A stretch of 64,000 nt of DNA from Candidatus Nanopelagicales bacterium (GTDB lineage: Bacteria; Actinomycetota; Actinomycetes; S36-B12). A program made the translations under genes and the position numbers. Under the pieces are notes generated by a model that worked only from the letters and a program-made list of their open reading frames with translations, ran no database searches and was not told the DNA's origin. Below, piece by piece: positions 1 to 64,000 of the stretch (position 1 is its first letter; every line of letters starts with the position of its first letter). The DNA is taken from positions 53,046-117,045 of the forward strand of contig JAURFD010000005.1 in NCBI GenBank assembly GCA_030827125.1, written 5' to 3'.

Positions 1-1
1 G

Positions 2-568
2 CTACGCGGCATCGAGGCCTCGCCCGGACAGTTCGGCGATGGCAACTCGATGTACACCTACACCACGCCAGACTCCGTGGTGATGAAGGCCGACTCCGAG
101 ACATTGATGATGAAGGTCTTCGTCAACGGCAAGAAAGAACGCACGATTCCGGTCACGATGGGCATGGACGGCTACGAGACGCTCTCCGGCACCAAGCTGA
201 TCATGACCAAGGAACGCACCCGCATCATGGACAACTCCACGGCGGGCGTCGACAAGGACGATCCTGAGCACTACCGGGTCAAGGTCGACTACGCGATGCG
301 ACTGACCTGGCACGGCGAGTTCCTGCACGCCTCACCGTGGGCCGCAGGTGCCTGGGGCAACTACCGCTTCAGCCACGGCTGCACCTCCATGAGCACCGAA
401 AATGCCGGGTGGCTCTACGAGATCTCGCACATCGGCGATCCGGTGGAGATCACGGGGACACCGTTAAAGCAGAACCCGGGCAACGGCATCACGGTGTGGA
501 ACATTTCCTGGGAGGGCTGGACCGCCAAGTCGGGTCTTGGTGGTGTGATGACCTCGCCGCTGGTCTAG
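2..568 (+). CDS. L,D-transpeptidase (YkuD-type catalytic domain), 5'-truncated by the window edge
   Basis: Frame is open from base 2. Catalytic-site-like motif SHGCTSM (His-Gly-Cys) near the C-terminus. High third-position GC. Confidence 0.8.
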   Translation, partial: LRGIEASPGQFGDGNSMYTYTTPDSVVMKADSETLMMKVFVNGKKERTIPVTMGMDGYETLSGTKLIMTKERTRIMDNSTAGVDKDDPEHYRVKVDYAMRLTWHGEFLHASPWAAGAWGNYRFSHGCTSMSTENAGWLYEISHIGDPVEITGTPLKQNPGNGITVWNISWEGWTAKSGLGGVMTSPLV

Positions 569-579
569 GTCTGCGAGGG

Positions 580-2340
580 CTAGAAGATGGCGTCATTCAG
601 TTCGAGGTAGAGGCCATCTTGCGCGGCGAGAACGTCGAACATGGCGTCGACCTTCGGTAGCTCGCGGGTGAAGAAGTACTCCGCAGCCATCCGCTTGCCG
701 GCGTAGAAGTCACCATCCCCGGTAGCGGCCATCTCCATGTCGAGCCATAGCCAGGCCACGACGACGTGCCCAGCAGCCTCGAGGTAGGCGGTGGCGTCGG
801 CGAGAGCGGTGCGCGGATTGCGTTCGGCCCACAGCATCGCTGTGACCTCCAGCATGCGCTGCAGTCGCGGTGCGAGTGCCTCGGCGTGCGCGGCCGTGAC
901 CCCTCCCTGCGCGATCCCGCGTTCGATGGTGGTTTGCACGCGTTGCGCGAGAGCCATGAGGGCCGAACCGCCGTTCATCGTCACTTTGCGACCGAGCAGG
1001 TCCAGGGCCTGAATCCCGTGGGTGCCCTCGTGGATGGAGTTCAGTCGGTTATCCCGCCACAACTGCTCGACCGGGTAGTCGCGGGTGTAGCCGTAGCCGC
1101 CGTGGATCTGGATGGCGTGATCATTGGCCACCAGGCACCACTGCGACGGCCAACTCTTGGCGATCGGGGTGAGGAACTCCAAGAGTTGTTCGGCAGTGTG
1201 TGGATCGTCTCCATGCTCGAGCTCATCGACGAGCATGCCGCAGTAGAGGGTGAGCGCAAGGCCGCCCTCGACGTAGGCCTTCGAGGCCAGCAGCATGCGC
1301 CGGATGTCGGCATGGTCGATGATCGGGACCATCGGTGCTAGCGGATCCTTGGCGTCGACGGGGCGACCCTGGGGGCGGGTCCGCGCGTACTCCAGCGCGT
1401 GGAGATAGCCGGCGTATCCCTGGGCCACGGCGCCGCTGCCCACGGCGATACGCGCCTCGTTCATCATGTGGAACATGTACGAGAGGCCGCGATTCTCCTC
1501 CCCGACGAGGTAGCCCACCGATCCCTCGTTCTCGCCGAAGTTCAGCAGACAGTTGGTGAGTCCACGCTGGCCCATCTTGTGATTGAGCCCGGCCAGGCTG
1601 ACATCGTTGGGCGTACCGTCCGGCAGGTACTTGGGCACGATGAGCAGGGAGATGCCCTTGACCCCTGGGGGCGCTCCAGGAACACGGGCGAGGACCAGGT
1701 GGACGATGTTCTCGCTGAGGTCGTGGTCGCCACCGCTGATCCACATCTTGTTGCCGCGAACCAGGTAGGTGCCGCCGGGTTGGGGCTCGGCCGTGGTGGT
1801 GATGTCGGACAGCGAGGATCCGGCATGGGGCTCGCTCAGGCACATCGTGCCGAAGTAGCGACCTTCGACCATCGGTGGAACCCATGTCGCGATCTGCTCG
1901 GGAGTGGCGTGGGCGAGCAGCAGGTTGGCATTGGCGTGGGTGAGGAAGGAGTAGCCGGACGTTGCCGCATTGGCGGCCGAGAACCACATCCCGACGGCCT
2001 GGGAAATGGTGGCCGGCAACTCCATCCCGCCGACCTCAGAGGGCTTGGATAGCCCGCCGAGCCCAGCCTCGTAGTACGCCGCGAGCGCGGGTGCGACGTC
2101 GTCGTGGACGTGGACGGTCGTGCCGTCGAAGGTTGGTTCCTCGGCGTCATTGCGGTGGTTGTGGGTCGCGAAGAGATCGGTGGCGATGCGCTGGGCAAGA
2201 TCAAGGATCTCGGTGGCGGTGGCCCGATCAAGGTCTGGGTAGGCCTCCGATTCAAGGAGGCGTTCGGTGTCGAGCCACTCGAAGAGGCAGAAGTCCACGT
2301 CGCGTCGGGACAGGAGGTGCTCGGACATCGTGGGCCTCAA
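580..2340 (-). CDS. Large acyl-CoA dehydrogenase family protein (FadE-like)
   Basis: 586 aa. ACAD-like middle and C-terminal blocks (KMWISGGDH; IHGGYGYTRDYPVEQLWRDNRLNSIHEGTHGIQ) plus an extra C-terminal helical domain. Confidence 0.85.
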   Translation of the reverse strand: MRPTMSEHLLSRRDVDFCLFEWLDTERLLESEAYPDLDRATATEILDLAQRIATDLFATHNHRNDAEEPTFDGTTVHVHDDVAPALAAYYEAGLGGLSKPSEVGGMELPATISQAVGMWFSAANAATSGYSFLTHANANLLLAHATPEQIATWVPPMVEGRYFGTMCLSEPHAGSSLSDITTTAEPQPGGTYLVRGNKMWISGGDHDLSENIVHLVLARVPGAPPGVKGISLLIVPKYLPDGTPNDVSLAGLNHKMGQRGLTNCLLNFGENEGSVGYLVGEENRGLSYMFHMMNEARIAVGSGAVAQGYAGYLHALEYARTRPQGRPVDAKDPLAPMVPIIDHADIRRMLLASKAYVEGGLALTLYCGMLVDELEHGDDPHTAEQLLEFLTPIAKSWPSQWCLVANDHAIQIHGGYGYTRDYPVEQLWRDNRLNSIHEGTHGIQALDLLGRKVTMNGGSALMALAQRVQTTIERGIAQGGVTAAHAEALAPRLQRMLEVTAMLWAERNPRTALADATAYLEAAGHVVVAWLWLDMEMAATGDGDFYAGKRMAAEYFFTRELPKVDAMFDVLAAQDGLYLELNDAIF

Positions 2341-2462
2341 TTCGCTGCGTTCGTCGACCGAGTCAGGATGTCACGCAACGCACCCCCGCGCACCCTTGCA
2401 GGTCGTGGCTGCTCGCGTACCCAGGTGGCAACCGCACGCCGCAAGGGTGTGGAGATGGGGTA

Positions 2463-2693
2463 TCAGCCGAGGCCGAAGGGGTCGATCAGGGTGCCGACGG
2501 GGCCGAGCCACCAGCGGATGGTCCGTTGCGCCCAGCAGGTGCCCCGGTGCCCGAGCGAGGCCTGCACAGCCGCCGAAGCCAGTAGCCCGGCGACTAGGAG
2601 CAGCACGGCGGCCCAGAACAGTCCGGGCAGCCAGATTCCACACACGGCGAGCAGGACACCGGCGACGGCGAAGCCAATGATCGTGGCGGACAT
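2463..2693 (-). CDS. Small two-TM membrane protein, function unknown
   Basis: Internal ATG at 2693 gives a 76-aa protein (MSATIIGFAVAGVLLAVCGIW...) with two hydrophobic helices and high GC3. The longer 119-aa ORF would overlap the qcrB 3' end. Confidence 0.5.
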   Translation of the reverse strand: MSATIIGFAVAGVLLAVCGIWLPGLFWAAVLLLVAGLLASAAVQASLGHRGTCWAQRTIRWWLGPVGTLIDPFGLG

Positions 2694-2805
2694 CGAAGGG
2701 ACCTGCCCCCATCGGGGGTGCTGAGCAGGGTGCCCGGGAATGTGACCGCCCCGGCACTGTGAGGTATCCGGGGCGGTCGACATCGTCGGTGTCGGGGGAG
2801 TGGGG

Positions 2806-4551
2806 CTAGAGGTTGCCCCCACGCTCCTCGAGCTGCTCGCGGTTGGTGGCGGGCTCGCCCTCGGTGTGCAGGATGCCGCCGTGGAAGGGCACCATCACGG
2901 TGGTGTCGACATCGTGCTCATGGAGCGGAGCCTCGATTGCGGCATCGTGCGCGACATGCGCCTGGCCCGCCTCGATCTCGTCATAGGTCGGAGGCACAAT
3001 CGCGTCACCGTAGAACCAGTGCGACAACTTTGCGCGGAGGTTCTCGCGACGGTAGTGCTTGTTGCGTACGCCGTTCGCGTCGGTCTTCTGTGCCGCAGGG
3101 AGCGGCGTGTGGTACGCCTCGACGGCGGACTCGATGACGGCGCGCTCCTTGGGCGTGAGGGGCTCGTGCACCTCGATGAATTCGCCATGCGGCAGGCGCA
3201 GGATGCGTCCGGATTCGTAGCCGTGCAGGAGCTTCTCGCGGTCCCTGCGCTGCAACCCGAGGCAGATGCGCTTGGTGATGAGGAAGGCGATCGGAGGTCC
3301 CACGATGACCGCAATGCGCAGGAACCAGATGATTGAGTTGATCGATAGGTCGAAGGTGATCGCGATGATGTCGTTGCCGCCGCCGATGAAGAGCAGGAAG
3401 TAGAACGTGATCGCCATGACGCCAATGCCGGTGCGCACCGGGGCGTTGCGTGGACGATCGAGCAGATTGTGATCCCGCTTGTCCCCGGTCGCCCACGCTT
3501 CAAGGAAGGGGTAGAGCGCAGCAGCGGTGAACACGATGCCGGGGATGACGACCGCGGGGAGGAAGATATTCCACGAGATCGTGTAGCCGAACAGCACCGT
3601 TTCCCAGTTGGGCATGATGCGCAACATGCCGTCCAGCCAGCCGATGTACCAGTCAGGCTGCGACCCTGCCGACACCTGGTCAGGCGTGTACGGCCCGAAA
3701 ATCCAGATCGGGTTGACCGTGACGAGCCCGCCGATGAGGGTGATGACACCGAAGACGACGAAGAAGAAGCCGCCGGCCTTGGCCATGTAGATCGGCATCA
3801 GCGGGTAGCCGACGACGTTGTTGTTGGTGCGGCCCGGCCCAGGGAACTGGGTGTGCTTCTGCACCCACACCAGCATGAGATGGACGGTGACCAGCGCCAG
3901 GATAAGACCGGGCACGAGCAGGATGTGGACGCCGTAGAGGCGCGAGATGAACTCGGTCCCGGGGAACTCGCCGTCGAAGAGCAGGAAGGCGCCCCATGTG
4001 CCGACGATGGGGATCGCCTGGATGATGCCGCGGGCGATCTGCAGGCCGGTCCCGGAGAGCAGATCGTCGGGGAGGGAGTAGCCGGAGAAGCCGGCGGCCA
4101 GTCCGAGAGCGATGAGCGTGACGCCGATGATCCAGTTGAACTCACGCGGCTTGCGGAACGCGCCGGTGAAGAACACGCGCATCATGTGCACGCTCATGGC
4201 GGCAATGAAGAGCAGCGCCGCCCAGTGGTGCATCTGCCGGATCAGCAGGCCGCCGCGTACGTCAAAGGAGATGTCCAGGGTGGAGGCGTAGGCCTCGGAC
4301 ATCATGACGCCCTTGAGGGGGACGTAGGAGCCGTCATAGACGACCTCGACCATGCTCGGCTTGTAGAACAGGGTGAGGAAGACACCGGTCAGCAGCACCA
4401 CGATGAAGCTGTAGAGGGCGATCTCACCCAGCATGAACGACCAGTGGTCGGGGAAGACCTTCTTGAGGTTGCGTGCTAGGAACCGGTTCGATCCGGTCCG
4501 ATTGTCGACATACGTCGCGACCGAACCGCCAACCTTCTCGACCGTACTCAT
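2806..4551 (-). CDS. qcrB: Cytochrome bc1 complex cytochrome b subunit
   Basis: 581-aa polytopic protein with cytochrome b His-containing helices (RQMHHWAALLF; YGVHILLVPG). Sits in a qcrC-qcrA-qcrB order with a 4-nt overlap to qcrA. Confidence 0.95.
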   Translation of the reverse strand: MSTVEKVGGSVATYVDNRTGSNRFLARNLKKVFPDHWSFMLGEIALYSFIVVLLTGVFLTLFYKPSMVEVVYDGSYVPLKGVMMSEAYASTLDISFDVRGGLLIRQMHHWAALLFIAAMSVHMMRVFFTGAFRKPREFNWIIGVTLIALGLAAGFSGYSLPDDLLSGTGLQIARGIIQAIPIVGTWGAFLLFDGEFPGTEFISRLYGVHILLVPGLILALVTVHLMLVWVQKHTQFPGPGRTNNNVVGYPLMPIYMAKAGGFFFVVFGVITLIGGLVTVNPIWIFGPYTPDQVSAGSQPDWYIGWLDGMLRIMPNWETVLFGYTISWNIFLPAVVIPGIVFTAAALYPFLEAWATGDKRDHNLLDRPRNAPVRTGIGVMAITFYFLLFIGGGNDIIAITFDLSINSIIWFLRIAVIVGPPIAFLITKRICLGLQRRDREKLLHGYESGRILRLPHGEFIEVHEPLTPKERAVIESAVEAYHTPLPAAQKTDANGVRNKHYRRENLRAKLSHWFYGDAIVPPTYDEIEAGQAHVAHDAAIEAPLHEHDVDTTVMVPFHGGILHTEGEPATNREQLEERGGNL

Positions 4552-5657
4552 CCACGCTCCCAGAAACTCGGGCCAACTGGCTCTTGGAAGGGCATCTTGG
4601 CTACGAGGAATCCTTCCTCATTCACGCCGATCGGCAACTGGGGCATGCGCCGAGCCGCAGGCCCAAAGATCACGTTGCCGGCGTCTGCCAGGTCGAAGGT
4701 CGACTGGTGGCAGGGGCACAGCAGGTGGTGCGTCCGATGCTCGTAGAGAGCAATCGGGCAGCCCACATGGGTGCAGATCTTGGAGTAGGCGACGATGCCC
4801 TCGAAATCCCAGCCTTCGCCCTGTTGGGAGCGGATCTCGTCGGGCTCCATGCGCACCAGGAGGATGGCGGCTTTGCCCCGGGCGTTCAGGTTGTGCTCCT
4901 CCTCCTGAATCTCGTTGATGTTCTCCGGGAGAGCGGAGACGAGTCCGCCCACGGGGATTTCCTCGGGGCGGATCTTGACGTAGGTGCCGTCGGTGACGAT
5001 CGGCATCCCCTCGGTCCACGCGGTCTCGCTGAGGACCTCGGACGGGCTGGGGCCGAAGCCGCCGTTCTTGGGGCTCCACAGATCGCGGAGCAGCACCACG
5101 AGAGGGATCGGGAAGAGGGCAAGGGCGGCGATGAGGGTGCGGCGAATCAGTCGGTACTGCCCGAAGCCGGACTCTTCCTTGCCACGCTCGAACTGCTCCG
5201 CGGCTGCGTCGGTCTCTTCTGCGTCGGACGTCATCGTGTGGCGCTCTTGCACGACCTCGACGTCCGGCATGAGCTTCTTGGCCCACTGGATTGCACCGGC
5301 GCCGATGGCGAAGACTCCGAGTCCGAAGGTGAAGCCGAGCGCGGCGTTTTGAGCGCCGACCTCTCCGAGGACTGGGACGTAGGCCATCGTGTACGGGTCG
5401 ATGCCGACGTAGGCGATGACGAAGAGGATGACCATGAGCACCGCGAGCATGAACATCGCGGCAATCTGCCGCTCGACACGACGAGCGGCCTTGGGGTTGA
5501 CGTCACTGGCGCGCGGCCGGTGTGGCACATCCGCGGCGGGCAGTGCGCCGGGACCGGTGAAGAGGGGACGGGCGAGGTCGGTGCCGTCACCGTCGGTGGT
5601 CGGGCCGTGCCCGTGGTCGGGGGTCTCCGCGCTGTCGCGGGTGGTGAGGTCGCTCAT
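4548..5657 (-). CDS. qcrA: Cytochrome bc1 complex Rieske iron-sulfur subunit
   Basis: Rieske 2Fe-2S boxes CTHVGC and CPCHQS. The ATG at 5657 forms an ATGA overlap with the qcrC stop. An alternative TTG start lies at 5678. Confidence 0.93.
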   Translation of the reverse strand: MSDLTTRDSAETPDHGHGPTTDGDGTDLARPLFTGPGALPAADVPHRPRASDVNPKAARRVERQIAAMFMLAVLMVILFVIAYVGIDPYTMAYVPVLGEVGAQNAALGFTFGLGVFAIGAGAIQWAKKLMPDVEVVQERHTMTSDAEETDAAAEQFERGKEESGFGQYRLIRRTLIAALALFPIPLVVLLRDLWSPKNGGFGPSPSEVLSETAWTEGMPIVTDGTYVKIRPEEIPVGGLVSALPENINEIQEEEHNLNARGKAAILLVRMEPDEIRSQQGEGWDFEGIVAYSKICTHVGCPIALYEHRTHHLLCPCHQSTFDLADAGNVIFGPAARRMPQLPIGVNEEGFLVAKMPFQEPVGPSFWERG

Positions 5658-6442
5658 CGTGCCTTGATCCCAATCCAAACGGCGAGTCCGATGAAGATCA
5701 CCATGACGCCGGCGAAGAGGAACAAGCCCTCGGCAACCGGGCCAAGGCGACCGAGGGAGATGCCTCCCGGGCTCGGTGCCTCCTGCAGATTCATGATGTA
5801 GGCGATGACGGCCTGCTTGTCCTCGACCGTCAGCGTCCCGTCACCAAAGACCGGCATGTTCTGCGGGCCGGTGAGCATGGCCTCGTAGATCTCCTGCGGG
5901 GTGGCGTCCATGAGGCTGGGGGCGTACTTGCCCTGGGTGAGGGCTCCGCCACCGCCGGCGGCCTGGTGGCACTGGGCGCAGTTGATGCGGAAGAGCACGC
6001 CACCTTCGGCGACGTCAGCATCGCTGTAGTCGAGTTGCTCGGCTGTCGGGATCGCCGGTCCCGGGGCGAGAGAGGCGATGTACGCCGCCATCTGCGCGAC
6101 TTCTTCGTCGGTGTAGACCGGAGGCTTTGCGCCGGCTTGCGCCCCCGGGGCAGCCATTGGCATGCGGCCGGTGGCGACCTGGAAGTGCACGGATGCGGCG
6201 CCCACACCGATCAGGGTCGGGCCGTTGCTGGTGCCCTCGGCGTTGAGGCCATGGCAGGATGAACATCCCTCGAGGTAGAGCCGCTTGCCCTCGTCAATCG
6301 CCGTTTGGTCGTTGCTCGCGGTGGCTTCAGCCGGGGCCGCCGACGTGGCGACGGCGTACACGCCACCCACGCCGAGCAGAGCAACGAGCAATAGCAGCGT
6401 GACCACGACCGGATTGCGTCGTCGAGCCGCAAGTGCCTTCAC
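5654..6442 (-). CDS. qcrC: Diheme cytochrome c subunit of the bc1 complex
   Basis: Two CxxCH heme-binding motifs (CSSCH, CAQCH), an N-terminal signal/TM and a C-terminal TM anchor. Confidence 0.93.
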   Translation of the reverse strand: MKALAARRRNPVVVTLLLLVALLGVGGVYAVATSAAPAEATASNDQTAIDEGKRLYLEGCSSCHGLNAEGTSNGPTLIGVGAASVHFQVATGRMPMAAPGAQAGAKPPVYTDEEVAQMAAYIASLAPGPAIPTAEQLDYSDADVAEGGVLFRINCAQCHQAAGGGGALTQGKYAPSLMDATPQEIYEAMLTGPQNMPVFGDGTLTVEDKQAVIAYIMNLQEAPSPGGISLGRLGPVAEGLFLFAGVMVIFIGLAVWIGIKAR

Positions 6443-6499
6443 CTGCAGTTCCTTCCCTTCCTGTCGACCGACGTCGGTTGCCGCGCGGGCGAACGACGA

Positions 6500-7108
6500 C
6501 TACTTGAGGATGTAGATCATGAAGAACAGGGCGATCCAGACGACGTCGACGAAGTGCCAGTAGTACGACACCACGATGGCGCGTGTTGCCTGATCGTGCG
6601 TGAAGCGCTTGACCACGAAGGTTGTGGCGAGGACGAGCAGGAATGCCACCAGGCCGCCCGTCACATGGAGGCCGTGGAAACCTGTCGTGAGGTAGAAGGC
6701 TGAGCCGTAGGCGTTGCTCGACAAGGTGATGCCCTCGTGGATCAGTTCGGCGTACTCCGTGACCTGGCCGGCGATGAAGAAGGTGCCCATCAAGAAGGTA
6801 ATGACGAACCAACGTCGCAAGCCCTTGACGTCGCCACGCTCGGCGGCGAAGACGCCGAGCTGGCAGGTCACCGAGGACAGCACCAGGACGGTGGTGTTGA
6901 TGCTCGCGAAGGGGACGTTGAGCTTGGCGGTCTCCTCGGCCCAGAGTTCGGGATTGACCGATCGGAGCGTGAAATACATCGCGAAGAGACCCGCGAAGAA
7001 CATGAGCTCGCTGGACAACCACACGATTGTGCCGATGGCCACGGGGTTGGGTCGATTGGCCGGCGTATGCGAGAACGCCTGAGCCACGTTAGGGGAAGCA
7101 GTCGCCAC
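6500..7108 (-). CDS. ctaE: Cytochrome c oxidase (aa3) subunit III
   Basis: 202-aa multi-TM protein ending in the subunit III signature [15 protein letters not shown]. Adjacent to qcrCAB, as in other actinobacteria. Confidence 0.92.
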
Positions 7109-7169
7109 GTCGCTGAGTCTGCCATGGGGGAGCGTGCTTGGGGAGCCGACCCCCCGATAGCCTTGCCTC

Positions 7170-7604
7170 GTGACCGACCATGGGGCCCAGGAGGGCCAGA
7201 CGCGAGAACTGACCGTCTTGGTCTATAGCGACGATCGGGACGCCCGCCAGCAGGTGATGCGCGCACTAGGTGTTCGCCCAGCGCCGGAATTGCCCGCTGT
7301 CCGATTCATCGAGGTCGCCACCGAGCCGCTCGTGATGCGGACGATGGACGCCGGCGGCATTGACCTGGCCATCCTCGACGGTGAGGCCGTCCCGGCCGGC
7401 GGGATGGGGGTCTGCCGCCAGTTGAAGGACGAGATCTTCCGCTGCCCCCCGATCCTGGTGCTTACGGCCCGTTCGCAGGATGCCTGGCTGGCCACGTGGT
7501 CGCGCGCTGATGGTGTGGCTCCGCGCCCGCTCGACCCGATGAGGTTGGCCGAGCTCGCGGCGCACCTGCTGCGGCAGCGGCTAGCCGGCCTCCCGGTCAC
7601 CTGA
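7170..7604 (+). CDS. Stand-alone receiver (REC)-like domain protein, atypical
   Basis: 144 aa, GTG start. Has receiver-like landmarks LVYSDD (acidic pair), LAILDGE (phospho-acceptor Asp position) and ILVLTAR (Thr). The usual KP lysine position reads RP. No output domain. Confidence 0.6.
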
Positions 7605-7608
7605 TAAT

Positions 7609-7644
7609 CAGACTTTTCGTCCCAAACAGACTTTTCGCCCAAAA
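7609..7644. repeat. 18-bp tandem direct repeat x2 (CAGACTTTTCGTCCCAAA / CAGACTTTTCGCCCAAAA)
   Basis: Read directly. The two units are adjacent, AT-rich relative to the surroundings, and start 5 nt after the stop of the receiver gene. Confidence 0.9.
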
Positions 7645-7693
7645 ATGCTCTCCAGGGCGTCCGGGCGAGGCGTTGTGGGGAAAGGCCGACCGC

Positions 7694-7727
7694 AAAGCCC
7701 CATAACGAGGGTCGCTTCTGGGGCTTT
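7694..7727 (+). terminator. Candidate hairpin (9-bp perfect stem AAAGCCCCA / TGGGGCTTT, 16-nt loop)
   Basis: Perfect inverted repeat read directly, followed by a pyrimidine-rich stretch. The left arm can alternatively pair with TGGGG at 7676-7680. Lies between the receiver gene and trpD. Confidence 0.3.
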
Positions 7728-7757
7728 CCGGTCGTTCTCTGCCCCGCATCGATCGCT

Positions 7758-7815
7758 CACCGGCGTAGTCCGGCAGAGTGATCGCCCACCGGAGTAGTCC
7801 GGCAGAGTGAATGCC
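7758..7815. repeat. 29-bp tandem direct repeat x2 immediately upstream of trpD
   Basis: CACCGGCGTAGTCCGGCAGAGTGATCGCC followed by CACCGGAGTAGTCCGGCAGAGTGAATGCC (26/29 identical). A partial third TCCGGCAG lies at about 7824-7831. The repeat ends about 38 nt before the trpD ATG. Confidence 0.9.
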
Positions 7816-7853
7816 CGATGGTGATCCGGCAGGGCGAGGAGAGGTAGGGCTTC

Positions 7854-9008
7854 ATGACTGAGCACGATGAGTCGGCGTCCGGGACCGTTGAGTCGACCAC
7901 GCCGACCTTGTCGAACTGGCCCATGATCCTGCGCGAGTTGGTGGCGGGTCACGATCTTTCCGCGCAGGACGCGGCCTGGGCCATGGACCAGGTCATGACG
8001 GGCACTGGCACACCTGCCCAGGTGGGAGCCTTCCTGATTGGCCTTCAGGCCAAGGGCGCTCGGCTCGGCGAAGTTTCCGCCATCGCCGACGTCCTGCTCG
8101 AACATGCCCGACCGGTCCCCGTGCCCGGGGTGACGTTGGACGTCGTGGGGACCGGTGGCGACGGTGCGGAAACCGTCAACTTCTCCACCATGGCGGCCAT
8201 CGTCGCGGCGGCCTGCGGCGCAACCGTGGTCAAGCACGGCAACCGCGCCGCGAGTTCGCGCACGGGCACCGCGGATGTCCTTGAAGAATTGGGTTTGGCC
8301 CTCAACCTCGAGCCCGACGCCATCGTGTCCTGCGCCGATGAGTTGGGCATCGCCTTTGCCTTTGCTCAGGTCCTGCACCCCGCGATGCGCCATGCAGCAC
8401 CCCTGCGCCGCGAACTTGGGGTGCCGACCGTCTTCAACATCCTCGGTCCACTGATCAATCCGGCGCGCCCGCGGGCCGGCTTGATCGGATGTGCGCAGCG
8501 GGAGATGGCACCGGTGATGGCTGCTGTTTTCGCCGAGCGTGGAGATCGCGTGCTCGTCGTTCGAGGTGAGAACGGGTGGGACGAAATCTCGCCGTACGGG
8601 CGCACCTCGGTGTGGGACACCACCAGCGGCGAGGTCGTCGAAGCATCCTTGGAGGCTGATGGCTTCGGGCTGTCCGGCATCGCAGCCGACGCACTCGCGG
8701 GTGGGTCGCCCACGGAGAACGCCGAGGTGTGCAGGGCGACGTTCGGGCTGCCTCGCGACCACCCCGACCTGCCGCTGCCGTGCGACGTCGATGTCGTACG
8801 CGATGTGGTGGTCGTCAACGCCGCGGCGGCTCTGTCGACGTACGCCGCCGCCCAAGCGGCCGCGGCTGGATCCTTCCCGCCGCCGGGGTCCTTGATGGCG
8901 CGCATCGAGGCGCACCTGCCCGAGGCGCACGCTGCGGTGGAGTCCGGTGCCGCGGGTCAACTGCTCCGTCGGTGGATCGACACGTCGCAGGCGCTGCGCC
9001 CGAACTAG
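7854..9008 (+). CDS. trpD: Anthranilate phosphoribosyltransferase
   Basis: 384 aa with the TrpD motifs GTGGDG and KHGNRAASS. Sits next to ctaE, as in mycobacteria. Confidence 0.93.
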   Translation: MTEHDESASGTVESTTPTLSNWPMILRELVAGHDLSAQDAAWAMDQVMTGTGTPAQVGAFLIGLQAKGARLGEVSAIADVLLEHARPVPVPGVTLDVVGTGGDGAETVNFSTMAAIVAAACGATVVKHGNRAASSRTGTADVLEELGLALNLEPDAIVSCADELGIAFAFAQVLHPAMRHAAPLRRELGVPTVFNILGPLINPARPRAGLIGCAQREMAPVMAAVFAERGDRVLVVRGENGWDEISPYGRTSVWDTTSGEVVEASLEADGFGLSGIAADALAGGSPTENAEVCRATFGLPRDHPDLPLPCDVDVVRDVVVVNAAAALSTYAAAQAAAAGSFPPPGSLMARIEAHLPEAHAAVESGAAGQLLRRWIDTSQALRPN

Positions 9009-9077
9009 GCCATCCGCTGTTGCCGCTTCGCCGTGTTGTGAACAAGCCGGTGTCGTGCACAAGTCAGTGGTGTGTCG

Positions 9078-9434
9078 CTATCCCGCGTTGCGTTGACGAC
9101 GCGCGCGAACGAGTTTGCGGATCGTGGTCACCGAAAGTGGCTCACCGAGCGGGACGTGCAAGGCCGACTTCGTGCCGCCGTAGCGATCCATGAGATCAGG
9201 GAAGTTCGCGAGGACGCTGCCGCTGTAGGGGTAGTAGCCCACGTGCTTGGTGTGCGCCATGATCCCGCAGACGGGCTCACCGTCGACGATGAAGGTCGGC
9301 ATCTGATACTTCATGACCTCGACGGACATGGGCACGACCTCGAGAATGCGCTCGCGCATCGTCAGCGCGGTCTCGCGCTGGGGTGAGGCGAGGGTCGCGT
9401 AGTACGCGGCGACGTCGGGCGGCGGTGTTCTCAC
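9078..9434 (-). CDS. DUF1801/YdhG-like small protein
   Basis: 118 aa. By-eye resemblance to the YdhG/DUF1801 family (MKYQMPTF..., HVGYYPYSG). High GC3. Confidence 0.6.
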   Translation of the reverse strand: MRTPPPDVAAYYATLASPQRETALTMRERILEVVPMSVEVMKYQMPTFIVDGEPVCGIMAHTKHVGYYPYSGSVLANFPDLMDRYGGTKSALHVPLGEPLSVTTIRKLVRARRQRNAG

Positions 9435-9487
9435 CGGATTAGGGTGACAGATGTGCCGTTCGTGAGGTTCCCGTTGGGGTCGCTGCG

Positions 9488-11221
9488 CTAGGCGGTGGGA
9501 CGCAATCGTCGCCGGTCGGCGGAGTAGCTCAACGCGGTCGCTGATTCACGCGCTTCTCGGATATTCGTCCACGTGGCTCCGCCGGAGTGTGCCGGCATGC
9601 TCAGGGCAAGGCTTGCGCGCACCAGCCGTGCGCCCTCCAGCCAGGACCACAGCAACTCGGACTCCTCCACAAGTGTCGGTTGGTGCACCTCAACAACCTC
9701 CGCGGTCGAAACCAGCGCGTCCACGGCCGGCCGTGGATCCTGACCGGGCGGGACCGCTCCAGCGGCGGCCAGGCGTCCGTGTCGAATCACGTGAATGTGC
9801 CAGGAACCTTTGTCGACGCGGGCAGCCACGACCTCCTCGGCCTGACGCAGGATGTCCAGCCGGCGTGCGCGGTGGACGGCTCGCAGCACGACCTCGAGCC
9901 GGTCCCGCCAGCCGCGCGCCTCTTCGAACCGGCCTCGCTCCGCAAGTTCGGCCATCCGAGCGCCGACCGCGAGAACGACGGGGCGCATGTCACCCGCCAG
10001 GGCAGCGTAGGCGGTAGCGGCCGTTTCGGCATAGACCGAGGGATCGCCGTCGGTCGCACACGGGGCCGCGCACTGGTGGAGTTGGGCTCGAACACAGCCG
10101 GATGCGCGGCGGGGCGCCCGGGGCAGGCGATCGGTGCACGTCCGGAGTGGGAGGGACAGGTGAAGCGCTTCCGCTGCCTGAGCGGCCGTGGCGCGTCCGG
10201 AGAACGGTCCGATGGCGATGGAGTGACTGGGCCGGACGTCGTTCACGGTGACGAGCCGCGGGTGCGGCTCACTCGTCAGTGCGAGCCAGACCTGACGCTC
10301 CGGATTGCGGGAACGTCGGTTGTAGGGCGGTCGATGTTCGGCGATAAGGCGGACCTCCCGGACCTGCGCCTCGAGATCGGTGGCGCACACGATCGGGTCG
10401 ACGGCGTGCGCGAGACCCACCATCTCGGACATGCGGGGTCGTTGCTCAGAGGCGGTGAAGTAGGTGCGGACGCGCTGTCGAATATTCCGCGAGGTGCCGA
10501 CATAGAGTGGGCGTCCCTGAGCGTCTCGAAAGACGTAGACACCGGGTGCTTCGGGAAGGTCGGCGGCAAGGTGGCGACGCTCCCGCTGCTGCCTCGTCGT
10601 TCGTCCGCCGAAGGCGAGGAGGTCTTCGAGGCTGAAAACTCCCATCGGTCCGACGCGGTCGAACAGGCCGTGGAGAACCGCGACGGTTGCCCGCGCATCG
10701 TCGAGCGCACGGTGGGTGGGGGAGGTGGGTGAGCGGAAGTACTGTGCGAGGGTCTGCAATTTGCAGTTGCGTACGTCGTCCTTCGATAGCGCTCGTCGAG
10801 CGATGCGCGCGGTGTCGACCGTCCGTGGACCGGGCCAGGGCAGCCCATGGAGTTCGCAGGCTCCGCGCAGGAAGCCGACGTCGTACGGTGCGTTGTGTGC
10901 CACGAGCACGGCACCTTGGGCGAATTCCCAGAAACTTAAGGTGGCCGCCGCCACGGATGGCGCGCCGATGAGCATGCGATCGGTGATGCCGGTGAGTGCC
11001 GCAACGAACGGGGGGATCGGCGAGCCGGGATTGACCAGCGATTGGAACTCGCCGAGGACTTCGCCGCCGCGGACTTTGACCGCACCGATCTCAGTGATGC
11101 CGGCATCCTGCGGCTTGCCTCCCGTCGTCTCGAGATCGACCACGACGAACGTGACGTCGGCGAGGGGAGTCCCAAGATCATCGAGCGCCAACTGGCGCCC
11201 GGGGGTCATCGACTCGGCCAT
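9488..11221 (-). CDS. DEDD (DnaQ-like) 3'-5' exonuclease fused to a GIY-YIG (UvrC-N-like) nuclease domain
   Basis: Exo motifs VVDLETTG, HNAPYDVGFL and HRALDDA, followed by the GIY-YIG block GVYVFRD...LYVGTSRNIRQR. Same architecture and position as M. tuberculosis Rv2191. Confidence 0.88.
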   Translation of the reverse strand: MAESMTPGRQLALDDLGTPLADVTFVVVDLETTGGKPQDAGITEIGAVKVRGGEVLGEFQSLVNPGSPIPPFVAALTGITDRMLIGAPSVAAATLSFWEFAQGAVLVAHNAPYDVGFLRGACELHGLPWPGPRTVDTARIARRALSKDDVRNCKLQTLAQYFRSPTSPTHRALDDARATVAVLHGLFDRVGPMGVFSLEDLLAFGGRTTRQQRERRHLAADLPEAPGVYVFRDAQGRPLYVGTSRNIRQRVRTYFTASEQRPRMSEMVGLAHAVDPIVCATDLEAQVREVRLIAEHRPPYNRRSRNPERQVWLALTSEPHPRLVTVNDVRPSHSIAIGPFSGRATAAQAAEALHLSLPLRTCTDRLPRAPRRASGCVRAQLHQCAAPCATDGDPSVYAETAATAYAALAGDMRPVVLAVGARMAELAERGRFEEARGWRDRLEVVLRAVHRARRLDILRQAEEVVAARVDKGSWHIHVIRHGRLAAAGAVPPGQDPRPAVDALVSTAEVVEVHQPTLVEESELLWSWLEGARLVRASLALSMPAHSGGATWTNIREARESATALSYSADRRRLRPTA

Positions 11222-11318
11222 GCTCTGACGCTAGGCCTCCGGTCTGACACCGCCGGTTCGCGACACCCGGCAAACTGCCGACCGTCGGTCGAACTCCGCT
11301 CACCGTTAGGGTCGCGCC

Positions 11319-11588
11319 ATGGCCGATTTCCCGGACGCTCAGCACCGGTGGCGGTGTGGTCACTGCGGCAACCTCACTCGCTTTGACGTGCTACGCAGCG
11401 CGCGGACGCGCGAGTTCTGGCACGTCAATCTCGCCGGTGAGCCGGAGGTCGAATCCACCGAGGTGCTTGAGGGCGCGATTGAAGAAGTGCGCTGCCGGTG
11501 GTGCGGGAACACCGATCGAATCGAGATCATCGCTCGACCCGAGCCCGGCCATGAGGGCGATAGCCCGCACGACATGGGTGGCGTCTAA
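11319..11588 (+). CDS. Small zinc-ribbon-like protein (two CxxC pairs)
   Basis: 89 aa containing CGHCGN and CRWCGN. High GC3. Confidence 0.6.
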   Translation: MADFPDAQHRWRCGHCGNLTRFDVLRSARTREFWHVNLAGEPEVESTEVLEGAIEEVRCRWCGNTDRIEIIARPEPGHEGDSPHDMGGV

Positions 11589-11651
11589 CTTCTCCGGCGC
11601 GGTGCCCCGCTCACCGTGTGGTCAATGCTCGGGATGACGCTGTGGATGGCG

Positions 11652-11733
11652 TGGGCAAGGTTGCCCGCACGGAAAGTCCCCGGCTGTGGAAGGCGCTGGC
11701 AGGGTTGCCCGCAGGAAATGGCCCGGCCTGTGG
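11652..11733. repeat. Imperfect ~38-nt direct repeat x2 (period 44) in the leader of the Cys4-peptide/M48 operon
   Basis: TGGGCAAGGTTGCCCGCACGGAAAGTCCCCGGCTGTGG versus CTGGCAGGGTTGCCCGCAGGAAATGGCCCGGCCTGTGG, each with a small GGCA..TGCC hairpin. Followed by duplicated GGTCCCTTCG and a GGTCC-CTTC-GGACC hairpin at 11755-11768. Confidence 0.8.
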
Positions 11734-11877
11734 GCGGAGCGGTCCCTTCGTGATGGTCCCTTCGGACCCGGTCACTGTCGGACCCCCCATCTAACGTGCT
11801 CGACATGAACAACGTCAGCCTATGCCGACCCCCTGACCTTCAGCGGGACTGCAGTGTCGTGACCAGGAGGACCTGCC

Positions 11878-12075
11878 ATGTCCAGCGGTGATATCTCCAT
11901 CGACTGCGATCGGTGTCTTGCGCGGCCAGCTGCGTGTGGGGACTGCATCGTGACCGTCCTGCTCGGCCCTGTGGGGACCGTCGGTGAGCAGGAGCGCGCG
12001 GCCTTCGCCGTGCTCGCGGATTCCGGCCTGGTCCCGCCACTTCGGCTCGTCACAGACGTCGAGGGCGTCGCATGA
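11878..12075 (+). CDS. Small Cys4 protein (CDRC...CGDC), function unknown
   Basis: 65 aa. Strong SD (AGGAGG) 6 nt upstream of the ATG. Its stop lies 8 nt before the GTG of the downstream M48 peptidase. Confidence 0.65.
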   Translation: MSSGDISIDCDRCLARPAACGDCIVTVLLGPVGTVGEQERAAFAVLADSGLVPPLRLVTDVEGVA

Positions 12076-12082
12076 TGGCGGA

Positions 12083-13309
12083 GTGACGCCCGCCCGAGCT
12101 GCTGCCGCCGCCGTCGTACTCGCGCTGGCGGGCATCATCATCGGTGTTGTCGCCATCCCCTGGGACGCGATGGTCACGCCCTGGGCCTCGTTGGACGTCA
12201 CCGCGATTGCCGCGTTCACGCAGGCTCAGGTCACGACCATCGCCGAGTACGCCGATGCCGTCTGGCTCCCGTCGCTGCTGGCCTGGCTGGCCGGTCCGAC
12301 CACGGCCATCCTCGTCGTGGCCTTTCCGCGTTGGCGGCGACGCCTGTGCTCCCTCGGCCCGCAAGGCCGACCATTCCTCGGTGACCTCGTCGCTGTCGCA
12401 GCGCTGCTCGTGCTCGCGCGACTGAGCACGGTGCCGTGGTGGCTGTGGGCCTCCTCCGTCCGCCGCGATGCCGGACTGCTCATCGCGCCATGGTGGACCG
12501 AAGCGCTTCGCTGGATCGCCGAGTCTCTCGCCGTGGTGGGACTGGGCGCCATCGCTGCTGCTGCCGCCATGGCCGTGGTGCGACGGTGGCCCACGCACGG
12601 CTGGCTTGCGGTCGTGGTGGCCGCCATGGTGGTCACGGCGACAGTCAGTGCGCTTGCCCCATTGCTGCAACGCGTTGAGGGGACGCGTGCGGATCCGGCG
12701 CTGACGGCACGGGTGATGGCCATCGCCGATCAACTCGGCGTGGACGTCGGCAACGTCACCGTGATCGAAACGGCAGACCGCTCGCCCGCCCTCAATGCCA
12801 ACGTTTCCGGCTGGGGCCCCACGCGCACGGTCACCCTGTTCGACACCGTCACCGCGGACGCGACCGGCGCTGAGATCGACGCTCTCGTCGCGCACGAGTT
12901 GGTCCATGTTCGTGAGAACGACGTTGTCCTGGGCACGGCACTCGCCGTTGTGGGGACCGGCGTCGTGGTGAGTCTGGGCTTCGCGCTGGCATTCACCGTG
13001 CCGGTCAGGCGACGACTGGACGCGCGCGCGGTGGCGGATCGGCCCGTGCTGCTGTTGCTCGTGGCTGTTGTCATGACCGGCTCGGTGTTCGGCACTATCG
13101 TCGCCGCCAGCATGAGTCGTTCCATCGAGGCGCGAGCCGACCGCGAGGCGGTGGCTGCCACGGGCGATCCGTCGGCGTACTCCGATCTCATGATTCGTCT
13201 GGCCGTGACCAACAAATCCACCCTCGAACCACCGCAGTGGCGCTACGCCCTGTTCTTCACGCACCCCACACCACTGCAAAGACTCGCGGCGCTTGACGCA
13301 GCGAACTAG
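12083..13309 (+). CDS. Membrane-bound M48 family zinc metallopeptidase
   Basis: HExxH (HELVH) plus the downstream EARADREA third-ligand block, with an N-terminal multi-TM region. GTG at 12083 chosen as start; the longer ORF from 11984 overlaps the upstream gene. Confidence 0.8.
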   Translation: MTPARAAAAAVVLALAGIIIGVVAIPWDAMVTPWASLDVTAIAAFTQAQVTTIAEYADAVWLPSLLAWLAGPTTAILVVAFPRWRRRLCSLGPQGRPFLGDLVAVAALLVLARLSTVPWWLWASSVRRDAGLLIAPWWTEALRWIAESLAVVGLGAIAAAAAMAVVRRWPTHGWLAVVVAAMVVTATVSALAPLLQRVEGTRADPALTARVMAIADQLGVDVGNVTVIETADRSPALNANVSGWGPTRTVTLFDTVTADATGAEIDALVAHELVHVRENDVVLGTALAVVGTGVVVSLGFALAFTVPVRRRLDARAVADRPVLLLLVAVVMTGSVFGTIVAASMSRSIEARADREAVAATGDPSAYSDLMIRLAVTNKSTLEPPQWRYALFFTHPTPLQRLAALDAAN

Positions 13310-14535
13310 TCCTTCGGTGGGGGTGTGACCGGCCCGTCCTTCCCCGCGGGTGTGACCACCTCAGGACGACGTAGGGCCCGGCGGCCGACCACCCAGAGGG
13401 CCCAGCCCGTGGCGATCAGCAGCAGGGCAATGCGCACGACCTGCAGACTCACGGCCCACCAGGAACCATTGAGGAAGCTGCCATAGCCGAAGGGATAGAT
13501 GATCTGGGTCACCAGGACCGATGGCACGAGAATCCAGACCACCTTGCGCAGACGACTCATCGGATCGAGGAAGACGACGGAGGCAACTCCGAGAAGCCAG
13601 ACCGAGTACTGCGGGGACAGCACCCGACTGGTGACCATGCTGACCAACAGCACCGTCAGCGCAACGTCGACCGGCGCGCTGGACTCGAGTCGGCCCAGCA
13701 GTCGGAGAATGCCCATGGCTCCCATGACGGCGAAGCCCAGCACGGTGATGCCGAGGCCCAGGGGGATGGTGAGAGGGACGTCCACCTCCATCGCGCCGAA
13801 TCGGAATTCGGTCGGCACCTCACCGAACACATTGGCGACCATGAAGGGCAGCGCGCCCACCGATTCGACCTGAAGTCCGCGGGCGCCCTGCTCGCCGAGG
13901 AAGGAGACGCCGCCGGTGGACCACAGCGTGACACCGATGAGGATGGCGACGATGGCGAGCGTGAAGCCGAGGATGCCGCCAGGGAGGGATCGCCGGGGCA
14001 GAGCAATAAGCATGAGCCCAGGCCACACCTTGAGCATCGTTCCGACGCCGGCGGCGACTCCGCTCCACAGGGGTCGCGCGACCAGGACCAGGGTGAGAAC
14101 CGCCGCGAACGTCGGCAGGACATCGAAGCGAGCCAAGAAGACCGGGCCGACCACTACGGCACCGACTATCCAGGCCCAGGCAGCGTCGTAGCCGACGTGC
14201 CGCCGACGTCCCGCCACGGCGAGGACAACGAGCGTCGCGAGATCACACAACAGCGCGATGAGAACGAAGCCCGCAACCGGGTTGGATCCGATCGCCGCGG
14301 CGAGCGCAAAAACGATGCCAGCCCCGGGCGGGTACTGCCACATGTCGTCGCCGACGGGGAATCGCCCGGTGACGAGCAGATTGGACCACTCGGCATAGAG
14401 CTTGACGTCATTGATGATGAGCGGGCCGTCGGGGTAGGGCACGTTGCCGGTGAGCGCACCGATGAGGAAGAGTCGCGTGACCACCCACGCTGATGCCAAG
14501 ACCGCCGTGCTACTGCGCAATCGATCGAATGTCAC
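13306..14535 (-). CDS. GT87/DUF2029-type polytopic glycosyl(mannosyl)transferase
   Basis: 409 aa with about 10 TM helices. The N-terminal loop INDVKLYAEW...WQYPPGAG resembles the GT87 family. A GTGA overlap joins it to the upstream response regulator stop. Confidence 0.7.
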   Translation of the reverse strand: MTFDRLRSSTAVLASAWVVTRLFLIGALTGNVPYPDGPLIINDVKLYAEWSNLLVTGRFPVGDDMWQYPPGAGIVFALAAAIGSNPVAGFVLIALLCDLATLVVLAVAGRRRHVGYDAAWAWIVGAVVVGPVFLARFDVLPTFAAVLTLVLVARPLWSGVAAGVGTMLKVWPGLMLIALPRRSLPGGILGFTLAIVAILIGVTLWSTGGVSFLGEQGARGLQVESVGALPFMVANVFGEVPTEFRFGAMEVDVPLTIPLGLGITVLGFAVMGAMGILRLLGRLESSAPVDVALTVLLVSMVTSRVLSPQYSVWLLGVASVVFLDPMSRLRKVVWILVPSVLVTQIIYPFGYGSFLNGSWWAVSLQVVRIALLLIATGWALWVVGRRALRRPEVVTPAGKDGPVTPPPKD

Positions 14536-15173
14536 GGCGAGTCGTCAGGTGCGGCGAGCAGCCCCAACTTGAGTGCTGTCATGAGCGCTTGGGCTCGGTT
14601 GCCCGCGCCGAGTTTGTCGTAGAGCTTGGAGATGTGAGTCTTGGTCGTGGACTCCGAAATGTAGAGCTGTCGCGAAATCTGCGCGACGCCCAAGCCATCA
14701 GCGAGAAGTGTGAGCACCTCACGTTCACGCGGGGACAATTGGGGACCCTGCGGCGACGTCCGGCGCTTCAGCGCCTCGGCGAGGTCCGCGGAGGTGAAGG
14801 ACCGCGGAGCGGTGGCCGCATGGCGAGCTGCGGCGACGATTTCCTCAGCGGGCGCGCTCTTGGGCACAAAGGCACTCGCCCCCGCTTCCAGGGCATCGAA
14901 GAGTTGGTTGTCGCCGGCGTACATGGTGAGAACGACGATCCCCATGTCGGCGCTGTGGTCGCGGAGAGCCCGCACGATGTCGAGTCCCGTCCCATCAGGC
15001 AGACGCAGATCGACAATGGCAACAGTCGGATCGGTCTTGCATCCGACGGCGATGGCCTCAGCGACACTCGCGGCTTCGGCGATGACCTCGAAGTCTGCCT
15101 CGCGCTCGAAGGCGCGGCGCAGTCCTTCGCGGATGAGTTCGTGATCATCGGCCAGCATGACGCTGATGGTCAC
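14532..15173 (-). CDS. NarL/LuxR-family response regulator
   Basis: REC domain (MLADDHE, VDLRLPDG) plus a LuxR HTH (LSPREREVLTLLADGLGVAQISRQLYISESTTKTHISKLY). A GTGA overlap joins it to the kinase stop. Confidence 0.9.
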   Translation of the reverse strand: MTISVMLADDHELIREGLRRAFEREADFEVIAEAASVAEAIAVGCKTDPTVAIVDLRLPDGTGLDIVRALRDHSADMGIVVLTMYAGDNQLFDALEAGASAFVPKSAPAEEIVAAARHAATAPRSFTSADLAEALKRRTSPQGPQLSPREREVLTLLADGLGVAQISRQLYISESTTKTHISKLYDKLGAGNRAQALMTALKLGLLAAPDDSP

Positions 15174-16759
15174 CGGTGGTCCCCCTTCGTCGTCGCGCCT
15201 GCGGCGGTCTCCAGGGATAACTCCACCACAGTGCCTGAGGGGCTTCGCCGCTTGATGGTCAATTCCGCGCCGATGCGTGCAGCGCGCTCCCGCATGATCT
15301 GCAGTCCGTAGTGGTTCGGGCGACCTCGGCTATCGGGGATTCCCTTGCCGTCGTCAGCCACGCGGAGAAAGGCTCCGCCCTCGGTGACGCGATAGGTCAC
15401 CCACAGCGTCCGAGCTTCGGCGTGACGCCGCGCATTGCCCACGGCTTCCTGGGCAATGCGCAATATCTCGGGGGCGACGCCGGGAGGCAGCCGACTGGCA
15501 TCCTCGTCAAGGACTAGGTGCACGGTGAGACCGGATTCGGCACCGACCGCCCGGACGTGGCTGGAGAGCGCATCACCGATGCCGGCGCCGGCCTCGGAGC
15601 GCAGATCGAAAATGGAAAGCCGCAGTTCGGTGACGATACGGGTCAATTCCGCACGCACACGCTCCAGGGCGGTGCGGGTCGCCTCGTCCGTTGCCTGGCT
15701 GTGGGCGTCGTCGACGAGGAAGCCAAGGCCCGCGACCTCCTGGGCGATCCCGTCGTGGATCTCGCGCGCGAGACGGCGCCGCTCCTCGAGGGTGGCCAGG
15801 TCGCGAACCTCATCGAAGAGTCGTGCCGTGTCGAGCCGGAGAGCCGCCTCGTCGGCCATCCGTTGTGCGTCAACGAGACGCTCGACGGGCCACAGTCCGT
15901 CGTCGCGTTCGAGGCCGACCAGTCCTATGGCCTTGTCGCCGAGGCGCAGGGGGATTACCGCGCAGGAGTGACCGGTGCCGATCTCCGGGCCGGTCATGCG
16001 GCCGAGGCGTTGCACGGCGCTGCCGGTCTCCCATGCTTGTCCCCACAGTCCCGAGTGCAGCGTCGGGCTCCAGCCGGGAGATCCCTCGGGGACGCGGGCG
16101 ACGGGCACCAGACTTCCGCTATCGATACGCACGAAGACCTCGGCGCGGTCGAAGGGCAGGACCGAACTGAGCCGCTCCAGTGCGCTTTCGGCCAGGGTTG
16201 TCTCTTCGAGTCCGCCGGGCAATTGACGGGCAATATCGCGCAGCGAGGTCAGCAGGCGTCGTGCCGCGTCGTAGTCGGTGGCCGGTGGTGCGATTCGCTC
16301 GCGGATGTGAGCCGTCATGAGAGCGCCGAGTCCGAGGGCCGCACCAATGGCAAGCGCGACGATGACGTCGGCCACCGCGGTGGGCAGTTCCTCGCTGACG
16401 CGGATCGTCGTCCCCGCAACGAGGACCAGTCCCTCCGTGGCGATCGTGGCGCCAAGCCCCGGGAGGCCGAGAGAGTACGCGGCGATGAGTGGGGGTACGA
16501 GGAGGTAGGCGATGGATGGGCGATCTCCCGGCATGGCCGTGACAACGACGAGCGTCGCAGCCCCGGCCTCCATGAATTGCACGGCGTACGGAAACCAGAC
16601 CGGTCGCGAGGCCCACGACGCCACCGTTGCCACGACGGCAATGAGGGCGATGATCGCCACCTGGCCGGTGGAGACGCCCATGTCTCCGGTGACGATGGCG
16701 AGCGCGAGGACCGCGAGAACGCCGACGGTTCGGGTGAGGGCATCACGGCCCCGCCGCAT
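15170..16759 (-). CDS. Membrane GAF-domain sensor histidine kinase (HisKA_3 type)
   Basis: N-terminal TM bundle, a central GAF-like region, the H-box REIHDGIAQE and a C-terminal HATPase. ATG at 16759 chosen so as not to overlap the fadD 3' end. Confidence 0.85.
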   Translation of the reverse strand: MRRGRDALTRTVGVLAVLALAIVTGDMGVSTGQVAIIALIAVVATVASWASRPVWFPYAVQFMEAGAATLVVVTAMPGDRPSIAYLLVPPLIAAYSLGLPGLGATIATEGLVLVAGTTIRVSEELPTAVADVIVALAIGAALGLGALMTAHIRERIAPPATDYDAARRLLTSLRDIARQLPGGLEETTLAESALERLSSVLPFDRAEVFVRIDSGSLVPVARVPEGSPGWSPTLHSGLWGQAWETGSAVQRLGRMTGPEIGTGHSCAVIPLRLGDKAIGLVGLERDDGLWPVERLVDAQRMADEAALRLDTARLFDEVRDLATLEERRRLAREIHDGIAQEVAGLGFLVDDAHSQATDEATRTALERVRAELTRIVTELRLSIFDLRSEAGAGIGDALSSHVRAVGAESGLTVHLVLDEDASRLPPGVAPEILRIAQEAVGNARRHAEARTLWVTYRVTEGGAFLRVADDGKGIPDSRGRPNHYGLQIMRERAARIGAELTIKRRSPSGTVVELSLETAAGATTKGDHR

Positions 16760-16809
16760 GGCAAAGCCCGGCGCGGACGAGGTGATCGTCCCGCCGGGCC
16801 CGCCCGTGG

Positions 16810-18606
16810 TCAGGAGTAGAGCGCGTCCACGTCCGATGAGAACTCCTTCATCACGACGTTGCGCTTGAGCTTCATCGATGGGGTGAGCTGGCCACCCTCC
16901 TCGGTCCAATCAACCGGGAGGATCGTGAACTTCTTGATGGCCTCAGCGTGCGACACGGCCTTGTTGGCCTCGTCGACGGCACCCTGGATCTCGGCGATGA
17001 GCTCGGGATCGTTCGTGACCGAGGCGATGGTGGTGTCGGCCGGCCTGCCGGTCTGCTTCAACCACGCCGGGAAGGACTCCGGATCGATGGTCACGAGCGC
17101 GGCGATGAAGGGCTGCGCGTCGCCGACCACCATGCACTGACTCACCAGCCAGTGGCCGCGCAGTCGATCCTCGAGCACCGCGGGTGCGACATTCTTGCCG
17201 CCCGCAGTCACGAGCAACTCCTTCTTGCGACCGGTGATCTTCACGAAACCCTGGTCGTCGATCTCGCCTACATCGCCGGAGTGGAACCAGCCGTCGGGCT
17301 CGATGGCCTCGGCGGTGGCCGTGGGGTTGTTCCAGTAGCCGACGAAGATCTGCGCACCGGCGAGCATGAGTTCGCCGTCTGCCGCCACCTTGACCGAGGC
17401 GCCGGGGAAGGGCTGGCCCACGGTGCCGATCTTGATGGCGTCGGGTCGGTTGACCGTGGTCGCCGCGGAGGTTTCGGTGAGGCCGTAGCCCTCGAGGATC
17501 GTGACGCCGATGCCGCGGAAGAAGTGGCCGAGACGTGATCCGAGCGGGGCACCGCCGGAAACCGCCCAGGCCACCTTGCCACCCATGGCGGCACGGAGCT
17601 TGGAGTAGACCAACTTGTCGAAGATCTTGTGCTTGATCTTCAGGCCGAAGCCCGGGCCGCCGGAGTCGAGGGACTCGGAGTAGGCGATGGCCGTCTTGGC
17701 GGCCGTATCGAAGATATTGCCCTTGCCCTCGGCGGTGGCCTTCTGCTGCGCCGAGTTGAAGACCTTCTCGAAGACGCGCGGCACGGCGAGGAGGAAGGTG
17801 GGCTGGAAGGACTGCAAATCACCGAGGAGGTTCTTGACGTCGGGTGCGTGTCCAAGTCGAGAGCCCGAGCGGATGGCACCGAGTTGAATGATGCGTCCGA
17901 AGACGTGGGCGAGGGGGAGGAACAGCAGCGTCGACGAACCCGGCGTGCTGAACAACTGCGGCATGGCCGCCACCACGTTGTCGACCTCAAACATGAAGTT
18001 GCGATGGGTCAGCATGCAACCCTTGGGGCGACCGGTGGTCCCGGACGTGTAGATGATGGTTGCGAGCGATTCGGGATTGAGTGTCGCGCGGCGGCTCTCG
18101 AGTTCCTCATCGCTGACGCCCGCGCCTGCGGCGGCGAGAGTGTCCAGCGCGCCATCGTCGAAGATCCAGACACGCGAGCAGTCGGGAAGGTCCTGCGACA
18201 CCTCGTCGAAGACCGCCTTGTTCTTGTTGCTCTCGAGGAAGACACCCACGGCGCCGGAGTCACCGAGGATCCACTGAACCTGCTCGGCGGAGGAGGTCTC
18301 GTAGACCGGGACAACGGTCCCGCCGGCATACCAGATGGCGTAGTCCGCCACCGTCCAGTCGTAGCGGGTGCGCGACATGATGGCGACGCGCTGACCCGGC
18401 TCGACGCCGGAGGCAACGATGCCCTTGGCCACCGCCTTGACCTGGTCGAGGAACTGCTGCGAGGTCACTCCGACCCAGGCACCCCCACGATGGACGGACA
18501 GGGCGACGCGATGCGGCGCTTGATCGGCGTTCTCGAGGATGGCATCGACCAGGCTGCCCGACGTGGGCGCAGGAATGATGGCAGGAACGCTGAACTCGGT
18601 CTTCAC
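16810..18606 (-). CDS. fadD: Long-chain fatty acid-CoA ligase (AMP-dependent synthetase)
   Basis: AMP-binding signature IIYTSGTTGRPKG, 598 aa. Position corresponds to mycobacterial fadD15. Confidence 0.9.
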   Translation of the reverse strand: MKTEFSVPAIIPAPTSGSLVDAILENADQAPHRVALSVHRGGAWVGVTSQQFLDQVKAVAKGIVASGVEPGQRVAIMSRTRYDWTVADYAIWYAGGTVVPVYETSSAEQVQWILGDSGAVGVFLESNKNKAVFDEVSQDLPDCSRVWIFDDGALDTLAAAGAGVSDEELESRRATLNPESLATIIYTSGTTGRPKGCMLTHRNFMFEVDNVVAAMPQLFSTPGSSTLLFLPLAHVFGRIIQLGAIRSGSRLGHAPDVKNLLGDLQSFQPTFLLAVPRVFEKVFNSAQQKATAEGKGNIFDTAAKTAIAYSESLDSGGPGFGLKIKHKIFDKLVYSKLRAAMGGKVAWAVSGGAPLGSRLGHFFRGIGVTILEGYGLTETSAATTVNRPDAIKIGTVGQPFPGASVKVAADGELMLAGAQIFVGYWNNPTATAEAIEPDGWFHSGDVGEIDDQGFVKITGRKKELLVTAGGKNVAPAVLEDRLRGHWLVSQCMVVGDAQPFIAALVTIDPESFPAWLKQTGRPADTTIASVTNDPELIAEIQGAVDEANKAVSHAEAIKKFTILPVDWTEEGGQLTPSMKLKRNVVMKEFSSDVDALYS

Positions 18607-18749
18607 AGGCTCTCCCGGGGTCAGTCTCCCCGCGTGGAGAGACGCTGCTCCTAGTCACGCTAAGGGATTGGCCGCGCCAGGGCTACCCGAATGCCTCACT
18701 CGACCCGGCCAGAGGGCGACTCGTCACTTCTGCGCCCTATTCTGAGGCC

Positions 18750-19160
18750 ATGGCCAGTGTGGACCTCGTCGACGAGACCTACGTCGTCGTGGAGCGCTCC
18801 CGGATCGCCGCGGTCGTGTCCGATCCGGACCGCTGGCGGACCTGGTGGCCGTCGCTGGAGTTGGTGGTCTTCATGGACCGGGGCCTTGACGGCGTCCGCT
18901 GGTCGATCACCGGCGATCTTGTCGGTTCGGCGGAAATCTGGCTTGAGACGCAGCCCGAGGGTGTCCTTGTCCACTATTACCTGCGCGGTGAACCCACGGT
19001 GCCCGGCAGTCGCACCGAGCCACGCCGCCTCCCCGACTCCGCCCGCGGACTGCGCGAGATGGACCGACTGCGCCGCCGCCACGCATTGTCCTGGAAGCGC
19101 ACCGTATGGGCCCTCAAGGACGAACTCGAGGGCGAACGTCCTCCCGGTGAACCCGGCTAG
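18750..19160 (+). CDS. SRPBCC (cyclase/dehydrase-like) family protein
   Basis: 136 aa. By-eye similarity to the polyketide cyclase/dehydrase lipid-binding fold. First of a tandem pair. Confidence 0.6.
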   Translation: MASVDLVDETYVVVERSRIAAVVSDPDRWRTWWPSLELVVFMDRGLDGVRWSITGDLVGSAEIWLETQPEGVLVHYYLRGEPTVPGSRTEPRRLPDSARGLREMDRLRRRHALSWKRTVWALKDELEGERPPGEPG

Positions 19161-19170
19161 GCTGCCGCCC

Positions 19171-19605
19171 ATGGCTGACCAGACCGAGTCGAGCATCGTC
19201 ATCGATGCGTCCGCAGCAACGATCATGGACGTCATCGCCGACCTTCCGGCCTATCCGCAATGGAGCGACGGCATCACCGAGGTGACCGTGCTCGAGGAAA
19301 AGGACGGGCGACCCTTCCGAGCGCGCTTCCACCTCGAGTCAGGGCCGATCCGAGACACCTATGAACTGCAGTACGACTGGGAGGGCGAGCGGCGAGTCTC
19401 GTGGACTCTCGTGGCGGGCGACATGCTCACCGGCATGGACGGTGTCTACGAGCTCAGCCCCGAGGGCAGCGGGACGTCCGTGAGTTACCGGCTCGCGGTC
19501 GACGTGAAGATTCCCATGATCGGCATGATCAAGCGCAAGGCTGAACGCGTCATCGTGGACACGGCGCTGAAGGGCCTGCGCAAGCGGGTGGCTGAGGTCG
19601 GCTAG
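19171..19605 (+). CDS. SRPBCC family protein (TB16.3-like)
   Basis: 144 aa from the ATG at 19171 (MADQTESSIVIDASAATIMDVIADLPAYPQWS...). Typical SRPBCC N-terminus. Confidence 0.7.
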   Translation: MADQTESSIVIDASAATIMDVIADLPAYPQWSDGITEVTVLEEKDGRPFRARFHLESGPIRDTYELQYDWEGERRVSWTLVAGDMLTGMDGVYELSPEGSGTSVSYRLAVDVKIPMIGMIKRKAERVIVDTALKGLRKRVAEVG

Positions 19606-19611
19606 AGAGCG

Positions 19612-20340
19612 CTAGACAACTGCGCCATTGTCGCCGTCGTCACGGGGTGATCCGGACCGGGCGACGAGGGCGATGAAGCCGGCGGTGAAGGCAATGAACC
19701 CGGCGGCGGCCAACCAGGTCCCCCAGCCGAGGACGAAGCTGAGCACCATGGCGAGTGGTCCGCCGATGATGCCCGACCACGCCGCAACGTCGAATCGATC
19801 CCGCGGCTTCGGGAGCGGTGGGGGCGGCTCAGGGACGAAGCGATCCTCATCGGGATCCTCGAAGACCGTGTAGTCGCGAGGCCCGGCAGCCGCCGGCTCC
19901 GCCGCGGTGTGCTCGCGGACCAGCCGCTCGGACAGTCCCGATCCTCCTTCCTCGAGCCCCGGACGTTCCGGAGCCTCTGCCGAGTGGAATCCGCTGATGA
20001 TCTCCTGCCAAGCCCGATCGACCTGTTCGGCGGATGCCCGGGACATGTCCTGCGCATCTTCGTTGGCCGCGGCGGCGGCGTGGAAGTCTGCGCGGAGCAT
20101 CGGCAACTGTCGGTTGATTACCTCGCGGGCAGCGGGCAGGCTCGTGCGGACGACGTAGACACGGGTGGTCGGTCGATTGGGGGCTCGCACGTCGCGGTAG
20201 GGGCCGGTGTCTCCCACGAGAGGCTCCGCGTAGGCGAGAAGGCTCGCCGCCGCGAGCACGTCGAGAACGTGCTCGGCGAGGGGCGGATCGACGTCGACGA
20301 GTGGGGCGTACGCCGCTGCGGGGAGACCGTGGGTGGGCAT
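19612..20340 (-). CDS. Conserved hypothetical protein with a C-terminal double-TM anchor
   Basis: 242 aa. Acidic/Pro-rich linker followed by hydrophobic helices (WSGIIGGPLAMVLSFVLGWGTWLAAAGFIAFTAGFIALV). High GC3. Confidence 0.55.
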   Translation of the reverse strand: MPTHGLPAAAYAPLVDVDPPLAEHVLDVLAAASLLAYAEPLVGDTGPYRDVRAPNRPTTRVYVVRTSLPAAREVINRQLPMLRADFHAAAAANEDAQDMSRASAEQVDRAWQEIISGFHSAEAPERPGLEEGGSGLSERLVREHTAAEPAAAGPRDYTVFEDPDEDRFVPEPPPPLPKPRDRFDVAAWSGIIGGPLAMVLSFVLGWGTWLAAAGFIAFTAGFIALVARSGSPRDDGDNGAVV

Positions 20341-20342
20341 GG

Positions 20343-21086
20343 CTAGGACAGGCGGCGGACGAACTCGATGCTGCCCGAGACGATGGTCTCGGCGTCATTG
20401 TCGAGGGTGGCCACGTGGTAGGAGTCGGGCAGGACGACCTCCGTGGCGTCTGCACTCGAGACGTGATCAAGGATGAACTTCGCGTTGGACGCCTCGACGA
20501 CGTGGTCCTCTGCGCTGCGGAAGAGCAGCAGCGGCTGGGTGACGCGTGCGATGTCTTCCTTGACGGCCTTCCACAGTTTGGTGAGGGAGTGTGCCGCTTT
20601 CAGCGGGATCTTGTCGTAGGCCCCCTCGTCCTGACCGGGCTTCTTGATGTCGTTCGAGATGCCGGGGAAGGAGGGGACGATGAGTTGGAGAAGCGGGAGG
20701 GCGAAGCGGTCCGGGCGCTCGGAGTGGACCGCGGGGTTGACCAGGACGATGCCCGTGATTGCGTCACCGTGTTGCTCGGCAAGCCGGAGCGTGAGCGAGC
20801 CGCCCATGGACAGACCGAAGACGAATACCTTCTCGCAGGAGTTCGAGAGCTCGCGGAAGGACCGCTCGGCCTCGGCGTACCAGTCTTCCCATCGGGTGAG
20901 GTTCATGTCCTGCCAGCGGGTCCCGTGTCCGGGGAGCCGCGGGACGCGGACGGTGTGGCCCTCGGCAGCCATGCGTTCGCCCCAGGGCGTCATGGACTTG
21001 GGAGAGCCGGTGAACCCATGCAGGAGCAGGATTCCGGTGCTTCCACCGTCAGTGCTGTAGGGCTCGGCGCCCGGCATCAAGGGCAT
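20343..21086 (-). CDS. Alpha/beta hydrolase (carboxylesterase/monoacylglycerol lipase-like)
   Basis: Nucleophile elbow GLSMGG and HGFTG oxyanion region, 247 aa. Confidence 0.8.
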   Translation of the reverse strand: MPLMPGAEPYSTDGGSTGILLLHGFTGSPKSMTPWGERMAAEGHTVRVPRLPGHGTRWQDMNLTRWEDWYAEAERSFRELSNSCEKVFVFGLSMGGSLTLRLAEQHGDAITGIVLVNPAVHSERPDRFALPLLQLIVPSFPGISNDIKKPGQDEGAYDKIPLKAAHSLTKLWKAVKEDIARVTQPLLLFRSAEDHVVEASNAKFILDHVSSADATEVVLPDSYHVATLDNDAETIVSGSIEFVRRLS

Positions 21087-21136
21087 GTTCGCCTCCTTCG
21101 ACCTCCCGATAGTGCCACAGGACTAAGGTTGCGCAC

Positions 21137-21844
21137 GTGCTCTACTGGGTGCTCAAGTGGATCGTGGTGGGTCCGTGGCTGCGCGTCCTCTACCGGCCGT
21201 GGACCCAAAACATGGACGTCGTACCCAAGAACGGATCGGCCATCCTGGTGAGCAACCACCTGTCCTTCTCCGATTCCTTCTTCCTCCCGCTGGTGTGCCC
21301 GCGGCCGATCACCTTCCTGGCCAAGGCCGAGTACTTCAACGGCAAGGGCATCAAGGGACTGTTCAGCAAGTTGTTCTTCACCGGGGTCGGTCAGGTGCCC
21401 ATCGACCGGACGAGTGGGCGGGCGGCGGAGGCGGCGATCAACACCGGCATCCGGATTCTCAAGCAGGGCGACCTCCTCGGCATCTATCCGGAGGGCACCC
21501 GCACCGCCGACGGCCGGCTCTACCGGGGCAAGACCGGGATGGCGCGGATGGCTCTCGAAAGCGGCTCGCCCGTGATCCCGGTCGCGATGATCGGCACATA
21601 CGAGATCCAACCCCCGGGCAAGGTCCGCCCCAAGATCCGTCGCGTGGGTGTTCGGTTCGGCGAGCCGTTGGAGTTTGGTCGCTATGAAGGTCTCGAGAGT
21701 GATCGCTTCGTCCTGCGGTCGGTGACCGATGAGGTCATGTACTCCCTGATGGAGTTGTCGGGACAGGAGTACGTCGACATCTACGCTTCGCGCGCCAAGG
21801 CGCTGCGCAAGGAAGAGGACGAAGCCGCGGAGTCGGAGGACTAG
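21137..21844 (+). CDS. plsC: 1-acyl-sn-glycerol-3-phosphate acyltransferase family protein
   Basis: HX4D motif NHLSFSDS and the YPEGTR block. Confidence 0.85.
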   Translation: MLYWVLKWIVVGPWLRVLYRPWTQNMDVVPKNGSAILVSNHLSFSDSFFLPLVCPRPITFLAKAEYFNGKGIKGLFSKLFFTGVGQVPIDRTSGRAAEAAINTGIRILKQGDLLGIYPEGTRTADGRLYRGKTGMARMALESGSPVIPVAMIGTYEIQPPGKVRPKIRRVGVRFGEPLEFGRYEGLESDRFVLRSVTDEVMYSLMELSGQEYVDIYASRAKALRKEEDEAAESED

Positions 21845-21850
21845 CGGCCG

Positions 21851-22636
21851 TCAGCCGTCGAAGCCGGGGCGTGGCACGGTGCCCATCAAGCGTGTCGAGA
21901 AGCCACCATCCACGGTGATATCGGCACCCGTCACGTAGCGGGCACGGTCGCTGGCGAGGAAGACGACCACGTCGGCGATGTCGTCTGCGCGAGCGACCCG
22001 GCGCAGGGGGACTGCCGCATCGCGACGCTCGGCAACGCCGTCGGCTTGGTAGTACGCCTCGGTCATCGGCGTGCGCACGAGCCCGGGACTCACCGAGTTG
22101 CTTCGCACTCCGGAGGGGCCGAGTTCGTAGGCCAGTTGCTTCGACATCATGGCGACAGCGCTTTTCGATGCGCTATACGCACCACTGCCGGGTTGCGGGT
22201 GGCGAGCCGAAATCGACGCGATGTGAATGAGGGAACCGCCACCCCGTTCGACCATGGCCGGCGCAAACGTCCGTGTGGTGCGCAGGTAGCCGGTCAGATT
22301 GACGGCGAGGACAGCCTCCCAGTCCTCAAGGTCGAGATCGAGCAGGCTGCCGGCCCGGCCGATGCCCGCCGCGTTCACCAGAATGTCCACGGGGCCGAGA
22401 TCCGCCGCGGACCGACTGAGCGCTGCGCTGTCCGTGACGTCGCAGGCAACCCCGTCCATCGGCAGGTCTGCTGCTCGGGCCATGTCAAGGGTTGTGGCGA
22501 TCGCGGCGTCATCGCGATCAATCCCCACGACGTGCACTCCGACTCGTGCAAGTGCGAGTGCGCTGCCCTGGCCGATGCCACTGCCGGCACCGGTGACGAC
22601 CGCGCGGCGCCCGGAGAGGCCCAGCCAGTCGCTCAT
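21851..22636 (-). CDS. Short-chain dehydrogenase/reductase (SDR)
   Basis: TGAGSGIG cofactor motif and YSASK catalytic YxxxK. The ATG at 22636 forms an ATGA overlap with the FMO stop. Confidence 0.85.
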   Translation of the reverse strand: MSDWLGLSGRRAVVTGAGSGIGQGSALALARVGVHVVGIDRDDAAIATTLDMARAADLPMDGVACDVTDSAALSRSAADLGPVDILVNAAGIGRAGSLLDLDLEDWEAVLAVNLTGYLRTTRTFAPAMVERGGGSLIHIASISARHPQPGSGAYSASKSAVAMMSKQLAYELGPSGVRSNSVSPGLVRTPMTEAYYQADGVAERRDAAVPLRRVARADDIADVVVFLASDRARYVTGADITVDGGFSTRLMGTVPRPGFDG

Positions 22637-23934
22637 GCGGACACGTCGACAGCGGCTCGGGCCGGCTGCGAGGCGGCGAGAACCTGGAGCGCGACCTTCG
22701 TCTGCTCGACCTGCTCGAGCCACAGCGGGCGGAGGATGTCAATGCGCCACTCGTGGTCCTGCGCCTGCGTGAGAGGCCCCGCGATCGGGACGAAACCCTC
22801 CGGGGAGGTTTCGTGGATGGCGATCATCCGCTCAGCCAGATCAGCCTGGATCGGGTAGATGGGCGGCTGCGGTCCGCGGGCTCCGATCATCCCGATGAGG
22901 TAAAGCTTCTCCAGATTGAGCGGTACGACCGCGCCACCGACGCGCAAGGGAACACCGTCGCGCTTGACGAGCAGTGAGTCGTCGAGGAAGGGCAGGGAGG
23001 CGTGGAAGCCGGTCGCCCAAAGGATCGTGTCGAACTCTCCGCTTGTTCCATCAACGAAGTGCACCGTCGTACCGTCGAAGCGCTCGATGCCGGGTCGGAC
23101 AGTGATGCGTCCGTGCTGGACCCAGTAGAGCAGCAGTTCGTTGACGACCGGGGGACCGTCTGCGAGGGCACGATGGTCCGGAACCGGCATGCCGGGATAG
23201 TCGGTCGCCTCGCCCACCGACACCCGCATCATCAACCGTGCCAGGAGGTCCTGCTCCTCGAAGGTGAACTCCTGCATCCACGCGAGTTCGGAGCGCGGCT
23301 TGCCGAAGAACGTCTTCGGCTGAAAGTGATGTCCGCGTCGAATGACGATGTGCGTATCGAAGTGATCCTGTGCCGCGTCGACCGCCAGGTCACAGCCAGA
23401 GTTGCCCGACCCGACGACGAGCACGCGACGTCCCTTGATGTCCGCGGTGTTGCGGTACGACCCGGAGTGGATGTGCTTGCCGGCAAATGTTCCGGGCACC
23501 TCGGGGATCTTCTGGTCCCACAGGTGGCCGTTGGCGACGAGAACGCCGTCGTACTCGTGCTGCACGCCGTCGGAGGTTGTGACGGTCCATCCGGCGGAAC
23601 CCGTCGGACCGGACGCCGGCCGAGGTTGGACAGATTCGACAGCCGTCTCGAAGGTGATGTGCCGGCGCAAGTCGAAGGTGTCGGCGAAGAGGTGGAAGTA
23701 CTCCAGCATCTTGTCCCGGTGGGGGAAGAGCGGCCAGTCCTCGGGCATGGGGAATCCCTCATATCCGGTCACCTGGCGCGACGTGATGAGGTGGAGTGCG
23801 TCGTAGTCGTGGTTCCAGTGACCGCCGATGCGGTCGGACTTCTCGAAGCAATCCACTTCGTGGCCGGCGTCGAGCATGGTCTTCAATGCGGCGAGGCCAG
23901 CCGGACCGGCGCCGATGATGCAATACCGAGTCAT
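22633..23934 (-). CDS. Flavin-containing monooxygenase (class B FMO/BVMO-like)
   Basis: GAGPAG (FAD), FMO-identifying FAGKHIHSGSYR (FxGxxxHxxxY) and GSGNSG (NADPH). Confidence 0.85.
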   Translation of the reverse strand: MTRYCIIGAGPAGLAALKTMLDAGHEVDCFEKSDRIGGHWNHDYDALHLITSRQVTGYEGFPMPEDWPLFPHRDKMLEYFHLFADTFDLRRHITFETAVESVQPRPASGPTGSAGWTVTTSDGVQHEYDGVLVANGHLWDQKIPEVPGTFAGKHIHSGSYRNTADIKGRRVLVVGSGNSGCDLAVDAAQDHFDTHIVIRRGHHFQPKTFFGKPRSELAWMQEFTFEEQDLLARLMMRVSVGEATDYPGMPVPDHRALADGPPVVNELLLYWVQHGRITVRPGIERFDGTTVHFVDGTSGEFDTILWATGFHASLPFLDDSLLVKRDGVPLRVGGAVVPLNLEKLYLIGMIGARGPQPPIYPIQADLAERMIAIHETSPEGFVPIAGPLTQAQDHEWRIDILRPLWLEQVEQTKVALQVLAASQPARAAVDVSA

Positions 23935-24674
23935 GACTCCTCCTGTCGAGGTGAGCTGAGTAGATAGGCGAAGAGTGGATGTTGGTCGACGCTGAAGGCA
24001 CCGACCTCGCGGTACCCGCGGGCGAACTCCGCGACAGTTGAGCGAATGTGGTCCTGCCAGGCCGTCACCGCTTCGGCCGGGTTGGTCGCAGCGATCGCGG
24101 CCAGTGTTCGTTCGTGGCGCGCGATGAGGGCGTCGTGATCGGTGCTTTCGTAGGTGATGCCAAGGAGTCGGACGAACGATGCGGCGTCACGGCCACTGTT
24201 CTCGAGCATGGCAGCGATGCGCGGCAGGTCCGAAAGGCGCATGAGAGCGTCCTGGAAGGCGAGGTCGGCCTCGAGCATGGACACCGGATCGGCCTGCACG
24301 ATCGGATCACGAAGGCGGTCGAGGAGCGAGGTGACCTCGTCGAACGTTGCGCGATCCACGCCCCTACGCGCGACCGTCGCCAGTGCCAGCTCGCCAAGGG
24401 TCATGCGAGCGGCATAGACCTCGAGGACGTCGTCAAACGTGGGGTCGGCAACCACGGCACCACGATTGCGGCGCAGGACGATCAAGCCCTCGGGCGCGAG
24501 CAGGCGGATTGCTTCACGCACCGGACCCCGCGAGATCTCGAACCGTTCGGCGAGGTCTGTTTCGACCAGTCGGTCGCCGGGTCGAAGTGTGCCCTGCCAG
24601 ATGGCCTCGCGAATCCGGTCGGCCACGAGATGGGCGGTCGACGACTCGGGGAGGGGCGCCAACGCCGTGCTCAT
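23931..24674 (-). CDS. GntR-family (FadR/FCD subfamily) transcriptional regulator
   Basis: N-terminal winged HTH (ERFEISRGPVREAIRLLAPEGLIV) and an all-helical C-terminal domain. ATGA overlaps on both sides. Confidence 0.85.
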   Translation of the reverse strand: MSTALAPLPESSTAHLVADRIREAIWQGTLRPGDRLVETDLAERFEISRGPVREAIRLLAPEGLIVLRRNRGAVVADPTFDDVLEVYAARMTLGELALATVARRGVDRATFDEVTSLLDRLRDPIVQADPVSMLEADLAFQDALMRLSDLPRIAAMLENSGRDAASFVRLLGITYESTDHDALIARHERTLAAIAATNPAEAVTAWQDHIRSTVAEFARGYREVGAFSVDQHPLFAYLLSSPRQEES

Positions 24675-25366
24675 CGCATCACGTCCGCTCCGGAGATCAC
24701 GATCGTTTCGCCGTCGACGAAGCCGGCATTACCCGAGCCCGTGAGGATCCACACCCACTCGGCGATCTCGGCAGGTGCGGCCACACGGCCCAATGGAATC
24801 GAAGCGGCGGCCTGCGCCATGCGGCCCGTGGCGGCATTGCCGGGGGTGTCGACCCACCCGGGCGCGATGCCGTTGACGCGAATCCGTCGCGGGGCGAGTT
24901 CGAGGGCGAGCTCCTTGGTCAGCATGACGACGGCGGCCTTGGATGCGCCGTAGAGCAACTGACCGGGGGAGACCGTGAAGGCGTCGACTGAGGCGAAGTT
25001 GACTATGGCCGAACCGGCGTCCATGTGATCGAGTGCCGCCCGCGTGACGTTGAGTAGGCCGAGGACATTGATGTCGAAGATGTGGCGGAAGAGTTCGTCG
25101 GTATAGGTCCCGATGGTGGTGGGCGGATACACGCCGGCGATGTTGGCAACCGCATCGATGCCCGTGGCGGGGGCGTGCTCCGCAAGGGCTTGACGCACGG
25201 CCTCGCCGTCGCGGATATCGATCTGGATCGCCGTGAGATTGGGGTGCTCGATGCCGAGGTTGTCGGCGATGTCGAGGCCGAGAACCTGCCAGCCACGGTC
25301 GAGGTACATCGCCGCCGTGGCCTGGCCCATGCCGCTTGCGGCGCCAGTGACGAGTGCGGTCCCCAT
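24671..25366 (-). CDS. Short-chain dehydrogenase/reductase (SDR)
   Basis: TGAASGMG and YGASKAAV motifs. First gene of the four-gene operon. Confidence 0.85.
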   Translation of the reverse strand: MGTALVTGAASGMGQATAAMYLDRGWQVLGLDIADNLGIEHPNLTAIQIDIRDGEAVRQALAEHAPATGIDAVANIAGVYPPTTIGTYTDELFRHIFDINVLGLLNVTRAALDHMDAGSAIVNFASVDAFTVSPGQLLYGASKAAVVMLTKELALELAPRRIRVNGIAPGWVDTPGNAATGRMAQAAASIPLGRVAAPAEIAEWVWILTGSGNAGFVDGETIVISGADVMR

Positions 25367-25432
25367 GGGCCTCCCTGCGCAATGGCCGTATGGCCGGTCG
25401 TCGTGTCGGCCAGACGCTAGGGGCTAAATCGT

Positions 25433-25448
25433 AGATTGTCAACAATCT
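25433..25448. promoter_or_regulatory. Candidate GntR operator: AGATTGT-CA-ACAATCT
   Basis: Perfect 7-bp inverted repeat in an AT-rich patch 67-82 nt upstream of the operon's first ATG. Its GT..AC core fits the FadR-subfamily operator style. Confidence 0.45.
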
Positions 25449-25492
25449 GTGCGCAGCGGGCTCGGGCGAGATGGCTTCGGCCGGAGAAACGG

Positions 25493-26971
<1,479 letters not shown>

Positions 26972-27084
26972 GCTGGCGACCCTAGTCCGGTGTCGACCGG
27001 GAGAGGAGGGGGTCGGAATGGCGCGGCGATGGGCTAGGCTCTGAGAACGTTTACAGCCGTCCCACTGATCTTCCTGGAGTTTCG

Positions 27085-28110
27085 ATGCGCGTAGGTGTCC
27101 TCACCGGTGGCGGCGACTGCCCCGGCCTCAATGCAGTGATCCGAGCTGTGGTCCGCAAGGGGGTGAAGGAGTACGGGTTCGACTTCGTGGGTTTCCGTGA
27201 TGGCTGGAAGGGCCCGCTCGAGGGCATCACGATGGACCTCGATGTCGCGGCGGTGCGTGGCATTCTGCCGCGCGGCGGCACCATCTTGGGCTCCTCCCGC
27301 ACCAACCCCATCAAGATCGAAGGTGGGGTCGAGCGGATCGAGCAGAATCTGTCCGATCTCGGCGTCGATGCGCTCGTCGCGATTGGCGGCGAGGACACCC
27401 TGGGTGTCGCGACCAAACTTGCCGAGCACGGTCTTCCGGTGATCGGCGTACCCAAGACCATCGACAACGATCTGAACGCCACCGACTACACCTTCGGCTT
27501 CGACACCGCTGTCACCATCGCGACCGAGGCCATCGACCGCCTTCATACGACGGCCGAGTCGCACCACCGGGTGCTTGTCATTGAGGTCATGGGTCGTCAT
27601 GCCGGCTGGATCGCCTTGCACTCCGGCATGGCCGGTGGCGCCAACGTCATCCTCATCCCCGAGGTGCCGTTCGATCTAGACGAGGTCTGCGGCTGGGTTG
27701 AGCAGCGGTTCGAGCAGCAGTACGCCCCCATCATCTGCGTGGCGGAGGGCGCCCTGCCCAAGGATGGCGACCTCATCACAAAGGATGCGACGGTCGACGC
27801 CTTCGGTCACGTGAAACTCAGTGGTATCGGTGACTGGCTGGCCAGCGTGATTGAGCAGCGCACCGGCAAGGAGTCCCGTGCGGCGGTTCTCGGGCACATC
27901 CAGCGCGGCGGCACGCCGACGGCGTTCGACCGCGTGCTCGCCACCCGGTTCGGGCTGAACGCCATCGACGCGGTCAGGGACGGTGACTCGGGCAAGATGG
28001 TCGCCCTGCGGGGGACTGACATCGTCCGAGTGCCGCTCGCCGATGCCACCGGGGAGCTCAAGACCGTGCCGATCGCCCGCTACGACGAGGCCAAGGCCTT
28101 CTTCGGCTGA
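27085..28110 (+). CDS. pfkA: 6-phosphofructokinase
   Basis: GGDCPGLNA, IGGEDTL, PKTIDND and MGRHAG motifs, 341 aa. Confidence 0.92.
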   Translation: MRVGVLTGGGDCPGLNAVIRAVVRKGVKEYGFDFVGFRDGWKGPLEGITMDLDVAAVRGILPRGGTILGSSRTNPIKIEGGVERIEQNLSDLGVDALVAIGGEDTLGVATKLAEHGLPVIGVPKTIDNDLNATDYTFGFDTAVTIATEAIDRLHTTAESHHRVLVIEVMGRHAGWIALHSGMAGGANVILIPEVPFDLDEVCGWVEQRFEQQYAPIICVAEGALPKDGDLITKDATVDAFGHVKLSGIGDWLASVIEQRTGKESRAAVLGHIQRGGTPTAFDRVLATRFGLNAIDAVRDGDSGKMVALRGTDIVRVPLADATGELKTVPIARYDEAKAFFG

Positions 28111-28158
28111 GCGCTCCGGCGCGACCCCCCACCCTGTCCACCGCGTACCCTGTGAGCC

Positions 28159-29484
28159 ATGTCCGAGATCGTCTGGCCTGATCTGCCTGCCGTGCAACAG
28201 CCGGTGTGGCCCGATGAGGCTGCCCTCAACGCCGTCCTCGCCGAACTTCGCACGCAGCCTCCGCTGGTCTTCGCCGGTGAGTGTGATCTGCTGACCGAGC
28301 GCCTCGGCCAGGCGGCCCGCGGTGAAGCCTTCGTGCTCACCGGAGGGGACTGCGCAGAGACGTTCGCGGCGAACACGGCCGATTCGATCCGTGCTCGGCT
28401 CAAGACCGTGCTGCAGATGTCCGTCGTCCTGACCTACGCTGCGTCGCTGCCGGTGGTGAAGCTTGGACGGGTTGCCGGCCAGTACTTCAAGCCTCGGTCC
28501 AAGGCGATCGAGGTGCGGGACGGCGTTGAACTCACGAGCTATCTCGGCGATGCGGTGAACGCGATTGAGTTCGACCCGACACTCCGCGTTCCCGATCCGC
28601 AGCGCATGCTGAAGGCCTACCACGCTTCGGGTTCGGCGCTGAATCTCATCCGCGCCTTCACCCAGGGTGGATACGCCGACCTGCGTCAGGTGCACGCGTG
28701 GAATCAGGACTTCGTGCGTGAGTCCGTGGCGGGTGAGCGCTACGAGCGCATGGCGGGCGACATTGATCGCGCGCTGTCCTTCATGCAAGCCTGCGGCGCT
28801 GATCCGGAGGAGTTCACCCGCGTGGAGTTCTACGCCGCGCACGAGGCACTCAGCCTGGACTATGAGCGCGCGTTGACCCGCATCGACTCGCGCACCGGAC
28901 TGCCGTACGACGTCTCGGGTCACTTCCTGTGGATTGGCGAGCGCACTCGGCAACTTGGCGGTGCCCATCTGCACTTCGCGTCGACGATCCGCAATCCCAT
29001 CGGCATGAAGGTCGGACCGACCGCATCCCCCGACGAGGTGCTCGAGGCTGTCGAGATCCTCAATCCCGATCGCGTGCCGGGACGCTTGAGTCTCATTACG
29101 CGGATGGGCGCGGGCAAGGTGCGCGACACACTCCCGTCGATCATCCAGAAGGTGGAGGCCAGTGGCCACCCGGTGCTGTGGATCTGCGATCCCATGCATG
29201 GCAACACCTTCGAGGCGGGGAGCGGTCACAAGACACGGTCCTTCGATGACGTCGTCGACGAGGTCGAGGGCTTCTTCGAGGTGCATCGTCAACTCGGCAC
29301 AGTGCCCGGCGGTATTCACGTCGAACTCACCGGCGACGACGTCACCGAGTGTGTCGGCGGCAGCACCGGTCTCGCCGAGCATCACCTGTACGAGCGCTAC
29401 GAGACGGCGTGCGATCCGCGACTGAATCGTGAGCAGTCTTTAGAGTTGGCGTTCCTCGTCGCCGACATGCTCCTGAAGCGCTGA
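28159..29484 (+). CDS. aroG: Class II 3-deoxy-7-phosphoheptulonate (DAHP) synthase
   Basis: 441 aa of the plant-like class II length. Blocks KPRS, WIGERTR and CDPMHGNT. Confidence 0.9.
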   Translation: MSEIVWPDLPAVQQPVWPDEAALNAVLAELRTQPPLVFAGECDLLTERLGQAARGEAFVLTGGDCAETFAANTADSIRARLKTVLQMSVVLTYAASLPVVKLGRVAGQYFKPRSKAIEVRDGVELTSYLGDAVNAIEFDPTLRVPDPQRMLKAYHASGSALNLIRAFTQGGYADLRQVHAWNQDFVRESVAGERYERMAGDIDRALSFMQACGADPEEFTRVEFYAAHEALSLDYERALTRIDSRTGLPYDVSGHFLWIGERTRQLGGAHLHFASTIRNPIGMKVGPTASPDEVLEAVEILNPDRVPGRLSLITRMGAGKVRDTLPSIIQKVEASGHPVLWICDPMHGNTFEAGSGHKTRSFDDVVDEVEGFFEVHRQLGTVPGGIHVELTGDDVTECVGGSTGLAEHHLYERYETACDPRLNREQSLELAFLVADMLLKR

Positions 29485-29557
29485 CGACCCCTTGAGGGGA
29501 ATTGCTGGTCCGGTGGGGGAGTAGCGATCCTCGGTCGGGCAGCGGCAGGATGGGCCC

Positions 29558-29890
29558 ATGGCCCACTCGTTCACCCTCTACGCGGTACGCACCACGAGAA
29601 TCGTCTGCCGCGTGGGCTGCGCGAGCCGGCGTCCTCGGCCCGAGAACATCGTGTGGGTCGACACGTTGGATGAGGCGCTTGCCCAGGGATATCGCCCGTG
29701 TCGTCGGTGCCGGCCGGATGCCGAGCATCCCCAGGAGGACTTCCGTCGTCGAACCGTCGAGGCCGCTCTCGGCATGATTCGCCTGGGCCGCACCGTGGAG
29801 GAAGCCGCCGCGGCGCTGCACATCAGCGATCGGCACCTGCGCCGCTTGGTCCGGCAGGAAACCGGTCGGTCACCGCGGGAGGCAGCATGA
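29558..29890 (+). CDS. Ada N-terminal-like zinc domain protein with a short HTH
   Basis: Cys pattern CRVGC...CRRC (Cx3C...Cx2C) as in the Ada methylphosphotriester repair domain, followed by an AraC-like half HTH. ATGA overlap with ogt. Confidence 0.65.
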   Translation: MAHSFTLYAVRTTRIVCRVGCASRRPRPENIVWVDTLDEALAQGYRPCRRCRPDAEHPQEDFRRRTVEAALGMIRLGRTVEEAAAALHISDRHLRRLVRQETGRSPREAA

Positions 29891-30396
29891 GTTCGCGAAG
29901 GTTCGCCCGTCTTGTGACCACGTCGATCAAGACTCCGTGGCGCCCTATCGGTGTCGTTGCCGACGAGGATGGCATCGTCATCGCCTCCTGGTTCGGTGAG
30001 GCGCGCGAGTCGGATATCGCTCATGTGGATCCGTCCACCGCGCAGCGGGTTCGTCGGATTCCCGGGGTCACCGATGCCGTGGAGGCCTGGGTGGAGGGAG
30101 ATGTCGACGCCATCCTCGCCGTCCCTGTCGATCAGCCCGGTGGGGAGTTCCAGCAGGCCGCGTGGTCAGCGATGCGCGACGTCCCCGGCGGCACCACGGT
30201 CTCCTACGCCGATCTTGCCGCGATGGCGGGCAACCCGCGCGCGGTGCGCGCGGCGGGCACCGCCTGTGCCGTGAACCACGTGGCACCCTTCGTGCCCTGT
30301 CACCGAATCGTTCATTCAGATGGGTCGATCAGCGCCTACGGATTCGGGCCGGAATTGAAGGTCCTGCTCCTCGAACACGAGGGCGCAATCCTGTAG
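29887..30396 (+). CDS. ogt: Methylated-DNA--protein-cysteine methyltransferase
   Basis: Active-site PCHRIV and the preceding NPRAVRAAGTAC helix, 169 aa. Confidence 0.9.
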   Translation: MSSRRFARLVTTSIKTPWRPIGVVADEDGIVIASWFGEARESDIAHVDPSTAQRVRRIPGVTDAVEAWVEGDVDAILAVPVDQPGGEFQQAAWSAMRDVPGGTTVSYADLAAMAGNPRAVRAAGTACAVNHVAPFVPCHRIVHSDGSISAYGFGPELKVLLLEHEGAIL

Positions 30397-30422
30397 AACT
30401 GCCCACCTTTTATGCCGTGACC

Positions 30423-30439
30423 GCGGGCAAATCGCCCGC
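30423..30439. terminator. Weak candidate bidirectional hairpin between convergent ogt and the kinase gene
   Basis: GCGGGC-AAATC-GCCCGC, nested in ACCGCGG...CCGCGGT. No clear U-tract on either strand. Confidence 0.25.
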
Positions 30440-30471
30440 AAAACCGCGGTAGGTCCAAAGAAGGTGAAGGT

Positions 30472-32397
30472 TTAGATGATGGTGATGGTGACGGTGCTGC
30501 CGTAGGGCAGGAGTGTGCCGCCCGAAGGATCTTGGGAGATGACCCGACCGAGCGGTGTGATCGGCGGCTCGTTGACGTCGACGTTGAAGCCGAGATAGAC
30601 GAGCGTGTCGATGGCGTCCTGCTTGAGCATGTCCACCAGATAGGGCACCTCGACCGGTGGCGGGCCCTTCGACACCAGCAACTCCACGGTCCCGCCGACG
30701 TCAACCTTCTCACCCTTGCCGGGGGTCGATGAGATCACCAGGCCCTCGGCATACTCGGACGAGTAATCCTCGGTGATGGTCACGACAAGGCCCTCGGCCT
30801 CAAGTTGTGCCTGAGCCTCCTCGACCGGGGTGCCCGCGAGCCCCGGAATCTTCACCGGCTTGGGTCCCTTAGACACCACGAGATCCACGACGCTGTCCCG
30901 CTTCAACTCTGCGCCCGCCGCCGGGTCGCTAGAGATGACGTCGCCGATGGGCACGGCGGAGTCCCACTCCTCGGTCACGGTTCCGAGCGCGAGGTTGGCC
31001 TCCTCCAGGCTCGTCGTGGCCGAGGCCAGCGGCGCGCCGCGCACGTCGGGAACGGCGTATCGCTCGGGCCCAAGCGAGAGGATGACCGACACGGTGCTTT
31101 GGACCGCAACGGTGGACCCCGGTTCGGGATCCGCGGAGATGATGAGGCCCGCCTCGACCGTCTCGCTGTACTCCTCGCCAGCCACCGTGAGGGTGAGTTC
31201 GAGCGGCGTCAGCGCGGCAGAGGCTTCCGCCTCGGTCATGCCGATGATGCCGGGCACGTCGACCTGCTTGCCGGGACCCTCGGCGAGATACCAACCGGCC
31301 GCGGCGGCGCCACCGGCCGCGAGCAGCAGCAGCACGATCGCGATGATCCAGCCGCGACCACGGCGCCGGCGTCGAGGGGGAGTGCCGCCGGTCACCTCGC
31401 CCGGCTGCACCGGACGCGCGGACACCGGCGGGGTCGGGGTGACCCCGGCCGCAGCGGCCAGCGCCAACTCTTCGGTGACCACCAAGGTGTCGTGGGTCTC
31501 CCTCGCGAGGGGTTGGGGAGGGGGCAGAGTCTTGCGGACCCGGCGTACGTCGGCGAGGAAGGCGCGACAGTCTGGATAGCGCATTGCCGCGTCGCGGCGT
31601 GTGGCGGTGGCGACGAGGGCATCGACGTCAGGCGGCACGTCACGGCGGATCGACGAGGGTGCCGGCACGTTGGTGTTGACGTGCTGGTAAGCCACGGTAA
31701 GTGGGTTCTCGGCGGCGAAGGGGACCTGACCGGTGACCATCTCGAACAGGCAGATGCCCGCGCCGTACACGTCGGATCGAGCGTCCGCGTCGCCATGCTC
31801 CACATGCTCGGGGGAGAGGTAGGCGACGGTGCCGATGAGCATGCCTTGGGTCGCGCTGGTGACGTTGGTGACCGCACGCGCGAGCCCGAAGTCGGTGACC
31901 TTCACCCGACCGTCGTCGGAGATGAGGATGTTCTCGGGCTTCACGTCTCGGTGGACGAAGCCGGCGTCATGAGCCGCCGCAAGGGCCTCGAGCACGGGAT
32001 CGAGGATGGTGAGGGCCTGCGCAGGGCTGAGGACGTGATAGTCCCGCAGGACGTCACGCAAGGTCCGGCCCGGGACGTACTCCATCGCGAGGTAGGGCAG
32101 TCCCTCGGCCTCGCCCTGATCGAACACGCTCACGACGTGGGGATGGCTGAGTTGGGCCGCTGCGCGGGCCTCTCGGCGGAAGCGGGCCACAAAATCAGGA
32201 TCCTCGGCCAGCGCGGCATTCATGATCTTCAGGGCCACCGGTCGATCCAGGCGGTCATCGACGGCCTCGTAGACGGCGGCCATTCCCCCGCGGGCGATTC
32301 GGCGCACGATGCGGTAGCGACCGTCGACAACGGTGCCGACGAGCGGGTCTGCGGGCGTCGTCGGCATCGGTTGGGTAGAGGAATCCATCGTGTCCAT
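30472..32397 (-). CDS. Ser/Thr protein kinase with four extracellular PASTA repeats (PknL/PknB-type)
   Basis: Hanks kinase motifs (VALKIM, HRDVKPEN, DFG, SPE), one TM helix and four ~65-aa PASTA-like repeats. Sits close to the GT-C/idsA genes, separated only by the PPOX-crtY-crtB insertion, where pknL is adjacent to them in corynebacteria and mycobacteria. Confidence 0.9.
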   Translation of the reverse strand: MDTMDSSTQPMPTTPADPLVGTVVDGRYRIVRRIARGGMAAVYEAVDDRLDRPVALKIMNAALAEDPDFVARFRREARAAAQLSHPHVVSVFDQGEAEGLPYLAMEYVPGRTLRDVLRDYHVLSPAQALTILDPVLEALAAAHDAGFVHRDVKPENILISDDGRVKVTDFGLARAVTNVTSATQGMLIGTVAYLSPEHVEHGDADARSDVYGAGICLFEMVTGQVPFAAENPLTVAYQHVNTNVPAPSSIRRDVPPDVDALVATATRRDAAMRYPDCRAFLADVRRVRKTLPPPQPLARETHDTLVVTEELALAAAAGVTPTPPVSARPVQPGEVTGGTPPRRRRRGRGWIIAIVLLLLAAGGAAAAGWYLAEGPGKQVDVPGIIGMTEAEASAALTPLELTLTVAGEEYSETVEAGLIISADPEPGSTVAVQSTVSVILSLGPERYAVPDVRGAPLASATTSLEEANLALGTVTEEWDSAVPIGDVISSDPAAGAELKRDSVVDLVVSKGPKPVKIPGLAGTPVEEAQAQLEAEGLVVTITEDYSSEYAEGLVISSTPGKGEKVDVGGTVELLVSKGPPPVEVPYLVDMLKQDAIDTLVYLGFNVDVNEPPITPLGRVISQDPSGGTLLPYGSTVTITII

Positions 32398-32439
32398 GAG
32401 TCTAGGTCGGGGGAGGCAGGAGATGCCGGATGCCTTTGG

Positions 32440-32509
32440 TCCGGCGGGTCGGCCAAGCCGCCCCTGTCGGACCGCTCCGGCGGGTCGGCCAAGCCGCCCC
32501 TGTCGGACC
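32440..32509. repeat. Perfect 34-bp direct repeat x2 (period 36) in the divergent kinase/PPOX intergenic region
   Basis: TCCGGCGGGTCGGCCAAGCCGCCCCTGTCGGACC at 32440-32473 and again at 32476-32509, 34/34 identical, separated by GC. Confidence 0.97.
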
Positions 32510-32561
32510 TCCGAGCCAGCCCGCCGTGGCAGCCCCGGCGGAATCTGGGCAGGATGGACAG

Positions 32562-33026
32562 GTGAGTCGCGCTGCGGTGGTCATGACGGCCGAGGAAATC
32601 GAGGAGCTGCTGGCCTCGGCCAAGGTCGCGGTACTGGCCACCATCGGCCCCGACGGGGTCCCCGACCCGGTCCCCATGTGGTTCGTTCTGCGGGACGGGC
32701 AGGTCTGGATGCGCACCTACGCCAAGTCCCAAAAGGTTCACAACCTTCGTCGGGACCCACGCGTGTCGGTGCTCGTTGAGGACGGGAGTCGGTACGCGGA
32801 GCTCCGCGGCGTGCAGTTCACCGGGCGGATCGACCTCCACGATGATGTCGACCTCATTTGCGGCATCGTGGCGGACCTCATGGTGAAGTACGAGGGCCTC
32901 GATCCCGAGCATCGAGCCGGTGTCATCGACGCCTACCGCTTAACCGCGGTCAAGCAGGTGGCCATGCAGCTCGTGGTGGAGCGCACGGCCTCGTGGGACC
33001 ACAGCAAGATCGTCCCGGGGTCCTAA
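32562..33026 (+). CDS. PPOX-class (pyridoxamine 5'-phosphate oxidase fold) probable F420/FMN-dependent enzyme
   Basis: Split-barrel family N-terminus (LLASAKVAVLATIGPDGVPDPVPMWF). Start is uncertain: GTG 32562 or ATG 32583. The ATG 32430 extension runs through the repeats and has low GC3. Confidence 0.7.
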   Translation: MSRAAVVMTAEEIEELLASAKVAVLATIGPDGVPDPVPMWFVLRDGQVWMRTYAKSQKVHNLRRDPRVSVLVEDGSRYAELRGVQFTGRIDLHDDVDLICGIVADLMVKYEGLDPEHRAGVIDAYRLTAVKQVAMQLVVERTASWDHSKIVPGS

Positions 33027-33364
33027 TGGGCCGCTTCACCTACTTCGCTGTCCTCGCCTTCATCTTCGTCGGCTCGGCGTGGCTCGAGATTGCCCTGCGC
33101 ACTCGGGTCTTCCGTCGATGGAAGCGACTCCTGCTCGCTCTTGCCGTGCCCTTCATGGTCTTTGTGGCCTGGGATGTGTGGGCGCTCGCCACGGGGCATT
33201 GGAGTATCGACCCGGAGCGCACGGTCGGCCTCGACCTGTTCGGCGTCATCCCCATCGAAGAGATCGTCTTCTTCATCGTGGTGCCGACGGCATCCATCCT
33301 GAGTCTTGAGGCCGTGCGCAGTGTTCGCGGATGGCCGCTAGGGGATGAGGAGATCACACCATGA
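33026..33364 (+). CDS. crtYc: Lycopene cyclase domain protein (heterodimeric CrtYc-like subunit)
   Basis: 112 aa with 3 TM helices. By-eye match to the small lycopene cyclase domain family. TAATG overlap with the PPOX stop and ATGA overlap with the next subunit. Confidence 0.7.
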   Translation: MGRFTYFAVLAFIFVGSAWLEIALRTRVFRRWKRLLLALAVPFMVFVAWDVWALATGHWSIDPERTVGLDLFGVIPIEEIVFFIVVPTASILSLEAVRSVRGWPLGDEEITP

Positions 33365-33816
33365 CCTACACCCAGCTCGGGTTCCTCATGGTCGTTGGCG
33401 CGGTGCTCATTGATCTGCTCGTCTTGCGCACGCGCCTAGTCACACGAAAGGGATTCTGGGTCGCCTACGCAATCGTGCTGTTCTTCCAACTTCTCACCAA
33501 CGGGATCCTCACCGGCATCGGCGCCTTCCGTTACGCCGATGATGCGATCGTGGGACAGATGCCCGCCGATGGTGGCCCACCACCGATGTTCGGCGAGGGG
33601 CGCGTGGTTTTCCAGCCTTTTGAGGATCTGATGATGGGCTTTTCGCTGTGCTTGTTGGCGATGGCGCTGTGGATCTTTTGGGGCCGCCGGGGCGTTCAGC
33701 GCACGCCGATGGCCGGGCCGCCGATCTGGCGATCAGGCCGCTGGGCGCGCACCCCGGCGCCTGGCGCGGCGAGCGCGGAACCACGCGGGGCCGGCGACGG
33801 CGACGCGTCGACGTAG
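33361..33816 (+). CDS. crtYd: Lycopene cyclase domain protein (CrtYd-like subunit) with a low-complexity C-terminal tail
   Basis: 151 aa. The N-terminal ~105 aa are TM-rich and cyclase-domain-like. The tail overlaps the crtB 3' end on the opposite strand. Confidence 0.65.
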   Translation: MTYTQLGFLMVVGAVLIDLLVLRTRLVTRKGFWVAYAIVLFFQLLTNGILTGIGAFRYADDAIVGQMPADGGPPPMFGEGRVVFQPFEDLMMGFSLCLLAMALWIFWGRRGVQRTPMAGPPIWRSGRWARTPAPGAASAEPRGAGDGDAST

Positions 33817-34656
33817 CGGCACGGTCGCTCGCCGGGTGAAGACTTCGTAGTCGATGCGCTCCACCTCGTCGACGATGCCGCAGTAGAGAATGCGCGCAGC
33901 GTCGATGCAGGGCTGCGCATCGGGGGACAGCATCGCGATACCCGGGCGGGACCTTTCTTCGAGTTTGCGAACTCGGCTCACCTGGGCCGCCAGCGCCGCT
34001 TTGACGTCCGGCGTCGCGACTCGCTGTTCAAGCACGTCGCGTGTGACGCCGTACTCCGCGAGTTCATCGAGGGGGAGGTATACGCGCCCCCGCTGCAGGT
34101 CCTCGCCGACGTCCCGGATGAAGTTTGCAAGTTGGAACGCGACGCCGAGGTCTTGGGCGCGCGGGTATGCCTCCGGGCTGGTGGGTTCAAGGATCGGCAC
34201 CATCTGCAGTCCGATCACCGCCGCACTGCCGTAGACGTATTCGAAGAGGTCGTCGTACGTTGCGTATTCGGTGACGGTGAGGTCCATCCGCATCGAGTGC
34301 AAAAAGGCCTGGAAGTGCTCGGTCGGGATCTCCCAGGTGTTCACGGTGTCAACCAAGGCGCGGCCGATCGGGTCATGTGAGCGGCCTCGCTCGATGTCGG
34401 CGAGGACCTGGTCTCCCCAGCGGCCGAGCCAATCGGCCTTCTCCTGATCGCTCAGGGTCGACCCGAGGTCATCGACGATCTCATCGGCATAGCGCGCGAA
34501 TCCGTAGAGCGCATGGACGTAGGGCCGCTTCGCCGGGGGGAGAAGGAGGGTCGCGAGGTAGTAGGTCTTGCCATGCTCGGCGTTGAGCTTCTTGCAGCGC
34601 TCGTACGACGCGCGCAGGGCTGGGTCGTCGATCCCGGCGGCGTCGAGTTCATTCAC
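33733..34656 (-). CDS. crtB: Phytoene synthase
   Basis: Squalene/phytoene synthase signatures YVHALYGFARYADEIVDD and FQLANFIRDVGEDLQRGRVYLP. GTG at 34656 chosen as start, giving an 8-nt overlap with the upstream GT-C stop. The 459-aa ORF version is rejected. Confidence 0.85.
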   Translation of the reverse strand: MNELDAAGIDDPALRASYERCKKLNAEHGKTYYLATLLLPPAKRPYVHALYGFARYADEIVDDLGSTLSDQEKADWLGRWGDQVLADIERGRSHDPIGRALVDTVNTWEIPTEHFQAFLHSMRMDLTVTEYATYDDLFEYVYGSAAVIGLQMVPILEPTSPEAYPRAQDLGVAFQLANFIRDVGEDLQRGRVYLPLDELAEYGVTRDVLEQRVATPDVKAALAAQVSRVRKLEERSRPGIAMLSPDAQPCIDAARILYCGIVDEVERIDYEVFTRRATVPLRRRVAVAGPAWFRARRARRRGARPAA

Positions 34657-36217
34657 GTTGGCTGATCTTGCCACGGAAGAGCGCCTGCTGCGCTCGCGCC
34701 TGTTCGGGAAGGTCATCGGGTTGCAGTCCGTGGCTGAGCGGACCGCCGAGCACAAGGCGTCGTTCGCGCGGACTGACGAGCAGGACGAGCCCGACCACGA
34801 GGAAGGCCGCCACGATGGCGAGACCGTCGCTGAACTCGAAGAGGTTGTCGGCGGTGGAACTCGATTCGGCCATCCCATGCACAGAGAATCCCGCGATGAG
34901 AAGCACGGTGATGCGGAAGGCCAATGGCCGCAGTCCGGTCGCGGCAAAGAGCGGCAGGAACCACAGCAGGTACCACGGCTGCACCACAGGGCCGAGGAGG
35001 ACGACGGCGAGGAAGGCGAGCGCCGCACCCCGGCTGGGGCTTCGGCCCTGGGGACGCAGGACGAGCCAGGCAACGACGGAGAGTGCGGCGACCGTTCCGA
35101 TGAGCCGCGCAATCGTCACCATCAGGGCATCGTCGATGGTGATACCGGCCGCGGTGGTGAGCCCGCCGATGAGCATGCCGATCGCGGTGGGCGGCGACAG
35201 CCAGGTGCGGACTTCCCCCGGCGTCGACAGGGCACCGATCCAGCCGAGTCCGACCCCGGCGAGCAGGGACGTGACGGCAAAGACGCCTGCGGTGACCAGT
35301 GTCACGAGGATCCACGCCCGGATGCGCTGCCACCAACTCGAACGCAGACCCGCCCACAGCAGTCCCACGAAGGGCAGGGCGAGCAGTCCGATGGGCTTGA
35401 CGGCACCGGCGATGGCGACGGCGGCGGCTGCGCCCACCCCATGCCGTTCCGTGGCGAGCGTGAGTCCCATGATGATCAGTCCGGCCATGAGCGCATCATT
35501 GTGTGCACCGGCGACGAAGTGCATGACGACCAGCGGATTGAGGGCGCCGAGCCACAGGGCTTTAGCCGGATCAATGCCGTGATGGAACGCCAGTCGCGGA
35601 AGATAGATGACGATGAGTCCGACACCGACGAGCGCCACGAATCGGAAGATGAGTGCCGCTAGGGCCGGTTGATCCACCGCGAAGTTGGCGACGCCCCGGG
35701 CCAGCAACAGCCAGAAGGGGCCGTACGGGGTGGGGGTCTCGGCCCACATCGGGTCGACGCCATCGCGGAACCAATCATCGACGACGGCGACTCCGGTGTC
35801 GTAGGGGTCCTCGCCGATTGCGAGGACCCGTCCCTGGGCGAAGTAGGAGTACACATCGCGACTGAACAGCGGTGGTGCGATGAGGAGTGGCGCGCACCAA
35901 GCCGCCAGGATGGCGATGAGGGTGCTCGGTGGAGTTCGCGGCAGCGCATGTGGATCGCTGCGATCGGCGAGGAGGTCATGTCCGAGGATGAGCCAGGCTT
36001 GGAGCAGGAGCGCGACGCCGACGAAGATGAGGGCGCGCGAGAGGAGAGTTCCCAGCGTGGTCCCGCGGAGAGCATCGACGTACACGATCTCGACGACGCC
36101 AGTCTTGAGGGGAAGCCAACCAACGCCGAAGGCGCCGACGGTGAGCAACGCACTGCCGACGAATCCAGGCAGGGCGTACCGCGCCAGGATGTGACCATCC
36201 AACGCCGACACGGCCAC
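34649..36217 (-). CDS. GT-C family polyprenol-phosphate-mannose-dependent mannosyltransferase-like membrane protein (MptA/MptB-like)
   Basis: 522 aa with more than 10 TM helices. First-loop motif FSRDVYSYFAQGR. Its proximity to the idsA-type gene, here separated from it only by crtI, mirrors mycobacterial idsA2-mptA. Confidence 0.65.
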   Translation of the reverse strand: MAVSALDGHILARYALPGFVGSALLTVGAFGVGWLPLKTGVVEIVYVDALRGTTLGTLLSRALIFVGVALLLQAWLILGHDLLADRSDPHALPRTPPSTLIAILAAWCAPLLIAPPLFSRDVYSYFAQGRVLAIGEDPYDTGVAVVDDWFRDGVDPMWAETPTPYGPFWLLLARGVANFAVDQPALAALIFRFVALVGVGLIVIYLPRLAFHHGIDPAKALWLGALNPLVVMHFVAGAHNDALMAGLIIMGLTLATERHGVGAAAAVAIAGAVKPIGLLALPFVGLLWAGLRSSWWQRIRAWILVTLVTAGVFAVTSLLAGVGLGWIGALSTPGEVRTWLSPPTAIGMLIGGLTTAAGITIDDALMVTIARLIGTVAALSVVAWLVLRPQGRSPSRGAALAFLAVVLLGPVVQPWYLLWFLPLFAATGLRPLAFRITVLLIAGFSVHGMAESSSTADNLFEFSDGLAIVAAFLVVGLVLLVSPRERRLVLGGPLSHGLQPDDLPEQARAQQALFRGKISQRE

Positions 36218-36249
36218 AGCCTAGAGCTGTCGGCGTCCGAAGACCGCGA

Positions 36250-37764
36250 TCAGCGCAGCGCGCGGGAGTGGTAGAGCGGGTCTTTGCCCAGGATCCGCTC
36301 GGCGGCGAGGCGCCCTGAGACGAGCACCATGGGAACACCGACACCGGGCTGGGTGCCCGATCCGGTGAAGACCACGTTCTCACCCCACATGTTGCGCGGT
36401 CGGAAAGGTCCGGTTTGCAGGAACGAGTGCGCGGCGGCGAAGGGGGCGCCGCGCTCCATCCCGCGAAGTTCCCAATCCAGCGGCGAGGTTGTGCTCTCGA
36501 CCTCGATGGCATCGCCAAAGCCGCGGTAGCCGCGCTCCTCGAGGACTCTGACCATCTCGTCGCGGTAGCGCGGAGTCTCAGTGCGCCAATCGATGTCGGC
36601 ATCGAGATTGGGCGTGGGGAAGAGGACGTAGTAGATCTGTTTGCCGTCCGGGGCAAGGGCCGGATCCGAATGCGTCGGATTCGTCACGAGCAGACTCGGG
36701 TCGGTCATGAGTCGCTGCTCGTCGATGAGTTCCTTGAAGACGCCCTTCCACGAGTGCCCGAAGTGAATGTTGTGGTGTGCGATCTGCGAGTACGACGCGT
36801 CGGAGCCAGCGAGCAGGAGGAAGCAGGACGGTGAGTACTTCAGCCGTCGTACCGACCAGGGGCTGCGCCCGAGGAGATCCCGATACGCGACAGGGAGGTC
36901 TGGGTTGAGGACGACGGTGTCGGCCTCAATGCGCTCACCGTCGGCCGTGTGGACGGCGACGGCGCGGTTCCCGCGGGTCTCGACGCGGGTGACCTCCGTG
37001 CCGTAGCGGAAGGTGACACCGTGCTTTTCCGCAGCACCAGCCATCGCCTCGGGTACCGCGTGCATGCCACCCTTGGGGAAGTACACCCCGGCCACGGAGT
37101 CCATGTAGGCGATGACGGCGTAGATGGCGAGTGCGTCGTACGGCGACAGTCCGGCGTACATCGCCTGGAAGGAGAAGACGCGCTCGGTGCGCGGATCGCG
37201 GAGGAACTGACGGACCTTCGGGGCGAGCCGACGGAACCCGCCGATGGCGACCAGTCTGGCAAGGTTCGGTGTGAGCAGGTCGAAAGGCGAGTCGATGTTG
37301 CGGTCGATGAAGTCGGTCATCTCGTAGCGGTAGAGCTCGGAGACGAAGTCCACATATTTGCGGTAGCCGGCCGCTTCGTCCGGTCCGATCACCATGGAGA
37401 TTTCCTCGGCCATCGCGTCGACATCGGCATGGACGTCGAGACGCGATCCGTCGGGGTAGAACGCGCGGTACAACGGTGAGACCGGGGTCAACTCGAGCCA
37501 GTCGGACATGTCCTCACCGACGGAGTCGAACGCGTCGGCGATGAGGTCCGGCATGGTGAGCACGGTGGGGCCGGTGTCGATGCGGAAGGTTCCCGACGGT
37601 CCCTCGAGGTTGAGACGCCCAGCACGGCCGCCGGGGACGTCGTCGCGCTCGAGGACGGTGACCTCGCGACCCGCGCCAGCAAGTCGCATGGCCGCGGAGA
37701 GTCCCGCGAGTCCCGCGCCCACGATGACAACGCGTTCGGTCGGTCCGGTCACGGTGCGGGCCAT
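36250..37764 (-). CDS. crtI: Phytoene desaturase
   Basis: N-terminal FAD fold VVIVGAGLAGLSAA, 504 aa, and a CrtI-type C-terminal block FTGSGTQPGVGVPMVLVSG. A 1-nt TGATG junction joins it to crtE. Confidence 0.88.
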   Translation of the reverse strand: MARTVTGPTERVVIVGAGLAGLSAAMRLAGAGREVTVLERDDVPGGRAGRLNLEGPSGTFRIDTGPTVLTMPDLIADAFDSVGEDMSDWLELTPVSPLYRAFYPDGSRLDVHADVDAMAEEISMVIGPDEAAGYRKYVDFVSELYRYEMTDFIDRNIDSPFDLLTPNLARLVAIGGFRRLAPKVRQFLRDPRTERVFSFQAMYAGLSPYDALAIYAVIAYMDSVAGVYFPKGGMHAVPEAMAGAAEKHGVTFRYGTEVTRVETRGNRAVAVHTADGERIEADTVVLNPDLPVAYRDLLGRSPWSVRRLKYSPSCFLLLAGSDASYSQIAHHNIHFGHSWKGVFKELIDEQRLMTDPSLLVTNPTHSDPALAPDGKQIYYVLFPTPNLDADIDWRTETPRYRDEMVRVLEERGYRGFGDAIEVESTTSPLDWELRGMERGAPFAAAHSFLQTGPFRPRNMWGENVVFTGSGTQPGVGVPMVLVSGRLAAERILGKDPLYHSRALR

Positions 37765-38828
37765 CAGGTGCTCCTTCGAGTAGCGGCAAAGGCAAGATCG
37801 GTGAGGATCTGCGGTGTGGGCTCGACGAGGTCGACGGCCGCCAACGCAGCGAGTGCCTGGTCGGTGAGCTCGGTGATGAGGTTCTCGGCGTGATCAAGAG
37901 CACCGGTGTCGGCGATGATCTCGCGCAGCATCGCCACACCGTCGGCGTCGAGGCCAGGATCACCGAGTCGTTGACGGATCAGATCAGCCTGTGCCGGGGT
38001 CGCACGGGCGAGGGCTGTGGCGACAAGGACGGTGCGCTTGCCCTCACGCAGATCATCACCGGCGGGCTTGCCCGTCTCGGCCGGATCTCCAAAGACGCCG
38101 AGAACGTCGTCACGTAGCTGGAAGGCCTCACCCAGCGGAAGGCCGTAGCCGGAGTAGGTCTCCAGGACGGAGTCGTCCGCGCCCGCCAGCCGTGCCCCCA
38201 GGTGTAGGGGGCGCTCGATGGTGTATTTCGCAGACTTGAAGCGCACGACGCGCATCGCGCGTTCGACTGAACCGCCACCGCGCGCCTGCTCGAGGAGGTC
38301 GAGGTACTGACCCGCCATGAGCTCGGTGCGCATCTCGTCGTAGGTGCGCTTGGCAGCGTCGATGGCCTGCGGCGGCATTCCGGAGGTGAGCAGGAGTTCG
38401 TCGGCCCACGACAGGCACAGGTCGCCCAGCAGAATCGCGGCACCCATCCCGAAGTCTTCCGGTGAGCCGCGCCACTCGGCCCCGCGGTGGATGTTGGCAA
38501 AGCGATGGTGGGCCGAGGGCATGCCGCGGCGGGTGTCTGAGCCGTCCATAACGTCGTCGTGGATGAGGGCACACGCCTGCAGGAATTCCAGCGCGGCAGC
38601 CGCCCGGAGAGCCGCGTCGTCATCAGGTCCGCCGGCCCCTCGATAACCCCACCAGCAGAAGGCCGGTCGAAGGCGCTTGCCTCCACGCAGGAGATCGCTC
38701 AGGGCGTCGACCAACGGTTCGAGATCGTCGCTGACCCGTGCGAGAACGTCGCGCTGCTCAGCAACGAACGCGTCCAGGACTCCCTGGACGCGTTCGCGTA
38801 GCCGGTCGACATCGAGCGGAGAGGGCAT
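37764..38828 (-). CDS. crtE: Polyprenyl (geranylgeranyl) diphosphate synthase
   Basis: First and second Asp-rich motifs LIHDDVMD and FQLRDDVLG, 354 aa. Confidence 0.88.
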   Translation of the reverse strand: MPSPLDVDRLRERVQGVLDAFVAEQRDVLARVSDDLEPLVDALSDLLRGGKRLRPAFCWWGYRGAGGPDDDAALRAAAALEFLQACALIHDDVMDGSDTRRGMPSAHHRFANIHRGAEWRGSPEDFGMGAAILLGDLCLSWADELLLTSGMPPQAIDAAKRTYDEMRTELMAGQYLDLLEQARGGGSVERAMRVVRFKSAKYTIERPLHLGARLAGADDSVLETYSGYGLPLGEAFQLRDDVLGVFGDPAETGKPAGDDLREGKRTVLVATALARATPAQADLIRQRLGDPGLDADGVAMLREIIADTGALDHAENLITELTDQALAALAAVDLVEPTPQILTDLAFAATRRST

Positions 38829-38832
38829 GCCC

Positions 38833-38848
38833 TGAGCCTAGGGGCTCA
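38833..38848. promoter_or_regulatory. Palindrome TGAGCC-TAGG-GGCTCA just upstream of the crtE start
   Basis: Perfect 6-bp arms, 5-20 nt upstream of the crtE ATG on the minus strand. Its function is unknown. Confidence 0.2.
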
Positions 38849-38899
38849 AGCGCGTGACGGCACCGCGTAAGGTCAGGCCATGGAGGCCGGGGGTAAGGC

Positions 38900-40396
38900 A
38901 TGACCCTTGACGATCTCGGGCGCGCCATCGTCATCGGGTCCCTCGTGGTCCTCGTGGCCGTCATCGGAGTGCGCTTCGCCGGTCGCCTCGGCGTACCGGG
39001 CCTGTTGCTCTACCTCGCGATCGGCATGCTCATCGGCGCGGTGTCACCCATCGGCCTGGACGACCTCGGCCTGGCCCCCGTGCTCGGTTATGCGGCCCTC
39101 ATTTTGATCCTGGCGCACGGTGGTCTCACCACTCGATGGTCCGAACTCCGGCCGGTGCTGTGGCCGAGTGTGGCCTTGGCCACAGTCGGCGTGGCGGTGA
39201 GCGTCACCGTGGTGGCTCTGCCGCTGATCTGGTGGGCAGACCTGGAGCCCCGTCTGGCGATTCTGCTGGGCGCGGTGCTTGCGGCAACGGACGCGGCAGC
39301 GGTGTTCTCGGTGCTGCGCACGGTGCCGATCATGCCGAGACTGCGCACTTTGCTGGAGGGTGAGGCGGGCTTCAACGATGCGCCCGTCGTCGTGCTTGTC
39401 ACGGTGGTGGCCAGCGGCGCCCTTGAGTCTGACCCGTGGCTGATTCCCGGGCTCGTCGCCTTGGAGATTGTTGGCGGCGCCGTCGTCGGCGTTGCCGTGG
39501 GATTAGGCACCCGGTGGTTGCTGCCGCGTCTGGCGCTGCCCGCCGTCGGCCTCTACCCGATCGCGGTCCTCACGCTGCTCGTAGGCGCGTACGGCGTGGC
39601 CGATCTGCTGCACTTGTCGGGATTTCTCGCCGTCTATGTGTCGGCGGTCATCGTCGGCTCGTCGTCAGCTTTGCCGCATCGGCGTTCGGTCAAGGGATTC
39701 AGCGATGGGTTGTCCTGGGTCGCCGAGATCGGACTGTTCGTGATGCTCGGACTCCTCGTGGAGCCGAGTCGATTGCTGCAGTCGATGGGTATTGCCGTCC
39801 TGGCCACGGTCATCTTGATCGTCGTCGCACGACCGCTCGCCTCGGTCGTGTCGATGGCCCCCTTCCGATGGCCGCCGCGATGCATCGCCTTTGTCTCCGT
39901 CGCAGGTTTGCGCGGCGCGGTGCCGATTGTCTTCGCATCGATTCCGTTGGGTCTGGGGATGCCCGGCGCGGACATCGTCTTCGACGCCACGTTCATCGTG
40001 GTCCTCATGCTCACGTTGGTGCAGACACCGCTGCTGCCGTGGGTGACGCGCCGACTCGGTGTCGCGGTCGTGACCGAGCCGGGTGAGTTGGAGGTCGACA
40101 GCGCCCCGCTGGACGGCATGCGCGCGATCATGCTCGGGCTCTCGGTGCCGGAGGACAGTCAACTCGTCGGGGTGTTCGTGCGTGAACTTGGATTGCCGCA
40201 TGGATCGGCGCTTTCCCTGGTCATCCGTCAGGGTGCGGCGGTGGTGCCGCATCCGGAAATGCGCTTGCGGAGCGGTGATCAACTCGTGGTGGTGTCCACG
40301 GAGGCCGAGCGCGGGGCCACCGAGCGTCGCCTGCGCGCCCTGTCTCGGCACGGTCGGCTGGCGCTGTGGCAGGGCGATCGCGGCGAGTCGGACTAG
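38900..40396 (+). CDS. K+/H+ (Na+/H+) antiporter of the CPA1 family with a C-terminal TrkA-C domain (NhaP2/CvrA-like)
   Basis: 498 aa. About 12 TM helices followed by a soluble TrkA-C-like domain (LVIRQGAAVVPHPEMRLRSGDQLVVV). Confidence 0.85.
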   Translation: MTLDDLGRAIVIGSLVVLVAVIGVRFAGRLGVPGLLLYLAIGMLIGAVSPIGLDDLGLAPVLGYAALILILAHGGLTTRWSELRPVLWPSVALATVGVAVSVTVVALPLIWWADLEPRLAILLGAVLAATDAAAVFSVLRTVPIMPRLRTLLEGEAGFNDAPVVVLVTVVASGALESDPWLIPGLVALEIVGGAVVGVAVGLGTRWLLPRLALPAVGLYPIAVLTLLVGAYGVADLLHLSGFLAVYVSAVIVGSSSALPHRRSVKGFSDGLSWVAEIGLFVMLGLLVEPSRLLQSMGIAVLATVILIVVARPLASVVSMAPFRWPPRCIAFVSVAGLRGAVPIVFASIPLGLGMPGADIVFDATFIVVLMLTLVQTPLLPWVTRRLGVAVVTEPGELEVDSAPLDGMRAIMLGLSVPEDSQLVGVFVRELGLPHGSALSLVIRQGAAVVPHPEMRLRSGDQLVVVSTEAERGATERRLRALSRHGRLALWQGDRGESD

Positions 40397-40414
40397 CTCT
40401 CTCGGCGCCCGTGT

Positions 40415-41884
40415 CTAGGTGGCCCGACCGATGGTCTCGGCGACGATGTCCGCGCTGATCCCCACGAGGGGAAGTCCACCACCGGGGTGCGAGGAGCCAC
40501 CGACCAGATACAGGCCGGGGATCGGCGAGATGTTTGCCGGACGCAGGAAGGCGGCCCGCATCCCGTTGCTGCTAGTGCCGTAGATGGACCCCCCTGGTGC
40601 TCGGTAGCGCTGCTGCAGGTCTGCCGGCGTGCGAATCTCGCGCCACAGAATGCGCGAGCGGAGGTCCACACCGCGGCGGGCGAGAACATCAAGCACGTGG
40701 TCGGCGTACGACTCGCGTTGCTCCTGCCAGTTGACAAGGCCCTCGCGCGCGGCATTGACGAGGATGAACCACGATTCCGAATCATCATCGGGTCGCATGC
40801 GGGGATCATCAGGCACGCAGGCGTAGATGGTGGGATCCGCGACCGGGCGGCCACCGAATACGGCGTCAAACTCCGCGTCGTAATCGGCGGGGAACCAGAC
40901 GTTGTGGTGACGCAGGTTTGCGGTGCGACCGCGGACCGCCGCCATGATCACGAAACCCGATAGCGACGGTGTCGCGCGCTGGACCGTGCGCAGGGGCTTC
41001 CGCGCGCGCGGGTCATCAACCAGGTCCGCGTAGAGCGCGGTGGCATCGACATTAGCCACGACGATGTCGGCATCGATGTGTTCCCCGTCGGTCAGACGCA
41101 CCCCGCTCACGCCGTCGGGGTTGGTGACGATACGTGCGACGTCCGTATGGGTACGCAGTTCGACACCGCGATCGCGGCAGCGCGCGGTGAGGGCATCGGC
41201 CAGCGTCGCAATTCCGCCCCCGAGGTGCCAGGCGCCGAACGCCTGCTCGACGTAGGGGATCGTCATCAAGGCGGCGGGAGCGCGACGCGGGTCCGACCCC
41301 TGGTAGGTCGCGTAGCGATCGAGGAGCGTGACCTGGCGCGGATCGGCAAGGTGGTGACGTCCGAGTCGACGCAGGGACGTGAACGGTGCGACTGCACGCA
41401 CCTCACGAGGATCCGTGGCGAGTTTGATGAGCGTGCCGGCTCCGGCGAGCGGCGAGGTGATGAAGGGCCCACGCGTGATCCGCCAGACCTCACCGGCGCG
41501 CACCATGAGGTCATTCCAATCCTGCTGGGCACGACCGCCGAGTTGCGCCCCCATCGCCTGCGCGATGCGACCGGGGTCGACCCCGGGCACGTCCAGCGAA
41601 GCACCGTCGGCGAAGCGATAGCCAAAGGCGGTTTCCAGCGGCTGGAGGTCAACGCATTCCTCGAACGGTGCGCCTGTCTTGAGGAACAGGTCCCGGTAGA
41701 CCGCGGGCAAAGTCAGCAGGCTCGGGCCCGAGTCAAAGACGAAGCCATCCCGGGAGTAGCGGTCGAGTTTGCCGCCCGCTCGCGGTCCCTGCTCAAGGAC
41801 GAGGACGTCATGGCCTTTCACACGTAACCGCGCGGCGGCTGCGAGTCCCCCCATCCCAGCACCAACGACGACGACGCGAGCCAT
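40415..41884 (-). CDS. Phytoene desaturase family oxidoreductase (CrtD-like carotenoid desaturase or ketolase)
   Basis: VVVVGAGMGGLAAA FAD fold, 489 aa, and the C-terminal block LVGGSSHPGGGLPLVGISA. Substrate cannot be assigned from sequence alone. Confidence 0.75.
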   Translation of the reverse strand: MARVVVVGAGMGGLAAAARLRVKGHDVLVLEQGPRAGGKLDRYSRDGFVFDSGPSLLTLPAVYRDLFLKTGAPFEECVDLQPLETAFGYRFADGASLDVPGVDPGRIAQAMGAQLGGRAQQDWNDLMVRAGEVWRITRGPFITSPLAGAGTLIKLATDPREVRAVAPFTSLRRLGRHHLADPRQVTLLDRYATYQGSDPRRAPAALMTIPYVEQAFGAWHLGGGIATLADALTARCRDRGVELRTHTDVARIVTNPDGVSGVRLTDGEHIDADIVVANVDATALYADLVDDPRARKPLRTVQRATPSLSGFVIMAAVRGRTANLRHHNVWFPADYDAEFDAVFGGRPVADPTIYACVPDDPRMRPDDDSESWFILVNAAREGLVNWQEQRESYADHVLDVLARRGVDLRSRILWREIRTPADLQQRYRAPGGSIYGTSSNGMRAAFLRPANISPIPGLYLVGGSSHPGGGLPLVGISADIVAETIGRAT

Positions 41885-41962
41885 GCGGCCAGCCTATGGC
41901 CGGTCACCGGAGGTCGCCGATGGGAGACCTTGCCGACAGGGGACCTACGCCGACCTGTGGAG

Positions 41963-42844
41963 CTACGCGCGCCAGATCAGCAGTGCGGTGGTGATGCCCA
42001 CAGGGGCCCAAATCCATCCCCAGCGTGCGGCGGTGGCGACAACGGGATCGGCGTAGCCGTAGAGGATCGACAACTGCGGCGGGAAGAACGCCGGGATCGA
42101 GAATGCGAAGAGAACCAGCATGATCGCGACCTCGGGAGTGGGAGCAAAGAAGGCGGCGGTGATGAAGATGACCAGGCGGACCGTCGTGAGAATGAGCCAC
42201 ACGCGCATCCCGGATCGCCACGGCAGTCGCTGGCTCGGATGCAACGCGGACCCGACAAAGACGGCCGCTCCGGAGAGAGCCATGAGCGGTGCGGTCCACA
42301 CCAGCGCGGTTCCGGTCCATTCAGGGGCATCCGATGCCGCATTGAGTCCCAGGCCGATAGCGAGGGCGATCAGCGGCGCCTGATCGATCCACGATGTGCG
42401 TACCCGTTGCGGGCGCGGTGCGTAGCGCCGCAGTACCCAGGTGAGCGAGGAGTACATGAAGACGATGACGCGGTCGGCGAGCACAGCAACCACCGCACCG
42501 GGTGCGCCCGCGACCGAGGTGGCGACCGGGATCACCCAGAAGCCACCGTTGGGGCTCGCTGACCAACCGCGCAGGGCTGCGCGTCCGGGTCGATCGGGCC
42601 CGGCGGGGGTCACGAACCAGGCGGTGATGACGACGACCACAGAGAGAAGTGCGGCAAGCACCGGCCACAGCAGGTCGGCGATATCGGCGAGCCGCCACGC
42701 GGCGAGGAGGGAGACGAAGACCGAGGCGAGCAGGATCTGCGCGCGGATGATGACGCGCCAGGATGACTCGAGTCGACTGCTGCGTGCCGAGAGCACACCG
42801 AGGGTCGCGCCGATGCCGTAGGCGAGGACGACGAGGACGGTCAC
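41963..42844 (-). CDS. Polytopic integral membrane protein, function unknown (possibly permease-like)
   Basis: 293 aa with about 8-10 hydrophobic helices. The GTG start forms a GTGA overlap with the GT2 stop. Confidence 0.6.
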   Translation of the reverse strand: MTVLVVLAYGIGATLGVLSARSSRLESSWRVIIRAQILLASVFVSLLAAWRLADIADLLWPVLAALLSVVVVITAWFVTPAGPDRPGRAALRGWSASPNGGFWVIPVATSVAGAPGAVVAVLADRVIVFMYSSLTWVLRRYAPRPQRVRTSWIDQAPLIALAIGLGLNAASDAPEWTGTALVWTAPLMALSGAAVFVGSALHPSQRLPWRSGMRVWLILTTVRLVIFITAAFFAPTPEVAIMLVLFAFSIPAFFPPQLSILYGYADPVVATAARWGWIWAPVGITTALLIWRA

Positions 42845-44025
42845 GGCAGTGGTCGGCCCCGCCAGGTGAGAGTGCCGGCCCGATGTCCCCGCAGCGACGC
42901 GCTGAGGAGACCGACAAAGGCAGCGATCGAGACGGGCTGGGCGAACGCATCCGGCCAGATCCGCTCACCGGTCTGACGCGCGACGACGACACGACCGGCG
43001 ACCCCGGACGCGTATCCGGCAAGTCCCCACAATCGTGTACGTCGATCCGGACCGGCGACAGCGAAGATCGGCGGAGCGACGTAGGCGAGCAGCATCACCG
43101 CGATGAGACCGTAGGCTGCGGGTTCGGGCTGGAAGGCTGACCACACAGACTTGGTGTACCCCTCGTAGATCTGTGCGGGCCCGGTGTACATCCGGCACCG
43201 GGCAACGGCGCTCCCATCGGCGGGCGCCCCGCGGAACCCCGCGCGCTTGAATGCTCGAAGGACGCCGACGTCTTCCAAGATCATGTCCGACACGGCGGCG
43301 TGTCCGCCGCTGATGCGATAGGCACGCGCATCGACAACGAGGAACTGTCCGACTGCCGCAGCCATCGACGGGTAGTGCTTCGTCTCGGTCAATCGGGCCG
43401 GCAGGGCGGTGACCCACGACCACGTGACCATGGGTTGGGTGATGCGTTCGGCCCAGGTCTCGGCGACCTGATGCGGGTAGGGGGAGAGCAGATCCAGCCC
43501 TCCGTCGCGCATCATGCGCACCGTGGCGGCGACGGCGGCCGGTGCGAGGTGCACGTCAGCATCGATGAAGACGAGCACGGAGCCGGTCGCCTCTTGGGCG
43601 AGGCGATGGCAGGCCCACGACTTGCCGAGCCAGCCGTCAGGGGGCGGCTCATCCGACCCGATGACGAGGCGAAGGCGAGGATCCCGCTCCGCCATCTCCT
43701 TGACGATGCGCGCCGTGTCGTCGTGAGAGCCGTCATCGAGGACGACGACCTCGAGGTCGCGAAGTCCCTGTTGGGCGAGGACACCGCGGAGGGTGGCCCC
43801 GATGCGCTCCGCCTCATCACGCGCCGGAATGAGGATCGAGATCCGCTCCGCGACGTCAACCGGCGTGTTCGTAGGGCGACGCGTCAGGTGCATGTTCACG
43901 GCGGCATGGGCGGTGAGCAGTAACGATGTGACCGCCCCGCTGCCGGCGAGTGCCCGGGCCACGGGCGCGGCGGCATCGCGAAGTCCTCGTCCAGCCGAAT
44001 ATGCCTGAGTCCGTCGTCGAATCAT
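42841..44025 (-). CDS. Family 2 glycosyltransferase with a C-terminal membrane domain (carotenoid glycosyltransferase CrtQ/CruC-like)
   Basis: GT-A blocks ISILIPARDE, VVVLDDGSHDDT and FIDADV, with C-terminal TM helices. The ATG at 44025 forms an ATGA overlap with the upstream stop. Confidence 0.75.
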   Translation of the reverse strand: MIRRRTQAYSAGRGLRDAAAPVARALAGSGAVTSLLLTAHAAVNMHLTRRPTNTPVDVAERISILIPARDEAERIGATLRGVLAQQGLRDLEVVVLDDGSHDDTARIVKEMAERDPRLRLVIGSDEPPPDGWLGKSWACHRLAQEATGSVLVFIDADVHLAPAAVAATVRMMRDGGLDLLSPYPHQVAETWAERITQPMVTWSWVTALPARLTETKHYPSMAAAVGQFLVVDARAYRISGGHAAVSDMILEDVGVLRAFKRAGFRGAPADGSAVARCRMYTGPAQIYEGYTKSVWSAFQPEPAAYGLIAVMLLAYVAPPIFAVAGPDRRTRLWGLAGYASGVAGRVVVARQTGERIWPDAFAQPVSIAAFVGLLSASLRGHRAGTLTWRGRPLP

Positions 44026-44816
44026 GGGCGCCGAGTCCAACTGACCCAGGTGAAGGGAAGGATCACGACCCCCATGAGGATGCCACCCCACAGGGCCACG
44101 CCGGGTCGCCCGAAGAAGGCGGCGTTTGCGAGCACGCTCGAGAAATACACCCACAAAATCATGAGTGTGGGTACGCCGTCACCGAGTCCACGTCGCTGCG
44201 GGAGTCGGGACATCAGGGCCATGATGATGGCGGCGGTGATGATCCAGCCGAAGTAGTTCAGCAGTGGAATCCCCGGGATGCCGGGGAGGGACGGGCTTGT
44301 CGTCTCCCACACCCAATGGCCTTCGGACACCATCTGCGGGTCGAGGAAGAGATCCCAGGAGGCCAGCACCCAGGTGCCGATGATGATGACGCCGGCTCGG
44401 GTGCTGGACAGACGCTGTGCGACCAAGAAGCACGGGTAGGCCATCATCGCCCAGGCGAGCATGACGACGACGGGGACGCCGACGAGCGTTGGTCCGAGAC
44501 TGTCCGCGTATTCGTAGGTCCCGAAGGGCAGCCCCGTAGCAACGCCGACCGCCTCAAGGGCGAGCCCCACCCCGGCAGCGATGACGACGTAGCCCAGTGC
44601 CCAGAGCCATCCACGGGTCAGCCAGGCGTGCGAGAAGGACGCGAGGAAAAAACTGATGACGGTCGCGATCGTGAGCACATCGCGCGCGGGCTCGGCGAGC
44701 AGCCACACGATCTGCCCGCCAATCGTGACTCCGGCAAAGACCCACGGAAGCCACATCCAACTCAGGGGCAGGCGATGGCCATCGGAGTGTGGCCCCTGAT
44801 AGACGCGAATACTCAT
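44022..44816 (-). CDS. Carotenoid biosynthesis membrane protein (CruF-like carotenoid 1,2-hydratase family)
   Basis: 264-aa multi-TM protein. By-eye match to the 'carotenoid biosynthesis protein' family (GLPFGTYEYADSLGP). The ATG at 44816 forms an ATGA overlap with the hydrolase stop. Confidence 0.65.
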   Translation of the reverse strand: MSIRVYQGPHSDGHRLPLSWMWLPWVFAGVTIGGQIVWLLAEPARDVLTIATVISFFLASFSHAWLTRGWLWALGYVVIAAGVGLALEAVGVATGLPFGTYEYADSLGPTLVGVPVVVMLAWAMMAYPCFLVAQRLSSTRAGVIIIGTWVLASWDLFLDPQMVSEGHWVWETTSPSLPGIPGIPLLNYFGWIITAAIIMALMSRLPQRRGLGDGVPTLMILWVYFSSVLANAAFFGRPGVALWGGILMGVVILPFTWVSWTRRP

Positions 44817-45598
44817 ACGGTCGACGTCCTCCGGATGATCTCGGTGGTCACCTTCGGAACATCCCACATCGGCGCGTGACCGCAGTTCCATAGGACATCC
44901 CAGCGGGCGTGTGCCGGAGCCAGATCGCGCTGCTGGAACCGTGGCGCGGGAAGAAGCCGGTCGTTATCCCCGAAGGCGATGGTGACGGGGACCGTGGCCG
45001 GAATCTGCGCGGCACGTTCGAATCGGGTGTGCAGGGCACCGTCGTGGGCGGCTTCGAACCCGCGTGCGTCAGCCTGCGCAACGGCCGCATCAACGGCGAT
45101 GGTGAAGGGAACCGAGGCGGATCGCTCGGTGCCACTGCGCATGAGTTGTCGGCGCAGCGGCGGAATCCCCATGATGGTCGGGATGGCACGTCGGGTGGCC
45201 AGGGCAGCTTTGCGGTTGAACTGGATCGCGCGAATGGGTTTGTGGATCGGCTGCCAGAGGCCCGCGGGACACAGGCCGACCACGCTGTGCGCGCGACCGT
45301 CTGCGGCCGCCTCGAGAACAGTCCACCCGCCGAGGGAATTGCCCACCAAATGCGCCCGCTCAAGATCATGCTGATCCATGAAGGTTCCGAGTGCTCGGGC
45401 GAACATCGCCGGCGTGGCAACGTCGACACCGGGGAGAGGGTCGGAGTCGCCGTGCCCGGGGAGATCGACGGCGTACACCGTGTGATCGTTGGCGAGATCC
45501 GCAACGATGAGATCCCAGCAACGCCGGGATGAGGCGAGACCGTGGACAAGGATGACGGTCGGTCCATGACCGGCGACGTCATACGCCAGCAACGTCAT
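44813..45598 (-). CDS. Alpha/beta hydrolase fold protein, first gene of the carotenoid tailoring operon
   Basis: HGLASS oxyanion region, GNSLGG nucleophile elbow and a C-terminal CGHAP His block. The ATG at 45598 is preceded by GAAAGAGGAGGTGC (strong SD). Confidence 0.8.
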   Translation of the reverse strand: MTLLAYDVAGHGPTVILVHGLASSRRCWDLIVADLANDHTVYAVDLPGHGDSDPLPGVDVATPAMFARALGTFMDQHDLERAHLVGNSLGGWTVLEAAADGRAHSVVGLCPAGLWQPIHKPIRAIQFNRKAALATRRAIPTIMGIPPLRRQLMRSGTERSASVPFTIAVDAAVAQADARGFEAAHDGALHTRFERAAQIPATVPVTIAFGDNDRLLPAPRFQQRDLAPAHARWDVLWNCGHAPMWDVPKVTTEIIRRTSTV

Positions 45599-45623
45599 GC
45601 ACCTCCTCTTTCTCGGCTCGCTT

Positions 45624-45663
45624 TCGGGACACATGTCTATCGGGACACACCCTAGGCCGATAG
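45624..45663. promoter_or_regulatory. Direct repeat TCGGGACACA x2 (45624-45633, 45640-45649) overlapping the inverted repeat CTATCGG-N13-CCGATAG (45637-45663)
   Basis: Read directly. Lies in the ~120-bp divergent region between the carotenoid tailoring operon and the AI-2E transporter gene. Confidence 0.3.
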
Positions 45664-45716
45664 GTCCCGTGCCGGTGGGCCCGGCACTACGCTTCCCATG
45701 AGTGCAGGGAGGCGAT

Positions 45717-46904
45717 GTGGCAGACGCGGAGGGGTCCGACGAGAGCAGTCTCGCTGATCGGCCTGCTCGTCGTGGGATCCCGCCAAGGCCCCCGCTGCCG
45801 ACGCCCTACAACACCCCGGACCAGGTATCTCCGGCATTCCGGCGGATCGGGGGCTACGCCTGGCGGCTCGCGGCCATCGGGGTGGTGCTCTGGGGACTCT
45901 TCCTCCTCATCACCCCGCTGCAGACGTTGATCCTGGCTCTGTTCTTCGCCCTCCTGATCACCGCATGGCTGATGCCACTGACCAACTGGCTCGCCAAGGG
46001 CCTGCCCAGGTGGCTTGCGGGGGTCCTCTCGCTCGTCGGATTTTCCATCGCGGTGGGGCTGGTCATCACCTTCATCGGATTGCAGACCGCGTCGCAATGG
46101 GAAGGGATCGCGGCGGCCTTCAATCAGGGAGTTGCCGACCTGCAGACCTGGCTCCGTGACGGCCCCTTCCACGTCACTGATGCGCAATTGACCAGTGTCT
46201 ATCAATCCGTGGAGCAGTTCATTCGCGACTCTGGCGGTGACATCGCGCTGGGTGTCCTGTCCGGTGTGGGCAGCGTTCTCGGAGTTTTCACCGCCTTGGC
46301 GGCTGCACTCTTTATCCTCGTCTTCCTGCTCATCCAGCCGGAAGTGATGTTCCGCTGGTTCGTCGGATGGCTGCCCGCCCGCAACCGTGAGGTCATCGCC
46401 CAATCCGTGCGGATCGCGTGGGATGGGTTCTCGCAGTACTCGCAGGGGCTCGTGCTGGTGGCGGTCACCAATGCCATCCTGGTGACGATCGTGCTGTTGA
46501 TCATGGGTGTTCCACTGGCGATTCCACTGGGGATCATCGTGTTCTTCGGTGCCTTCATCCCGTACATCGGCGCCCCCATTGCCATGCTTCTCGCCGCATT
46601 CGTGGCGTTCGTGACCGATGGTCCACTGGCGGGAGCTCTCGTCATCGTGCTGATCTTCGTCATTGGTCAGCTCGAGGGCAACGTGCTTCAGCCGCTCATC
46701 ATGGGGCAGACGGTCAATCTCCATCCGGTGGCCATCGTCATGGTCACCGCGGTGGGCGCCGCGTACTTCGGCCTCCTCGGAGCACTCATCGGTGTTCCGC
46801 TCGCGGCCGGTGTCTACGGCGCCATGCGCTACCTCACCGGACCGATTCGCCACGACGATGGATCGCCACCGGAGCCGGCCCCACCGGGCGAAGGTACGTT
46901 CTAG
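45717..46904 (+). CDS. AI-2E family transporter (PerM/UPF0118)
   Basis: About 8 TM helices and a family-typical length. GTG at 45717 preferred because GGGAGG lies 4 nt upstream. An alternative GTG lies at 45702. Confidence 0.8.
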   Translation: MADAEGSDESSLADRPARRGIPPRPPLPTPYNTPDQVSPAFRRIGGYAWRLAAIGVVLWGLFLLITPLQTLILALFFALLITAWLMPLTNWLAKGLPRWLAGVLSLVGFSIAVGLVITFIGLQTASQWEGIAAAFNQGVADLQTWLRDGPFHVTDAQLTSVYQSVEQFIRDSGGDIALGVLSGVGSVLGVFTALAAALFILVFLLIQPEVMFRWFVGWLPARNREVIAQSVRIAWDGFSQYSQGLVLVAVTNAILVTIVLLIMGVPLAIPLGIIVFFGAFIPYIGAPIAMLLAAFVAFVTDGPLAGALVIVLIFVIGQLEGNVLQPLIMGQTVNLHPVAIVMVTAVGAAYFGLLGALIGVPLAAGVYGAMRYLTGPIRHDDGSPPEPAPPGEGTF

Positions 46905-46936
46905 GGTCACGCATGTCCTCGCGGGGACCGTGAGCG

Positions 46937-48805
46937 CTAGTCCTCGCCGTCGGATTCCTCTACACCGGAGTGCGGCGTGATCGGCCCCGTTGTGCTCATG
47001 CTTGGCCCCCACACCTCAATGCGGTCACGCCCGGTCGACTTGGCACGGTAGAGCGCCTGGTCTGCCTTGGCGAGCATGTCGTTCATCGACTCCAGGGCAT
47101 CACCGCGAAGGCAGCACAGTCCCACGGAAACCGTGAAGGACCCCCCGCTCGGTAGGAAATCGCCGAGCACGGCATTGGCGCGGCTGTGCACGCGGTGCAG
47201 CAGTCGCAGGGCGTCCTCCTCGGTCTCGACGACGACGAGCAGGACGAACTCATCTCCGCCGAAGCGGTAGACACTGTCGGTTCCGCGAATGGAATCGCTC
47301 AGCGCTCTGCCCAGCCGACGTAGGGCTTCGTCGCCGAACTGATGGCCGAAGGTGTCGTTGAGGGCTTTGAAGTCGTCAATATCGACGACGGCGACGCCGA
47401 GCCAGCTGCCGTGACGCTGCACGGAAATGCTGAGTTCATCGAAGGTGGGTTGAAAACGACGGCGGTTGAACACGTCGGTGAGGTGGTCGATGACGCTGTC
47501 GCGGGAGACACTCTCAAGTCGCTCCAGGGAGCCCAATGTGGCGGCGAGCATCGGCGAAATCGTCTCGAGGACTTCGTCGAGATCAGCCGCGGAGCGGACA
47601 CTGGGCGCATCGATCGAGATACGCGCCTGTTGGTTGCCGCCCCGCATGACATCCCACACTCGCCCGCTGGTGTTTCCCTCAGGTGAGGCCCCTGCGCCGA
47701 TGGGAATGGTGATGCCGTCCTCCGGGGCACCTTGGACCTGCCCCTGGATGCGCGGGTAGAGCGTCGACAGGAAGGTGGCGGTAGTAGTGAGGACGTCTTC
47801 CCGTGCGGGGAGATCAATCACAGCGTGGCCGAAGTCGAAGCCGACCCGGTTGCGCGCGGAGGCGTGGTAGGCCCACGTGGCCAATGTCGCAGCGGCAATC
47901 GTGGATAGCAGGCCGATGAGGAGGACCGGCCAGTGGTGCAGGGGATCGGGCACCGTGCTCGCTACGTAGAGGCGCCAGCGGGACTCGTCCGGCAGCGTGA
48001 TGTCACGCACCTCCGCGTCCAACGCCGCTCCGTCCCAGGCGCCCACGAATGCTTCTCCCACGGTGCCGTCAGCATTTACTTTGCGCAGGGAGTACGTGGC
48101 CGGATCGGTGCCGGTCTCCGCCAACGCGGCGAGCATCGCGGGCGCGTCCACCACGGTGGTAGAAAAGCCCCAGAAGTCATCGGGGATTCGATCGGCCCAG
48201 GCCGGATCGGGGGCAAGTCCGGTCACGTCCTCGTAGCGCTCAGCGAAGGGGCGAAGCCCGGGCACGAAGATCGCCTGCCTGATGATGATCCCGGTGCCCC
48301 CCTGCTTGAGGTTGAGGGGTCCGCTGATGATGGGTGCGCGCTCCTCGATGGTGTCGATGATGGTGTCTCGCCGCTCGTCATCGGTGAGCAGGTTGTGCCC
48401 GATTGCGGCAGCATTCTCGGCGGGCCGTGCAGAGTAGGTCACGACGCCGATCGGAGCGAGTTGGTAGTCCAGAAGTGCCGCCCCGAGTTCGTTGACGAGT
48501 GGCGCGGCAAACGGGGCGAATCCCTCGTTGAGAAGTTGCGTCTCACTCACACCGAGCGTTGCGGCCTGAGACACGGTGGCCTCAACGAAGCCTTCGCCGG
48601 CCACGGTGGGGGTGTAGTAGGTCCCGATGGCCTGGTAGATGGCGTTCGACAGGCTCTGGGACGTCTCCGCTGAGGTGATGCGCGCCTGGTTGACGTCCTC
48701 GCCGACGTCGTACCGCAGCAGGAGCGCGGTGATGGCGAAACCGGCAACCAGGATGAAGACGACGTAAACCACGGGAATCCGCAGTGCGTGACGGCGACGC
48801 ATCAT
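46937..48805 (-). CDS. Membrane diguanylate cyclase: TM, CHASE-like extracytoplasmic domain, TM, GGDEF
   Basis: Canonical active site RFGGDEF with the I-site RGTD five residues upstream. A ~270-aa periplasmic domain between two TM helices resembles CHASE. The ATG at 48805 forms an ATGA overlap with the upstream stop. Confidence 0.85.
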   Translation of the reverse strand: MMRRRHALRIPVVYVVFILVAGFAITALLLRYDVGEDVNQARITSAETSQSLSNAIYQAIGTYYTPTVAGEGFVEATVSQAATLGVSETQLLNEGFAPFAAPLVNELGAALLDYQLAPIGVVTYSARPAENAAAIGHNLLTDDERRDTIIDTIEERAPIISGPLNLKQGGTGIIIRQAIFVPGLRPFAERYEDVTGLAPDPAWADRIPDDFWGFSTTVVDAPAMLAALAETGTDPATYSLRKVNADGTVGEAFVGAWDGAALDAEVRDITLPDESRWRLYVASTVPDPLHHWPVLLIGLLSTIAAATLATWAYHASARNRVGFDFGHAVIDLPAREDVLTTTATFLSTLYPRIQGQVQGAPEDGITIPIGAGASPEGNTSGRVWDVMRGGNQQARISIDAPSVRSAADLDEVLETISPMLAATLGSLERLESVSRDSVIDHLTDVFNRRRFQPTFDELSISVQRHGSWLGVAVVDIDDFKALNDTFGHQFGDEALRRLGRALSDSIRGTDSVYRFGGDEFVLLVVVETEEDALRLLHRVHSRANAVLGDFLPSGGSFTVSVGLCCLRGDALESMNDMLAKADQALYRAKSTGRDRIEVWGPSMSTTGPITPHSGVEESDGED

Positions 48806-50634
48806 GGCCTTGGCCGCCAGGGCTGCGTAACGAGGAGTTCGAGATACCGGTCCGGGGAGACGGCGGGCGAGAAGAAGAAGCCCTGCACCTCGCAATCGCC
48901 GGCCTCGCGGACCACCAGCAGTTGGCTCTCGGACTCCACGCCCTCCACGACTACGGTGGCCCCCACGGCCTCGGCGAGCCGGACCATCGCGGTGAGAATT
49001 TCCGTGCTCTGCTGATCGCCCGGTACCGCACTCACGAAGGATCGGTCCAACTTCAAGACGTCAATGGGGAGAGATCGAAGACGTCCAAGGGATGAGTGCC
49101 CGGTGCCAAAGTCATCCAGGGCGACCACGAACCCGCGTTCTTTGAATCGATTGAGCACCGAGGAGCTGTAGTCGAGGTCCTCCATGATGACGGACTCCTG
49201 AATCTCCACCTCGACCAGATACGTGGGTACACCAGCATCGTGGGCCATCCGCTCCATACGGTCGACGACAGAGGGGAGAGCGAATTCGTGATTGGAGAGG
49301 TTGATAGAGATTGGTCGAGCCACGGCGTCGGTTGCGCACACGGTCTGCATTCTCAAGACATGCTCGAACATTGCCTCACCGATGGCGATGATGAGTGACG
49401 ATTGCTCCGCAATCGGGAGGAAGGCGGCGGGGAGGAGGAGCCCGCGCTCGGAGTTCTCCCAGCGGGCGAGGGCTTCACCCGCGACGATGTCACCGGTCGC
49501 GATGTCGACCCGCGGTTGGAAGTAGGCGACGAACTCGCCCCGTTCAAGGCCTTGTCTGATGCGATCTTCCACGGCGAGGACGCGGGCCCGTTCAGCACCC
49601 ATGTCGGACCGGTAGGCGGAGACCCTGCTCCCGATCCGGCGCCGGGTGTGCTCCAGTGCGATCACGGCACGGTCGAGTCCGGCCTCCATCGCGTCGTCAT
49701 CCTCGAGTGTCGCGGCAATTCGGGAGTACCCAACGCACACTTCGAGGGGGATGGAGAATCCCTCGACTGTGATGGGCTCTTCGGCGAGCGCGCGCACATT
49801 TTCGACGATGCCGCTGAGATCATCGTCGTCGAAGCTCCCCTGGATCACAACGGCGAATTCGTCTGGTCCGATGCGACCGACAGTCCAACGATCGACGACC
49901 GGGAGCGATGTACCCGCGCTCGGTGCGGCGTTGACGAGACGCTCGGCCATGATGCGTAGGACGTCGTCACCCACCGACCGACCCAGTGAGTCGTTGATGC
50001 GTCGAAACCGTTGCAGGTCGATTGCGATCACGGCAGAATCCTGGTGCTCGTGTTGGTGGAAGGTATCGACCAGCGCGGCCCGGTTGGCAAGTCCCGTCAG
50101 CAAATCCTGAAACGCTGTGAGGCGCAGGGCTTCAGTCGCCAAGCGTTCCTCCGTCAGGTCGTGCAGCACCAGGATGTACCGGGGGTCGCTGGAGACCTCG
50201 ACGTCGTGAAGTTGGCCGACCGCGATGCGCACCGGGAGGGTGCCCCCATCATCTGTGGCAACGCTGCCCTCGTGGAGTGCCTTGCGCCCTAGTGCGGTGA
50301 TGAGATCCGCTGCGGTGCGGTGCGCCACGCCATCAAGTTCGAGGATCGTGGCGGCGGACATCCCGACGAGGTCGCCTATCGGGGTGTCCAGCAGCGCGGA
50401 GGCCGCGGGGTTCGCTGACTCGATCGATCCGGTCGAGTCCAATACCAAGATGCCCTCCTGGGCAGCCTCGAGCACGGCCGTGACATAGCGCTCTCGAGCC
50501 GCAAGCGAGGCAGCCAACGCGGCGAGCCGTTCGTTGGCTGCGTACAGATCCGCCGACTTGGACTCCAGGAGTCGCTCGGCCTCCGTGCGAGCCCGGCGCT
50601 CTCGCTCGAGGGCCCTGGCCAATGCATCATTCAT
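48802..50634 (-). CDS. Coiled-coil-PAS-GGDEF(degenerate)-EAL protein, probable c-di-GMP phosphodiesterase
   Basis: The GGDEF position reads GPDEF with no RxxD. The EAL domain keeps EAL, INLS, EIQES, DDFGTG, KLD, EGVE and QG. ATG 50634 chosen (13 nt after the H-NOX stop); the longer start at 50742 would overlap the H-NOX gene. Confidence 0.85.
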   Translation of the reverse strand: MNDALARALERERRARTEAERLLESKSADLYAANERLAALAASLAARERYVTAVLEAAQEGILVLDSTGSIESANPAASALLDTPIGDLVGMSAATILELDGVAHRTAADLITALGRKALHEGSVATDDGGTLPVRIAVGQLHDVEVSSDPRYILVLHDLTEERLATEALRLTAFQDLLTGLANRAALVDTFHQHEHQDSAVIAIDLQRFRRINDSLGRSVGDDVLRIMAERLVNAAPSAGTSLPVVDRWTVGRIGPDEFAVVIQGSFDDDDLSGIVENVRALAEEPITVEGFSIPLEVCVGYSRIAATLEDDDAMEAGLDRAVIALEHTRRRIGSRVSAYRSDMGAERARVLAVEDRIRQGLERGEFVAYFQPRVDIATGDIVAGEALARWENSERGLLLPAAFLPIAEQSSLIIAIGEAMFEHVLRMQTVCATDAVARPISINLSNHEFALPSVVDRMERMAHDAGVPTYLVEVEIQESVIMEDLDYSSSVLNRFKERGFVVALDDFGTGHSSLGRLRSLPIDVLKLDRSFVSAVPGDQQSTEILTAMVRLAEAVGATVVVEGVESESQLLVVREAGDCEVQGFFFSPAVSPDRYLELLVTQPWRPRP

Positions 50635-50647
50635 CGGCGAGTGCTGC

Positions 50648-51220
50648 TCAGGTTGGCTGTCGGTCACGCGTTCCCCCTCCGATGGCGAAGTGGGCGACCG
50701 TCTGCCCCTCTTCACGATCCTCCCCCAAGAGTTCCACGGCATCCGACAGGCCGTACGACGCCACCGCGCCCTCCAAGAGGCCGTGGCACAGGGGTGTGAG
50801 GTGACGGTGGGATCGATAGGTCACCTCAATGCCGCCGTCCACGCCGACCATCGCGCGCACCTCGGGTGGCTGAGAATCGGAGTACAGCTTCCGCACGTCG
50901 CGGTGGATCACGTTCTCAATGCCCAAGAGCAATTGCGGCAATTCAGTCATGCCGGCCACCATCGCGGGGTGAAGTCCGGCCAGGGCCCGATAGGCGTCTC
51001 GCCCGAATTCCCTCATGATCTCGGCTCGCGTGCGCCCCTCCCGCCGTGCGAGCGCGTCCACGAGGGCGACGAATTCCGCGGTCGGATAGTCCCCGACGAC
51101 GGTGTAGGCACCGCCGGTCGACAACTCATCACGGGTGTCGCCGATGATCTCGTCCACGGCCATCAACCCGCGGGTCTGTTCTACCCAGCCGGTGAAACTA
51201 CCCACGATGACGCCCTTCAT
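50648..51220 (-). CDS. H-NOX (heme nitric oxide/oxygen-binding, HNOB) domain protein
   Basis: 190 aa. Has the MKGVIVG N-terminus, His106 in NVIHRDVRKLY, Pro118/119 and the Y135-x-S137-x-R139 triad (TYRSHR). Spacing matches the Tt H-NOX landmarks H102, P115 and Y131/S133/R135. Confidence 0.8.
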   Translation of the reverse strand: MKGVIVGSFTGWVEQTRGLMAVDEIIGDTRDELSTGGAYTVVGDYPTAEFVALVDALARREGRTRAEIMREFGRDAYRALAGLHPAMVAGMTELPQLLLGIENVIHRDVRKLYSDSQPPEVRAMVGVDGGIEVTYRSHRHLTPLCHGLLEGAVASYGLSDAVELLGEDREEGQTVAHFAIGGGTRDRQPT

Positions 51221-51278
51221 GGCGTCAGCGTAGGGGTATTGAGCGGCAGATTCTGCTGAGCGGCCCCATCGGCATGGG

Positions 51279-52238
51279 ATGCTGGAAGTTGTGTCTGCCG
51301 GTCATGCCCATGCCCGGGAGCTGACGCGCTGGGTGTGGCTCTCGATCGCCGTGGCTCTGGCGACCATGGGCATGAAGTTCGGCGCCTACCTGATCACGGG
51401 CTCGGTCGGGCTCCTGTCTGACGCCTTGGAGTCCATCGTCAACCTGGTAGCGGCGTTTATCGCGCTCGCGGCGCTGACGGCGGCGACCAAGCCCGCTGAT
51501 GCAAACCATCCCTACGGCCACGGGAAGGCCGAGTACCTCTCGGCAGGTGCGGAGGGTCTCATGATTCTCGTCGCGGCCGGAGCCATCGTCTACGCGTCGG
51601 TTGAGCGCCTCATCAATCCCGCTCCGCTCGAGGACATCGGCATCGGTCTCGCCATCACCATCCTCGCCGCCATCATCAACGGTGCTGTCGGGATTGCGCT
51701 CGTGCGCGTCGGGCGACGCGCACGGTCGATCACCCTTGTGGCGGATGGTCGACACTTGCTCACCGACCTCTACACCTCGATCGGCGTCGTCGTCGGGGTT
51801 GCCCTGGTCGGGCTGACTGGATGGCTTCCTCTGGACTCCATCGTGGCCCTGCTCGTGGCGATGAACATCGCCTGGACCGGGGGAGTGCTCGTGCGTCGTG
51901 CCGGGCGCGGACTTCTCGACCATGCGCTCGATGACGAACTCACCCAATCGATCATCGATGTCCTCGAAGGCATCGCCGAGGAGTATCCACCGGGAGAGGT
52001 GGAGTTCCACGGGCTGCAGTCCCGCGAGTCGGGACGTGACCGCTTCGTAGCCCTCCACGTCCTGGTCCCGGGGGCGTGGTCGATGCGCGCCGCTCACGAT
52101 CTGTCCGAAGATGTCGAGGAGCGGATTGCGCGCGCCGTGCCCCATGCCAGCGTCCATGTGCACCTCGAAGCCATCGAGGATCCGCGCGCCTATGAGGACT
52201 TCACCCAGGGGCCGACCATTCGCCGTGACCCCGAATGA
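51279..52238 (+). CDS. Cation diffusion facilitator (CDF) family metal efflux transporter
   Basis: Six TM helices with the CDF signature (GSVGLLSDALESIVNL, HLLTDLYTS) and a C-terminal cytoplasmic domain. Confidence 0.88.
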   Translation: MLEVVSAGHAHARELTRWVWLSIAVALATMGMKFGAYLITGSVGLLSDALESIVNLVAAFIALAALTAATKPADANHPYGHGKAEYLSAGAEGLMILVAAGAIVYASVERLINPAPLEDIGIGLAITILAAIINGAVGIALVRVGRRARSITLVADGRHLLTDLYTSIGVVVGVALVGLTGWLPLDSIVALLVAMNIAWTGGVLVRRAGRGLLDHALDDELTQSIIDVLEGIAEEYPPGEVEFHGLQSRESGRDRFVALHVLVPGAWSMRAAHDLSEDVEERIARAVPHASVHVHLEAIEDPRAYEDFTQGPTIRRDPE

Positions 52239-52264
52239 ACGCTATACCCCTAGGGGTATAGCGT
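52239..52264. promoter_or_regulatory. 26-bp perfect palindrome ACGCTATACCCCTAGGGGTATAGCGT (CsoR/RcnR-type operator-like, or a terminator hairpin)
   Basis: Self-complementary over all 26 nt. Starts 1 nt after the CDF stop and ends 60 nt before the peroxiredoxin ATG. The core is ATACCCC-TA-GGGGTAT. Confidence 0.4.
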
Positions 52265-52324
52265 CGATATCACCCGCGCGGATCATGGACGTATCAGCGC
52301 ACGACGCCTCGACGAAGGAGCGAC

Positions 52325-52957
52325 ATGGCACTGCATCTTGGCGATGAGGCCCCGAACTTCACGGCGAAGACCACCGACGGCACCATCGACTTCCACGATT
52401 GGAAGTCGGGTTCGTGGGCGGTCTTCTTCAGTCACCCGGCCGATTACACGCCGGTGTGCACAACCGAGTTGGGCAGGACTGCGGCACTTCAGAAGCAGTT
52501 CGAGGCGCGCGGCGTAAAGACGATTGCCATCTCGGTTGACCCCATCGAAGATCATCGCGGGTGGGCGCCCGATATCGGCGATGTCGGTGGCACCGATCTC
52601 AACTTCCCGATCATTGCCGATCCTGACAAGCGGATCTCGGAGATGTACGACATGATCCATCCCGGCGCGGGTGACACCTCATCGGTGCGGTCGGTCTTCA
52701 TCATCGATGGGCGCAACAAGATCCGGTTGACGCTGACCTACCCCAAGTCCGTCGGCCGCAATTTCGATGAGATTCTCCGGGTGATCGACGCTCTGCAACT
52801 CACCGACAAGGCGCCCATTGCAACCCCAGCGGACTGGAAACCAGGCGACCGCGTCATCGTCTCCACCATGGTGTCGACCGACGACGCAAAGGAGCGTTTC
52901 GGCGAGGTCGAAGAAGTGAAGCCCTACCTCCGGTGGACGCCTCACCCCAAGGTTTGA
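52325..52957 (+). CDS. 1-Cys peroxiredoxin (Prx6-type)
   Basis: Peroxidatic Cys motif PADYTPVCTTE, 210 aa. SD GAAGGAG lies upstream. Confidence 0.9.
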   Translation: MALHLGDEAPNFTAKTTDGTIDFHDWKSGSWAVFFSHPADYTPVCTTELGRTAALQKQFEARGVKTIAISVDPIEDHRGWAPDIGDVGGTDLNFPIIADPDKRISEMYDMIHPGAGDTSSVRSVFIIDGRNKIRLTLTYPKSVGRNFDEILRVIDALQLTDKAPIATPADWKPGDRVIVSTMVSTDDAKERFGEVEEVKPYLRWTPHPKV

Positions 52958-52975
52958 GGGTCCGAGGCCAGGGAT

Positions 52976-53638
52976 ATGTCCGACGACGCCGTCTCGGGGC
53001 TGGAATGGCCGGAGCGCCCGTGGGTGCGGGCGGTCATGGTGGTCAACCTCACCGGAGCCATCACCGGCCCTGACGGCCGATCGGGGACCATCTCCGGCCC
53101 CGCAGACCGCGAGGTGCTGCTCGGAGTCCGGCGCTTCAGCGACGCCATTGTCATTGGTGCGCAGACCATGCGCGACGAGGTGTACGCACCTCTTCGCATG
53201 TCGGCGGAGCGGCAGGAGGCTCGTCGTTCGCGGGGTCTCGCACCGGCACCGAGGTTGGTCATCGTCACCGCGGGATTGGACCTTCCGTGGGACGCTCCCG
53301 CTTTTCACGAGTCGGCGCTGGCGCCACTAATCGTGACGGCGAGTTCGGCGACACCGGAGCGTCGTGCTGCCGTTCCACCCACCTGCGAACTCCTCGTCGC
53401 CCCCGGTGATCGGGTCGAGGTGCCCTGGCTCATCGATAGCCTCCACGACCGCGGACTGATCCGCATTGCGTGTGAGGGTGGTGCAGCGCTGCTGGGTGAG
53501 TTCGCGGGTGCACGCTCTATCGATGAGTGGGTCGTCACCCTCTCGGGGGTCGTGGGGGAGGACCGTTTCGTCCCGCGATCGGTGCGCAGCGAGGACGAGT
53601 TCGTTTTTACGCGTTTCACGCGCCGCGACGCTCTGTGA
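52976..53638 (+). CDS. RibD C-terminal domain / dihydrofolate reductase-like family protein
   Basis: 220 aa. By-eye similarity to the pyrimidine reductase (RibD_C) fold (NLTGAITGPDGRSGTISGPADR..., IACEGGAALLGEF). Confidence 0.65.
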   Translation: MSDDAVSGLEWPERPWVRAVMVVNLTGAITGPDGRSGTISGPADREVLLGVRRFSDAIVIGAQTMRDEVYAPLRMSAERQEARRSRGLAPAPRLVIVTAGLDLPWDAPAFHESALAPLIVTASSATPERRAAVPPTCELLVAPGDRVEVPWLIDSLHDRGLIRIACEGGAALLGEFAGARSIDEWVVTLSGVVGEDRFVPRSVRSEDEFVFTRFTRRDAL

Positions 53639-53662
53639 ACGTCGAAGAGGAGTGGGCCTTAA

Positions 53663-54121
53663 CTACCGACGTAGCGCCTTGAGTGTCCAGCGCGCCCGAA
53701 GGCGGCTGGTGGATTGGCCCTCGGCGTCGGTGATCTCGCACAGGATGTCGAATTCCGGTCGTTCACCGGATTCGAACTGAGCGCGAGCCGCGTCGATGTC
53801 TGCGTCAATCCACGCGGTGGCCGTGAGATCTCCCTTGGCAATAGCGAGGTAGTCCATGGTCACTGTGGTCGGCAGCAGAACCGCGCGATCCATGAGATCC
53901 CCAAACGCGGCGATTGCGGCGGCGCCCGTTGCGCTCTCGGCGGCGGCAAACATGGCGGCGGCGTGCGGGCCGCCCACGTGATTGCGGTACTCCGGCCGGT
54001 CCTTCAGGACGACGACCGCGCGACTGGGTGAGACCTCGGGGTACTCCAGGCCGAGCGTCGCGACCATGGGGACCACGGACTGCATCAGGGGACCAACTTG
54101 CTCTCCGGGGATACCGCTCAT
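53663..54121 (-). CDS. Hotdog-fold thioesterase-like protein (PaaI/DUF4442-like)
   Basis: 152 aa from the ATG at 54121. GGPHAAAMFAAAESATGAA resembles the PaaI-type substrate-binding segment. Confidence 0.55.
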   Translation of the reverse strand: MSGIPGEQVGPLMQSVVPMVATLGLEYPEVSPSRAVVVLKDRPEYRNHVGGPHAAAMFAAAESATGAAAIAAFGDLMDRAVLLPTTVTMDYLAIAKGDLTATAWIDADIDAARAQFESGERPEFDILCEITDAEGQSTSRLRARWTLKALRR

Positions 54122-54596
54122 AGCGGTGACACTACCCACAGCGGCTCTGCCGGGGGCGCAACCTACGGCCGCATCGTCAGTCGCAAGCAGCGCGCAGGGC
54201 CCGATCACGATCAGTGATGAGATCCTCGGGCGCTTCGAGGCCCATACCTATAGCCATGTCCACTTTTGGTCCCGATAGGACACGCCGAGGGGCGGGAGGA
54301 TGAACTTTCTCCCAATCCGGACGTTAGCTCTCCTCCGCTAAAAGTCTTGCCGTGTCCAGCGGTCGAGGCATGGCGGTAGGGAATCAGCCCAAGTTGAGAT
54401 ATGCCACCAACTCGGTGTTGTGGTGTCGGCCCCGGTGAGGTCCACCCCCTGGACGCATCGGTGTTGATATCCCACGCGCACGCGTCGGTGAATGTAGTAG
54501 GTCCGCCAAGCTCGGTAGAGTCGACGTTGATGTTTGCGATGAAGGAGCCGGGTGCTCAATGGGGCTCGCGTCCTCGGGGAGTGGCGCGGTGGTGGA

Positions 54597-54704
54597 TCAG
54601 TCGATCGGCACGGCGTGGACGTCGAGGCTGGTGAGCTCCTTGCTGCCCGCGTGGACTGCGAGAGAGGTCAGAGATAGGCGGTCATCACGAGAAGCGTCGC
54701 TCAT
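54597..54704 (-). CDS. Candidate 35-aa small ORF translationally coupled to the AI-2E transporter
   Basis: Its ATG forms an ATGA overlap with the transporter stop (54701-54704). Sequence MSDASRDDRLSLTSLAVHAGSKELTSLDVHAVPID. GC3 is about 77% by my count. Too short for the ORF track and I recognise no homology. Confidence 0.25.
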   Translation of the reverse strand: MSDASRDDRLSLTSLAVHAGSKELTSLDVHAVPID

Positions 54705-55825
54705 GGGCGCTCAACCTCGTGGGCAGTCTCTTCTGACTCTGCGGTTTGGCGGTCTTCTACGAGGTCGTGCCGACGTACGTAGGTCTGCACCAGCGACAGC
54801 AGCATCGCGCTGACCGGGATGGCGAGAAGTGCCCCCGCGACGCCGAAGAGGGAGGCGCCGAGGAGCACTGAAACGAAGCCGTAGGCAGGGTGAACATCGA
54901 CCGCCTTGGCACTGATGCGCGGCTCGATCGTGAGGTTCTCGATCTGCTGGTAGATCAGGGCGTAGACGAGAACAATGACGCCGAGCCACGGATTGCCGCT
55001 CAACAGTCCGACGAGGACGGGCAGGATGATCGAGATGTAGGTGCCGATGGTGGGCACGAACTGAGCCACCAGGCCGGTCCAGATGGCGAGGGGAAGCCAG
55101 TAGGGCAGGCCGATAAGGAAGAAGACGATGCCGCTGGCCGCAGAGTTGATGGTGGCGAGGATGGCCCGCGCAGCCACGTATCGTCCCGTCTTCTCGGCGG
55201 TCACCGTCCACACGGTCGTGAACACCTCCTGACTGCGCTCGGGCAACATGGCCGCGATGAAGCGCCGCAGCCGTAGCCCGTCAGTGGACAGGTAGAAGGC
55301 GATGAGGCCGAAGGTGAACAGCCCGAAGAGGCTGCCGAGGAGCGACGCGGCAAATCCGAAGATCCCGAGCGCCACGTCGCTGGCGATCTGCTGAAGAGCC
55401 GCTTGATCGAGATTGATCTGGTCGAGGATTTCCTGTGCGGAGTACGCCGTCCCGAAGGTCTCGTTGAACCAGATCAGCCCCTGTGCGGCGAGGCCTGGAA
55501 GAGACTCGACGACCTCGATGAGTTGCTCGATGAGCAGTTTGCCGAAGGCGAGGCCAAAAAGGATGAGGAAGACGACAACGCCCCCCATGACGATGAGGGT
55601 GGCGAATCCGCGCGACATGTGCCGGGCAAGTTTGTCCACCGCCGGTGCGATGGCCATGGCGAAGAACCACGCCATCAGAACGGTGAAGATGACCCCACCG
55701 CCGTCCTCCAGCACAAACTTCGCGAAAAGGGCGATGGCGATGAGGGCTATGGCGATGAAGCCAGCGCGCCACAGGAAGCGAAGGGACACCGGATCCCTCG
55801 GTACCTCGGGTGTCGTCTCAGACAT
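54701..55825 (-). CDS. AI-2E family transporter (second paralog)
   Basis: 374 aa with about 8 TM helices. Family-typical C-terminal block (PVLVGLLSGNPWLGVIVLVYALIYQQIENLTIEPRI). Confidence 0.85.
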   Translation of the reverse strand: MSETTPEVPRDPVSLRFLWRAGFIAIALIAIALFAKFVLEDGGGVIFTVLMAWFFAMAIAPAVDKLARHMSRGFATLIVMGGVVVFLILFGLAFGKLLIEQLIEVVESLPGLAAQGLIWFNETFGTAYSAQEILDQINLDQAALQQIASDVALGIFGFAASLLGSLFGLFTFGLIAFYLSTDGLRLRRFIAAMLPERSQEVFTTVWTVTAEKTGRYVAARAILATINSAASGIVFFLIGLPYWLPLAIWTGLVAQFVPTIGTYISIILPVLVGLLSGNPWLGVIVLVYALIYQQIENLTIEPRISAKAVDVHPAYGFVSVLLGASLFGVAGALLAIPVSAMLLSLVQTYVRRHDLVEDRQTAESEETAHEVERP

Positions 55826-55845
55826 GGGCTCACCTTAGCGATAAA

Positions 55846-55861
55846 GTTAGGGTCACCTAAC
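55846..55861. promoter_or_regulatory. Palindrome GTTAGG-GTCA-CCTAAC upstream of the OmpR-type regulator operon
   Basis: Perfect 6-bp arms. The GTCACCT core recurs at 55919-55925. Lies in the 141-bp divergent region. Confidence 0.3.
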
Positions 55862-55966
55862 TACACGGGTGCTATTGCAGAGTGAAAGGGTCAAGGCGCG
55901 AGTTCGTGTCGCAAGTGTGTCACCTGCGTAGTACCGGCCATGCGTTACTAGGAGGAAACCCGCACC

Positions 55967-56656
55967 ATGCTGACTGTGACAAAGTCCGCCTTGGTCGTCG
56001 AAGACGACCCCACCATTCGCATGGTCCTACGCACCAACCTGGAAAACGACGGGTGCCGGGTCATGGAGGCCGAGACGGGTGAGGCCGCCCTCGTCCAACT
56101 CCAGGACGAGATGCCCGACATCGTGCTCGTCGACTTGCGCCTGCCAGGCATTCACGGTCTCGACCTTGTGCGGAGTCTGCGGGCACGCAGCGAGGTACCC
56201 ATCATCATCGTCACAGCCAACACTGACAGCCATGATGTCGTTGCTGGGCTGGAGGCTGGGGCGGATGACTACGTCACCAAGCCATTCGTCACCAAGGAAC
56301 TCATGGCGCGAATTCGACGCCAGTTGCGCCGACCTGTGTCCAGCGCATCGGACGAGGCTGTCCTGCGCTGCGGACCCCTCGAATTGCGCGCCGACACCTG
56401 TGAGGTCTTCCGCGACGGCGTGGCGCTCCCCGTGTCTCGAATTGAGTTCGACGTTCTGCAGGCGCTCATGTCGGCCCAGGGACGTGTGCTCAGCCGTGAC
56501 TACCTTCTGCGTACGGTGTGGGGATACTCGAACGCCGGAGACGGACGCGTCGTCGACAATCTGATCTACCGCCTCCGGGGCAAGATCGAGTCCGATCCGT
56601 CACGCCCCGATCTGCTGCTCACGATTCGCGGCTTCGGCTATCGCATGAAGGCCTAA
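55967..56656 (+). CDS. OmpR/PhoB-family response regulator
   Basis: REC domain (VVEDDP, LVDLRLPG, KPF) plus a winged-helix output domain. SD AGGAGGA lies upstream. Confidence 0.92.
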   Translation: MLTVTKSALVVEDDPTIRMVLRTNLENDGCRVMEAETGEAALVQLQDEMPDIVLVDLRLPGIHGLDLVRSLRARSEVPIIIVTANTDSHDVVAGLEAGADDYVTKPFVTKELMARIRRQLRRPVSSASDEAVLRCGPLELRADTCEVFRDGVALPVSRIEFDVLQALMSAQGRVLSRDYLLRTVWGYSNAGDGRVVDNLIYRLRGKIESDPSRPDLLLTIRGFGYRMKA

Positions 56657-56658
56657 CC

Positions 56659-57993
56659 ATGCTGTCCTTCGGCCTACGCGTACGCGTGGTCGTGAGTTTT
56701 GCCATTTTGTCGCTGGCCGTCGCCGCGGCCGTCTCCGGTGCGACGTACGTCATTGCGAGTTGGTACCTGACCGGGGAGCGGTCGGACTCAGCGCTCATTC
56801 GCGCCTCGCTTGATGCGCGTGCGGTCAACTCAGCACTCGCCGCGGGATCTCGGCCGGGTGAGGCTCTCGCGGTCATCCCGGTCGTCGATGGCTCGCAGCC
56901 GATGCTCCGTGTTGGTGATACTTGGTTCACGTCGACCGTCGCGGTGCCACCGGACTCTCTGCCAGCAGATCTCCTGGCCCAGGCCGAAGCCGAGGGAGCT
57001 CAGCAGCGGATCGAGGTGGCGGGCGATCCCTACCTGGTCATTGGGCTGCCGACGCAGCGCGCGCTCTTCGTCGAGGTTTTCCCGCTACGCACTCTCGATC
57101 GCACCCTCGTTATCGGTGGTTGGGGGCTGGTCGCCGTCACGGTCCTCGCCGGGGCGCTTGGCGCGCTGCTGGGCTGGTACTCAGTGCGCCGGCTGTTGGT
57201 CCCGGTCGATCAACTGGGCAACGGCGCACGCAGCCTGGCCGCGGGCGACCTTGACGTGCGTCTCCCGGCTGCGGGCGATCCCGACCTTGATCCCATTGCC
57301 AGCGCCTTCAACGAGATGGCCGACTCGGTGCAAACCCGCATCGCTCGAGAGCAGCGGTTCGCGGCCAATGTGAGTCACGAGCTCCGTTCGCCGATGACGG
57401 CCATCTCCGGCGTGACCGAACTCCTCGAGGACCGAGCACCGGACATGGACCCACGTGATGCCGGCATCGTGGAGCACTTGGCGCGTCAAGTGCGACGTCT
57501 CTCGCGGATGCTCATCGATCTCTTGGAGATCAGCCGCATGACAGCGGCCGAGAACGTCGAGGTCGAACCCGTCGACGTGGCCCGGATGCTGACGCAGATC
57601 CTGCAGCAGCATGGTGTGGACCTTGCGATCATGGTGGGTGAGCGACCAGTCGTGCGCACCGATGGTCGGCACCTTGAGCGCGTCTTCGACAACATCGTTC
57701 GCAACGCCGAAAGCCACGGCGCGGGCCTGCGTTGCGTGGAGATCCTGAGTGATAGCCATGCGGTGACGGTGCGCATTCGAGATTCGGGACCCGGGATCGA
57801 TGAGGAACTCGCCAAGCGCCTCTTCGAGCCTTTCGTGCGAGGGGACCAGGCGGATCCGACCTCCGGTGCCGGTCTCGGCATGGCTATCGCGCTCGAACAC
57901 GCTGGCGTTATCCATGCCGGGCTCGAGGTGGGCCGTGCGGAAGAGGGCGGCGCGCAATTTGTCGTGAGCGTCCCGTGGGAGATCTCAGCATGA
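56659..57993 (+). CDS. Sensor histidine kinase (2 TM, HAMP, HisKA, HATPase)
   Basis: H-box NVSHELRSPMTAI and N/G boxes (NIVRNAESHG, DSGPGI, GAGLGMA). Starts 3 nt after the regulator stop. Confidence 0.9.
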   Translation: MLSFGLRVRVVVSFAILSLAVAAAVSGATYVIASWYLTGERSDSALIRASLDARAVNSALAAGSRPGEALAVIPVVDGSQPMLRVGDTWFTSTVAVPPDSLPADLLAQAEAEGAQQRIEVAGDPYLVIGLPTQRALFVEVFPLRTLDRTLVIGGWGLVAVTVLAGALGALLGWYSVRRLLVPVDQLGNGARSLAAGDLDVRLPAAGDPDLDPIASAFNEMADSVQTRIAREQRFAANVSHELRSPMTAISGVTELLEDRAPDMDPRDAGIVEHLARQVRRLSRMLIDLLEISRMTAAENVEVEPVDVARMLTQILQQHGVDLAIMVGERPVVRTDGRHLERVFDNIVRNAESHGAGLRCVEILSDSHAVTVRIRDSGPGIDEELAKRLFEPFVRGDQADPTSGAGLGMAIALEHAGVIHAGLEVGRAEEGGAQFVVSVPWEISA

Positions 57994-58595
57994 GGCGCGC
58001 AGCGGCAACGATGGCCGCCGTAGTGGCGGCGTTGGGACTCGTGGCCTGCGGTGTTCGCGTAGACGCTTCGCCGCAGCCGGTCCCGTCAGGAGCGCTGCCC
58101 GCGCCGTCACCGACGGCGTCGCCGACCGATTCTCCGACCGATGTTCCCGCGCGTACGGTCCGCCTGTGGTTCGTGCGCGAGGACGGACTCGTGCCGGTTC
58201 TTGCCGAATTCCCTGGCGGTGATGAGTTCGGACCCGCGAGCATCATCAGTGGCCTCACGAACGGCCCAGATGCAGCACAGTCCGAGGAAGGCGTCCGCAC
58301 CGTGGTGCGCGATCCCCTGACCGAGGAGTCATTGGTATCCGTTCCGGAAGAGGACGGGATCACCGAGAGTGGATCCGTCATCGTCATCATCACGCCGGAG
58401 GTTGCGGCGCTGCCGCCGGGGGAGCAGGTCCTCATGCTGGGTCAGGTCGTGCTCAGCATCACCGGAGCCGGGTACCCCTCGGTCGCGTTCGTCGATAGTG
58501 CAGGTTCACCGGCGGCTGTCCCGCTGCCCGGAGGGCGCCTGCTTGACCGTCCCGCGGTGGCTCGCGACTACGCAGGCTTGATCATCGAGCTCTAG
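57990..58595 (+). CDS. Lipoprotein with a GerMN-like domain
   Basis: Signal peptide with the lipobox LGLVAC. The mature part resembles GerMN (VRLWFVREDGLVPV...). ATGA overlap with the kinase stop. Confidence 0.7.
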   Translation: MRRAAATMAAVVAALGLVACGVRVDASPQPVPSGALPAPSPTASPTDSPTDVPARTVRLWFVREDGLVPVLAEFPGGDEFGPASIISGLTNGPDAAQSEEGVRTVVRDPLTEESLVSVPEEDGITESGSVIVIITPEVAALPPGEQVLMLGQVVLSITGAGYPSVAFVDSAGSPAAVPLPGGRLLDRPAVARDYAGLIIEL

Positions 58596-58663
58596 CGCTG
58601 CTGTCGGGAGTTGTCGGACGTGGAGACCGCCCTGGCTTGCATCCTGGGGATAGTGTGAAAGCG

Positions 58664-59224
58664 ATGACCGAACAGCAGGAGTATCGAGTACTTAAGGCCT
58701 TGGGCGACGTAGAACTCCGCGAGTACGCGTCCTGTGTTGTTGCGGATGTCGTGGCGTCCGGTTCGGCGGAGCAGGCTGGAAGCGCCGCATTTCGGCCGCT
58801 CTTCCAATACATCTCCGGAGCGAACCGAGGCGCCGAATCCTTGGCGATGACCGCGCCGGTGATCCAGCAGTCCACCGGCGAACGACTGGCCATGACGGCG
58901 CCGGTCATTCAGGAGGCTACGGACACTGGTGAATGGACCGTTTCCTTCGTGCTCCCGGCCGGGCGCGACCTAGCGGACTACCCGATCCCCACCGATCAGC
59001 GCGTGTCCCTTCGCGCGGTTCCGGCGGAGACAGTGGCTGCCATTCGCTGGTCAGGACGTTGGACCGAGTCGAACGTCGAGCGCCGTACCGAACAACTTCG
59101 GCGGGTGATTGCCGAGGCAGGTTGGCAAGAAGCTGGGGAGCCTCGCTGGGCCCGTTTTGACCCGCCGTGGAAGCCCCCGTTCCTACGACGAAACGAGATC
59201 GTCATCCCCGTGTCGCTGGGATGA
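58664..59224 (+). CDS. SOUL heme-binding family protein
   Basis: Duplicated LAMTAPVIQ motif and a C-terminal PPWKPPFLRRNEI block typical of SOUL/HBP proteins. An alternative TTG start lies at 58637. Confidence 0.8.
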   Translation: MTEQQEYRVLKALGDVELREYASCVVADVVASGSAEQAGSAAFRPLFQYISGANRGAESLAMTAPVIQQSTGERLAMTAPVIQEATDTGEWTVSFVLPAGRDLADYPIPTDQRVSLRAVPAETVAAIRWSGRWTESNVERRTEQLRRVIAEAGWQEAGEPRWARFDPPWKPPFLRRNEIVIPVSLG

Positions 59225-59283
59225 GGGGCCGAAGACTAGGCACAGGCTGCTCAGGAAGCCACCTTTATGCGTAGGCTCGTGGC

Positions 59284-59748
59284 GTGTCGATCGATGGAGT
59301 GACCACGTGCCTGTGGTTCGACGGTCAGGCCGAGGATGCCGTGCAGTTTTACGTCGCGACCTTCCCGGGCTCCACGATCGTGTCGACCTCCTACTACCCG
59401 ACCGACGCGCAAAGGCCAGAGGGGTCGGTCCTCACGGTCGAGTTCGAACTCTTCGGCCGACCCTTTCTCGCACTGAACGGCGGGCCTCAGTACGCGCATT
59501 CCCACGCCATCAGCTTCCAGGTCTTCTGCGACACGCAGGAGGAGGTGGACCGGCTGTGGGATGCCCTCGTCTCGAACGGTGGCGAGGAGAGTATGTGCGG
59601 GTGGTGCAGCGACCGCTTCGGCGTTAGTTGGCAGATCATCCCGCGGCGGCTTCCTCAGCTGCTCTCAAGTGCAGATGCTGAAGTGGCTCGTCTCGCGACG
59701 GAGCGCATGCTCACCATGCGCAAGATCGTGATCGCCGATCTCGACTAG
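59284..59748 (+). CDS. VOC/glyoxalase-fold protein (PhnB / 3-demethylubiquinone methyltransferase-domain-like)
   Basis: N-terminal CLWFDGQAEDAVQFY and the later CGWCSDRFGVSWQI block typical of this family. GTG start. Confidence 0.8.
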   Translation: MSIDGVTTCLWFDGQAEDAVQFYVATFPGSTIVSTSYYPTDAQRPEGSVLTVEFELFGRPFLALNGGPQYAHSHAISFQVFCDTQEEVDRLWDALVSNGGEESMCGWCSDRFGVSWQIIPRRLPQLLSSADAEVARLATERMLTMRKIVIADLD

Positions 59749-59765
59749 GGGATCCGTGGAGGGCC

Positions 59766-59939
59766 CTATGCGCCGACGTCGGCGGGCGTGCCAGCGGTGA
59801 TGCGCACCAATTCATCGAACGACGTGGGGAAGACGTAGTGCGGGTGGCCGCCGGCCGCCCACACCTCATCGAACTGCGCGAGGTCGACGTCGACGATCGT
59901 GCATAGGGGAGAAGGGTGGGCGATCGGAGCAACGCCGCC
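59766..59939 (-). pseudogene. 3'-terminal remnant of a ybaK/ebsC-like gene (paralog of 62911-63390)
   Basis: Encodes ...GGVAPIAHPSPLCTIVDVDLAQFDEVWAAGGHPHYVFPTSFDELVRITAGTPADVGA, which aligns codon for codon with the last 57 aa of the intact gene. My hand count gives 131/174 nt identical. The N-terminal two thirds are missing and the upstream part of the 86-aa ORF overlaps the mmpL 3' end. Confidence 0.65.
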
Positions 59940-59968
59940 TGTGGCTTCTGCAACTGGTCCTGTCCGGC

Positions 59969-62185
59969 TCAGCCTTCCTGGAGTCCCACGCGAGCATGTA
60001 CCCGCTTCAGCCACGCCGGTGCCCACCAGTTCGCCTTGCCCGCGATGCGCATGAATGACGGCACCAGCAGGGCTCGCACGATGGTCGCGTCGAGCAGGAT
60101 CGCGACGGTGACGCCGAAGCCGAGCTGCTTGATATTGGTCGCCCCGCTTGTCATGAATGCCGCGAAGACGATGGCGATGAGTAGTGCGGCAGCCGTGACG
60201 ATGCGACCCGTCCTTTGCAGGCCGAAGGCGACCGCATCGGTGGTGTCCTTGCCGGCCGCGTGCTCCTCGGTGATGCGGGAGAGCATGAAGAGCTCATAGT
60301 CCATCGAGAGGGCGAAGGCCACGACGCCGATGAGGACCAGCGTGGACATGTCGACCGTCCCCGTGACGGTGTAGTCGCCGGTGAGCCAGGACAGGCGTCC
60401 GTCCTGGAAGACCCACACCAGCACGCCCAGAGCCGCCGACAGGCTGAGCAGGTTGAGCACGAAGGCCTTGACCGGGATGAGCAGGCTGCCGGTGTAGAGG
60501 AAGAGGATCACGAGGGTCGTCAGTGCGAGCCACACCAGCACCCACCAGAAGCGATCGAGGATGCTTTGCGTCGCGTCGGCCGAGTCGGCCGCGACACCGC
60601 CGACAAGTGCCTCCGAGGCCGGTGCGGGGATGGCCCGGATGTCGGCGAGGAGCTGCTCGCCCGCGGGATCGATGGGCGGCACGCTGCCCACTGCGGACAG
60701 GCGTGCATCGCTGCCGGAGGTCCAGGTGATCGGGTCGGGATTGGGTGCGACGACCTGCCCATCGACGATGACGTCCGTGGGCGTCGTGACCCGCTCGACG
60801 TCCTCCAACGCAGAGATCTGCTCGGCGTACGAGCGGATCTCCTCGGCCGAGCCAGCATCGATGAGCACGACCTCGTACGGGGAGCCCTCATTGCCGGGGA
60901 ACTCATCGCGCAGCACCTGTCCCGCCTGTGCGACGGGGTTGTCGGCCGGCAGAGCGCGCTCGTCGACCTGGCCGAAGACGGCGCCGAGTGCGGGTGCGGC
61001 CAGCACGAGGAGGACGGCAACGGATGCGATGAGCACCGGCCAGGGCCGGCGCATGACGAAGCGTGCTAGCCGTGCCCAGCCGCCGTCCTCCTTGGGCGTG
61101 AGGTCGCCGCGGCGCACCTTGAGCTTGTTGATGCGGGGGCCGAGGATCGCGAGCAGTGCGGGGATGGCGGTGAGTGCGCCGAGCACCGCGAAGACGCTCA
61201 CCGCGATGCCGGCGTAACCGAAGGAGCGGAGGAAGTACTGCGGGAAGAACAGCAGCGCGGACAGGGCAACGGCGACGGTGATCCCCGAGACGAACACCGT
61301 CTTGCCGGCCGAGTTCACCGTGGCGGCGACGGCATCCGGCACCGATTTGCCCGCGCCGAGTTCCTCCCTGAAGCGGTTGATGATGAGGAGGGAGTAGTCG
61401 ATGCCGAGAGCCAGGCCCAGACCCGTGACGAGGTTGAGGGAGAAGACTGAGACGTCATTGAAGAGCGAGATGACGTAGAGCGTGAGGAAGCTGCCCAGGA
61501 TCGTGCCGATGGCGACAAGGAAGGGCAGGCCCGCGGCCACGACCGAGCCGAGCACGAAGATGAGCAGGATCGCTGTCAGGGGGACCGCGACGCCCTCGGC
61601 GCGCGCGATATCGCCGGAGATCGTCTCGGTGAAGGCGTTGCCGATGACCTCGCCGCCGAACGCGTAGACGGTGAGGTCTCCCTGCTGGCCCGTGTAGGTA
61701 TCGACGATGTCGGCGGACAGCTGCTCGAGGTCAGCGCCGGAGTCGGCGTAGACGAAGGCCTGTGCCGTGCGTCCGTCGTCGCTGCGCAACTGCGGTGCGC
61801 CGGTCGACCAGTAGGACACGATGCTCTCGACTCCGGGCACGGCGGCGACACCGTCGAGCAGCGCGGTGGCTGCGGCAGCATCGCTGTCGACGTCGGTCGG
61901 TGACTGGATGACGAGGATGACGGCGGCGTCGCTGGCGCCGAATTCGTCCTGGATGTACGCCGCGGCACGCGCCGCCTCGCCGCCCGGATCGATGAAGCCC
62001 TCGCTCTTCATGTTGGCGAAGACCTGCACGCCGAAGATGCCGAAGATCACCGCACTGATGACGTAGCCGATGAGCACCGGCCAGCGGTGGCGTGCCACGA
62101 AGGCCCCGAGTCGGGCGAAAGGAGGCGTCCGACGTGCCGCCGAGGTAATATGCACAGCGTTCATATGCGGAACGTAGCAGGGCAT
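59969..62185 (-). CDS. MMPL family (RND superfamily) membrane transporter
   Basis: 738 aa with two 6-TM bundles and two extracytoplasmic loops. An alternative ATG lies at 62164. Confidence 0.88.
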   Translation of the reverse strand: MPCYVPHMNAVHITSAARRTPPFARLGAFVARHRWPVLIGYVISAVIFGIFGVQVFANMKSEGFIDPGGEAARAAAYIQDEFGASDAAVILVIQSPTDVDSDAAAATALLDGVAAVPGVESIVSYWSTGAPQLRSDDGRTAQAFVYADSGADLEQLSADIVDTYTGQQGDLTVYAFGGEVIGNAFTETISGDIARAEGVAVPLTAILLIFVLGSVVAAGLPFLVAIGTILGSFLTLYVISLFNDVSVFSLNLVTGLGLALGIDYSLLIINRFREELGAGKSVPDAVAATVNSAGKTVFVSGITVAVALSALLFFPQYFLRSFGYAGIAVSVFAVLGALTAIPALLAILGPRINKLKVRRGDLTPKEDGGWARLARFVMRRPWPVLIASVAVLLVLAAPALGAVFGQVDERALPADNPVAQAGQVLRDEFPGNEGSPYEVVLIDAGSAEEIRSYAEQISALEDVERVTTPTDVIVDGQVVAPNPDPITWTSGSDARLSAVGSVPPIDPAGEQLLADIRAIPAPASEALVGGVAADSADATQSILDRFWWVLVWLALTTLVILFLYTGSLLIPVKAFVLNLLSLSAALGVLVWVFQDGRLSWLTGDYTVTGTVDMSTLVLIGVVAFALSMDYELFMLSRITEEHAAGKDTTDAVAFGLQRTGRIVTAAALLIAIVFAAFMTSGATNIKQLGFGVTVAILLDATIVRALLVPSFMRIAGKANWWAPAWLKRVHARVGLQEG

Positions 62186-62235
62186 GTGAACGCCGTCAAC
62201 ATCAATGCCGTCACTGTCTTGGACGGCCCTGATTC

Positions 62236-62835
62236 GTGAGGGGAGTGGTTCCCGTGGCTCGTGCGTACCACCACGGCGCCCTGGCCGAGGCCATGGTCGA
62301 GGAGGCGCTCGCCGCAGTCCGTGAGCACGGTGCCGACCACGTCTCGCTACGGGCTATCGCCCAGGCCCTCGACGTCTCGCCCAGTGCGGCGTACAACCAC
62401 TTCGCGGATAAGGACGCCCTGCTCGTGGCAGTCGGTCAGTGCGGGCTCGCGGCCCTCGACGAGCGCATGGCGCGCGTCCTCGCGGCGCACCCCGGGGACT
62501 CGGACGATGCGGCGCGTGCGCGCTTCGCAGGTCTCGGGCGTGCTTACATCGCGTTCGCCGTCGATGAGCCGAATCTCTTTCGCTTGGTCTTTGGACCTAT
62601 CTGCGCCGAAGCTGACATGGGTCCGGAGTCCTGGACCGGCCCCTACGCCAAGCTTGTGGGAGCCCTTGACGAGCTGAATGACCGGGAAATGCTCGTGGTC
62701 GGCGCGCGCGATGGCCTCGACGTCACGGTGTGGGGTGCGACGCATGGCATCGCGTCGCTGATCATCGAGGGATACCTCCCGCGCGAGGCAGGCGACGCGC
62801 TCGTCGACTCCATGGGTCGACTTGCCCTTCGCTAG
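62236..62835 (+). CDS. TetR/AcrR-family transcriptional regulator
   Basis: N-terminal HTH (VSLRAIAQALDVSPSAAYNHF), 199 aa. Divergent from mmpL across a 50-bp spacer that contains GCCGTCA x2 and CCGTC-N9-GACGG. Confidence 0.88.
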   Translation: MRGVVPVARAYHHGALAEAMVEEALAAVREHGADHVSLRAIAQALDVSPSAAYNHFADKDALLVAVGQCGLAALDERMARVLAAHPGDSDDAARARFAGLGRAYIAFAVDEPNLFRLVFGPICAEADMGPESWTGPYAKLVGALDELNDREMLVVGARDGLDVTVWGATHGIASLIIEGYLPREAGDALVDSMGRLALR

Positions 62836-62910
62836 ATCAGGCCTGCACTGGCTCCGCCGGTTGGCGACGCTTACAACTCGCTTCGCGTCGGTAGTTGGCG
62901 GAATTCGTAC

Positions 62911-63390
62911 TCAGGCGCCGACGTCGGCGGGAGCGCCGCCGGTGATGCGTAGCAATTCGTCGAACGTCGTCGGGAAGACGTAGTGCGGGTGACCGCCCGC
63001 GGCCCACACCTCGTCGAAGTTGCCGAGATCGACATCGACAAGCGTGCGGATCGACGCCGGGTGGCCCACAGGAGCGACCCCGCCAATGGCAAAGCTCGTT
63101 GCCGCGCGCACGTCGTCGGCCGTGGCCTTGCCGACCTCGTCGACACCGAGGATCGCCGCGACCTTGGTGGTGTCGACGCGGTGACCGCCGGATGCAACGA
63201 CGAGCACCGCCTGGCCGTCGGCCATGAAGATCAGTGACGACGCGATCTGGGCGGGCACGATGCCGAGCGCATCCGCCGCCTCCTTCGCCGTGCGTGCTGA
63301 GTCATCGAGTCGGCGTACCTGCCCGGCGACTCCTGCGGAGGCGAGCGCCTCGCGCACGCGGATGACGGATTCTTGCTCCTGCTCAGCCAT
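62911..63390 (-). CDS. YbaK/EbsC-family aminoacyl-tRNA deacylase-like protein
   Basis: 159 aa. By-eye match to the YbaK/prolyl-tRNA editing domain family (KSLIF-like SSLIFMADGQAVLVVASGGHRVD, IGGVAP). Confidence 0.75.
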   Translation of the reverse strand: MAEQEQESVIRVREALASAGVAGQVRRLDDSARTAKEAADALGIVPAQIASSLIFMADGQAVLVVASGGHRVDTTKVAAILGVDEVGKATADDVRAATSFAIGGVAPVGHPASIRTLVDVDLGNFDEVWAAGGHPHYVFPTTFDELLRITGGAPADVGA

Positions 63391-63396
63391 GGGACG

Positions 63397-63987
63397 TCAC
63401 CACGCCCAGTAGTCGCCCAGCGTGCCGGTGAGCCGATCAGCAGTCTTGATCTGGGATGACGTGAGCTTTGGAGGGTTGAGCCCGACGGCCTCGATGGAGA
63501 TCACCTGAATGAACTGGCCCACGCGGCGGAAGGTGTTGTACTCGTGCTCCGCCAGCCCGGACGTGGCGTCGGACGCCGTGGCGACGTGCTTGATCCACGT
63601 GAAGTTCTTGCCCGCGGCCGTCTTGCGGGTGCCGTTGGACAGCTTCTGCGTCAGAGTGAAACCTTCATCCTCGACCGTGTAGGTGCCCGCGCACTTGGTC
63701 GCCGCCTTGCGGATGGCCTTCATCGCCTTGCGCGCGTCGGTCTCGCTGTCGAAGGCGTAGAGCTCTTGCCCGGCCACCGTCTCGACGCGAGACTTCACAG
63801 AAGCGTAGGCAACGACGTACACCTCGGGTGGGCCGTCGACCTCGACCTGCTCCTCTCCCGCCAGGTCGCACAGCCAGAAGTCGTCCGGGCTCTGCTTGGT
63901 GCCCTCGAGGTACTGGAAGTTGCGGACGTGGTTGGCAGCCACGCCGAGGGATGATGCCTGCGCGGTCGTCATCATCCGGGACGACAT
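63397..63987 (-). CDS. Hypothetical protein with two Cys (possible secreted sensor-domain protein); may extend beyond the window
   Basis: 196-aa ORF with high GC3. There is no stop between 63987 and the window end, so the true start may lie outside. I recognise no secure family. Confidence 0.45.
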   Translation of the reverse strand: MSSRMMTTAQASSLGVAANHVRNFQYLEGTKQSPDDFWLCDLAGEEQVEVDGPPEVYVVAYASVKSRVETVAGQELYAFDSETDARKAMKAIRKAATKCAGTYTVEDEGFTLTQKLSNGTRKTAAGKNFTWIKHVATASDATSGLAEHEYNTFRRVGQFIQVISIEAVGLNPPKLTSSQIKTADRLTGTLGDYWAW

Positions 63988-64000
63988 GGTGTCGAGGGAG

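Follow-up and report, generated by a model that had tools for sequence, protein, structure and literature searches.

Gene Organization and Host

Within the window, that is, the entire 64,000-nucleotide stretch analyzed here, three overlapping open reading frames, all on the minus strand, encode an H-NOX heme sensor (gene 1), a c-di-GMP phosphodiesterase (PDE, gene 2) and a CHASE-GGDEF diguanylate cyclase (DGC, gene 3), as listed in Table 1. They lie where an earlier, sequence-only reading of this DNA had placed three co-directional genes, and the ATGA in which the gene 2 stop overlaps the gene 3 start was seen again. The same reading had assigned the host to the actinobacteria, in agreement with the gene content of the window and with the Candidatus Nanopelagicales labels (NCBI MAGs) of proteins at least 90% identical to those of the window. 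A ctaE-qcrCAB cluster lies beside trpD, the window further contains genes for a PASTA kinase, an MMPL protein, a GT87 protein and an MptB-like protein, and a carotenoid gene cluster adjoins the H-NOX locus. The presence of qcrCAB and ctaE points to an aerobic, heme-using host. The locus would be a three-gene operon in an uncultured aerobic freshwater actinobacterium of the Nanopelagicales type.

Table 1. Features of the H-NOX locus (window coordinates)
Feature	Position	Strand	Basis
Gene 3, membrane diguanylate cyclase, 622 aa (621 from second ATG)	46937..48805	-	Pfam, TIGR00254, hydropathy, motifs
Gene 3, catalytic GGDEF domain	47021..47494	-	GGDEF at residue 516, RGTD at 507
Gene 3, CHASE-type sensor region, residues 36-290	47936..48700	-	Pfam CHASE; between two hydrophobic segments
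Gene 2, c-di-GMP phosphodiesterase, 621 aa from GTG 50667 (alternative ATG 50634)	48802..50667	-	Pfam, NCBIfam, structure alignments
Gene 2, EAL domain	48865..49566	-	Pfam EAL E=1.2e-61
Gene 2, degenerate GGDEF domain	49642..50115	-	signature GPDEF, without RxxD; Pfam GGDEF E=6.5e-18
Gene 2, PAS domain, residues ~63-175	50143..50481	-	PAS_8, PAS_9, PAS_4 E=1e-5 to 8e-5; TIGR00229 E=2.9e-7
Gene 2, N-terminal helix, residues ~14-61, H-NOX-partner motif LERERRARTEAERLLESKSADLYAAN	50485..50628	-	regex scan
Gene 1, stand-alone H-NOX (HNOB) heme sensor, 190 aa	50648..51220	-	Pfam, PDB alignments, AF2/Foldseek, family alignment
Intergenic region, 58 bp, divergent, common to H-NOX and CDF transporter genes	51221..51278	.	
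TANNNT -10-like hexamer TACGCT	51227..51232	-	ends 6 nt before H-NOX ATG

The H-NOX Sensor

Gene 1 is an H-NOX protein by domain identity, key residues and fold. Its match to Pfam HNOB is significant (E=6.9e-26; 91.5 bits, cut-off 25.5) and spans profile positions 1-157 of 163. Alignments from phmmer against the PDB put His106 at the proximal His, and Y135/S137/R139 at the YxSxR motif, of Kordia and Shewanella H-NOX. The best matches, Kordia algicida (Ka) H-NOX (6bdd/6bde; E=2.2e-15 and TM about 0.8 for 6bde) and Caldanaerobacter (Tt) H-NOX (1u4h), have the heme-binding residues and fold in common with gene 1 but only 21-27% sequence identity. The Sw H-NOX structure 6ocv matches as well, in sequence (E=5e-12) and in fold, as does So H-NOX (4u99). 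Alignment to a hand-entered Tt sequence pairs H106 with H102, P118/P119 with P114/P115, Y135/S137/R139 with Y131/S133/R135 and L144 with Y140. The heme landmarks named in the sequence-only reading (His106, Pro118/119 and Y135-x-S137-x-R139) are borne out by the PDB and Tt alignments, and the latter, on the hand-entered sequence, reproduces the constant +4 offset and the Leu at the Tyr140 position.

Tt H-NOX is the O2-binding domain of a chemotaxis receptor and holds its ligand pocket in a W9/N74/Y140 hydrogen-bond network, whereas the distal pocket of gene 1 reads F9/A76/L144 in the same alignment to the hand-entered sequence. With a distal pocket devoid of hydrogen bonds, the protein is predicted to be a NO sensor and not an O2 sensor. 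The glycine hinges are G73 and G147, the first of which is Ala in wild-type Ka H-NOX. Across 22 relatives in the family alignment, Y135, S137, R139, P119, G73 and G147 are invariant and H106 and L144 are at least 90% conserved. The AF2 model (pLDDT 87.8) superposes on the solved Ka, Cs/Tt and So H-NOX folds with Foldseek TM scores of 0.79-0.84. There is just one Cys (C145), and gene 1 thus lacks the Cys3 zinc site known from So and V. cholerae (Vc) H-NOX (PMC7108781). From the sequence we infer that the gene 1 product binds heme and NO.

The Phosphodiesterase and the Cyclase

Gene 2 comprises an N-terminal helix, a PAS domain, a degenerate GGDEF domain and an EAL domain. Its start is most likely GTG 50667 and not ATG 50634, on the grounds of a GGAGG 8 nt upstream, an ortholog-like MTD... 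N-terminus, the gene callers and a 621-aa NCBI-sourced protein; this gives a 20-nt overlap with the H-NOX gene in place of the earlier claim that gene 2 begins 13 nt past it. Residues were read from alignments with 5m3c, a GGDEF-EAL structure, and with MorA (4rnh). The EAL domain carries the full catalytic set (QP, EALxR, N, ExxE, DDFGTG, KxD as KLD, EGVE, QG), and an RxxD I-site, sought at its position in the GGDEF domain, was not found, both as the sequence-only reading had it. With EAL intact and GGDEF degenerate, gene 2 is predicted to be able only to degrade c-di-GMP. The GGDEF domain still has its D...ND...GD residues for metal and GTP binding, and its role is probably regulatory. Christen et al. 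are said to have found in 2005 that the degenerate GEDEF domain of Caulobacter PdeA (CC3396) binds GTP and stimulates the neighboring EAL domain; gene 2 resembles this type in placing a degenerate GG(D/E)EF domain with the D/N/D metal/nucleotide residues ahead of a complete EAL domain, and differs from it by the added PAS domain and H-NOX-partner helix. Degenerate GGDEF and intact EAL recur in seven of the eight gene 2 orthologs compared, with signatures GPDEF, GADEF, SSDEF and SGDEF and with D..ND..GD kept, the exception being L093, which keeps GGDEF. The EAL motifs are kept in all eight, with conservative substitutions in three.

Gene 3 runs from a first transmembrane segment through an extracytoplasmic CHASE domain, a second transmembrane segment and a linker of ~120 residues to a GGDEF domain with an RGTD I-site. 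Hydrophobic segments at residues 5-35 and 291-313 enclose ~255 extracytoplasmic residues, somewhat fewer than the ~270 claimed for the CHASE-like domain, the identity of which is upheld by a Pfam CHASE match above threshold (33.6 bits against 25) that covers profile positions 65-175 of 189 only and is seen again in gene 3 orthologs. The GGDEF domain (Pfam E=3.1e-38; TIGR00254 E=2.4e-42), in which RGTD precedes GGDEF by five residues, is canonical as first described, and GGDEF plus RxxD occur in every gene 3 ortholog compared.

Conservation and the H-NOX-Partner Helix

The full trio is present in L007-L011, L087, L090 and L097, and H-NOX followed by the PDE in L089, L092 and L093, so that the PDE is the constant H-NOX neighbor in every clade member. 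In orthologs with 43-67% H-NOX identity the order of the trio persists across three different, unrelated flanking contexts, and the taxon-labeled carriers are Actinomycetota/Nanopelagicales MAGs. Stop and start codons overlap in all orthologs; between H-NOX and gene 2 the overlap is 8 nt (ATGxCTGA) in five of them and 20 nt in the window. These H-NOX form a clade (92% bootstrap) that lies outside the mostly kinase-linked H-NOX of proteobacteria. No counterpart of the CHASE-GGDEF third gene was found in 75 non-actinobacterial loci scanned, in line with the earlier view that the coupled cyclase is foreign to the described proteobacterial pairs. That view also held H-NOX signaling in Actinobacteria to be, to its knowledge, uncharacterized. 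Actinobacterial homologues were already recognized in a 2022 review, none of them characterized (PMC8738867); the novelty lies in characterization and architecture, not in presence.

The N-terminal helix of gene 2, which no Pfam model covers, carries a motif found throughout H-NOX partners. In 83 of the 91 loci scanned, a regex search for RERxARxxAExLLExKS matched exactly once, N-terminally in the gene that follows H-NOX, whether that gene encodes a kinase (more than 60 loci with the RERxAR...AE..LLE.KS helix) or a GGDEF-EAL protein, including the proteobacterial H-NOX-adjacent ones sampled (L054, L063). The motif is absent from gene 3 and, in a control of a single locus, from the paralogous PDE/CHASE-DGC pair L096, which has no H-NOX. 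This correlation argues that the helix is probably the H-NOX docking site, and gene 2, by analogy to the known pairs, is the predicted direct H-NOX partner.

Proposed Mechanism and Alternatives

NO-regulated H-NOX/DGC-PDE pairs are known from S. woodyi, L. pneumophila and Dinoroseobacter shibae (PMC8846402; PMC12329717). The S. woodyi H-NOX/HaCE (SwDGC) system comes closest, with a stand-alone H-NOX lacking the distal Tyr encoded beside a GGDEF-EAL enzyme that NO binding tips toward c-di-GMP hydrolysis (PMC8846402). It differs in phylum and H-NOX clade, in lacking, like the other described pairs, a counterpart of the membrane CHASE-GGDEF cyclase, and in that SwDGC is bifunctional whereas the gene 2 GGDEF domain is degenerate, which leaves c-di-GMP synthesis to another gene. 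L. pneumophila Hnox1/Lpg1057 and D. shibae H-NOX/Dgc1 likewise have an H-NOX gene beside that of a c-di-GMP enzyme, which H-NOX directly regulates upon NO (PMC8846402); their target is a DGC inhibited by NO-bound H-NOX, whereas the motif-bearing neighbor in the window is a PDE-only protein. In the HnoX-HnoK-HnoB-HnoD network of S. oneidensis and V. cholerae a NO-sensing H-NOX ultimately governs an EAL phosphodiesterase and biofilm (PMC8846402), indirectly via a histidine kinase and phosphorelay, whereas here the PDE itself bears the partner helix.

We consider it probable that NO-bound H-NOX controls the gene 2 phosphodiesterase, with c-di-GMP coming from the CHASE cyclase. By analogy to H-NOX/HaCE and H-NOX/HnoK, cytoplasmic heme-bearing H-NOX would dock on gene 2, probably via the conserved helix; NO binding would break the Fe-His106 bond, H-NOX would change shape around its glycine hinges, and gene 2 activity would be altered in turn, the likeliest direction being stimulation of the PDE and a lowering of c-di-GMP. 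The sign of such regulation varies, as NO raises c-di-GMP in S. oneidensis via HnoK and lowers it in S. woodyi, and we infer both the sign and the physical H-NOX/PDE interaction here. Gene 3 would make c-di-GMP upon binding of an extracellular ligand at its CHASE domain, with feedback limitation through the I-site, and the operon would thereby merge intracellular gas sensing and extracellular sensing into one c-di-GMP pool. The sequence-only reading had proposed just such a NO-sensing make-and-break module; its sequence-level predictions all passed, and trio order and helix motif add support.

We regard it as rather unlikely that H-NOX mainly senses redox state or oxidants, through conversion of heme iron from Fe(II) to Fe(III) or through O2-dependent autoxidation, and that c-di-GMP turnover reports on oxidative stress in a habitat that is sunlit and aerobic. 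For So and Vc H-NOX, inhibition of their kinase by the Fe(III) form does equal that by the Fe(II)-NO form (PMC7108781; PMC12329717), the host is of the obligate-aerobe type with a carotenoid cluster adjoining, and one synteny class (window, L007, L087) has a 1-Cys peroxiredoxin at a distance of two genes. This linkage, however, is not retained in the other two classes, the zinc site by which Vc and So H-NOX sense oxidants independently of heme is missing, and the heme and NO-type pocket residues are all conserved, NO sensing and heme oxidation not being mutually exclusive. We also think it unlikely that H-NOX acts mainly on gene 3, for instance by inhibition via the 120-residue linker after the manner of Legionella Hnox1/Lpg1057, or that it targets both enzymes within a ternary complex; gene 2 would then be a constitutive or GTP-regulated PDE. 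Precedents for inhibition of a DGC by NO-bound H-NOX come from L. pneumophila and D. shibae (PMC8846402), most clade members keep gene 3 together with H-NOX, and L093 has a GGDEF gene directly upstream of, and overlapping, H-NOX. Yet that same locus is without the CHASE cyclase and has an MFS gene after its PDE, the constant neighbor is the PDE, and the partner helix sits on gene 2, not gene 3, and is missing from the PDE of the H-NOX-less L096 pair. Finally, c-di-GMP genes are plentiful and commonly found in clusters, and three independent signaling proteins could be chance neighbors or H-NOX a heme-free relic; we hold this to be very improbable, given overlapping codons in all orthologs, gene order kept across divergent H-NOX and three contexts, invariant heme-ligand residues and the partner motif on gene 2.

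As to the output of the NO-responsive PDE operon favored here, the window itself contains neither a c-di-GMP effector nor a PilZ-GT2 homolog. In one sister sub-clade (L008-L011, L089) a GT2 cellulose-synthase-like glycosyltransferase gene lies 16 nt upstream of H-NOX, its DxSxxG motif reading DLHEAG; the L010 protein matches Pfam PilZ (E=3.5e-6) and the L008 copy gave no PilZ match at E<=0.001. This gene at the head of the sister operon suggests exopolysaccharide synthesis as the output.

Divergent Intergenic Region

The repeat and palindrome TGAGCGG-CAGATTCTGC-TGAGCGG reported previously are present at 51240-51264. They find no support as a regulatory site, since both are at chance level: a region this long holds ~0.08 5-1-5 palindromes, 6% of 58-nt windows contain a direct repeat of 8 nt without mismatch, and neither element is kept in two orthologous intergenic regions. 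A consensus promoter scan gave no match, and no Shine-Dalgarno sequence precedes the H-NOX ATG. The operon transcript is probably leaderless, judging from the -10-like hexamer (Table 1), which has equivalents in L007 (TACTCT, at the same distance to the start codon) and L087 (TAGGCT, 7 nt before GTG).

Identity of the Sensor

The three co-directional minus-strand reading frames described in the sequence-only reading are all present, and the first of them (gene 1) is recognized by the HNOB profile (Pfam PF07700) with E = 6.9e-26 and a score of 91.5 bits (cut-off 25.5), the alignment spanning profile positions 1–157 of 163. A sequence search of the PDB with gene 1 returned H-NOX proteins exclusively, with those of Kordia algicida (Ka, 6bde/6bdd) as best matches, followed by Shewanella woodyi (Sw, 6ocv), S. 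oneidensis (So, 4u99) and Caldanaerobacter (Tt, 1u4h). The sequence files of 6bde and 6bdd carry the molecule name "2,4-dihydroxyhept-2-ene-1,7-dioic acid aldolase", which is wrong, the structure description being Kordia algicida H-NOX. The heme landmarks proposed earlier hold: His106 pairs with the proximal His in the Ka, Sw and So proteins and with Tt H102, Y135/S137/R139 fall on the YxSxR triad in the PDB alignments (Tt Y131/S133/R135), P119 is the counterpart of Tt P115, and the offset of +4 relative to the Tt protein is reproduced with a manually entered Tt sequence. In an alignment with 22 relatives (A1), Y135, S137, R139, P119, G73 and G147 are invariant, and H106 and L144 are conserved at 90% or above. 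An AlphaFold (AF2) model built on A1 (pLDDT 87.8, pTM 0.84) comprises seven helices and four strands, and a Foldseek search of the PDB with this model gives H-NOX or sGC beta for each of the 46 highest-ranking entries (TM 0.70–0.84). Gene 1 is thus predicted by the model to adopt the H-NOX fold, with a helical N-terminal subdomain and an alpha/beta subdomain containing a four-stranded sheet. A Pfam RHH_1 match (E = 2.8e-4, residues 49–71) lies inside high-confidence H-NOX helices and was set aside as noise.

The distal pocket had been read as non-polar from a Leu at the position of Tt Tyr140, and the alignment bears this out, Tt W9/N74/Y140 (same manually entered sequence) becoming F9/A76/L144. 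NO-selective H-NOX proteins have no distal Tyr/hydrogen-bond network (PMC12329717), and by this rule the predicted pocket of gene 1 is of the NO-selective type. Gene 1 contains one Cys only, C145, and has T142 in the place of So C139. In the Cys3 zinc site, which lets V. cholerae (Vc) and So H-NOX respond to redox state independently of heme, zinc is ligated by three Cys (So C139/C164/C172) and a His or Gln (PMC7108781); having a single Cys, gene 1 therefore does not possess a site of this So/Vc type.

A Predicted Phosphodiesterase and a Predicted Cyclase Downstream of the Sensor

The residues of gene 2 were judged by alignment to the GGDEF-EAL structure 5m3c and to MorA (4rnh). Profile searches found the claimed PAS domain, but with weak matches, a weak GGDEF match (E = 6.5e-18) and a strong EAL match (E = 1.2e-61). 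As had been noted, the GGDEF signature is degenerate, reading GPDEF, and the I-site lacks RxxD; upstream of the signature, the residues that bind nucleotide and metal (D...ND...GD) are retained. Degeneracy recurs in the orthologs, eight of which were compared: the signature is GPDEF, GADEF, SSDEF or SGDEF, and GGDEF in L093 alone (L-numbers denote loci of homologues compared with the window). The EAL set claimed to be intact is complete (EALxR, N, ExxE, DDFGTG, KxD, E(G)VE, QG), and its motifs are kept in all nine sequences of the clade formed by the close relatives, with conservative substitutions in three. By its residue set the EAL domain would be catalytically competent. Since the EAL residues are complete and the GGDEF site is degenerate, gene 2 is predicted to be a phosphodiesterase (PDE) only, with a regulatory pseudo-cyclase domain, which we take to be comparable to Caulobacter PdeA.

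In gene 3 the GGDEF domain is canonical, as proposed (Pfam E = 3.1e-38, GGDEF at residue 516, DID..ND..GD present), and the RGTD of the I-site lies at residue 507, five residues upstream of GGDEF. Both GGDEF and RxxD are conserved in the orthologs, and on these residues gene 3 qualifies as a putative active diguanylate cyclase (DGC) with product inhibition. The CHASE-like assignment also stands, PF03924 scoring 33.6 bits against a gathering score of 25 (31–35 bits in orthologs), with a match that covers profile positions 65–175 of 189 only. Two hydrophobic segments, residues 5–35 and 291–313, flank this CHASE-type region of 255 residues.

One gene start had to be corrected. Gene 2 most likely begins not 13 nt after gene 1, as first read, but at GTG 50667, 8 nt after a GGAGG, which gives the N-terminus MTDSQ... 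and a 20-nt overlap with the H-NOX gene. This GTG is the start in automatic gene calls, a matching 621-aa protein is on record with NCBI among the sources, and in five orthologs the ATG of gene 2 overlaps the H-NOX stop by 8 nt (ATGxCTGA). The 4-nt ATGA overlap between the gene 2 stop and the gene 3 start is as claimed. By gene order, hnoX adjoins a GGDEF/EAL gene, apparently within one operon, as expected for an H-NOX-associated c-di-GMP processing enzyme (HaCE). HaCEs of the S. woodyi SwDGC type are bifunctional, with active GGDEF and EAL domains, whereas gene 2 combines GPDEF with an intact EAL.

Coordinates of the operon, its upstream hexamers, neighboring genes and features of homologous loci
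Feature	Locus	Position	Strand	Remark
Gene 1, H-NOX	window	50648-51220	-	190 aa
Gene 2, PAS-GGDEF*-EAL	window	48802-50667	-	
Gene 3, CHASE-GGDEF	window	46937-48805	-	membrane protein
Helix motif	window	50485-50628	-	N-terminus of gene 2, LERERRARTEAERLLESKSADLYAAN
TANNNT hexamer	window	51227-51232	-	ends 6 nt before H-NOX start
TANNNT hexamer	L007	5989-5994		ends 6 nt before H-NOX start
TANNNT hexamer	L087	about 6988-6993		ends 7 nt before H-NOX start
CDF transporter gene	window	51279-52238	+	divergent from H-NOX; flanking gene
CDF metal-efflux gene, then 1-Cys peroxiredoxin	window	51279-52957	+	next to operon in context A only
AI-2E-family transporter gene	window	45702-46904	+	convergent with gene 3; conserved in L007, L087
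Second AI-2E-family (PF01594) gene	window	54701-55825	-	
OmpR/HAMP-kinase two-component pair	window	55967-57993		between H-NOX and SOUL genes
SOUL-family heme-binding protein	window	58637-59224	+	Pfam E = 9e-45; 7.4 kb from H-NOX gene
qcrB-qcrA-qcrC-ctaE	window	2806-9008		cytochrome bc1 + COX3; QcrA_N region included; trpD adjacent
GAF-HisKA_3-HATPase kinase	window	15170-16909	-	579 aa, about DosS length
Carotenoid cluster	window	34649-44891	-/+	just beyond operon
MptB-like membrane protein	window	34649-36217		carotenoid cluster
CrtI-type desaturases	window	36250-37764 and 40415-41884		carotenoid cluster
Polyprenyl (GGPP) synthase	window	37764-38828		carotenoid cluster
Na+/H+ exchanger with TrkA_C	window	38900-40396		opposite strand, inserted in carotenoid cluster
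293-aa ORF	window	41963-42844		carotenoid cluster; zero family matches
CruG-like GT2	window	42841-44154		carotenoid cluster
CruF-like hydratase	window	44022-44891		carotenoid cluster
GT2 genes	L008, L009, L010, L011, L089	L008:4081-5985, L009:4075-5985, L010:653-2566, L011:859-2772, L089:5072-6985	same as H-NOX	
GGDEF cyclase, H-NOX and PDE of lower-GC relative	L093 (and L094)	L093:3-2783		GC 0.59
PDE/CHASE-DGC pair	L096	2664-6220		distant gene 3 homologue
CHASE-GGDEF cyclase	L095	5838-7751		beside Tad-pilus genes

A Candidate Partner Helix

At the N-terminus of gene 2 lies a helix, LERERRARTEAERLLESKSADLYAAN, that is more strongly conserved among orthologs than the PAS domain; its consensus across loci L007–L097 is l..rleRER.ARk.AE.lLE.KSleLy.aNq.L. 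A regular expression for the core has exactly one match in 83 of 91 loci (935 kb, six frames), always at the N-terminus of the protein encoded directly after H-NOX, be it an HnoK-type kinase, a PAS-kinase or a GGDEF-EAL protein. The PDE of L096, a locus that has no H-NOX, lacks the motif. This correlation makes gene 2, and not gene 3, the likely direct partner of H-NOX, and the helix a candidate general H-NOX docking element. No Pfam model, HNOBA included, matched the helix even at E ≤ 10, and a literature search, in which subscription journals were poorly covered, returned no description of it.

Distribution and Origin of the Operon

Close relatives of the window H-NOX are rare, with only four clusters (50% identity) at E ≤ 1e-30 among 1.84 billion representatives. 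Scanning 185,579 species genomes with a pattern gave 210 relatives, the best 80 of which include only five close loci, at 51–66% identity and none from the window's own species; all five are MAGs, four with actinobacterial labels. All close relatives keep the order of H-NOX followed by the PAS-GGDEF*-EAL gene, and the CHASE-GGDEF gene comes third wherever the contig is long enough, L093 excepted, where an MFS gene takes its place and the order is GGDEF gene, H-NOX, PDE. The H-NOX of this lower-GC relative is 48% identical; its PDE has an intact GGDEF signature and is not followed by a CHASE cyclase. Three flanking contexts can be discerned. In context A (window, L007, L087) the operon lies between the CDF and peroxiredoxin genes and an AI-2E transporter gene; context B (L008–L011, L089, L090) is marked by SbcCD, a sugar transporter and the GT2 that resembles cellulose synthases; and in context C (L092, L097) a P-type ATPase is upstream. 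At the 75 other H-NOX loci the sensor is paired with a histidine kinase in about 65 and with a GGDEF-EAL partner in only two (L054, L063), and none has a CHASE cyclase.

A chimeric contig is unlikely, since 25 metagenomic contigs encode the identical H-NOX protein and the flanking genes are the same in all six places shown. Recent horizontal acquisition was likewise rejected. GC across the operon is unremarkable (0.64 for the operon region, ~0.66 for the window mean), and in a simple NJ tree, with a manually entered outgroup sequence, the clade of actinobacterial loci with L092 and L093 has 92% bootstrap support and lies outside the sampled proteobacterial and Bacteroidota H-NOX sequences; with GC near the window mean and the clade in this position, there is no sign of a recent proteobacterial donor. 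Among distant homologues of gene 3, L096 holds a PDE/CHASE-DGC pair without H-NOX and L095 a CHASE-GGDEF cyclase alone beside Tad-pilus genes, arrangements suggesting that the two-gene module is older and gained H-NOX later.

In one actinobacterial sub-clade a cellulose-synthase-like GT2 of 634–637 aa is encoded 16 nt upstream of H-NOX. The GT2 of L010 has a Pfam PilZ match (E = 3.5e-6); RxxxR is kept, and DLHEAG stands in place of DxSxxG. One operon would then encode sensor, PDE, DGC and a likely c-di-GMP effector, and the output in context B is probably exopolysaccharide synthesis. In the window itself, no PilZ-glycosyltransferase was detected when the proteins of L008 and L010 served as tblastn queries.

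Proposed Function and Significance

To our knowledge, H-NOX-controlled c-di-GMP signaling has been established experimentally in Proteobacteria only. In Actinobacteria, NsrR, DosS/DosT and Wbl proteins are credited with sensing NO, and planktonic freshwater actinobacteria are usually regarded as free-living, non-biofilm cells. Characterized pairs of H-NOX and a DGC-PDE enzyme come from S. woodyi, L. pneumophila and D. shibae, and the HnoX-HnoK-HnoB relay from S. oneidensis and V. cholerae (PMC8846402). By analogy, NO-bound H-NOX would change how actively gene 2 degrades c-di-GMP, stimulation being the likeliest outcome, and the CHASE cyclase would set c-di-GMP synthesis according to an external ligand, with a feedback limit at its I-site.

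The broader reading that we draw from these data is offered tentatively, and with all its parts taken together we think it rather unlikely to be right in full. It holds that the H-NOX would represent a rare lineage that branches deeply, is coupled to c-di-GMP enzymes alone and has so far turned up only in uncultured bacteria, the taxon-labeled members all being Actinomycetota; that H-NOX, PDE and CHASE cyclase would form a two-input c-di-GMP switch responding to intracellular NO and an extracellular ligand; that exopolysaccharide would be made in sister species by a PilZ-type glycosyltransferase under the control of this switch; and that the RERxARxxAExLLExKS helix would be a general docking or transmission element of H-NOX partners, shared by kinases and c-di-GMP enzymes. 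If true, the pathway from NO to c-di-GMP would be the first of its kind in a Gram-positive phylum, and it would operate in planktonic freshwater actinobacteria. The locus would tie NO to the surface or aggregate behavior of abundant freshwater actinobacteria. Possible NO sources, on which we can only speculate, are nitrite photolysis, nitrifiers, denitrifiers and algae. The locus would be a compact system of a 190-aa soluble sensor, a PDE-only partner and a separate cyclase with an extracellular sensor, to which the sister genomes add a plausible polysaccharide-synthase output within the same operon. With make and break split over two proteins and the partner helix on one of them, it may offer a clean system for studying H-NOX target recognition.

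As to novelty, the earlier statement that actinobacterial H-NOX is uncharacterized stands; the presence of homologues was already on record. A 2022 review lists them in Acidimicrobiaceae, Nocardioidaceae, Micrococcaceae and Mycobacteriaceae, flags the actinobacterial homologues as uncharacterized and states that NO-sensing H-NOX from Gram-positive species had not been reported (PMC8738867). Our search, which covered subscription journals thinly, found no later characterization of an actinobacterial H-NOX, and in the literature found we came across no description of the three-gene architecture with split make and break, the CHASE input, the GT2 linkage or the partner-helix evidence.

Upstream Region and Genomic Neighborhood

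No Shine-Dalgarno sequence precedes the H-NOX start, and a TANNNT hexamer ends 6 or 7 nt before it in the window, L007 and L087; from these features the operon mRNA is probably leaderless. Leaderless transcripts are common in Actinobacteria. The repeat and palindrome pointed out between the H-NOX and CDF genes do exist, but they offer no regulatory evidence, and we rejected them as an operator: by chance a stretch as long as the window would hold about 0.08 palindromes of this type, 6% of 58-nt segments contain an 8-nt repeat, the window shows no enrichment of TGAGCGGC, and neither element is conserved in L007 or L087. Sigma-70 consensus promoters were not found in the operon region, terminator-like matches are at chance level, and Rfam gave zero matches in the 64 kb to a c-di-GMP riboswitch or other known RNA.

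By gene content the window is actinobacterial. It encodes a PASTA Ser/Thr kinase, MMPL, GT87 and an MptB-like mannosyltransferase, and several of its proteins share 90%-identity clusters with MAG proteins labeled at NCBI "Candidatus Nanopelagicales bacterium" or "Actinomycetales bacterium". The qcrB-qcrA-qcrC-ctaE genes, whose arrangement with trpD is typical of Actinobacteria and resembles the ctaE-qcrCAB/trpD adjacency of M. tuberculosis, show an aerobic, heme-dependent respiratory chain. The GAF-HisKA_3-HATPase kinase was considered as a DosS/DosT-like heme sensor and rejected; its ATPase domain alone resembles DevS/DosT, and its GAF part has no match among the solved DevS/DosT structures. 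A link between the SOUL protein and heme supply to H-NOX would be pure speculation. The two AI-2E-family genes bracket the region.
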